NCBI GenBank assembly: GCA_043816785.1
Contig: JBDRHP010000061.1
Location: 1-22,304, forward strand
Direction of reading: 5' to 3'
DNA from: Candidatus Margulisiibacteriota bacterium
GTDB lineage: Bacteria > Margulisbacteria > WOR-1 > O2-12-FULL-45-9
DNA length: 22,304 bases
Part shown: positions 1 to 22,304 of the stretch, one piece after another
Position numbering within the stretch: the stretch's first letter is position 1
Layout: the number at the start of each line of letters is the position of its first letter
Notes under the pieces: generated by a model
Told to the model about the DNA's origin: nothing
Seen by the model: the letters and a program-made list of their open reading frames with translations, nothing else
The model's database searches: none
Program-made: the position numbers and the translations under genes

Positions 1-2
1 TG

Positions 3-434
3 ACTGGAACACTTTTATCCGGCAATGGATCGCTTATAGGCCTCGCTGGAAATATCATTTTTTCCGACCCCTGGCTTTTGGGAGAAAAGATCGGCTTAGC
101 CGAAGACGCGGTTGAATACAAGCTTGGGCTGGGGTTCGGCCTAGGCAGCAATTTTAAAACTATTTGCTTAACTTCTGACATGCTGGTTTATTTAAAAGAA
201 GGCTCCCTTTTTGGCCTGGATCCATATATTGGCACTGCCTTGATTTATAATCTTTATGGCACAGGGAGAGTCGGCGGCGGACTGGGCGGGAACATTTACC
301 TGGGGATACTCACAGACTTTGGTTTTGCAGCAGGCAAAACAGGCATTGCTCTTGGCTACGGCAGCTATAGCGTCGCCAATAATCTCTCAGCCAGCGGGAT
401 ACAAATAGCAGTTAGTCAGCCGATAAAATTATAA
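3..434 (+). CDS. Hypothetical protein, 5'-truncated by the window edge; Gly/aromatic-rich, possibly a small outer-membrane beta-barrel
   Basis: The frame of ORF 78..434 is open back to position 3 (TGTLLSGNGSLIGLAGNIIFSDPWLL...). Alternating hydrophobic/Gly strands (YKLGLGF, PYIGTALIY, IYLGILTDF, IALGYGSY). Its stop overlaps the convergent SDR gene. Confidence 0.55.
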   Translation, partial: TGTLLSGNGSLIGLAGNIIFSDPWLLGEKIGLAEDAVEYKLGLGFGLGSNFKTICLTSDMLVYLKEGSLFGLDPYIGTALIYNLYGTGRVGGGLGGNIYLGILTDFGFAAGKTGIALGYGSYSVANNLSASGIQIAVSQPIKL

Positions 435-1349
435 GGCCAGATTTTTCAAGATATTTGGGATAGTTTTGTTCTGCGAGGCTAAACCAAAAGACTCAGCACT
501 AACCACCTGATGCTGGAACTTCTTCTTGTCCAGGCAATACCTGTCCCACTCATTCAAGTTTTTGCGCGACAGCGCGGCTGCCGCCTTTACAAACTCGGCT
601 GAGATCCTGAGGCGAAAATAGATTTTCTTATGGTGATAGGCGCAGATCTCATTGATCAACTCGTCCGCGCTGATCAAAGCGTTACCCAATACATATTCTT
701 TTTTTGCCCCATCGTTCCCCAATAAATAGTCAACAATTAAAGCAATGTCAGCCGCGTGGATAAAATGGAAACTCAACTCAAAACTAAAGAATCTAAGCAG
801 CCAGAGCCATTTTCCCGCACCAACAATCCCCTCCATTGCGTGTGAATAAGGGTGGTCAGCATCTCCACCCAAAACCCAGGTAGGAAATAAAGTTATTATC
901 TTGTTGTAGACTGGCAACTCTGGAAGCTTTTTGAACATTCGATACTTGCTTTCAATATAACAGGTGCCGAATTGTTCCGCCTGTTGCATGGGTCTATTAT
1001 TTGAGTCAAGAATACTAGCCGTGGAAAAATAAATGATTTTTTTAATCCGATCAGGGTTTAAAGATTCTAACAAGTCCAAGGTGTAATCATAATTAGTCTC
1101 ACTGTTGCCCCACCCGGCCGCCGCGTGCATCACACAATCCATCTGTTTTAATAATTCTTCATGCTTTTTGATGTTGCTGAGATCATCCTGGATTATTTTG
1201 ACATTCGGATATTTAGACAGGTCTCGCTTCAACCGCTGGGGATCGCGGACTAACAGATAAAGTTCGTACTCGGGATTTTTTACCAGCAGGTCAAAAACAT
1301 AATGCCCAACACAGCCTGTTATTCCGGTGATGAAAACATTGCTTTTCAT
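429..1349 (-). CDS. NAD(P)-dependent epimerase/dehydratase (extended SDR family)
   Basis: N-terminal FITGITGCVG Rossmann motif, HAAA, YFSTAS and YxxxK (YIESK). Start placed at ATG 1349 (MKSNVFITG) rather than TTG 1361. Confidence 0.85.
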   Translation of the reverse strand: MKSNVFITGITGCVGHYVFDLLVKNPEYELYLLVRDPQRLKRDLSKYPNVKIIQDDLSNIKKHEELLKQMDCVMHAAAGWGNSETNYDYTLDLLESLNPDRIKKIIYFSTASILDSNNRPMQQAEQFGTCYIESKYRMFKKLPELPVYNKIITLFPTWVLGGDADHPYSHAMEGIVGAGKWLWLLRFFSFELSFHFIHAADIALIVDYLLGNDGAKKEYVLGNALISADELINEICAYHHKKIYFRLRISAEFVKAAAALSRKNLNEWDRYCLDKKKFQHQVVSAESFGLASQNKTIPNILKNLAL

Positions 1350-1360
1350 ATACGAGGACA

Positions 1361-1389
1361 ATTATGCCACGCTCTCGGCCAATCGTAAA
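1361..1389 (-). promoter_or_regulatory. Putative sigma70 promoter of the SDR gene
   Basis: TTTACG-17 bp-CATAAT with extended -10 TG, ending 11 nt before ATG 1349. Confidence 0.45.
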
Positions 1390-1404
1390 GAAGGTAAAGC
1401 CAAA

Positions 1405-4400
1405 CTATTTATGATAGTCCTGCAGCGCCTTAACCGTAAACCCCTTTTTCTTGACCGACTCCAGGCCATTAACAGTGGCGCGGGTGCCGGATAAAGTGGT
1501 CACGATCGGAATCATGTGCATTATAGCACCGGAGCGTATCTTAGTCTCATCCACCTTGGTCTTTTTATCTCCCGGTGTATTGATCAAAAGCTTGACCTCG
1601 CCGTTCTTGACCAGATCCAGGACATCCGGCCGGCCTTCGCCCAATTTGGCCACTGCCTCAACCTCCAGACCGTTCTTACGCAAAACTTCTGCAGTACCTG
1701 AGGTGGAGACGATCTGATAACCCAAAGCCGCAAGGCGCTTGGCTAACCCAACGATCTTGCGTTTGTCACGGTCATTGACCGAAACAAAAACCTTTCCCTC
1801 CAGGGGGATCTTCTGGCCGGCCGCGATCTGGGCCTTCATGTAGGCAACGCCAAAATCCGCATCGATTCCCATGACCTCACCCGTCGATTTCATCTCCGGC
1901 CCGAGCACCGGGTCAACCCCTGGAAAACGATTAAAAGGAAAGACTGCTTCTTTAACTGAAAAGTGCTCTGGAACAATTTCTTTCTCAACGCCTAATTCCT
2001 TAAATGATCTTCCAAGCATTACTTTTGTCGCAATGGTCGCCCAGGGCACACCAGTTGCTTTGCTGACATAAGGAGCAGTACGCGAAGCACGAGGGTTAAC
2101 TTCCAGCACATACAGTTTGCTGTCCTTGACCGCATATTGGATATTCATCAACCCCTTGACCTTCAGCTCCTTGGCCAGCGCCTGGGTCGCTTTTCTGATC
2201 TCTTCCAAAATGGTTTTAGAGAGAGAAAAGGTTGGGATAACGCAGGCCGAATCTCCGGAATGGATACCGGCTTCCTCAATATGCTCCATGATCCCACAAA
2301 TAACAGTTTTCTTGCCGTCAGAAACCGCATCAACGTCAATTTCGATCGCGTCATCCAGAAACTTATCTACCAGGATCGGCTTTTCCGGGGAAGCGATGAC
2401 CGCTTTCTGCATGTATTCTTCCAGGTCGCCTTCATCATAGACTATGACCATGGCCCGGCCGCCCAAAACATAAGAAGGACGCACCACTGCCGGATAACCA
2501 ATGCGTTTAGCGATCTTCTTGGCTTCGGCAAAAGAAGTGGCAGTCCCGTTAGCCGGCTGGGTCAGTTTAAGTTTCTTAAGCAGGGACTTAAAACGCTTGC
2601 GATCTTCCGCCCGGTCAATTGAATCGACCGAGGTCCCCAAGATCGGCACTCCAGCATCCTCCAGCTGGCGAGCCAGGTTAAGCGGTGTTTGGCCGCCAAA
2701 TTGAACAATAACGCCTTCTGGTTTTTCCTTCTCAACGATATGCAGAACATCTTCGCGGGTCAGTGGCTCAAAGTATAAACGATCAGAAGTGTCAAAATCA
2801 GTTGAAACTGTTTCTGGGTTAGAGTTAACCATTATCGATTCGTAACCTTCTTCTTTGATGGCGAACGAAGCGTGACAGCAGCAATAATCAAATTCAATGC
2901 CCTGCCCAATCCGGTTGGGCCCGCCACCCAGGACCATGATCTTTTTCTTGTCCGTGGCCCGGCATTCATCTTGGGAATTATCATAAGTCGAGTAGAAATA
3001 TGGTTTCATCGGGTCAAATTCACCTCCACAGGTATCCACCAGTTTATAAACCGGGGTGATTCCTTTTTTCTTGCGATGATCGTAGACCGCGACCTCGTCG
3101 CTGCCGATGAGATAGGCGATCTGGATATCGGAAAACCCGAGGCCCTTAGCATCCTTCAGCAATTTATCCGGTATATCAGCCAGCTTATGCTTGGCGACCT
3201 TCTCTTCCATTTCAAAGATCTCGCGCATCTGATTAATGAACCACGGGTCGATATTAGAAAGATCATGGATCTCTTGATCGCTCATGCCATTCTTGATCGC
3301 GTAACGCAGCCAGAAGATGCGGTCGGCGTTGGGATAGACCAGCTTCTGCTTGACCAGTTCTGCATCACCTGAAAGCTCTGGCGGAACATCCCGGCCATCC
3401 GCTCCTAATCCATATCGACGATATTCAAGTGAACGGATACCTTTTTGCAAAGATTCTTTATAATTGCGGCCAATTGACATGGCTTCACCCACAGCCTTCA
3501 TGGAAGTGGACAGGATCGGGTCAGCCTCCGGAAATTTTTCAAAAGTAAAACGACAAACCTTGAACACACAATAGTCAACTGTCGGCTCAAAGAACGTGTA
3601 GGTCTTGCCGGTCACCTGGTTGACGATCTCATCCAGCGACAGACCAATGGCTAATTTAGCCGCGACCCGGGCAATAGGAAAACCGGTCGCTTTTGAAGCT
3701 AAGGCTGAAGAGCGTGAGACACGCGGATTAATTTCAATAATTACTACTTTGCCATCATCAGGATTAACCGCAAATTGAATATTGGTGCCGCCGCCATTGA
3801 TCCCCACCGCCCGGATGATCTTCTTACACCAGTTCTCCAGGTCAACAAACTCTTCAGTGGTTAAAGTCTGGGCCGGAGCAACAACGATCGAATCCCCGGT
3901 ATGCACACCCATTGGATCGATATTTTCCATTGAGGTCACGATAACTACGTTATCCTTGCAGTCACGGATCACCTCAAACTCGACTTCTTTCCAGCCCAAC
4001 ACTGATTGCTCGACTAAAACTTGTTTGAGAGGGGAAACATCCAGCGCCAGCTCCAGTCCAGCCTTCAATTCATCAATATTATATGCGCAGGAGCCGCCCG
4101 CCCCGCCCATGGTAAAAGCAGGCCGCAAGATTATCGGAAAACCGATCTTTTCTCCCAGCACTAAGCCTTCTTCAACGCTAGTCGCAATACCTGACTCAGG
4201 CACAGCCATGCCAATGCTAGCCATGGTCTCTTTGAACTTTTTTCTGTCCTCGGCCCGCTCGATCGCCTTGGCATCTGCGCCAATGATCTCTACCCCATAT
4301 TTTTGCAAGATGCCTGCCTTGGATAAGAAAAAGCCCATATTAAGACCAGTCTGCCCGCCCAAGGTAGGCAGCAAAGCATCCGGTCTTTCCTTGGCAATTA

Positions 4401-4629
4401 TCTTTTCGATAAATTCCGGATCCAGGGGTTCAATATAAGTATGATCAGCCATGCCTGGATCGGTCATAATGGTGGCTGGATTGGAATTGATCAGGACTGT
4501 TTCGTAGCCTTCCTCTCTCAAAGCTTTACAAGCCTGTGACCCGGAGTAGTCAAACTCACAGGCAGAACCAATAATGATCGGTCCGGAGCTGATGATCAGG
4601 ATCTTTTTAATGTCTGTTCGTTTTGGCAT
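1405..4629 (-). CDS. carB: Carbamoyl-phosphate synthase large subunit
   Basis: 1074 aa. MPKRTDIKKIL...ACEFDYSG; two ATP-grasp halves (GVHTGDS, EINPRVSRSSALASKATG; GPNRIGQGIEFDY, GIHSGDS, EVNPRASRT); C-terminal MGS-like domain. RBS GGAGGGG upstream of the ATG. Confidence 0.98.
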   Translation of the reverse strand: MPKRTDIKKILIISSGPIIIGSACEFDYSGSQACKALREEGYETVLINSNPATIMTDPGMADHTYIEPLDPEFIEKIIAKERPDALLPTLGGQTGLNMGFFLSKAGILQKYGVEIIGADAKAIERAEDRKKFKETMASIGMAVPESGIATSVEEGLVLGEKIGFPIILRPAFTMGGAGGSCAYNIDELKAGLELALDVSPLKQVLVEQSVLGWKEVEFEVIRDCKDNVVIVTSMENIDPMGVHTGDSIVVAPAQTLTTEEFVDLENWCKKIIRAVGINGGGTNIQFAVNPDDGKVVIIEINPRVSRSSALASKATGFPIARVAAKLAIGLSLDEIVNQVTGKTYTFFEPTVDYCVFKVCRFTFEKFPEADPILSTSMKAVGEAMSIGRNYKESLQKGIRSLEYRRYGLGADGRDVPPELSGDAELVKQKLVYPNADRIFWLRYAIKNGMSDQEIHDLSNIDPWFINQMREIFEMEEKVAKHKLADIPDKLLKDAKGLGFSDIQIAYLIGSDEVAVYDHRKKKGITPVYKLVDTCGGEFDPMKPYFYSTYDNSQDECRATDKKKIMVLGGGPNRIGQGIEFDYCCCHASFAIKEEGYESIMVNSNPETVSTDFDTSDRLYFEPLTREDVLHIVEKEKPEGVIVQFGGQTPLNLARQLEDAGVPILGTSVDSIDRAEDRKRFKSLLKKLKLTQPANGTATSFAEAKKIAKRIGYPAVVRPSYVLGGRAMVIVYDEGDLEEYMQKAVIASPEKPILVDKFLDDAIEIDVDAVSDGKKTVICGIMEHIEEAGIHSGDSACVIPTFSLSKTILEEIRKATQALAKELKVKGLMNIQYAVKDSKLYVLEVNPRASRTAPYVSKATGVPWATIATKVMLGRSFKELGVEKEIVPEHFSVKEAVFPFNRFPGVDPVLGPEMKSTGEVMGIDADFGVAYMKAQIAAGQKIPLEGKVFVSVNDRDKRKIVGLAKRLAALGYQIVSTSGTAEVLRKNGLEVEAVAKLGEGRPDVLDLVKNGEVKLLINTPGDKKTKVDETKIRSGAIMHMIPIVTTLSGTRATVNGLESVKKKGFTVKALQDYHK

Positions 4630-4640
4630 GATTTCCCCTC

Positions 4641-5657
4641 CTATACCTTTTTATATCCCGGATCAAGTTTGCCTCGTTCATCGATCGGAAAATATAACGC
4701 GGCAACACAGCTGCCGTCCTTGGATTGGATTTTTTCGATCGTCTTGTCATTGAGATTGACGTGAACAACCTTTACTCCGCTGGGAACGGCTGTGATCCCG
4801 TAGCTGTGGTTTTGCACTGAGATCTCGCCCCTGCCGGTCTTGGTGTCAACCACGGGGTGGTTGACACCGTGGTGTCCGACCTTCATGCGGTCAACCGTGC
4901 ACCCAAGGGCCATGGCCAGGACACAGGCACCGTTCTGGATACCGTAGATAGAAACCTTGCCAATCAGCTTTTTGATCTCTTCGACCAGACCGGTCAGCTT
5001 TCTGGGATCACCCGGCCCGCTGGAGATGACCACCTGTTCCGGCTTCTTTTCAAGTATTTTTTCAGCTGTAACATTATGAGGAACCACTTTAGCCCCGGCG
5101 AACTTGGACAGCGTACTATTATTAACCCCCAGGTTGATGATAACAGTAGTTGTTCCGGGTTTGGCCTTGGGGCCTTCCATGCCAGAGGTTGTTTCCGCTA
5201 CCAGATCCGGAAGCTTATAGCCTTTTGCTTTGTTTACAAGACTTTCCTTATTAAAATCTTCAGTGGAAACGATACCTCTCATTTCCCCGTTGTCGCGGAT
5301 ATGGATAGTCAAGGCGCGGGTATCGATGCCTTCGATACCAATGACCTTGTTCTTTTTCATAAAATCATCAAGAGAACCCTTGGCCTGCCAGTTGCTGTAA
5401 ACCTTGCTGTATTCCTTAACCACAAAAGCCGAAGCATGGGCTTTATCAGACTCATTGCTGCGGTCATTGATCCCGGCATTGCCAACATGAGGATAGCCTA
5501 TGGCAAGGATCTGCTTAGCATAAGCCGGATCAGTCATAATCTCCTGAAAACCAACTACCTGGGTGTTAAAAACAACTTCCCCGGCCACTTCTCCTTCTGC
5601 CCCAAAAGAAACCCCTTCAAACATCGTTCCGTCTTCCAACGCTAAAACTGCTTTCAT
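4641..5657 (-). CDS. carA: Carbamoyl-phosphate synthase small subunit homolog with degenerate glutaminase active site
   Basis: MKAVLALEDG, GEVVFNT, TDPAY, GIDTRALT, SSGPGDP, GHHGVNHPV, QNHSY. Start at ATG 5657 with RBS AGGGAGG (338 aa). The catalytic motifs GICLG and HPE read GIQNG and FPI. Confidence 0.93.
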   Translation of the reverse strand: MKAVLALEDGTMFEGVSFGAEGEVAGEVVFNTQVVGFQEIMTDPAYAKQILAIGYPHVGNAGINDRSNESDKAHASAFVVKEYSKVYSNWQAKGSLDDFMKKNKVIGIEGIDTRALTIHIRDNGEMRGIVSTEDFNKESLVNKAKGYKLPDLVAETTSGMEGPKAKPGTTTVIINLGVNNSTLSKFAGAKVVPHNVTAEKILEKKPEQVVISSGPGDPRKLTGLVEEIKKLIGKVSIYGIQNGACVLAMALGCTVDRMKVGHHGVNHPVVDTKTGRGEISVQNHSYGITAVPSGVKVVHVNLNDKTIEKIQSKDGSCVAALYFPIDERGKLDPGYKKV

Positions 5658-5678
5658 GTTCTTCCTCCCTATTTTGGC

Positions 5679-5698
5679 CCTGCCTGCCGGCAGGCAGG
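5679..5698. repeat. Perfect 20-bp GC-rich palindrome (REP-like) CCTGCCTGCCGGCAGGCAGG
   Basis: The sequence equals its own reverse complement; it lies between the leader terminator and the carA RBS. Confidence 0.8.
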
Positions 5699-5699
5699 C

Positions 5700-5728
5700 A
5701 AAAAAAAACGCCCCTTTCGGGCGTCTTT
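5700..5728 (-). terminator. Intrinsic terminator/attenuator in the carAB leader
   Basis: Minus strand AAAGACGCCC-GAAAG-GGGCG followed by a run of 9 T; lies between the promoter and the carA start. Confidence 0.85.
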
Positions 5729-5731
5729 GCC
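5720..5731 (-). promoter_or_regulatory. Candidate ANTAR-binding RNA hairpin overlapping the terminator 5' arm
   Basis: GGC-AAAGAC-GCC: 3-bp stem and hexaloop with A at position 1 and G at position 4; mutually exclusive with the terminator stem; ANTAR gene adjacent. Confidence 0.65.
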
Positions 5732-5744
5732 ATTTAACATATAA

Positions 5745-5773
5745 ATTATACCAAAAACTCAAGCCCTTGTCAA
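5745..5773 (-). promoter_or_regulatory. Consensus sigma70 promoter of carAB
   Basis: TTGACA (5773-5768), 17 bp spacer, TATAAT (5750-5745), with extended -10 TG. Confidence 0.9.
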
Positions 5774-5774
5774 A

Positions 5775-6197
5775 CTAAAGCTCATAAGCAGAAAGGATCG
5801 AGTGCGCGATATCGCGCATAGAGCGGCCGGAATCCATGCTCTGTTCCTGGAGTTTTCGGTAAGCCTCAGTAGGCAGAATATCGAACTGAGCGATTAAGAT
5901 TTCCTTAGCGCGTTCAATAATCCTGCGGTCATCCAAAGCCTTTTGCAATTCCCCAACCTTCTTGCGTAATTTCCAGTTTTCTCGACGTATCTGATCATTG
6001 CTTCGCTTATCAGTTAATTTATAAATAGTTGCCCGAGCCTTACCTTCTTTTTTGATCAGACCTTGTTTAATAAGAGGTGCTATGAGCTGATTGATCCTGG
6101 CACGGGTCAAAGCTAAAGACTGCTGAAGCTCTTTTGTGCAAAGACTCGGATGCTGGGCCAATAATTTTAGAATTTGTTCCTGACGACTGTTCAGCAT
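5775..6197 (-). CDS. Winged-helix HTH + coiled coil + ANTAR domain regulator
   Basis: N-terminal LNSRQEQILKLL...ELQQSLALTRARINQLIAPLIKQGLIKKEGKARATIYKL (wHTH). C-terminal LQKALDDRRIIERAKEILI...EAYRKLQEQSMDSGRSMRDIAHSIL (ANTAR signature). Confidence 0.88.
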   Translation of the reverse strand: MLNSRQEQILKLLAQHPSLCTKELQQSLALTRARINQLIAPLIKQGLIKKEGKARATIYKLTDKRSNDQIRRENWKLRKKVGELQKALDDRRIIERAKEILIAQFDILPTEAYRKLQEQSMDSGRSMRDIAHSILSAYEL

Positions 6198-6203
6198 GCG
6201 CCA

Positions 6204-6232
6204 ATTATATCAATTTATCCCGAGCTTGTCTA
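6204..6232 (-). promoter_or_regulatory. sigma70 promoter of the wHTH-ANTAR gene, probably giving a leaderless mRNA
   Basis: TAGACA-17 bp-TATAAT with extended -10 TG; only 6 nt between the -10 and ATG 6197; no SD. Confidence 0.75.
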
Positions 6233-6235
6233 GGG

Positions 6236-6257
6236 AATCGTCAAGAAATCGTCAAGA
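6236..6257. repeat. Perfect 11-bp tandem direct repeat (AATCGTCAAGA x2), candidate operator
   Basis: 6236-6246 and 6247-6257 are identical; 3 bp upstream of the -35 of the regulator gene. Confidence 0.7.
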
Positions 6258-6261
6258 AAGA

Positions 6262-6321
6262 TTATTTCGCTAAATCTTGCAATATCTTCTTTAACTCCTG
6301 CAGCCGGTCACCAAAAGCACC
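6262..6321 (-). repeat. Displaced duplicate of the last 60 bp of the UPF0182 gene (att-like scar)
   Basis: 52/60 nt identical to 8804-8863; both copies encode GAFGDRLQELKKILQDLAK*. Confidence 0.92.
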
Positions 6322-6332
6322 CAGTCATTTTT

Positions 6333-8792
6333 TTACTGAGAAACAGCATGCATCACTTCATCAACACCTATTTTTTCTCCGTAACTGATATGTATTTTAT
6401 TGTTTGAATCAATTACCAAAGAATTATAATATCCATTACCAGTGCTTTCTTCACCGCCTGGATCAACCGTCTGATACACCCAACTTCCAGATGTATTATT
6501 CATATATTTCAAAGAATTTTGATAACAATAACTTATATGAACTTTATTATTAGAGTCTACACCCAATGATGCATTAGCCTTATTTCCTGACGTATCAGCA
6601 AATCCCTGGGGTAATGCCTCAGTTATCCATCCTCCACTCATATTGGTTGCATATTTCCGAGAATTTGGTGAGCTTACCCCATAACTAATATGGGCCTTAT
6701 CATTAGAATCCAAAGACATTGAAACACCAATTGGAATAAGATTATTAAGATCATCTACTATTTCTTTCGGCCATGTTCTACCAACATTTTCAGTTGTGTA
6801 TTTTACTGCATGATTTGTTGTATCCCCATAACTAATATGCACTTCATCATTACTATCTAAAGCTATTGATGTGCCATATACATATACCGAATCAATTGTG
6901 GCTGTGCTCCAATTCCCCGAAGCGTTTCTTATGTATTTAAGTGAACGAGAAGAGTTGCTTTCATCTCCAGCGCAAGCAATATGTACTTTGCCGCTTGAAT
7001 CTACTGCAATAGAAAGATAGGATACCGGGGAGAGGTCAGGGAAAGTCCCCCCCTCTGTTACCCAGGCTCCAGAACTATTGGTTGCATATTTAAGAGCACG
7101 AGCAGTGTCAAGGTAACACACATGAGCATATCCATTTGAATCTACCGCTATCGATGGAGTAGATGCATTATTATAAGCATTTGAACTAATCGTTTCAGTA
7201 ACCCAACTACCAGACGCATTGGTTACATATTTTAGATCCTGATCAGATAAACCTTTATAGCACATGTGAACCTTGTTATTTGAGTCTACTGCGATTGCAG
7301 TTTGTGGTAAGTTTACTGAACCCACAGATTCTCTAACAAAGGGTACCCCCGCAGTTGTAAAACTCCACGTATAATCATTAGCTAAATCATTTCCAGACAA
7401 ATCTGCAATATCACCCTTATCAACTAAAACCGTATATGCCGTTCCCCCAGCTATTGGGTAATCATTGCTACGAGTTATAATATTATTATTAGAATTATAA
7501 GAAATGCTTCCACTGAACCACCCCTTATAAGCAGAAGATAGCTGAACCGAGGCCAAAGTTAACGGAGAATCATCTATCCCCTCACTAAAAGTTACGGTTA
7601 TATCCGTATCTTCAGACACTCCAGTTGCCCCACTTACAGGAGTTATAGAAGTTACCGTGGGTGGCGTTGTATCATCATGCGCTGCAGTTGCAAACGACCA
7701 ACTGTAGGGGCTTAACATACTATTCCCTACAGCATCTTTTACAGTCCTGTCCACGGCAACAGTATAGGCATGATTTCCATCAAGATCACTTAAAGGTTTA
7801 AATGTGGCAACAAATAAAGCGTCATTATAAACAACTGTTCCTAAAACATTGCTGGATCCGGAAACCACAATTGTATTAGTATTAATAGTAGAATCATCCA
7901 TTGCTTCCGAAAAACCTATTTTAATTTCTCTGTTTATATCAATCTCAGTTGCTCCACTAGAGGGGTAAGTTTTTACTACTGTCGGAGGGGTCGTATCTGC
8001 AGAACACGTTGTTGTAAACGTCCAACTATAGTTGCTTCCCATTTGATTTCCTACTACATCTGCTACGGTTGAAGCAACTGTTGCCACATAGGTTGTACAA
8101 AGATCTAAGTTAGAAGTTGGATCAAATTTTGCCGTTCTAGTGTTTTCGACATAGCTTACTGTTCCTGCAATCTGCGAGTTTGGCGATGATAAAATAAATG
8201 TAGAAGAACTGATCGTTGAGGTATCCATGTCCTCATCAAACGTTGCCGTCACATTTGTTCCTTGCGAAACACCGGTAGCACCATGAACTGGATATTCAGA
8301 TGATACATGGGGAGGCGCTGCATCTACTGTGCTAGATGTGGTAAACGACCACGTATAATCGCTTGCCATTTGATTCCCTGCTATATCCCTTACGGTGGAA
8401 GAAACTACTGCTGTATATGTAGTACTCAAAGCTAGATAGGATGTCGGGTTTATGGTAGCAATATAAGTAGTCGAGTCATAACTTACTGTTGCTGCAACTT
8501 GCCCTGATGAAGACGATAAAGTAAAAGAATTTGTGTCAATTGATGTTGGATCCAGATCTTCAGTAAAGGTTGCAATTACATTAATACCTATAGACACATC
8601 AGTTGCTCCACTAATAGGATAAACATCAGCAACTTGAGGAGGAGTTGTATCACCTCCTGGTACGACAACTTGCCCACATCCTCCACTTAAGTAAAAAGAA
8701 CCAAGACCTATTATCAGAATAAGTATGGCCCCAACACCAAGACTATAAACATGAGGCCTACGAAAGAAATTAAATATTTTTTCAATTAACAC
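6333..8792 (-). CDS. Secreted/membrane-anchored surface protein with 4 bacterial Ig-like (Big_5/SbsA-type) repeats and a C-terminal 7-repeat beta-propeller; possible lipoprotein
   Basis: GTG start with RBS AAGGAG. Hydrophobic N-terminus then LSGGCG. Four DxxPPxV...P..GAT.V...F.E..D...D..GN...Y.WSF(T/A)T repeats and seven (s)iavDSnnkvHisY repeats. Markedly AT-rich codons. Confidence 0.85.
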   Translation of the reverse strand: MLIEKIFNFFRRPHVYSLGVGAILILIIGLGSFYLSGGCGQVVVPGGDTTPPQVADVYPISGATDVSIGINVIATFTEDLDPTSIDTNSFTLSSSSGQVAATVSYDSTTYIATINPTSYLALSTTYTAVVSSTVRDIAGNQMASDYTWSFTTSSTVDAAPPHVSSEYPVHGATGVSQGTNVTATFDEDMDTSTISSSTFILSSPNSQIAGTVSYVENTRTAKFDPTSNLDLCTTYVATVASTVADVVGNQMGSNYSWTFTTTCSADTTPPTVVKTYPSSGATEIDINREIKIGFSEAMDDSTINTNTIVVSGSSNVLGTVVYNDALFVATFKPLSDLDGNHAYTVAVDRTVKDAVGNSMLSPYSWSFATAAHDDTTPPTVTSITPVSGATGVSEDTDITVTFSEGIDDSPLTLASVQLSSAYKGWFSGSISYNSNNNIITRSNDYPIAGGTAYTVLVDKGDIADLSGNDLANDYTWSFTTAGVPFVRESVGSVNLPQTAIAVDSNNKVHMCYKGLSDQDLKYVTNASGSWVTETISSNAYNNASTPSIAVDSNGYAHVCYLDTARALKYATNSSGAWVTEGGTFPDLSPVSYLSIAVDSSGKVHIACAGDESNSSRSLKYIRNASGNWSTATIDSVYVYGTSIALDSNDEVHISYGDTTNHAVKYTTENVGRTWPKEIVDDLNNLIPIGVSMSLDSNDKAHISYGVSSPNSRKYATNMSGGWITEALPQGFADTSGNKANASLGVDSNNKVHISYCYQNSLKYMNNTSGSWVYQTVDPGGEESTGNGYYNSLVIDSNNKIHISYGEKIGVDEVMHAVSQ

Positions 8793-8803
8793 ATCTTATC
8801 TCC

Positions 8804-11560
8804 TTACTTTGCTAAATCCTGCAATATCTTCTTCAATTCCTGCAGCCTGTCGCCAAAAGCGCCAAAATCACCCTGACGCAGTTTTGACTGCGCCTGATTG
8901 TAGATCTCCAGTCCCTTTTGAGCCAGCACTTTGGGGCTCAAATCCTGGCGAGCCTCTACCCTGACCCGGGAACTTGATACCTTGCCGGAAAAGACAGCAG
9001 ACAAAGCCCGATCAAGCGTTTCTTCCATAGCCACATTTTTGTCATAAACCGCGATCACCCGTTTCAGCTCCGGCAGCTCACCAGAGGAAGCCTCCAGATA
9101 GATCGGCTCAATATATAGAATTGATTGTTCGATCGGTATCGCTAAAAGATTACCGCGAATGACCCGCGAGCCCACCTGCCCCCAAAGCGTGAACTGCTGG
9201 GAAATTTCTGTTTGCTGGTCGATCCTGGCTTCGATCTGCATTGGCCCGTAGATCAGTTTATCTTTGGGGAATTTGTAAACGATCAGTTTGCCGTAATTTG
9301 GCAGGTCAGAGCGGCCCGCCAGCCAGGCGATCATGTTATCTTTGTTGTTTGGCGTGAACGGCTGCATCAGCAAAAACTCTTCCCTTTCCTCCTGCGGCAG
9401 CTTCATAATTATGTAATACGGCACCATAGGAACTTCTGAGCCGGCATAGATCTCCTTAGGCGTGTGCCAGAGGTCTTCCTGGTTATAAAAGACTTCCGGA
9501 TCATCCATATGAAAAGCCGCGTACTTATTCGCCTGGACTTTGAATAGGTCTTCTGGATAACGCAGGTGCTTTTTCAGGCCTTCCGGCATCTGGGCAACCG
9601 GTTTAAACAGCGCTGGATAGATCTTTTGATAAGTTTTTATCAGTGGGTCCTTATCATCAACAATATAATATGTAACATCGCCATTGTATGCATTGATAAT
9701 GACCTTAACTGAATTACGGATGTAATTAAATTTGTCAAAGCCTGAGCCAGTTGGATCCGAATACGGATACAGGTCCGAAGTAGTATAAGCATCCTGGATC
9801 CAGAAAAGCTTGCCGTCAGAGACAACAATATAGGGATCGCGGTCATAGCGCAGGAAAGGCATGATCTTTCTCACCCGCTGGTGAATGTTGCGGTCAAATA
9901 AAATTCGGCTATCAGAAGTGATGTAGTCTGTCAGCAGGATCTTCAGATCAGCGTATTTGATCGTAAAGGCCAGGCGCCGCCAAATCGAGCTGATCTGCAC
10001 CCCGCCCTTGCCCTGGTAGGTAGTATAGATGTTCTTATCCCCCTTGGGATAATCAAATTCTTGCTCAGAGGTTTTGACAATAACATAATTATTAGTCTCT
10101 TCACCGTAATAAAGCTCCGGACGTTTTATCTTTAAGTTGGTTTTTGTTTCCGGCGGGATATTCTTGATCAGCAGATCAGGCAAGCCCTCCTGGGTCTGCT
10201 CGTTAACCGGCGAAAGACAAACCCCATAGCCGTGAGTGAACTTCAAATGCTGGTTAACCCAGGTCTGGGCCTTCTCAGGCAGCTTGCCGACCTTAAGTTC
10301 GCGTGCTGAGAGCATTACCTGCTGGTATTTGCCCTTGATTTCATAACGGTCAACATCCACATCATTAAAATCATAGTAAAGGCGGATGCCCTGCAGCTGG
10401 CGGTAGGTCTTGATCAAGGGCCGCGGATCCCAGAGCCGGATATTGCTGATGGTCTGGTTATTGCGCCGCAGGTCGCGCAGGCTCAAATTGTAATTAGCGG
10501 CAAATTCTTTTTCCTCGATCTTATCCAGGCCGTAAGCTAAACGCGTAAATTTAATTCCATTAGCTATATACGGCGCTTCCATAGATATTTCGCTGGGCTT
10601 GACCTGAAGGTTTTGGACGATTGCCGGATAAATGCCGCCCATGGCAATGGCCACCACAATGTATGCGGCAATCCCAGCTATCGGCAGCCGGTTTTCTTTA
10701 ATAAAGATGGTCAAGACAAAAAGCGCTGCCGTGATCATTAGCACAAAGATCTGTAAATTGTAACCGAGCAGCTGAGCTGTAACATCGGCATAGCCAGCGC
10801 CAAAAACCACGCCGCGCACTGAATACAATATTTCCAGCTCACCCAGCCATAAGCCCCAGGTAAAAACCAGGGTGATCGCCGCCAAGAGAATTGCCAGATG
10901 GGGTTTTACTCCCCGGCCGAAAGAAAGTTTAAGCTGAGAAAAAGAGATACTGCCGGATATCAGGTAATTCCAGATAGCAGCGATGGTTGAGAGCAGCAGC
11001 GCGGAGAAAATAAAACCCTGCAAAAACTTCTGCAAAGGAAAGTTAAAAACATAAAACCCCACATCATAGCCAAAGACCGGATCGCTGACACCAAACGCCG
11101 AAGCGTTTAGGGCTTTGAGCACAACCTGCCATTGGGTAACAGCTGACAGCCCCATGAAGATCGAAACCACCAGGATGCCGAGGCCCCACAAGAGATTGAT
11201 CTTTTTCTCCAGGCCTGGATCCGGGGTAACGTTGACGTAATCTCCGCCTTCGCTGCCCCTTTCTTCACCAAACAGCTGCGAGATCATCTTTTTTAGGTCT
11301 CTCTCAGGCCGTAGCTTGGTCTGTCGGGTTCCTTTGGTCAGCCAGCGCGCCACAAAGATGTTGCTGGCGGCAATAAGCAAAAACAGCAGGCCAAAACCAA
11401 GGCCAGTCAAAGCCTGAGCCTTGATATTCATCCAGAAAATTGAAGCAAAGCCCAGGTTATCAAACCAGAGCAAAGTAGGAAAAAGCGAGACCAGCCCCTG
11501 AAAAATAAACCAGAAAACAAAGAGCAGAAAGATCATTAATCCAAACGGAAATTTACGCAT
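8804..11560 (-). CDS. UPF0182 family membrane protein (COG1615-like)
   Basis: 918 aa. N-terminal TM helices with LWFDNLGF, DPVFGYDVGFYVF, GAGYADV; then NIRLWDPRP, DVDRY, FTHGYG, NYIRNSVK, HLRYPEDLF, VIRGNLL, LPELKRVI. RBS AAGGAGG. Confidence 0.95.
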   Translation of the reverse strand: MRKFPFGLMIFLLFVFWFIFQGLVSLFPTLLWFDNLGFASIFWMNIKAQALTGLGFGLLFLLIAASNIFVARWLTKGTRQTKLRPERDLKKMISQLFGEERGSEGGDYVNVTPDPGLEKKINLLWGLGILVVSIFMGLSAVTQWQVVLKALNASAFGVSDPVFGYDVGFYVFNFPLQKFLQGFIFSALLLSTIAAIWNYLISGSISFSQLKLSFGRGVKPHLAILLAAITLVFTWGLWLGELEILYSVRGVVFGAGYADVTAQLLGYNLQIFVLMITAALFVLTIFIKENRLPIAGIAAYIVVAIAMGGIYPAIVQNLQVKPSEISMEAPYIANGIKFTRLAYGLDKIEEKEFAANYNLSLRDLRRNNQTISNIRLWDPRPLIKTYRQLQGIRLYYDFNDVDVDRYEIKGKYQQVMLSARELKVGKLPEKAQTWVNQHLKFTHGYGVCLSPVNEQTQEGLPDLLIKNIPPETKTNLKIKRPELYYGEETNNYVIVKTSEQEFDYPKGDKNIYTTYQGKGGVQISSIWRRLAFTIKYADLKILLTDYITSDSRILFDRNIHQRVRKIMPFLRYDRDPYIVVSDGKLFWIQDAYTTSDLYPYSDPTGSGFDKFNYIRNSVKVIINAYNGDVTYYIVDDKDPLIKTYQKIYPALFKPVAQMPEGLKKHLRYPEDLFKVQANKYAAFHMDDPEVFYNQEDLWHTPKEIYAGSEVPMVPYYIIMKLPQEEREEFLLMQPFTPNNKDNMIAWLAGRSDLPNYGKLIVYKFPKDKLIYGPMQIEARIDQQTEISQQFTLWGQVGSRVIRGNLLAIPIEQSILYIEPIYLEASSGELPELKRVIAVYDKNVAMEETLDRALSAVFSGKVSSSRVRVEARQDLSPKVLAQKGLEIYNQAQSKLRQGDFGAFGDRLQELKKILQDLAK

Positions 11561-11585
11561 AAGGACCTCCTTTAAGAGACTCTTT

Positions 11586-11614
11586 AATTTAGCATAGTTT
11601 AATCATTTTTTCAA
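11586..11614 (-). promoter_or_regulatory. Putative sigma70 promoter of the UPF0182 gene
   Basis: TTGAAA-17 bp-TAAATT with extended -10 TG in the AT-rich divergent intergenic region. Confidence 0.55.
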
Positions 11615-11621
11615 ATTACTC

Positions 11622-11649
11622 TTGTTTTTTGCGACAATTATGTTAAGAT
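11622..11649 (+). promoter_or_regulatory. Putative sigma70 promoter of DUF2892-MFS
   Basis: TTGTTT-16 bp-TAAGAT with extended -10 TG, upstream of RBS GGAGG. Confidence 0.4.
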
Positions 11650-11677
11650 ATCGGTCAAATCGCACAGAGGAGGAAGC

Positions 11678-11887
11678 ATGGGTAAGCCCATCCCGCAAAA
11701 TCAAAGCACCGCTGATCGCTTTATAAGGATAATTATTGGCGGCGCGTGTTTGATCATTCCCTCTTATATTTATGTTCCCAACGTGGTTTTGTTGGGTTTG
11801 CTGGTTATCGGATTTTATTTGATGCTCACCGGCCTGGCTGGTCAGTGTTTTGTTTACAAATTATTCGATGTTAAAACCTGTAAATAA
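11678..11887 (+). CDS. DUF2892 (YgaP-like) small membrane protein
   Basis: N...DRFIRIIIG, two TM helices, TGLAGQCFVYKLF..KTC; strong RBS GAGGAGG. Confidence 0.85.
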   Translation: MGKPIPQNQSTADRFIRIIIGGACLIIPSYIYVPNVVLLGLLVIGFYLMLTGLAGQCFVYKLFDVKTCK

Positions 11888-13106
11888 GCTGACTATAATC
11901 CCAAGGCATGCCCGGTTTTCCCACGTCCTCAGAAATAAAGATTTTCTATTTCTCTGGCTTGACCAGCTCATGTCCCAATTAGCTGACAGGTTTCTGCTTT
12001 ACGTCTTGCTCGTCATTGCCTACGGCGCGACCAGGAGCAACCTGGGCGCCAGCCTGCCGCTGCTGGCCTTTGGCGGCTCCGCGGTCGTTTTCGGCCCGAG
12101 CGCCGGGGTCTTCGTTGATCGCTGGAACAAAAAGCTGGTCATGGTTATTGCCAATCTCCTGCGCGGCGCTTTGATCCTGCTCTTGATCCCGTTCATCGGC
12201 CACCACCTGGGCGAGATCTTCCTGCTCAGTTTTATAATATTTTCTGTATCGCAATTTTTTGCCCCTGCGGAAACAGCCAGTATCCCTACGTTGGTGGAAA
12301 AAAGGGATCTAATAGCAGCTAACTCCCTGTTCATGATGACCCTGATGGTTGCCTCGATCATCGGCATCGGAGCGGCAGCCCCATTGACCAATTTTTTTGG
12401 CATCAGAACGGTCCTGATCATTTCTGCCTCTTTGCATTTGACATCAACCTTGGCCACATTCATGATCTCTCTGAAGCACAAAAAGAAAAGTACCAGCCCC
12501 AGCTTAATGAACCTGTTCAAGGAATTAATCATGGGCCTAGAATACATCCGGCGCAAATCCATTATTCGCTTTGCTTTGGCCAAGCTGTTCTTTGCCACTG
12601 CAGTCCTGGCAACCATCTGCTTGTTAGCGGTTAGTTTTTCCGAAAAGATCTTAGGCATAGGAGCCAAGAACTTTGGCTACCTGATCCTTGCCGCTGGCAC
12701 CGGCATGGCCATAGGCGCCTTGTTCGTGGGCCGTTTTGGTCATCATTTCAAGAAGGACCGCCTGGCCCATCTAGGTTTTTTGCTGGCCGGCTGTTCCCTG
12801 CTCATCCTGGCCAATGCGCAGGACCTGTGGATCGTGCTGGCCACGATCTTTTTCCTTGGCGCAGGCAACGCCTTTATTGTTTCGCCGCTGCAGACGATAC
12901 TGCATGAAAAAGTCCCCCGATCGATCCGCGGCCGGGTCTTTGGCGTTCAAAATATGTTCATTAACTCAGCTTTTACTTTTCCTGTCGTAATCTTCGGCGA
13001 GCTGGCAGATCTGATCGGTTTACGCACCATCATCCTTGTGCTGGGCGCTTCTGTCCTGTTCAGCGGAGCGTTGGACACACTTGTATCTTTTTTCCAGCGG
13101 GATTAA
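11868..13106 (+). CDS. MFS transporter (DHA3/MFS_3-like, 12 TM)
   Basis: FLFLWLDQLMSQLAD, motif A (AGVFVDRWNKK), QFFAPA, GRVFG. Start uncertain (first ATG at 11868, overlapping DUF2892). Stop overlaps the convergent gene at TTAA 13103-13106. Confidence 0.9.
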   Translation: MLKPVNKLTIIPRHARFSHVLRNKDFLFLWLDQLMSQLADRFLLYVLLVIAYGATRSNLGASLPLLAFGGSAVVFGPSAGVFVDRWNKKLVMVIANLLRGALILLLIPFIGHHLGEIFLLSFIIFSVSQFFAPAETASIPTLVEKRDLIAANSLFMMTLMVASIIGIGAAAPLTNFFGIRTVLIISASLHLTSTLATFMISLKHKKKSTSPSLMNLFKELIMGLEYIRRKSIIRFALAKLFFATAVLATICLLAVSFSEKILGIGAKNFGYLILAAGTGMAIGALFVGRFGHHFKKDRLAHLGFLLAGCSLLILANAQDLWIVLATIFFLGAGNAFIVSPLQTILHEKVPRSIRGRVFGVQNMFINSAFTFPVVIFGELADLIGLRTIILVLGASVLFSGALDTLVSFFQRD

Positions 13107-14605
13107 ACAATCAGGTAATTAAAGAAGCATAATAAGATCACCAGGGCGATGATCATCCAAAGCAAATGAGTATTTAGGTTCCTGGCATGCAGTTGCCTCA
13201 TTTTGTTACAGCTGGCCACCAGGACATCAACCGACCGGTTACTAAGGCGGTCCAGGCTGAGAATATCCCACAGAGCTATGTTCTGGAGTCGGTCTGACCG
13301 GAGAACAAGCCAATAAATGCCTGAACCCAGTAAAATGACCAGCCCTGCGTCAAAAAATAACCAGAAGCTCCATAAGTTCTTGTCCAACACCAACCCGACC
13401 GCTGAAGCAACATAGCCCAGGACCGGCTGAGCCATAAGTCCGACCACCAGACAACCAGCGGCCAAAAGCAACATTGGCAGGACCATCAGCCAGGGAACTT
13501 CTTTGGTTTGCTCAAGCTTGGCCGGCAGCTCTCCCAGAAACGCGCCGCAGAACAACTTAAGCATCAAAGCGAACGTGCCGGCAGAGGTCAGGACAAGAAC
13601 GACCTTCAAGGCCGGGGCTGCCGAAGCGGCCGCGGACAAAAGAGCCTTGCTGGCAAAACCGTTAAAAGGCGGGATCCCGGTAATGGCCAAAGCGCCAAAA
13701 GCAAAAGCTAGCGTGGTCAAAGGCATGCGCTGCCCTAAGCCGCCCAGTTTGTCCAGATCACGTTCACGCGTAGCAAAAATGATCGCGCCAGCACAGAGAA
13801 AGAGCAGCATTTTGAACATGGCATGGTTAAGCATATGGAACAAGCCGCCGCTCACCCCTAACCCAGTCGCCAGGCCAAAACCCAGCACAACATAACCCAT
13901 TTGGCTGATGCTGCTATAAGCCAGCAATTTTTTTATATTGGTCTGCTTTAAGGCCAGGACCACGCCAAAGAGCATGGAAATAGCACCAGCCCAGACCAAG
14001 GTTGAGTTGATCAGACCCAGGACGAACATCAGACGCAGCACACCATAAGCCCCGATCTTTATGGCAATGCCGGATAAGAGAGCTGAGATCGGCGACGGCG
14101 CGACCGGATGAGCCTCCGGCAGCCAGATATGGAACGGCACTGTCCCCACCTCGAACAAAAAACCGATCAGGAACAAACCAAAGATCAGTCCCAGCTTGGC
14201 CTGAGGCAAAGTAGAAGCAACATTGGCAATAGCGGCCAGATCAAATGTGCCGGTCAGGTTATACAGCATTAACGAGGCCAGCAACAGGAACAGTCCGCCC
14301 AAAAACATCATTAAGATATACTTAAAACCAGCGGGAAAGGACTCTTTCTTGGTGTTGTCAATGATCAGGAAATATATGCCGACTGTCATGATCTCCAGGA
14401 ACACATAAAGAGTTAAAAGGTCCCTGGCCAGCACTGATCCGACCATGCCAATTAAAGCAAGCAAAAGAACAAAATAATAGCGAAAGAAGTTCCGGCGCAC
14501 GTAAGCCAGTGAATAAACAAAGACCATGGGAAATAGACAGGCGATCATGATCAACATGAATTTGCTTAGGCCATCGATCGGCCACATTGGCACAGTAAAG
14601 ATCAT
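13103..14605 (-). CDS. Second antiporter-like subunit (MrpD/MrpA/NuoL-M family) of the Mrp-type complex
   Basis: YVFLEIMT, PFHIWLPEAHPVAPSPISALLSG, KKLLAYSSISQMGY, HMLNHAMFK, GIPPFNGFASK. Start at ATG 14605 by ATGA overlap with the upstream stop. C-terminal amphipathic segment plus a final TM helix. Confidence 0.9.
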   Translation of the reverse strand: MIFTVPMWPIDGLSKFMLIMIACLFPMVFVYSLAYVRRNFFRYYFVLLLALIGMVGSVLARDLLTLYVFLEIMTVGIYFLIIDNTKKESFPAGFKYILMMFLGGLFLLLASLMLYNLTGTFDLAAIANVASTLPQAKLGLIFGLFLIGFLFEVGTVPFHIWLPEAHPVAPSPISALLSGIAIKIGAYGVLRLMFVLGLINSTLVWAGAISMLFGVVLALKQTNIKKLLAYSSISQMGYVVLGFGLATGLGVSGGLFHMLNHAMFKMLLFLCAGAIIFATRERDLDKLGGLGQRMPLTTLAFAFGALAITGIPPFNGFASKALLSAAASAAPALKVVLVLTSAGTFALMLKLFCGAFLGELPAKLEQTKEVPWLMVLPMLLLAAGCLVVGLMAQPVLGYVASAVGLVLDKNLWSFWLFFDAGLVILLGSGIYWLVLRSDRLQNIALWDILSLDRLSNRSVDVLVASCNKMRQLHARNLNTHLLWMIIALVILLCFFNYLIV

Positions 14606-16068
14606 GGCGCCAGCACCTTGACCGCGGGCTCGATCAGGCTCAGGACCACACCAGGAAATAATCCGACCAAAAGACACAAAGCGGCAAAAACATAGGTTGA
14701 AAAATGCTCAAAAGGCCCGACTGGTATCGGCACAAAATCAGGTTTTTGCTTAAAATCTTCTTGAGAAAAAAATGTCTGGATGACCCGGAAGAAATAAGCC
14801 GCGGTCAAAAGTATGCCAAAAAAAACAAAGGCCAGCAGAAAGTAGTTCTGCTTCTGCAGCACGGCCTCAATAATGAACAATTTACTGGCAAACCCATTGA
14901 ACGGCGGGATGCCGATCACGGCCAGCGCCAAAGCGCAAAAAGCAATAGTCATGCCAGGCATTTTCCGCCAGACACCCTTCATCTGATCGATCCGCCAGAA
15001 ACCTGTTTGGGAAATAATAATACCAGCACAGAAAAATAACCCTGTCTTGATCAGCGCATGGTTGAAGATATGGAACAATCCGCCCTGAAAGCCAATACTT
15101 GAACCCAAACCAATGGCGATCAGGATAAAGCCGATCTGATTGATGCTTGAAAAAGCCAGCAGCTTTTTGAGCTCATCCTGGGCCAGGGCCAGACAAGCAC
15201 CGACAACCAGGGTAATAACACCTAAATACGTAAGGATACTGCTCATGCCATCCATAAAAATGGTCGAACCAAAAAATAAAAAGAAGACCCGCAGTATGGC
15301 GTACAAGCCGACTTTGAGGATCAAACCTGAAAGCAAACCGCTGACCGGGGTCGGCGCCTGGGAATGTGTTTCAGGGATCCAGGTATGCATGGGAAAGATG
15401 CCGCACTTAACGCCAAAAGCGGTCAGCATCAGGGCAAAGATCAAATAGACGACATGAGGATTAGCTTGATAGATGCCGGGGATCTGCGCGGCTATCTGGT
15501 CCATGTTCAAACTACCCGTCAGACCATAAAGCAAGGCAATGGCCAGCAAAAAAAGCACCCAGGCTGATTCGGTCATGATCAGGTATTTAAAACTTGCCTT
15601 GATCGCCCGGTCCTTGTGTTTATAAGTCACCAAAACGTAAGAAGCCACGGCCAGGACCTCAAAGAAAACGTACATATTGAATATATCACGGGTCAGTACG
15701 ATACCCAAAATACCTGCCAGAGCGACCAGTAGCAGCGAATAATATCTTCTGGCATATAAATAGGTGCCCAATGAATAAACAACGATCAATAGACCGATGC
15801 CCAGGACAAGACTGGCAAAGAAGAAGCTTAAACCATCCACCTGCAGACTGATGCCAACTGGCGGCGGCCAGCCGCCCAGATCATATTTAATAACTTCACC
15901 GGAAAAAATCTGAGGAACAAGCATCAGCAGAAAAAAAAGCGACGAGCCCAGACCGGTAACAGCCACAAGTTCCGCACCTCTTCTTAAAGGCGTGTATTTG
16001 GTCAAGTGGGTCAAGAAAGCTGCCAGCAATGGCAGCACAATTATAAGGATTGCCGCATGCCCGATCAT
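14602..16068 (-). CDS. mrpD: Mrp-type Na+/H+ antiporter subunit D (MbhH-like)
   Basis: GGWPPPVGISLQVDGLS, DIFNMYVFFEV, KCGIFPMHTWIP, KKLLAFSSINQIG, NHALIK, PPFNGFASK. Confidence 0.92.
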   Translation of the reverse strand: MIGHAAILIIVLPLLAAFLTHLTKYTPLRRGAELVAVTGLGSSLFFLLMLVPQIFSGEVIKYDLGGWPPPVGISLQVDGLSFFFASLVLGIGLLIVVYSLGTYLYARRYYSLLLVALAGILGIVLTRDIFNMYVFFEVLAVASYVLVTYKHKDRAIKASFKYLIMTESAWVLFLLAIALLYGLTGSLNMDQIAAQIPGIYQANPHVVYLIFALMLTAFGVKCGIFPMHTWIPETHSQAPTPVSGLLSGLILKVGLYAILRVFFLFFGSTIFMDGMSSILTYLGVITLVVGACLALAQDELKKLLAFSSINQIGFILIAIGLGSSIGFQGGLFHIFNHALIKTGLFFCAGIIISQTGFWRIDQMKGVWRKMPGMTIAFCALALAVIGIPPFNGFASKLFIIEAVLQKQNYFLLAFVFFGILLTAAYFFRVIQTFFSQEDFKQKPDFVPIPVGPFEHFSTYVFAALCLLVGLFPGVVLSLIEPAVKVLAP

Positions 16069-16397
16069 TTATCCTCCAGGATCTTGTCAACATTTAGGGT
16101 TTTATACTTGTCATATATCCTTATGGCCAAGGCCAGCGCCAAAGCGGTAATACCAAGCCCTATTACCAAACTCGTCAGCATGACAGCCTGCGGCAGCGGA
16201 TCAACGATCAGTTCTTCTGCGCCCTCTAATATAGCCGCGCGGCCGCCTGCAATATAGCCGATACTGATAAAAAGAAGAATGACACCTGAATTCATCAGGT
16301 AAAGCGACATGATCATCTTGATCATATTGCGCTTGCTCAATATCCCGTAAAGACCGACCAGGACAACAATAACGCCCAAGGATATCCCGTTTATCAT
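16065..16397 (-). CDS. mrpC: Mrp antiporter subunit C (NuoK/MbhG-like)
   Basis: GLYGILSKRNMIKMI, DPLPQAVMLTSLVIG; ATGA overlaps on both sides. Confidence 0.93.
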   Translation of the reverse strand: MINGISLGVIVVLVGLYGILSKRNMIKMIMSLYLMNSGVILLFISIGYIAGGRAAILEGAEELIVDPLPQAVMLTSLVIGLGITALALALAIRIYDKYKTLNVDKILEDK

Positions 16398-16816
16398 AAT
16401 TTATGCCTCACTGTGCGGTAAAAGATGACTGCGATCCCGGTGCCGACCATAAAACCAATGGTCAGGTTAAGCAATAGGATCAGGCCGGTGCTCGGCACAG
16501 TGCCAATCTCGCCCCGCGGCAGGAAATCTGACAGAAAAGAATAGCCCATGAACATGCCGGCAAAACCAAGCAGGATAAAAATGATCATGCCGATGTTCTT
16601 GGTCAAGGAAAGCAGATTTTCGTGAAATCTTTTTTCAGCATTGCGCACGCCGTCGACCAGACCGAGCAGGATAATGGCTGAGCCAATAATAACACCACCC
16701 TGGAAGCCGCCGCCGGGCGACAAATGGCCGTGCGAGATCAGATAACAGCCGTAAAGCAGGATAAAGGGGAAGAGCTTTCTGGTCAAGGTCCTGACTATAG
16801 TGGATCTTCTATCCAT
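16394..16816 (-). CDS. mrpB: Mrp antiporter subunit B (MnhB/MbhF-like)
   Basis: HGHLSPGGGFQGG motif; start placed at ATG 16816 (MDRRSTIV) after RBS AGGAG. Confidence 0.9.
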   Translation of the reverse strand: MDRRSTIVRTLTRKLFPFILLYGCYLISHGHLSPGGGFQGGVIIGSAIILLGLVDGVRNAEKRFHENLLSLTKNIGMIIFILLGFAGMFMGYSFLSDFLPRGEIGTVPSTGLILLLNLTIGFMVGTGIAVIFYRTVRHKL

Positions 16817-17081
16817 CGGGCTCTCCTTTTTTGAGCTTGCGCAGCAGCATGTATACGCCCAGGGCTGAAGCAAAAAAGACCGTGGCCTCTCCCAATGTGT
16901 CATAAACACGGTAATTCAGATAAATCGCCGTGACCAGGTTAAGAGCGCCGGTCTCAGCAACGCCGTTAGCCACATAATATTCTGATATTCCAGAACGAGG
17001 GCGGCCGTAATCCAGCTGGACCGCGTTCAGGATAAAATATCCCAGTACGATCAAAACGACCACTATCAGGATGCGTTTCAT
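16809..17081 (-). CDS. MbhE-like subunit (stand-alone MrpA/MrpB-related segment)
   Basis: ETGALNLVTAIYLNYRVYDTLGEATV matches the NxVTAIxxxYRxxDTLGE signature. Confidence 0.85.
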   Translation of the reverse strand: MKRILIVVVLIVLGYFILNAVQLDYGRPRSGISEYYVANGVAETGALNLVTAIYLNYRVYDTLGEATVFFASALGVYMLLRKLKKGEPDG

Positions 17082-17308
17082 TCCTCATGCCTCCTGGTCT
17101 TGCTGATCGCCACAACAAAAAGGACCGTGGAAACACCCGCGCCGATCGCAGCTTCCGCGATCGCAATATCCAAAGCATGCAATCTAAAGAATAATAAGGT
17201 CAGCACCAGACTGAAAGCAGCTAAAACAATAGCCGCATTGAGCAGATCTTTCATTTCAATGGCCACTATCGCGGTCAGGATCAATACTAGATAGAAGATC
17301 TCGTTCAT
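17078..17308 (-). CDS. MbhD-like / DUF4040 subunit
   Basis: DLLNAAI...ALDIAIAEAAIGAG (APDVAxTEAxVGAG-type motif), 3 TM helices. Confidence 0.85.
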   Translation of the reverse strand: MNEIFYLVLILTAIVAIEMKDLLNAAIVLAAFSLVLTLLFFRLHALDIAIAEAAIGAGVSTVLFVVAISKTRRHEE

Positions 17309-17610
17309 TGCTTTTTGTCCTTCTGCTGCCAGGGTTTGATGCCGGATTCCAAGGCACCCCGCGCTATGACATGGGAAGCGACCGGGCTGGTGATCAAAAT
17401 AAATAAGGATATCAGGGCCAGCCTCAAGGTCAGGGCAGAAAGACCGGAATAGATCATCAAACCAATAAAGATCGACAAGCCCCCTGCTGTCCCACCCTTG
17501 CCTGCCGGATGGATCCTGGTATAAAGGTCAGGGAACCTGATCAAGCCTATTACGCCAAAAGTCAGGAAGAACAAGCCAAGAATAAAAAATCCATAAGCTA
17601 ACCAGATCAT
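17305..17610 (-). CDS. mrpG: Mrp antiporter subunit G (MbhC-like)
   Basis: GLIRFPDLYTRIH, TSPVASHVIARGA. Confidence 0.92.
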   Translation of the reverse strand: MIWLAYGFFILGLFFLTFGVIGLIRFPDLYTRIHPAGKGGTAGGLSIFIGLMIYSGLSALTLRLALISLFILITSPVASHVIARGALESGIKPWQQKDKKQ

Positions 17611-17870
17611 TTATGCAGCTCCCTCCCGGTCAGATATTTTGATATAGCAATTACGGAAACGTAGCCAAGGATAGCGTAAACCAATGCCACGTCAAAATAG
17701 ACATGGCGTTCAAACTCAACCGCCAGGGTAGCGATTATTACAGTGATATTGAGCACGAGCAGGTTTAAGCCGATCAAACGGTCAAACGGGGTTGGTCCAA
17801 TAAATACCCGCATCAGACAGACCAGCGCGGTCAGTGAAAGAAAAAAGACCATGGCTGAGAGCGGATTCAA
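17607..17870 (-). CDS. mrpF: Mrp antiporter subunit F (MbhB-like)
   Basis: RVFIGPTPFDRLIGL, YFDVALVYAILG; TTG start overlapping the mrpE stop, RBS GGAGGA. Confidence 0.9.
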   Translation of the reverse strand: MNPLSAMVFFLSLTALVCLMRVFIGPTPFDRLIGLNLLVLNITVIIATLAVEFERHVYFDVALVYAILGYVSVIAISKYLTGRELHK

Positions 17871-18379
17871 TAGAATATCCTCCCTAATTGCGCCTCAAAA
17901 TTGCCCTTGATCTGCTTGGCCGCCTGGTTAGAATCGCTGGTATCCATGACTAGCCAGTGTACGAACAGTTCATCATCCTTCAGATCGATCGCGACTGTGC
18001 CGGGGGTCAAGGTGATCGAATTCGCCAGAAGCGCTCGGCCCAATTTAGAACCCAGCTTGGTCTTGATCTTGATGATGCCCGGATTGATCTTCATAGTAAT
18101 GACGCGGTAAACAACATTGAAGCTGCCCAGATATATTTCCCAAAGCAATATCAGCAGGTAGAAAATAAAGAGTTCAAACCTGGGCAGGATGCCCCGCTGG
18201 ACCTTTTCTTCCTTCTCAATGAACAAGTCATATGTAGCCAGAGCAATGACCAGGGAAAAAGCCCCGCCCAAAAGAAGCGAGAAGGGATCAAGGCTAAAAG
18301 TGAACAAATACCACAACAACATGAGAAAGATAAAGGTAATTATAATACTGTTAATTTTTTCCAGCTGTCCAATCTTCAT
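17867..18379 (-). CDS. mrpE: Mrp antiporter subunit E (MbhA-like)
   Basis: INPGII, LANSITLTPGT, LFVHWL; ATG at 18379. Confidence 0.93.
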   Translation of the reverse strand: MKIGQLEKINSIIITFIFLMLLWYLFTFSLDPFSLLLGGAFSLVIALATYDLFIEKEEKVQRGILPRFELFIFYLLILLWEIYLGSFNVVYRVITMKINPGIIKIKTKLGSKLGRALLANSITLTPGTVAIDLKDDELFVHWLVMDTSDSNQAAKQIKGNFEAQLGRIFY

Positions 18380-18386
18380 TGGCAAG

Positions 18387-18395
18387 ATTATATCA
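18387..18395 (-). promoter_or_regulatory. Extended -10 promoter of the mrp operon (probably leaderless)
   Basis: TGaTATAAT located 7 nt before ATG 18379; no SD; no good -35. Confidence 0.55.
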
Positions 18396-18404
18396 TATCC
18401 GGGC

Positions 18405-19436
18405 TCAAGCGCAGAGATTGAGATCCCTGACTAAACCCACCAACCGGTTGTAACTCTGTCGGTCAAATTTAAAACAGATGCGCGGCTTCTCCAGCAATTC
18501 TTTGGCGCGAACCTCAGCTGGAATCGGCCCGCAAGGCTTGATCTCGCCAGACATAATATCAGCGTATTTTTGACTTAAGCGAGCCAGGTCAGCGGCCGCC
18601 ACTTTTTGATTTAAGCGAATAACAGTCAGGCCCCGCCCATATCTGATCGAATGATAAACCCGATAAAAATCCTTGATCTCCTTGACCGCTGCCTGGACCG
18701 AGCCAACTATTTTGAAAAGGCCCAGATCGGTCTGAGTGATAAAGCCGCCGGGCAAAAGTTCATTTTTAACAAACCTTAACCAGTTCTTCCAATAAGACAT
18801 ACCCGGCGCCTCGACCATGACCACCGGCCGCGGCGTGCACTTACCAGTCTGCATCAGCGTCAGCACTTCAAAACCTTCGTCATGTGTGCCAAAGCCGCCT
18901 GGGAACAAGACCGTGGCATCAGATTCTTTGATAAAAGCCAGCTTCCTGGTGTAGAAATATTTAACATTGATAAGTTTTTCTCCGCGGGCCACGTAAGGAT
19001 TGGCTTCCTTTTCCAGCGGCAGCTTGATCTTGACCGCAAAACCCTTTTTGCCCGCGCCTTTATTGCCAGCCTCCATCACCCCGCCGCCTCCGCCAGTAAT
19101 GACCAGGTAATCGTGCTTGACCATTTCGCTGGCAAACTCTTCAGCCATTTTGTACTCTAGGCTATTTTGCGGGCTGCGGTGCGAACCAAACATAACCACT
19201 TTTCGTTTGTCGCGGTACTTGGTAAATACACGAAAGATATGGCGCAGTTCTTTGAGCGTGTTGGTGACCAAATAAAGATCACGTTCATCCGCGCCGTCCA
19301 GGTGAAGTTTTATTACTGTGGTAAAAAGGTCATGAATGTATGCTCGGGTTTGGGGCAAGCTGTATGCTTTGGCCAGCTGGTCAATTTCCCGGTCAATATT
19401 TATATTACCAACTTTATACGACTTTTTGTCCTTCAT
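18405..19436 (-). CDS. LOG family (TIGR00730-like) nucleotide phosphoribohydrolase, long form
   Basis: MFGS, ITGGGGGVMEAGNKGA, YFYTRK, PGGFGTHDE, LMQTGK. Start at ATG 19436, overlapping the upstream gene by 23 nt. Confidence 0.9.
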   Translation of the reverse strand: MKDKKSYKVGNINIDREIDQLAKAYSLPQTRAYIHDLFTTVIKLHLDGADERDLYLVTNTLKELRHIFRVFTKYRDKRKVVMFGSHRSPQNSLEYKMAEEFASEMVKHDYLVITGGGGGVMEAGNKGAGKKGFAVKIKLPLEKEANPYVARGEKLINVKYFYTRKLAFIKESDATVLFPGGFGTHDEGFEVLTLMQTGKCTPRPVVMVEAPGMSYWKNWLRFVKNELLPGGFITQTDLGLFKIVGSVQAAVKEIKDFYRVYHSIRYGRGLTVIRLNQKVAAADLARLSQKYADIMSGEIKPCGPIPAEVRAKELLEKPRICFKFDRQSYNRLVGLVRDLNLCA

Positions 19437-20370
19437 TTGTCCAGATGATCGCATTCCTGACACTGAGCGGAGCCTTGGCCAGCCCCCTGGCCGCAATTGC
19501 CTTGACCAGCGGCGCAACTTGCATACTGTAACGCTTGGAAACATATTCCGGGTCCATGGCCGGCCAGCCCCAAAGGGAAGTATGGTATATACCGTCGACC
19601 ATGAAATAAGGCTTTTGTAAACTGGTCGGCCTCATGGTCTCCACCGGCGCGTGCCCTTCTGGATTTGAGACCAGATCAACAATAACTGAACCCGGCTTAA
19701 GCAATTTCAGCATTTTTCTAGTAACAAAAGGAGGTTCTTTTTTAACAACCCGCCTGAACGGCCGGTTGACCGCGTCAACCAGAATATCAGTGCCAGGCAA
19801 ATGTTTTGCCATCTCCACAAAATGCTTGCGGTTAAGGACCTCTATATGAGCCAACTTCCTGGCCGCTTCCTGGATCGCGCCGCGTGAAATGTTGCCGTAA
19901 CCCATTACCTTGACCACAGCCTTGCCCGGATCCTTGCCCCAGAGTTGGAAAGCGTAATCCATGCCAATGCGGCCGGAATCCATCACCGCCTCAACGATCC
20001 GTTTGCCCATAGGGTTCTTGAGAATATCCAGTGGAATGGCAATGACCTTTTGCTTGATCAGGTTCTTTTCCAGGATCGGCTCGCAGCGCAAGTGCATCAT
20101 ACTCATCAAGATGCTGTTGGGCCTCATTAATTTGATCTCTGAAGCGGTCGGCTCCTTGATCCGCACGACCAGGTCAGCCGCGTAGACCTGCTCCTTGGCC
20201 TTGATCTTACAACCGATCGCTTCATATTCAGCGTCAAGTATGCCAACACCAAGGCCTGCGCCTTTTTCCACCAGCACCTGATGGTTCTTGGCGATCGAGC
20301 GCAAATCTTCGGGCTGGAGAATGACCCTTTTTTCCAGCGGCCGGTTCTCAGCAGCTATGCCGATCTTCAT
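19414..20370 (-). CDS. AlaDH/PNT-family NAD(P)-dependent amino-acid oxidoreductase, N5-(carboxyethyl)ornithine-synthase-like, paralog 2
   Basis: MKIGI..E..EKRV..P, VLVEKGAG, IKEP, MHL, MGYGNISRGA, KPGSVIVDL; 318 aa. Confidence 0.8.
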   Translation of the reverse strand: MKIGIAAENRPLEKRVILQPEDLRSIAKNHQVLVEKGAGLGVGILDAEYEAIGCKIKAKEQVYAADLVVRIKEPTASEIKLMRPNSILMSMMHLRCEPILEKNLIKQKVIAIPLDILKNPMGKRIVEAVMDSGRIGMDYAFQLWGKDPGKAVVKVMGYGNISRGAIQEAARKLAHIEVLNRKHFVEMAKHLPGTDILVDAVNRPFRRVVKKEPPFVTRKMLKLLKPGSVIVDLVSNPEGHAPVETMRPTSLQKPYFMVDGIYHTSLWGWPAMDPEYVSKRYSMQVAPLVKAIAARGLAKAPLSVRNAIIWTNEGQKVV

Positions 20371-21302
20371 TTGCCAACCTCATAATAGGCGCTCTTAATA
20401 AAGTCTGGCAGATCATTCAATCCCTTATTCGCGATCTTGGTCAGAATGGTCAGGACCTGGATACTATAGCGCTTAGAAATATTGACTGGATCAAGTCCGG
20501 GCCAACCCCAGCAAGCAGTATGGATCACACCATCAACCTTGTACGAAATATCAGATAAAGTCGTTGGCCGCACTGTTTCGATCGGCGATTTTCCCGCTGG
20601 ATTTGCCACGAGATCAACGATCACGGCTCCTGGCTTTAACAGCTTGAGCATGTTTTTCTTTACCAAGTAAACCTTGCCTCTTAGATGATACGGCCAATAG
20701 ATCCCGTCAACCAAAATATCAGTCCCGGGGATATGTTTTTCCATCTCGTTAACATCACGCTTATTGAGCACCATGACTTTTGCAAATTTGCGCGCCGCAG
20801 CTTGGATCGCCCCCTGAGCAATATTGCCGTAACCCATGACCTTGACCACTGCCTTGCTCGGGTCTTTGCCCCAAAGCTCAAAGCCTTTCAACATGCCCAG
20901 ATAACCTGTCTCATGCAAGGCTTCGATCATCCGGGTGCCAAATTGGTCCCTGATCCCCTCCATAGCTATGGCATTGATCTTATATTTCTGCAGTAATTTG
21001 GCCAGGTGCGGCCGGCTTCTCAAGTGGAGCATGGACAGGATCGCACTGTCTGGCCTCATCAGTTTTAATTCTGATTCGATCGGCTCCTTGATCTTGACCA
21101 CTAATGGGCAGGCATAAACATCTTTTTTGCTGGCTATCCGGGCCCCAGCCCGCTCATACAGTTTATTTTCTATGCCAACGCCAAGCCCCGCATCCTTTTC
21201 CACCAGGACTTGATGCTTGCCAGTAAGCGATCTAATTTCACTTGGTTGCATGACAACCCGGTTCTCGCCTTTTCTATCTTCTCTAGCTATCCCAATCTTC
21301 AC
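20367..21302 (-). CDS. AlaDH/PNT-family NAD(P)-dependent amino-acid oxidoreductase, N5-(carboxyethyl)ornithine-synthase-like, paralog 1
   Basis: MKIGIARE...ENRV..P, VLVEKDAG, KIKEP, LHL, MGYGNIAQGA, KPGAVIVDL; 311 aa; GTGA and ATGA overlaps. Confidence 0.8.
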   Translation of the reverse strand: MKIGIAREDRKGENRVVMQPSEIRSLTGKHQVLVEKDAGLGVGIENKLYERAGARIASKKDVYACPLVVKIKEPIESELKLMRPDSAILSMLHLRSRPHLAKLLQKYKINAIAMEGIRDQFGTRMIEALHETGYLGMLKGFELWGKDPSKAVVKVMGYGNIAQGAIQAAARKFAKVMVLNKRDVNEMEKHIPGTDILVDGIYWPYHLRGKVYLVKKNMLKLLKPGAVIVDLVANPAGKSPIETVRPTTLSDISYKVDGVIHTACWGWPGLDPVNISKRYSIQVLTILTKIANKGLNDLPDFIKSAYYEVGK

Positions 21303-22108
21303 AAACCCAACTCCTTGATCTTCTGCAAAATTTCGCTCGAATCTATAAATTTACCATATATTTTGCATAATGAAAGGGCCAATTTGATTTTTAGGCGCAT
21401 TTTCCAGTTAGTAAAATCGTAAGTATGAGCCAGAACTGAAACAATGGTCGTGCCTTTGTTCTTTTTCAGCGCCTTAAGCTTTTTCCAGATAGACAAAAGC
21501 GATTGCTGTTCAATATATATGCCCAGCGGGATCTCAAACACCCGGCTGTCTCCTTTTTTCCTATGGTCATCATATGCCATTCGATAGACATTGGTCGGAG
21601 CGCTGCGCCAATCAGAGACCAAAGCATTATTTTTGATCATGTGGCGTCCAGGGTCGCAAGAATAATCAAGAAATATCCCGTTCTGCTCCAGAATGGGAAT
21701 GGTTTTGTGGCTAAAGGTCATGAAGCCGCCGCGATAGGACCTGGGAGTCAGACCGTTTTTTGTCAAACCTTCGAACAAGGCGTTGATCGCCGGCTCCATC
21801 CTGGTTGGATCATCATAATGCCAGGCTTGATATAGCTCTTCTTCGTGGCAGTGAACGCCAACCTCGCCACCAGTTGCTTCGATCTTTTTCCATAAGCTGA
21901 TAAAATCAGGCTTCAGGAAAAAATCCCTGACCAAAGGCGACGTGTGGACAAAATGAATAAACTTGCCATTGATCGTTCTGGCCATTTCAATTTCACCGTT
22001 AATCAATGAGACCAACTGATCATGCTTAGGCTTGCGTTCCTCGTCAGAACGCTTCGTAGCAAAATATTCGTCCCAGTCGCCATCAATTGTAAAAACAAAA
22101 TATAACAT
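21299..22108 (-). CDS. Polysaccharide-deacetylase-like (NodB/CE4-type barrel) metal-dependent hydrolase
   Basis: FTIDGD, EVGVHCH, SYRGG, G..LDYS, FEIP, LAHTYD. Start is ATG 22108 or GTG 22126. Confidence 0.7.
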   Translation of the reverse strand: MLYFVFTIDGDWDEYFATKRSDEERKPKHDQLVSLINGEIEMARTINGKFIHFVHTSPLVRDFFLKPDFISLWKKIEATGGEVGVHCHEEELYQAWHYDDPTRMEPAINALFEGLTKNGLTPRSYRGGFMTFSHKTIPILEQNGIFLDYSCDPGRHMIKNNALVSDWRSAPTNVYRMAYDDHRKKGDSRVFEIPLGIYIEQQSLLSIWKKLKALKKNKGTTIVSVLAHTYDFTNWKMRLKIKLALSLCKIYGKFIDSSEILQKIKELGL

Positions 22109-22196
22109 AATCTCTAATGCCCTCACCCCAATTTATTCTTAATTGAATATTATTCTTTTATGACCCCTCTCCCAGAGGAGGGTGTCCAATAACACT

Positions 22197-22230
22197 CATG
22201 AAACCTGCGACTAAACGTCGCGGTTTCATG
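22197..22230. repeat. Intergenic inverted repeat (REP-like or terminator-like hairpin)
   Basis: CATGAAACC-t-GCGAC-taaac-GTCGC-GGTTTCATG: 14-bp stem with a one-base bulge; no U-tract. Confidence 0.65.
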
Positions 22231-22304
22231 GACAGAGTCTTTCCTATGCCATTTGTTGTGCTAATTTGGGGCTTATGAGCCATTCTTGTTTTCCTTTTAG
22301 GTGC

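What the first reader, a model, noticed from the sequence alone, without database searches (positions are those of the whole stretch)
4641..5657. CarA has lost its entire glutaminase triad while the gene stays intact: candidate ammonia-dependent bacterial CPS
Seen: the nucleophile elbow reads YGIQNGAC (Gln codon at 4935-4937), the end of the domain reads ALYFPI (4683-4691), and FNTSMTGY reads FNTQVVGF. The ORF is uninterrupted, has a strong RBS and stops 11 nt before an intact carB; GIDTRALT, GPGDP and QNH are kept. Known: class I glutamine amidotransferases need Cys-His-Glu (E. coli CarA FGICLGHQ with Cys269, and HPE with His353/Glu355); ureotelic CPS1 lost the Cys and uses free ammonia. Inference: several multi-base replacements concentrated on catalytic positions argue against sequencing error. 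The subunit is probably a structural, ammonia-channelling or sensing partner, a bacterial parallel of CPS1.
Basis: partly seen in the sequence, partly recalled or inferred. Interest (0 to 1): 0.85.

Follow-up and report, generated by a model that had tools for sequence, protein, structure and literature searches.

The report
Carbamoyl-phosphate synthetase with two front ends
The small subunit here has lost its glutamine-splitting residues, so its enzyme likely runs on free ammonia; the genome's normal glutamine-using small subunit sits beside only half a large subunit and likely borrows the missing half from this same gene, through a predicted hidden start site in its middle.

Summary
Observation confirmed. 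CarA* (4641-5657) has Gln, Phe and Ile at Cys269, His353 and Glu355. Gln269 is fixed in 86 of 86 relatives (named hits are Saganbacteria/Margulisbacteria) and dN/dS is 0.06-0.10. Its partner CarB* keeps the catalytic residues checked (except E208) but has a rebuilt ammonia tunnel, so an ammonia-using CPS is likely. This scan reported dead CarAs before on other DNA, including this lineage.

New here: the genome also has a canonical carA, paired with an intact gene for only the N-terminal half of CarB, and no free C-half was found. In 65 class genomes, all 24 half-genes occur with either CarB* (13) or a free C-half (11), never neither. Six of those 11 free C-halves group with CarB*. Omnitrophota repeat the pattern.

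carB* holds a conserved hidden signal at the half boundary: a Shine-Dalgarno site, a 3-codon UUG micro-ORF and an overlapping in-frame AUG (Met541). It is the top synonymous-conservation window of the gene. Best reading: one C-half serves an ammonia front end and a glutamine front end. Against: only 13 of 27 carB* carry the signal, and nothing was tested biochemically.

The parts
4641..5657 (-). carA*: CPS small subunit without the glutaminase triad, 338 aa
   Evidence: dN/dS 0.06-0.10 in 5 pairs
4935..4937 (-). Gln codon at the Cys269 nucleophile position
   Evidence: Gln in 86 of 86 relatives
4683..4691 (-). F-P-I in place of H353-P-E355
5547..5570 (-). FNTQVVGF; S35Q at a tunnel position (role of S35 recalled)
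1405..4629 (-). carB*: full-length large subunit, 1074 aa; both ATP-grasp sites intact, ammonia-tunnel/interface residues changed (T232, M234, V249, E265)
3020..3027 (-). hidden Shine-Dalgarno GGAGGTGA in the Gly535-Gly536-Glu537 codons; strongest SD in front of any of the 63 in-frame ATG/GTG/TTG codons of carB*
3006..3017 (-). +1-frame micro-ORF (TTG, two codons, TGA), 5 nt after GGAGG; its stop overlaps the in-frame ATG (ATGA)
1405..3009 (-). predicted internal product from Met541: 534-aa C-half (carbamate-phosphorylation and allosteric domains)
   Evidence: inferred; not observed
5745..5773 (-). sigma70-type promoter, 12 of 12 consensus
   Evidence: -10 box conserved in 18 aligned leaders
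5720..5731 (-). ANTAR-type hairpin, 3-bp stem and hexaloop with A1 and G4, overlapping the terminator's 5' arm
   Evidence: 54 of 54 cells paired; middle pair 9 G-C, 9 A-U
5704..5728 (-). intrinsic terminator in the carA* leader
5775..6197 (-). winged-helix + ANTAR protein, 140 aa, no sensor domain found; the only ANTAR match in the genome
   Evidence: directly upstream of carA* in 38 of 46 locus rows, some redundant

Best explanation
CarA* has lost its glutaminase triad and likely serves as the structural lid of an ammonia-using carbamoyl-phosphate synthetase with full-length CarB*, and the C-terminal half of CarB* is likely also made on its own from a predicted hidden start (Met541) to complete the genome's glutamine-using CarA + half-CarB pair. 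Shown: the sequences, their conservation, the gene layouts and the trees. Inferred: (1) ammonia enters CarB* from solvent past the rebuilt interface (about 0.8); (2) CarA plus the N-half CarB (G000:C57, after amtB-glnK-glnA-gltBD) needs and uses the CarB* C-half, forming an Aquifex-like three-chain enzyme (about 0.6); (3) here that C-half arises by initiation at the out-of-frame UUG, stop after three codons and reinitiation at the overlapping AUG, or by direct initiation at that AUG (about 0.5). The cell would then switch nitrogen donor by swapping the front end on one shared back end. An ANTAR antiterminator likely sets the level of carA*-carB*; its signal is unknown.
For: CarA*: Gln269 86 of 86, His353 0 of 86, pocket and tunnel rebuilt; dN/dS 0.06-0.10. 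CarB*: 11 of 11 keep the checked catalytic residues of both sites apart from E208 (Q8, K2, E1), while T232, M234, V249 and E265 are fixed in 11 of 11; the 22 half-genes keep C, I, T and R there. Layout: 65 class genomes give 17 with carA*; 13 of these have carA + N-half and no free C-half; 11 others have N-half + free C-half and no carA*; none has an N-half without a C-half source. Family search shows exactly three CPS-type ATP-grasp matches in 5 of 5 such genomes. Half-gene dN/dS is 0.07 or lower in 2 pairs. Free C-halves of six genomes (G053, G054, G056, G057, G059, G060) sit in one clade with CarB* C-halves (SH 98). In Omnitrophota, 6 of 6 free C-halves tested nest among dead-CarA-linked CarBs at two places, and all N-half genes of both phyla form one clade (SH 96). 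Hidden start: GG(A/G)-GGT in 10 of 13 Met-bearing genes against 1.24 expected, 0 of 13 in genes without the Met, and 2 of 115 at other Gly-Gly sites, with 4-fold sites near saturation (median identity 0.36). Codons 536-544 are the top of 1066 windows (z 4.2; the true start z 2.9) with no peak in 13 ordinary CarBs. The +1 TTG with a stop overlapping the ATG is in 12 of 13, and the T-ending codon it needs is in 13 of 13 against 8.4 expected.
Against: No biochemical, RNA or protein evidence. Only 13 of 27 carB* junctions carry Met541. G010, G028 and G039 have a half-gene but no strong start near the junction; G021 and L179 have a different one. Four of five Omnitrophota genomes with the same layout have no such start, so internal initiation cannot be the general route. 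The Met rows are mostly one clade (4 changes on the tree), so the counts are not independent. GGAGG lies 13 nt from the ATG, against a mode of 7 in this genome (2 of 102 at 13) and about 21 against an optimum of 13-14 on the scale of PMC9841429. Genes without the Met also show a junction peak (z 2.9). The AU test does not reject CarB* C-halves as a clade without the free ones (p 0.11). No internal promoter was found, so the C-half would depend on the ANTAR-controlled transcript even when the glutamine route is needed. Genomes are incomplete MAGs (G000 87%).
Confidence: 0.52

Rival explanations
1. Two independent enzymes: CarA*-CarB* uses ammonia, and CarA + N-half CarB works alone as a homodimer of halves. 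The hidden SD is a pause or structure signal.
For: The two halves of E. coli CarB are described as functionally equivalent (PMC6245113, section 8), and a 41-kDa M. smithii CPS works as a dimer (PMC6022934, passages). 14 of 27 carB* lack Met541. SD-like sequences with long spacers slow translocation (10.1101/2020.04.16.045807, abstract). A small hairpin is predicted over the SD.
Against: None of 24 N-half genes in the class lacks a C-half source, and where the dead-CarA module is absent a free C-half of that lineage is kept, in two phyla. Aquifex needs CPS.A + CPS.B + GLN for the full reaction (PMC6022934, passages). A pause needs neither an invariant Met-Lys at an otherwise polar, variable position nor the +1 UUG.
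Confidence: 0.17
2. The C-half is shared, but after translation: full-length CarB* is cut in the linker, or its own N-half is displaced by CarA + N-half (domain swap). The hidden start is a later add-on in one clade.
For: Explains G010, G028, G039 and four Omnitrophota genomes that have the layout but no start. Fits all co-occurrence and tree data.
Against: No conserved cleavage motif was apparent in the linker by eye (not tested formally). In this genome a strong initiation signature is present.
Confidence: 0.17
3. Ammonia relay: CarA + N-half acts as a regulated glutaminase or carbamate source that releases ammonia into the cell, which CarA*-CarB* then uses; no physical sharing.
For: Needs no new assembly. 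carA and the half-gene follow glnA-gltBD in most loci examined.
Against: Wastes ATP. The half-genes keep all checked carbamate-tunnel residues. It does not explain free C-halves or the hidden start.
Confidence: 0.08
4. CarA* still supplies ammonia from glutamine or another amide with a relocated active site (Cys at 273, His312), or binds a nitrogen signal.
For: Cys at 273 in 81 of 86 and His312 in 86 of 86; the replacements Q35, Q269 and S313 are invariant, which suggests a selected new surface.
Against: Position 273 is not invariant (I4, G1); His353 and Lys202 are absent in all 86; related dead CarAs have other residues at these positions.
Confidence: 0.06

Closest known systems
E. coli CarAB (glutamine-dependent CPS II; PDB 1a9x, 1jdb, 1c30)
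   Same: Fold, two-gene layout, both ATP-grasp active sites, about 34% and 55% identity.
   Different: Triad and glutamine pocket absent; tunnel and interface residues changed in both subunits; second N-terminal module in the genome.
Vertebrate CPS1 (ammonia-dependent CPS I; PDB 5dou, 5dot)
   Same: Inactive glutaminase-like moiety kept; bulky residue at the G293 tunnel position (Gln318 in human, PMC4655335 passages; V/M/I here).
   Different: Two chains, not fused; whole triad lost rather than only the Cys; N-acetylglutamate dependence not tested; likely an independent origin (no tree with CPS1 was built).
Aquifex aeolicus split CPS (GLN + CPS.A + CPS.B; PMC6022934, passages)
   Same: Canonical CarA plus an N-half-only CarB gene; 11 class genomes have this three-gene layout.
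   Different: Here no free CPS.B gene was found; the only C-half lies inside a second, full-length CarB.
In-frame internal initiation products such as E. coli ArcB-C (10.1101/520783, passages) and termination-reinitiation at ATGA overlaps (PMC6728339, abstract and passages)
   Same: Start at a domain boundary with SD and raised synonymous conservation; ATGA overlap.
   Different: A 3-codon out-of-frame ORF buried in the gene would feed the in-frame start, and the product would complete a different enzyme complex.
ANTAR antitermination (EutV, NasR, AmiR; PMC3369931, passages)
   Same: Hexaloop with A1 and G4 on a 3-bp stem overlapping a terminator; ANTAR gene next door.
   Different: Only one hairpin seen, not two; the regulator is winged-helix + ANTAR with no sensor domain found.

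Membership tests
CarA / class I glutamine amidotransferase (active) | CPSase_sm_chain + GATase fold | tested here: met
CarA / class I glutamine amidotransferase (active) | Nucleophile Cys269 and His353 (Glu355) | tested here: not met
   Gln, Phe, Ile; Cys269 0 of 86 and His353 0 of 86
CarA / class I glutamine amidotransferase (active) | Glutaminase activity | not testable with these tools
   needs assay
CPS I (ammonia-specific, NAG-dependent) | Inactive glutaminase-like moiety | tested here: met
   (by sequence)
CPS I (ammonia-specific, NAG-dependent) | Single fused polypeptide | tested here: not met
   two ORFs 11 nt apart
CPS I (ammonia-specific, NAG-dependent) | N-acetylglutamate as essential activator | not testable with these tools
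   the allosteric domain keeps S948, K954, T974, G976, T977, T1016, T1042 as in E. coli; no NAG-site comparison made
CPS large subunit (active) | Catalytic residues of both ATP-grasp sites | tested here: met
   11 of 11 CarB*, except E208; residue roles recalled
Split CPS of Aquifex type | Separate N-half gene with intact site and true stop | tested here: met
   G000:C57:16391-18028, 545 aa, same end in relatives
Split CPS of Aquifex type | Separate C-half gene | tested here: not met
   not found in G000 (87% complete) or in 12 other genomes of this layout
Gene with in-frame internal start | Conserved start codon, SD and synonymous constraint at a domain boundary | tested here: met
   for the 13 Met-bearing genes only
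Gene with in-frame internal start | SD at working distance from the start | tested here: inconclusive
   13 nt to the ATG (long), 5 nt to the +1 TTG
Gene with in-frame internal start | Product or initiating ribosomes observed | not testable with these tools
   no such data at hand
ANTAR target RNA | Hexaloop A1/G4 hairpin overlapping a terminator | tested here: met
ANTAR target RNA | Two tandem hairpins | tested here: not met
   no conserved upstream hairpin in 18 aligned leaders, judged by eye; the hairpin starts about 14 nt after the -10 box

The most novel reading that the evidence does not exclude
One carB gene builds two carbamoyl-phosphate synthetases: read in full it makes an ammonia enzyme with a dead small subunit, and a buried three-codon ORF restarts ribosomes at mid-gene to make a free back half that docks on a separately encoded glutamine front end. 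Repeated loss of the ammonia front end then leaves Aquifex-type split enzymes, so this layout is a living intermediate of gene fission.
Probability: 0.42. Interest if true: 0.88.

Novelty: new variant of a known kind. Interest (0 to 1): 0.72.

Why it matters
Reviews state that glutamine is the physiological donor for all bacterial CPSases (PMC6245113, section 8). A conserved ammonia-type CPS would break that rule, and databases mislabel it as glutamine-hydrolysing. The shared C-half would be a new way to switch a core enzyme's nitrogen donor: two front ends on one back end, in at least two phyla. It gives a testable route for how split CPS genes arise, and a compact natural case of micro-ORF-driven internal reinitiation. 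All parts can be tested in E. coli with four genes.

Tried and rejected
Sequencing error or pseudogene: rejected. Missing C-half as an assembly gap: unlikely over 13 genomes, but none of them is closed. Internal promoter within 450 nt upstream of Met541: none at 8 of 12 or better in 12 genes. -1 frameshift: no conserved slippery heptamer by eye. +1 frameshift of the prfB type (SD, 3 nt, UUU; geometry recalled): fits in spacing but re-pairing on UUG is poor and the codon varies; kept as a minor route to the same product. CsrA control of the SD hairpin: csrA not found in G000 (87% complete). An ANTAR regulon: of 16 loose matches genome-wide, the carA* leader was the only one I judged a leader terminator. 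My terminator pairing for the alignment was out of register (64% paired; 87% when slid by two columns). My first idea that CarB* is simply a chimera: the AU test rejects one clade of all dead-CarA-linked C-halves (p 2e-81), but the wider tree also allows the ordinary full-length CarBs of this class to be the mosaics, so I claim only that the halves have different histories. Free C-halves starting at the Met541 peptide: none among 25 hits inspected of 120 listed. Expression: no RNA holder listed. The genome-contig scan returned mostly canonical CarAs and covered 8 of 64 parts. No complex prediction was sent, because halves of a split gene tend to pass by likeness to the E. coli structure. Literature: searches listed no paper on this lineage or layout (judged from listings; most subscription papers are not held). 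The M. smithii paper was not available; bioRxiv supplements were not seen.

Full report
1. Observation. Against E. coli CarA, the 86 near-full-length relatives among hits P0001-P0090 have Gln at Cys269 (86 of 86), no His353 and no Glu355. They also share S35Q (86), K202N/S (86), S47A (70), Q273C (81), G313S (86), Q351L (86) and G293V/M/I (80). The 35 canonical comparison sequences were picked by their triad motif, so their triad counts are circular; at 293 they have A, G or S. Named hits are Saganbacteria/Margulisbacteria. dN/dS is 0.059-0.095 in five pairs. A model of modest quality (pLDDT 68, 22 sequences) matches E. coli CarA best. With the motif columns removed, CarA* forms a clade (SH 100) inside a wider dead-CarA group that includes Omnitrophota, Planctomycetia and Thermodesulfobacteriota loci (SH 89-92), apart from this class's canonical CarAs; dead CarAs of Firmicutes and one archaeon fall elsewhere. 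66 of 135 cluster representatives examined lack Cys269, a set biased by the query.

2. The partner. CarB* (1405-4629) keeps the checked residues of both ATP-grasp sites and of the carbamate tunnel in 11 of 11 genomes, apart from E208 (Q8, K2, E1) and Q22 (S in 3, including this one). Changes cluster where ammonia enters and where the small subunit docks: T232, M234, V249 and E265 in 11 of 11, D258 and Q262 replaced in 11 of 11. T232-M234-V249 recurs in most dead-CarA-linked CarBs of the other phyla. The roles of these E. coli residues are recalled (C232 gate, R265 tunnel wall). PMC4655335 (passages) states that Gln318 at the G293 position blocks the ancestral tunnel of human CPS1, and that blocked or perforated E. 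coli variants lose activity with glutamine. An ammonia-using enzyme is therefore likely. That Gln269 mimics the acylated, activated state is a recalled-chemistry guess.

3. G000 has a canonical carA at C57:14753-15838, after nifA-like, amtB, PII, glnA, gltB and gltD genes, followed by a DUF559 gene and a 545-aa carB that stops at the end of the oligomerisation domain. No free C-half was found by tblastn or family search. Among 65 class genomes (motifs and stops checked in 22, 27, 72), 17 carry carA*. Thirteen of these have carA + N-half and no free C-half (G000, 010, 021, 024, 026, 027, 028, 031, 033, 034, 039, 061, 062; carB* is split over contigs in G024, G027 and G028 and broken by frameshifts or Ns in G021). 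G043 has a full canonical carAB in tandem. G009 (94% complete) has only carA*-carB*. G063 (51%) and G032 (77%) are uninformative. Eleven genomes without carA* have N-half + free C-half. I left out G042, whose CarB is split across two contig ends. In G033 and G010 the order is carA, N-half, ANTAR gene, carA*, carB* in one run. All 22 complete half-genes keep the catalytic residues (E208 in 21) and the canonical interface, with dN/dS 0.07 or lower in two pairs.

4. Trees. CarB* N-halves group with dead-CarA-linked CarBs of other phyla (SH 98). CarB* C-halves lie among this class's C-halves, in one clade with the free C-halves of six genomes (SH 98); the other free C-halves lie outside it. One clade of all dead-CarA-linked C-halves is rejected (p 2e-81); a CarB*-only clade is not (p 0.11) (36 rows, quick LG+G4 trees). 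In a sample of 111 genomes of the phylum of an Omnitrophota genome (13 matches unlisted), five have canonical-type N-half + dead-CarA-linked full CarB and no other match (G065, 073, 129, 147, 159), and seven have N-half + free C-half; genes were read for these five and for six of the seven free C-halves. All six nest among dead-CarA-linked C-halves, at two places, and all N-half genes of both phyla form one clade (SH 96). The simplest reading is that the N-half has long borrowed its C-half from the dead-CarA enzyme, and that loss of the ammonia front end repeatedly left a free C-half.

5. A hidden start. carB* has an in-frame ATG at Met541 (window 3009), 26 codons before the first conserved motif of the C-half. 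Its SD (3027-3020, dG -15.2) is the strongest in front of any of 63 in-frame start codons and stronger than the true starts of carA* and carB* (-11.9, -11.3). Thirteen of 27 carB* junctions have this Met. In them Gly535-Gly536 is GG(A/G)-GGT in 10 of 13 (1.24 expected from each gene's codon use), against 0 of 13 without the Met and 2 of 115 at other Gly-Gly sites; four-fold sites are near saturation. Codons 536-544 are the top synonymous-conservation window of 1066 (z 4.2, 12 genes); 13 ordinary CarBs show no peak, but genes without the Met show z 2.9, and a second peak at 563-576 is common to both. GGAGG is 13 nt from the ATG, which is long (PMC9841429 passages give an optimum that corresponds to 5-6 nt). 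Five nt after GGAGG stands a +1-frame TTG whose 3-codon ORF ends in a TGA overlapping the ATG, in 12 of 13; the T-ending codon is in 13 of 13 (8.4 expected) against 8 of 14 (7.5 expected). A uniform scan finds this coupled layout in 10 of 13 Met genes, 0 of 14 other carB*, 1 of 10 Omnitrophota dead-type and 0 of 24 other full-length CarBs. ATGA overlaps support termination-reinitiation (PMC6728339, abstract and passages), and in-frame internal starts at domain boundaries are known (10.1101/520783, passages). Against: the Met genes are mostly one clade (4 changes). Of 12 half-gene genomes with a visible junction, 8 have the Met, G021 has another strong in-frame start, and G010, G028 and G039 have none. 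Four of five Omnitrophota cases have none. So the hidden start is at best one lineage's solution.

6. Regulation. A 12-of-12 promoter, a terminator and an overlapping A1/G4 hexaloop hairpin precede carA*. The stem is paired in 54 of 54 cells with a 9:9 compensatory pair. The genome's only ANTAR match lies directly upstream, as in 38 of 46 locus rows (some redundant). Known ANTAR targets have two hairpins (PMC3369931, passages); I saw one. Whether the operon rises in high or low nitrogen is open. If the C-half is shared, it must be expressed in both.

7. Known and new. It works like CPS I in donor (inferred) and like the Aquifex split enzyme in its glutamine route (PMC6022934, passages), but fails a defining feature of each. 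This scan had already noted dead CarAs, including this lineage with its ANTAR gene. Searches of its notes for the half-gene or an internal start showed nothing, though I saw only a few lines of each note and two titles mention a 'full-length' carB. Six paper searches listed nothing on this layout.

8. Verdict. Observation confirmed; ammonia-type enzyme likely (0.8); shared C-half likely (0.6); hidden start as the route here about even (0.5). New variant of a known kind, interest 0.72.

Noticed in passing
L017:15813-16381 (G000:C57): A DUF559/Vsr-like nuclease gene (124 aa) sits between carA and the half-carB, framed by two identical 34-nt palindromic repeats upstream and inverted copies downstream; it looks like a recent mobile insertion, as most relatives have the two genes adjacent.
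   Followed up: partly
window 5672-5705: Short palindrome between the terminator and the carA* RBS, also in L160 but absent from the near-identical L159 leader: a REP-like insertion.
   Followed up: partly
window 6197-6232; L042, L043, L044: The ANTAR gene and three free C-half genes have a -10-like box 6-7 nt before the ATG and no clear SD, suggesting leaderless mRNAs in this class.
   Followed up: no
L055, L056, L072, L078 (G057, G004, G019, G012): A divergent extra full-length CarB (about 55% identity) with Y261Q, Q262K/D and R265Q, and no extra carA found in these genomes: possibly a CarA-free ammonia-using CarB.
   Followed up: partly
L184:5644-9927: Sister-lineage dead CarA + CarB whose C-half groups with the free C-half of G052 (SH 98): a second independent pairing of the ammonia front end with a C-half.
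   Followed up: partly
L006 (G009): 94%-complete genome in which only carA*-carB* was found, next to PII, amt, nrpR, gdh and glnA genes: candidate ammonia-only CPS organism.
   Followed up: partly
window 19414-21302: Two tandem alanine-dehydrogenase/transhydrogenase-like genes (318 and 311 aa), both far below family cut-offs, next to a 275-aa ORF (21299-22126) with no Pfam or NCBIfam match.
   Followed up: no
window 13103-18385: Mrp/Mnh-type antiporter subunit genes split over both strands in two facing groups.
   Followed up: no
window 6333-8792: 819-aa probably exported protein with four Big_5 Ig-like domains and a repetitive C-terminal part, upstream of the ANTAR gene.
   Followed up: no
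L087, L088, L089, L094, L110, L132: Further triad-dead CarAs in Firmicutes and an archaeon that do not group with CarA*, consistent with repeated independent loss.
   Followed up: partly

Follow-up and report, generated by a model that had tools for sequence, protein, structure and literature searches.

The window, the whole stretch of 22,304 nucleotides that was analysed, belongs to contig JBDRHP010000061.1 of a Candidatus Margulisiibacteriota genome (GCA_043816785.1). On its minus strand, the gene of a 140-residue putative regulator (5775..6197) is followed by carA* (4641..5657), which encodes a small subunit of carbamoyl-phosphate synthetase (CPS) without the catalytic Cys and His-Pro-Glu, and by a full-length carB (1405..4629), which contains a CarB C-terminal half, the only one that we found in this genome. 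The regulator gene ends at 5775, 1 bp before the −35 box of a TTGACA-17-TATAAT promoter (5745..5773, minus strand; −35 at 5773-5768, −10 at 5750-5745) that matches the consensus at 12 of 12 positions and carries an extended TG. Downstream on the same strand lies a single ANTAR-type hairpin, GGC-AAAGAC-GCC (5720..5731), with A and G at loop positions 1 and 4 (A1, G4), overlapped by an intrinsic terminator with a 9-U run (5700..5728; stem 5728-5704, U run 5708-5700). The terminator shares 9 of the 12 hairpin bases, and the folds are mutually exclusive, with predicted folding energies of −15.1 kcal/mol for the terminator versus −3.6 kcal/mol for the hairpin state. The carA* ribosome-binding site (RBS; 5670-5664, minus strand) precedes an ATG at 5657; a longer open reading frame from TTG 5762 was rejected in favour of this ATG on the basis of the RBS and homologues. 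An earlier sequence-only reading had picked out the promoter, the GC stem, the 9-U run, the RBS, the ability of the 5′ stem arm to form the hairpin (now placed at 5731-5720) and the ANTAR gene abutting the −35 box; all are present, on the minus strand.

By itself, such a promoter is not unusual: the genome has 11 perfect matches with 17-bp spacing. Among 67 terminator-like sites in the 1.53-Mb genome, a single one overlaps a 3-bp A1/G4 hexaloop hairpin, and this is the carA* leader. The strict hairpin word occurs 27 times and is accompanied by a promoter and terminator only at the carA* leader; a wider regulon was rejected because the other copies have no such promoter and terminator. An Rfam scan gave five weak matches far below the gathering scores, with nothing near the cut-off and no ANTAR-leader model returned, and the leader comparisons described below are patterns and pair counts rather than a covariance model. 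Between the U run and the RBS sits a 20-bp palindromic genome repeat (5679..5698) with 28 exact copies in the genome. It is present in one relative's leader (L085) and missing from a near-identical one (L084). Because most relatives' leaders do not have it, we consider it a bystander and not part of the switch. L084 itself has an intact operator, hairpin and terminator, while its regulator frame seems broken near the 5′ end, perhaps through an assembly error.

A gene for a Big_5 repeat protein (6333-11560) is inserted between a UPF0182 gene and the regulator gene; in several relatives, UPF0182 lies directly upstream of the regulator. The window also holds a Mrp-type antiporter gene cluster (13103-18385, minus strand) and, at 18405-22126, two tandem paralogues of the alanine dehydrogenase/PNT family, a LOG/SLOG-family gene and a gene for 275 residues without a Pfam match.

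The regulator comprises a winged helix (residues ~1-62), a coiled coil (67-90) and an ANTAR domain (83-139), with Pfam matches to HTH_24 and ANTAR (PF03861: E 1e-18, 67.3 bits against a cut-off of 27.3). Its predicted structure (model pLDDT 89) features helices at 67-105, 109-123 and 127-139, forming a three-helix bundle after the coiled coil. Neither Pfam profiles nor the predicted structure revealed a recognisable sensor domain, the N-terminus being the winged helix. It is the sole ANTAR match in the genome (assembly 87% complete). We found 114 homologues of 77-245 residues, the named ones belonging to Candidatus Margulisiibacteriota and Saganbacteria; when 1.84 billion representatives were searched by profile, no other family spanned both the winged helix and ANTAR among the best 150 matches. 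An alignment with EutV shows six of ten RNA-contact residues kept or conservatively replaced in the 114 homologues (R142, K143, K147, K149, Y164 and M172). Pro occupies the E160 position in 110 of 114, the R175 and R177 positions have mostly Gly and Ser, and N173 is mostly D or E. In EutV, E160 is described as reading G4, and E160A lowered binding 60-fold (PMC8934654). Because of the changes at E160, R175 and R177, recognition of G4 must differ in detail here, or binding must be weaker. A coiled coil plus ANTAR is reported to suffice for dimerisation and RNA binding (PMC3369931), and by analogy with EutV the regulator is likely a coiled-coil dimer.

CPS halves in carA* genomes

CarA* has GIQNG at the nucleophile motif and LYFP replacing the His-Pro-Glu motif, which bears out the glutaminase-dead small subunit proposed in the sequence-only reading. 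The Cys-His-Glu triad is absent from all 16 complete genome-derived CarA* sequences (GIQNG, no HPE), and the glutamine-site residues of CarA* are changed. In CarB, those ATP-grasp motifs that were examined are kept in the N-half.

A glutaminase-intact carA is found elsewhere in the genome (locus L064 on G000:C57, 14753-18028), followed by a DUF559 gene and then by a 545-residue CarB N-half only; no separate C-half to accompany this lone N-half was found in the genome. Such a lone N-half is present in 12 of the 17 carA* genomes. C-terminal CarB pieces in three of the genomes (G004, G005 and G008) share 84-88% identity and appear to be copies of the full gene that were cut in assembly. One genome (G023) has a normal full carB in addition, and another (G033, 94% complete) has only carA* and its carB. 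Lone C-halves from six other genomes group with the C-halves of carA* operons (FastTree support 98). Single CPS halves have reportedly been seen to work alone. Because the intact carA is accompanied by a CarB N-half only, the attenuated operon may serve the glutamine route too, by lending its C-half, in addition to an ammonia route. The switch to ammonia-fed synthesis envisaged earlier is one possibility.

Contig C57 also carries a cluster of nrpR, amtB, a PII-type gene, glnA, gltBD and carA (names except NrpR read from the sequences). Two promoters of this genome, near 555 on C57 and near 41 on C14, have a palindromic spacer, ACGGCAA-N4-TTGCCGT, a candidate NrpR operator; behind the one on C57 lies a glutamate dehydrogenase-like gene, which is divergent from nrpR. 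Another set of CarA sequences, more distant and from metagenome contigs (L111-L163), has mostly Ser, Ala or another residue in place of the catalytic Cys and no HPE. The flanks examined at these loci held no ANTAR match, and several share a leader stem, GGCCAG...CTGGC. Judged from these sequences, glutaminase-dead CarA is wider than the clade of carA* with the regulator.

Conservation of the leader and linkage to the regulator gene

A full regulator gene is present in 16 of 146 genomes of the phylum and carA* lies directly downstream in all 16, as the sequence-only reading requires. Within the class, carA* occurs in 17 of 65 genomes, one copy being cut by a contig end. G023 (90% complete) has carA* without the regulator, no ANTAR match genome-wide, no hairpin and no U run. 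A metagenome scan, taken over the best 80 of 179 matches, yielded 27 loci in the close clade, 20 with the regulator gene and seven without, and these are included in the following counts of gene-bearing and no-gene loci, where 'no-gene' refers to the adjacent gene and a metagenome contig could have the regulator elsewhere in its genome. By a generic definition (3 bp, A1, G4), all 36 gene-bearing loci have the hairpin in the interval from −10 box to terminator, and a hairpin so placed is found in none of the eight carA* loci without an adjacent regulator gene; related loci are not independent, and the upstream sequence of two no-gene loci, L104 and L106, is 243 and 187 bases only. Elsewhere in the scanned 130 bases, five of the eight no-gene loci contain a generic A1/G4 hairpin, and six have no U run. 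At the two others, L104 and L108, the hairpin 5′ strand is decayed but a terminator-like stem and a U run persist. The no-gene loci fall at four places on a CarA* tree, two of them forced by well-supported branches, the tree being a quick one. A combined hairpin-plus-terminator pattern, built from the first 14 leaders, matched 14 of the 65 class genomes, once each and always at carA*, with no control matches; it misses two gene-bearing genomes with deviating terminators. Because carA*-carB stands without an adjacent regulator in 8 of 44 loci, the module of regulator, attenuator and glutaminase-dead CPS is separable. At one locus (L091), carA* has neither promoter nor adjacent regulator, and a 7-bp stem with an A1/G4 hexaloop lies over the RBS; this is a single case and may be chance.

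Removal of four duplicates from the 36 gene-bearing leaders left 32 distinct ones. All of them have an A1 and G4 hexaloop on a stem of about 3 bp, the loops conforming to ARRGRC, and all stems are paired: GGC/GCC in 20, GAC/GTC in eight, GGC/GCT in two and GGT/GCC in two. The loop is thus conserved in orthologous leaders, and the leader covaries, with a recurrent stem swap from G-C to A-U. In 15 aligned leaders, 45 of 45 stem cells pair, five of them through two-sided change; shuffling reached equal pairing in 1 of 500 trials, and slid registers gave 33-67%. At least 7 of the 12 hairpin bases are also paired in the terminator fold in 32 of 32 leaders. Position 11 pairs in both folds: all 24 leaders with C at this position form C-G in the terminator, and in the eight with U the terminator partner is A in six, G in one and unpaired in one. 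The GAC/GTC form is scattered on the quick CarA* tree (eight changes, at least four forced by well-supported branches). Because the stem changes recur, mostly with a matching change in the terminator, both folds are judged to be under selection.

In the 32 leaders, 8-23 nt (median 13-14) separate the −10 box from the hairpin, and none has a second hairpin (P1) in this interval. If transcription starts, as inferred, some 7 nt beyond the −10 box, the RNA ahead of the hairpin is no longer than 16 nt, which leaves no room for a 12-nt P1 and a 5-nt linker. A conserved P1 on read-through RNA was not found either: an upstream hairpin with A1 and G4 occurs in 1 of 32 leaders, at 24 nt, whereas the linker between the two hairpins of a canonical ANTAR attenuator measures about 5-12 nt. 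The finding of one hairpin only, entered as a caveat to the original claim, is therefore a conserved property of these leaders. This bears on what has been described for EutV, in which deletion of P1 abolishes induction, the first hairpin being needed in vivo (PMC3369931). In the EutV model, the dimer binds one hexaloop, P1 is termed the recruitment hairpin, and single hexaloops are expected where no polymerase time limit applies (PMC8934654). For NasR, binding to P2 alone is given as about 12 µM versus 1 µM, or ~12-fold weaker for one hairpin (PMC7496416). Among GAF-ANTAR genes of the same phylum, two hairpins 9-19 nt apart are found in 5 of 17 loci. At one GAF-ANTAR locus, L166, a single A1/G4 hairpin lies over terminator-like sequence, which speaks against the use of one hairpin being confined to the winged-helix form.

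The repeat at the regulator promoter

Upstream of the regulator gene, a direct repeat of 11-bp period, TTGACGAT-N3-TTGACGAT (6237..6255, minus strand), forms a likely operator; in relatives, its first copy is the −35 box of the regulator. The predicted regulator promoter, TAGACA-17-TATAAT (6204..6232, minus strand), ends 6 nt before the ATG, and its mRNA is predicted to be leaderless. Here, a short insert resembling a second genome repeat (6213-6234) lies between the operator and the −10 box and supplies a new −35; similar inserts are present at three other loci (L086, L087 and L101). The repeat was detected by script in 31 of 32 regulator promoters and by eye in the 32nd, with differing genes upstream. 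When 65 genomes were scanned for this pattern, 20 had matches, at 23 places in all, versus five control matches; of the 23, 14 are at the regulator, two at starts of Fic-wHTH genes (wHTH, winged helix), three at starts of wHTH-DUF4325-type genes (two profile-confirmed) and four are unexplained. Three wHTH-DUF4325-type loci (L195, L215 and L194) have TTTACAAT/TTGACAAT repeats at their own gene starts.

This genome also encodes a Fic protein whose C-terminal domain shares 51% identity with the winged helix of the regulator. Fic proteins with a C-terminal winged helix are common across the class; the gene in this genome (locus L065 on G000:C39, 3076-4092) has a triple repeat of 11-bp period over a predicted leaderless promoter. 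Related repeats are seen by eye at the Fic-wHTH promoters of 15 of 17 loci, the start being outside the view in the other two, and at five of five further loci from regulator-bearing genomes, where they end mostly in CA and not AT. Fic-wHTH genes thus resemble the regulator in having a TTGAC repeat of 11-bp period over the −35 box of a predicted leaderless promoter, and differ in the repeat itself: mostly TTGACRCA or TTGACGCT and often in three copies at Fic, two copies of TTGACGAT at the ANTAR regulator. The genome has only two period-11 repeat pairs, one at the regulator promoter and one at the Fic gene promoter; since pairs of this period are no commoner than those of other periods (0-2 each), the information lies solely in where they are. 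In Fic, ANTAR and DUF4325 fusions alike, the repeat accompanies the winged-helix domain. On these patterns, the simplest reading, which we consider probable, is that the regulator represses its own promoter via the repeat. A literature search found no paper on self-repression of a Fic-type or ANTAR gene via such a repeat.

Proposed mechanism, alternatives and known systems

We propose that the 140-residue protein is probably a single-hairpin antiterminator of carA*-carB that likely represses its own promoter as well; antitermination at the carA* leader, taken by itself, is very probable. Transcription would begin some 7 nt downstream of the −10 box and, by default, end at the U run. A sensorless, likely coiled-coil dimer would bind the emerging hexaloop and block the pairing of nine bases of the terminator 5′ arm, so that polymerase reads into carA*-carB. 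The winged helix and operator, apparently borrowed from a self-regulating Fic-type gene, would bind the repeat over the regulator's own −35 box and set the protein level, and output would follow the amount of free protein and not a ligand bound to the regulator. The operon products likely form an ammonia-using synthetase, and the operon may also supply the CarB C-half missing beside the glutaminase-intact CarA and the CarB N-half. Of the antitermination by the adjacent gene claimed in the sequence-only reading, linkage, loop conservation, stem covariation and joint loss of hairpin and gene speak in favour, and the canonical two hairpins are absent. Against single-hairpin antitermination stand the requirement of EutV for its first hairpin in vivo (PMC3369931), the ~12-fold weaker binding of NasR to one hairpin (PMC7496416), the replacement of the G4-reading E160 and of R175/R177 in most homologues, and the terminator-like stem and U run still present at the no-gene loci L104 and L108.

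A dimer short of one hairpin might be recruited by other means. The winged helix could dock the dimer at the carA* promoter, or loop it from the strong site ~480 bp upstream, and thereby replace the recruitment hairpin, as P1 is called in the EutV model (PMC8934654). A TTGA at 5762-5759, 11 bp after the carA* −35, is a possible weak second half-site, and the TTGA-N7-YTGA geometry matches the regulator's own promoter. A TGA at this distance is found in 14 of 32 carA* promoters, compared to 2 of 95 in the background and none of six no-gene promoters, and other spacer offsets give 0-2 TGA, the extended −10 excepted. The two hairpins at 5 of 17 loci of GAF-ANTAR relatives also fit. However, the second half-site is a poor match, with a mean of −10.9 bits that falls well short of real sites, TGA is missing from 18 of the 32, binding at the −35 would be expected to repress, common ancestry can explain part of the excess, and GAF-ANTAR locus L166 makes do with a single hairpin as well. 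We regard such DNA loading as unlikely, and equally so its extended form, in which a DNA-recruited antiterminator handed to the single hairpin would gate the cell's only complete CPS half-set, for the ammonia and glutamine modules alike. Delivery in cis, with the regulator mRNA running into the terminator and newly made protein or a weak upstream hairpin on the longer RNA acting as recruiter, draws on the distance of 42-56 nt that separates the last sense codon from the hairpin in 31 of 32 leaders, a stretch taken up by the promoter alone, and on G4-only hairpins 3-25 nt upstream in 10 of 32. It is quite improbable, given that an upstream hairpin has both A1 and G4 in a single leader, linkers are mostly 21-25 nt, stems are weak, and all 32 retain a −10 box together with a TTG-like −35.

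A ligand or partner could gate the switch under a nitrogen condition: a metabolite, or a protein in the manner of AmiC, possibly CarA* or PII. Nitrogen is described as the theme of most ANTAR targets (PMC3369931), the genome has the nrpR, amtB, PII-type, glnA, gltBD and carA cluster, and an always-on sensorless antiterminator would gain little from a terminator; these points give gating an appreciable, though minority, chance, set against the regulator in which no sensor domain was found and against CarA*, which has changed glutamine-site residues and persists without an adjacent regulator in eight loci. That CarA* senses glutamine on behalf of the regulator is unlikely: its glutamine site has been remodelled, and it is retained at those loci. 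The terminator might also be the mere end of the regulator transcript, with an incidental hairpin; it does lie close behind the regulator gene, and the hairpin has little stability of its own (median −3.9 kcal/mol). However, the terminator is downstream of a conserved promoter, and the hairpin 5′ strand, outside the terminator stem, covaries with the 3′ strand, which makes this reading very improbable.

Returning to single-hairpin antitermination with self-repression, we consider the system a genuine variant of ANTAR attenuation, confined to one lineage, with one hairpin and no sensor, and likely including self-repression at the DNA level. According to the current model, an ANTAR dimer needs the recruitment hairpin to beat the transcribing polymerase (PMC8934654). 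The carA* leader offers a natural, covarying single-hairpin terminator switch near a predicted start, and with a protein of 140 residues and a leader of ~40 nt the question is directly testable. It would imply that dual-hairpin searches miss real targets. The regulator appears to have been assembled from a DNA-binding domain together with its operator and an RNA-binding domain. For synthetic circuits, an antiterminator this small, which needs no sensor and brings its own negative feedback, could be a useful part. Our literature search, with subscription journals mostly outside its coverage, found no paper on the regulator-carA* system. The seven supplementary files of PMC3369931 gave no matches to 'carbamoyl' or 'carA', and three of nine 'carb' places inspected were not carB.

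As a CPS operon under transcriptional control, carA*-carB resembles E. coli carAB, which differs in being governed by ArgR, other DNA-binding factors, reiterative transcription and ppGpp; the same source states that glutamine is the physiological donor for all bacterial CPSs (PMC6245113). NasR of Klebsiella, whose structure 4AKK matches the regulator with E 1.7e-4, and AmiR of Pseudomonas aeruginosa are likewise ANTAR antiterminators of nitrogen operons, but these are gated, NasR by its nitrate-binding NIT domain and AmiR by its partner AmiC, and use two hairpins. GAF-ANTAR proteins of the same phylum share the ANTAR domain, often beside nitrogen genes, but have a sensor domain, and two hairpins are visible at 5 of 17 loci. 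Six such loci (L166, L170, L175, L184, L190 and L191) have ANTAR-type hairpins before downstream nitrogen genes (glutamate dehydrogenase-like and others). In the EutV system of Enterococcus faecalis (PDB 6WSH, 6WW6; PMC3369931, PMC8934654), the coiled coil plus ANTAR and a 3-bp A1/G4 hexaloop hairpin within the terminator 5′ arm of the eut leaders have counterparts at carA*, and the equivalents of R142, K143, K149, Y164 and M172 are kept. In contrast, EutV has a receiver domain where the regulator has a winged helix; the regulator does without P1, has Pro in place of E160, and has one target found per genome, a CPS operon.

Follow-up and report, generated by a model that had tools for sequence, protein, structure and literature searches.

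The antiterminators EutV of Enterococcus faecalis (REC-coiled coil-ANTAR; PDB 6WSH/6WW6), NasR, AmiR and NasT have in common a target hairpin with a hexaloop carrying A1 and G4, a 3-bp stem that overlaps an intrinsic terminator, and nitrogen-related target genes. Two hairpins are required by EutV in vivo (PMC3369931; PMC8934654). The first, P1, is described as a recruitment hairpin, and single hairpins are reported to be bound equally well (PMC8934654, which also gives the EutV residues that contact RNA), while the P2 element is as defined in PMC3369931. GnfR of Geobacter sulfurreducens, a REC-ANTAR protein, binds a short conserved GGCAANGGCGCC-type site overlapping a terminator, is activated by the kinase GnfK and controls nitrogen-fixation genes (PMC2995071). 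The DNA analysed here (the window) is a stretch of 22,304 nt that encodes a related protein in which a DNA-binding domain stands in place of the REC, NIT, GAF or PAS input. This fusion shares with EutV, NasR, AmiR and NasT the coil, the ANTAR domain, the RNA-contact residues and the features of the target named above, but it faces one hairpin, with no room for P1, and its target is a CPS operon; from GnfR it differs in the kinase activation and in the nitrogen-fixation targets of that protein. The fusion is a real, lineage-restricted and sensor-less new version of ANTAR antitermination. As judged from sequence, it would work like EutV or GnfR but without an input domain and a second hairpin, and with the probable addition of an autorepression module of the type found with Fic proteins. 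The explanation as a whole, a one-gene regulator with two outputs that represses its own promoter and antiterminates transcription into carA*-carB, is given a probability of about 0.6.

Architecture of the fusion protein

The sequence-only reading had proposed a winged helix-turn-helix (wHTH), a coiled coil and an ANTAR domain joined without a sensor, and both Pfam scores and the AlphaFold2 fold bear this out (Table 1). The ANTAR family PF03861 scores 67.3 bits against a cut-off of 27.3, and the N-terminal part passes the cut-offs of HTH_24 (residues 3-49, 31.3 bits, cut-off 21.9) and HTH_27 (residues 2-64, 24.1 bits, cut-off 22.2), while the MarR family model (23 against 24.6) and the ArsR/SmtB model NF033788 (32.5 against 55) stay below their curated thresholds. 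No sensor family occurs among the 21 Pfam families at E<=1 or in the NCBIfam scan, and the wHTH, coil and ANTAR parts take up all 140 residues. In the model (53 homologues, mean pLDDT 91), the N-terminal domain folds as three helices (4-15, 21-28 and 32-44) and a beta-wing (strands 48-51 and 58-61), followed by a single long helix of 39 residues (67-105) and by helices 109-123 and 127-138. Foldseek matches it to the winged-helix regulators AdcR, ZitR and CadC and to the ANTAR proteins Rv1626, EutV and NasR, with no solved structure that spans both parts well (best TM-score about 0.45).

Conserved residues are found in each part. In the recognition helix and wing, R32, R34, G52, R55 and T57 are invariant (n=53 sequences). 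Within the coil, I70, N74, L77, V81, L84 and L88 fall in what appears to be a heptad register, and a RENW patch is conserved. The EutV residues R142, K143, K147, K149, Y164 and M172 correspond to R91, R92, R96, K98, Y113 and M121, of which R91, Y113 and M121 are invariant across the 53 fusion sequences, whereas the positions of EutV G150, E160, R168 and R175 are occupied by E, P, Q and G.

Table 1. Features of the fusion locus and of the carA*-carB operon, in window coordinates
Position	Strand	Feature	Basis
1405..4629	-	carB, full-length CPS large subunit, 1074 aa	
4641..5657	-	carA*, CPS small subunit, nucleophile Cys replaced by Gln, His-Pro-Glu lost	
5679..5698	.	20-bp palindromic repeat in the carA* 5' region, 28 genomic copies, REP-like	
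5700..5728	-	intrinsic terminator; 5' arm overlaps the loop and 3' strand of the hairpin	
5720..5731	-	single ANTAR hairpin: hexaloop (A1, G4) on a stem of 3 bp, 13 nt past the -10 box	
5745..5773	-	sigma-70-type consensus promoter of carA*-carB (12/12, extended -10), 1 nt past the stop codon	
5775..6197	-	wHTH-coiled coil-ANTAR gene, 140 aa	ORF, Pfam, AlphaFold2
5793..5951	-	ANTAR domain, residues 83-135	Pfam, EutV-equivalent residues
5934..5999	-	zipper-like coil, residues 67-88	alignment, AlphaFold2
6012..6197	-	winged helix-turn-helix, residues 1-62	Pfam, AlphaFold2
6204..6232	-	own sigma-70-type promoter, 11/12 matches, 17-nt spacer, extended -10	
6236..6255	-	TTGACGAT present twice as a direct repeat with an 11-bp period; putative wHTH operator	

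Distribution

Of 130 candidates from a protein search, 114 proved to be relatives, almost all of them full length and 53-81% identical, and those that carry names belong to the Margulisbacteria/Saganbacteria, as do 12 of the 13 full-length matches in a scan of species genomes. Within the phylum, 16 of 146 genomes have a full-length fusion, and all 16 belong to the class of the window. An ANTAR protein is present in 32 of the 65 genomes of that class: 16 have the fusion as their sole ANTAR protein, in another 16 every ANTAR protein is longer (the one scanned is a GAF-ANTAR) and none has both. The GAF-ANTARs of Margulisbacteria and Omnitrophota resemble the fusion in lying beside nitrogen genes and in having some one-hairpin leaders, but they carry a GAF sensor, usually face two hairpins and share no genome with it (0/16). 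In a quick-method ANTAR tree, the fusion does not group with the Omnitrophota GAF-ANTARs, although these give the best BLAST scores, and no donor of its ANTAR half is singled out.

Among the best 150 matches in 1.84 billion representatives, four are the fusion family itself (E<1e-29), 21 others were scanned and prove to be REC-, GAF- and NAD-synthase-GAF-ANTAR proteins, ANTAR alone, Fic and multi-HTH proteins, and the remaining 125 were judged by matched range only; the search for an HTH joined to ANTAR thus returned the fusion family and no second, independent one. The NAD synthase-GAF-ANTAR proteins (P0123, P0139) are a fusion in their own right. No description of the wHTH-ANTAR protein or of ANTAR control of carAB was found in the literature searched, and the 17 and 149 Pfam architectures of PMC3369931 and PMC12591593 sit in figures and databases that may hide an unremarked HTH+ANTAR entry. 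The architecture had been called unusual from the sequence, and it is indeed confined to one class and, within that literature, not found in print.

A carbamoyl-phosphate synthetase operon with a dead glutaminase

All 16 fusion copies stand directly before a glutaminase-dead carA (carA*). The CPS small subunit needs Cys269 and His353 to hydrolyse glutamine (PMC6245113). In 24/24 aligned CarA* copies the catalytic Cys is replaced by Gln and His-Pro-Glu is lost, whereas both are intact in 17/17 active paralogues, and the replaced site is itself conserved, reading GIQNG in 24/24. The motifs at Ser47 and Gln273 (E. coli), which we take to be glutamine-binding positions in active CarA, are changed in most or all copies. 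The carA*-carB product would have to use free ammonia, a reaction that takes high concentrations with E. coli CPS (PMC6245113). The locus suggests that a bacterial CPS can retain a glutaminase subunit that no longer works as one, set against the view in the same source that glutamine is the physiological donor of bacterial CPSases.

The carB of the window is the only full-length copy found in the source genome, which is 87% complete. A second, active carA lies there in an amtB-PII-glnA-gltBD cluster, and the carB behind it is half-length (545 aa). This half length recurs in 7/7 resolved fusion genomes and two more, and also in some non-fusion genomes. The half-length product is the N-terminal half (538-555 aa; G000:C57:14753-18028 and L177-L196). 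Several non-fusion genomes have a separate CarB C-terminal half, 81-84% identical to the CarB of the window, and at G102:C46:62465-64037 the carB behind carA* is in pieces with stops.

In the GAF-ANTAR genomes G085 and G088, an ANTAR hairpin and a terminator precede a carB that has no carA next to it, so that control of an ammonia-using CPS by ANTAR proteins would reach beyond the fusion. These leaders are L290 (G085:C44) and L291 (G088:C45), the latter with two hairpins. No hairpin was found in six of eight carB leaders without a nearby carA from other GAF-ANTAR or ANTAR-less genomes, or in four further carB leaders.

The carA* leader

Including metagenome loci, 40 fusion loci were examined and 34 remained distinct after six duplicates were dropped, 33 of them complete. 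Every complete locus has a promoter, one 12-nt ANTAR hairpin and an overlapping terminator; the promoter begins at the fusion stop codon, the hairpin lies 8-23 nt past the -10 box, and no separate terminator for the fusion gene was found. All 99 stem pairs are Watson-Crick or G-U, with a compensatory change from G-C to A-U in nine loci, and A1 and G4 of the hexaloop are invariant. The hairpin matches the definition of the EutV P2 element and is nearly the same as the GnfR site as given in PMC2995071. The terminator (-11.5 to -19.3 kcal/mol) is more stable than the hairpin by itself (-1.7 to -4.2 kcal/mol), by about 10 kcal/mol. The palindrome at 5679-5698 is not a conserved part of the switch.

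A loose promoter-and-hairpin pattern gave matches at background level, and among 50 inspected loci the stem and terminator occur together only in fusion leaders. With a hairpin-and-terminator pattern, control matches were about as many as real ones, so that only position was used; one extra match in a fusion genome falls in coding sequence. A second hairpin target was not found in the source genome, and Rfam gave four matches on 5600-6400, all far under gathering scores.

Orthologues of carA* (64-84% identity) occur in 17 genomes, 16 with the fusion next door. The exception, G124 (90% complete), has a different gene upstream and no ANTAR of any kind, and in this one genome the carA* leader shows neither hairpin nor terminator. 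This bears on the proposal, raised speculatively in the sequence-only reading, that the dead CarA serves as a sensor. In its full form, CarA* or CarA*-CarB would be a pseudo-enzyme that sequesters the antiterminator and so feeds back on its own operon, in the manner of AmiC-AmiR or NasS-NasT; AmiC is described as sequestering AmiR in PMC12591593. The near-constant adjacency of the two genes and the conservation of the substituted active site would fit such a role. However, G124 retains CarA* with the same substitutions and no regulator, the glutamine-binding motifs are altered in most or all copies, and a structural role beside CarB accounts for retention. A predicted complex of the fusion dimer with CarA* scored 0.00, which carries no weight either way. 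The sensor role is possible, but we regard it as quite improbable.

Putative operator and probable origin of the winged helix

The unit TTGACGAT occurs twice at an 11-bp period at the fusion's own promoter in 34/34 loci. The repeats usually straddle the -35 box and spacer, with the start codon a few bases past the -10 box; in the window locus, a short insertion shifts both copies to just upstream of the -35 box, which is overlapped by a third, degenerate copy. As the ATG follows this promoter by 6 nt, the fusion mRNA is predicted to be leaderless. A second small repeat, in four copies, lies within the same promoter at about 6218-6235.

The closest relatives of the fusion helix are the C-terminal domains of the phylum's Fic/DOC proteins (41-57% identity; 51% for the Fic protein of the source genome). 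As with the fusion, the Fic-wHTH genes have a leaderless promoter with the same repeats (by eye, 13/13 and 5/5 printed), although here the helix is C-terminal to an enzyme domain and there is no RNA output. The source genome holds two such direct repeats only, one at the fusion and one at its Fic-wHTH gene. Across 65 genomes, the exact repeat pattern gave 32 matches, against seven with a reversed control: 14 before the fusion, eight before Fic-type starts, four before a third wHTH family and six elsewhere. The third family, wHTH-HATPase-STAS, has a variant of the repeat; L277, L278, L282 and L286 encode such proteins (about 345 aa, STAS of the DUF4325 type), and related 11-bp direct repeats lie where these genes start. 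On a matrix built from the repeat, true sites score 20-37 and 68 background promoters all fall below 0.

As the helix goes with a repeat at its own promoter in three families, autorepression is the simplest reading, and repression of the fusion gene at the direct repeats is likely. PhoB dimers likewise bind 11-bp direct repeats through winged helices, but this is an analogy only, the PhoB/OmpR fold being unrelated and without antitermination. Since the repeat also precedes Fic genes whose wHTH is about 50% identical, the helix and its operator have the look of a single autorepression module acquired from elsewhere, and on these comparisons the Fic-wHTH family is the probable source of both at once. 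A regulator would then have been constructed by grafting a self-repression module, a helix and its site, onto an RNA-binding output. In a short wHTH tree, the fusion helices form one group among the Fic-type helices, with no donor resolved, and a Fic-wHTH gene is seen in only 6/16 fusion genomes. That of the source genome (G000:C39:10075-11091; L168) has a promoter with three repeat copies, and its cross-talk with the fusion's operator is possible.

The winged helix could instead be a passenger that serves dimerisation, stability or non-specific nucleic-acid binding, the repeat being mere promoter shape. The first repeat unit does resemble a -35 box, and Z-alpha domains are among the weak fold matches. 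However, both full units are conserved in 34/34 loci, including the CGAT part that belongs to no promoter element, the repeat accompanies this kind of helix across three unrelated families of proteins, and the background promoters score uniformly below zero; a passenger role is thus very hard to credit.

One hairpin or two

A second hairpin within 30 nt was found in only 2/33 fusion loci, neither case conserved, as against 58/70 non-fusion ANTAR loci (those with a canonical hairpin, of 109 examined). The in vivo need of EutV for two hairpins makes antitermination at one hairpin a prediction here, and the fusion, with a 140-aa protein, a 12-nt hairpin and a 20-bp operator, is a minimal natural test of the two-hairpin rule, one that asks whether a single hairpin suffices and whether DNA binding helps. 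The scarcity of the second hairpin first suggested that the winged helix replaces P1. In this alternative, the dimer bound at the operator, or at a weak site in the carA promoter, would loop over some 500 bp and bring its ANTAR domains up to the single hairpin on its emergence from RNA polymerase, so that DNA looping instead of a recruitment hairpin delivers them. If so, one bound dimer would both silence its own gene and license an ammonia-only CPS with a pseudo-glutaminase subunit. Besides the contrast in hairpin number and the description of P1 as a recruitment hairpin (PMC8934654), the alternative can draw on an operator-to-hairpin distance of 479-534 bp, mostly 496-506, and on a faint likeness of the carA promoter to the repeat (12/29 have TGA at +12, against 2/68 background promoters, though related loci are not independent). 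However, the fixed distance follows from a fixed gene length, and the carA promoter scores -40 to +6 on the repeat matrix, with no operator-grade site near it.

A further argument against it comes from an Omnitrophota-type order, in which 15/36 leaders with hairpin and terminator lack P1, several of them with the hairpin 6-22 nt past the -10 box. Nine of ten such genomes checked have only ANTARs of 232-246 aa, and those scanned (3/3) are GAF-ANTARs. If these leaders work as they look, no DNA-binding domain is needed at a single hairpin, and delivery by a DNA tether, in either version, is unlikely. The sequence-only reading had the protein bind promoter DNA and be loaded onto the nascent leader. 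Its two proposed binding activities are supported, in that the binding residues are retained in the winged helix and in the ANTAR domain alike, and a conserved, cognate-looking site goes with either one; the operator, though, lies about 500 bp upstream at the fusion's own promoter, and the loading step is weakened by the carA promoter scores and by the single-hairpin leaders that go with GAF-ANTARs. The Omnitrophota-type leaders L306-L340 (the order of G147) precede what we take to be carA, pyrG, purF, purL, hisF, nadE, glutamate synthase and gdhA, gene names read off N-terminal sequences, which would make the genes glutamine amidotransferase and nitrogen genes, and are possibly an undescribed GAF-ANTAR nitrogen regulon.

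Proposed mechanism and signal

In the favoured model, repression and antitermination would be separate jobs of one protein, its dose set by DNA binding and read-through set by RNA binding. The coil would make a parallel dimer with no need of an input domain. Two winged helices on the 11-bp repeats would repress the gene and so set the protein level, while the ANTAR domains would grip the one hexaloop, which appears in the RNA no more than about 20 nt after carA* transcription begins. Hairpin binding would then block the overlapping terminator and allow RNA polymerase to enter carA*-carB. Antitermination at a single hairpin into an ammonia-using carA*-carB is the step we consider very likely.

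Action in cis offers a different account, in which the leaderless fusion mRNA ends at the same terminator and the nascent protein binds its own 3' hairpin, with no external signal; the operator would then control a read-through transcript into carA*-carB. It agrees with the side-by-side placement of gene, promoter, hairpin and terminator in every complete locus, with the lack of a separate terminator for the gene, and with the failure to find a second target in the source genome. Yet a near-consensus internal promoter is kept in 33/33 loci, so that most leader RNA should start after the fusion gene, and cis action is accordingly improbable.

For the two-output regulator, nitrogen status may be the signal, reaching the protein in trans by way of a partner such as PII or glutamine synthetase, or of a small ligand bound at the RENW patch, a guess as apt to be wrong as right. 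We lean slightly towards a switch that turns on when ammonium is plentiful rather than scarce. PII and AmtB are present in 58 and 59 of the 65 genomes of the class, a near-universality that singles out no partner. TnrA and GlnR of Bacillus also lack a sensor domain and have nitrogen read through GS and PII, but their folds are unrelated and they do not antiterminate, so that the likeness is one of analogy. NasT is reported to bind c-di-GMP.

Other genes of the window and related loci

In G090, amtB and PII genes lie about 1.5 kb upstream of the fusion on the same strand (G090:C9:110985-112492). In the window, 6333-8792 encodes a protein of 819 aa that has four Big_5 domains and, at its C-terminus, a repeat region; the gene is placed between a UPF0182 gene and the fusion; in close relatives, the UPF0182 gene directly adjoins the fusion. 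The genes at 13103-18385 presumably form an Mrp/Mnh-type multisubunit antiporter or the membrane arm of a hydrogenase, which their ORF sequences resemble. Two tandem alanine-dehydrogenase/PNT-like genes occupy 19414-21302 and are followed by a LOG/SLOG-family gene (18405-19433).
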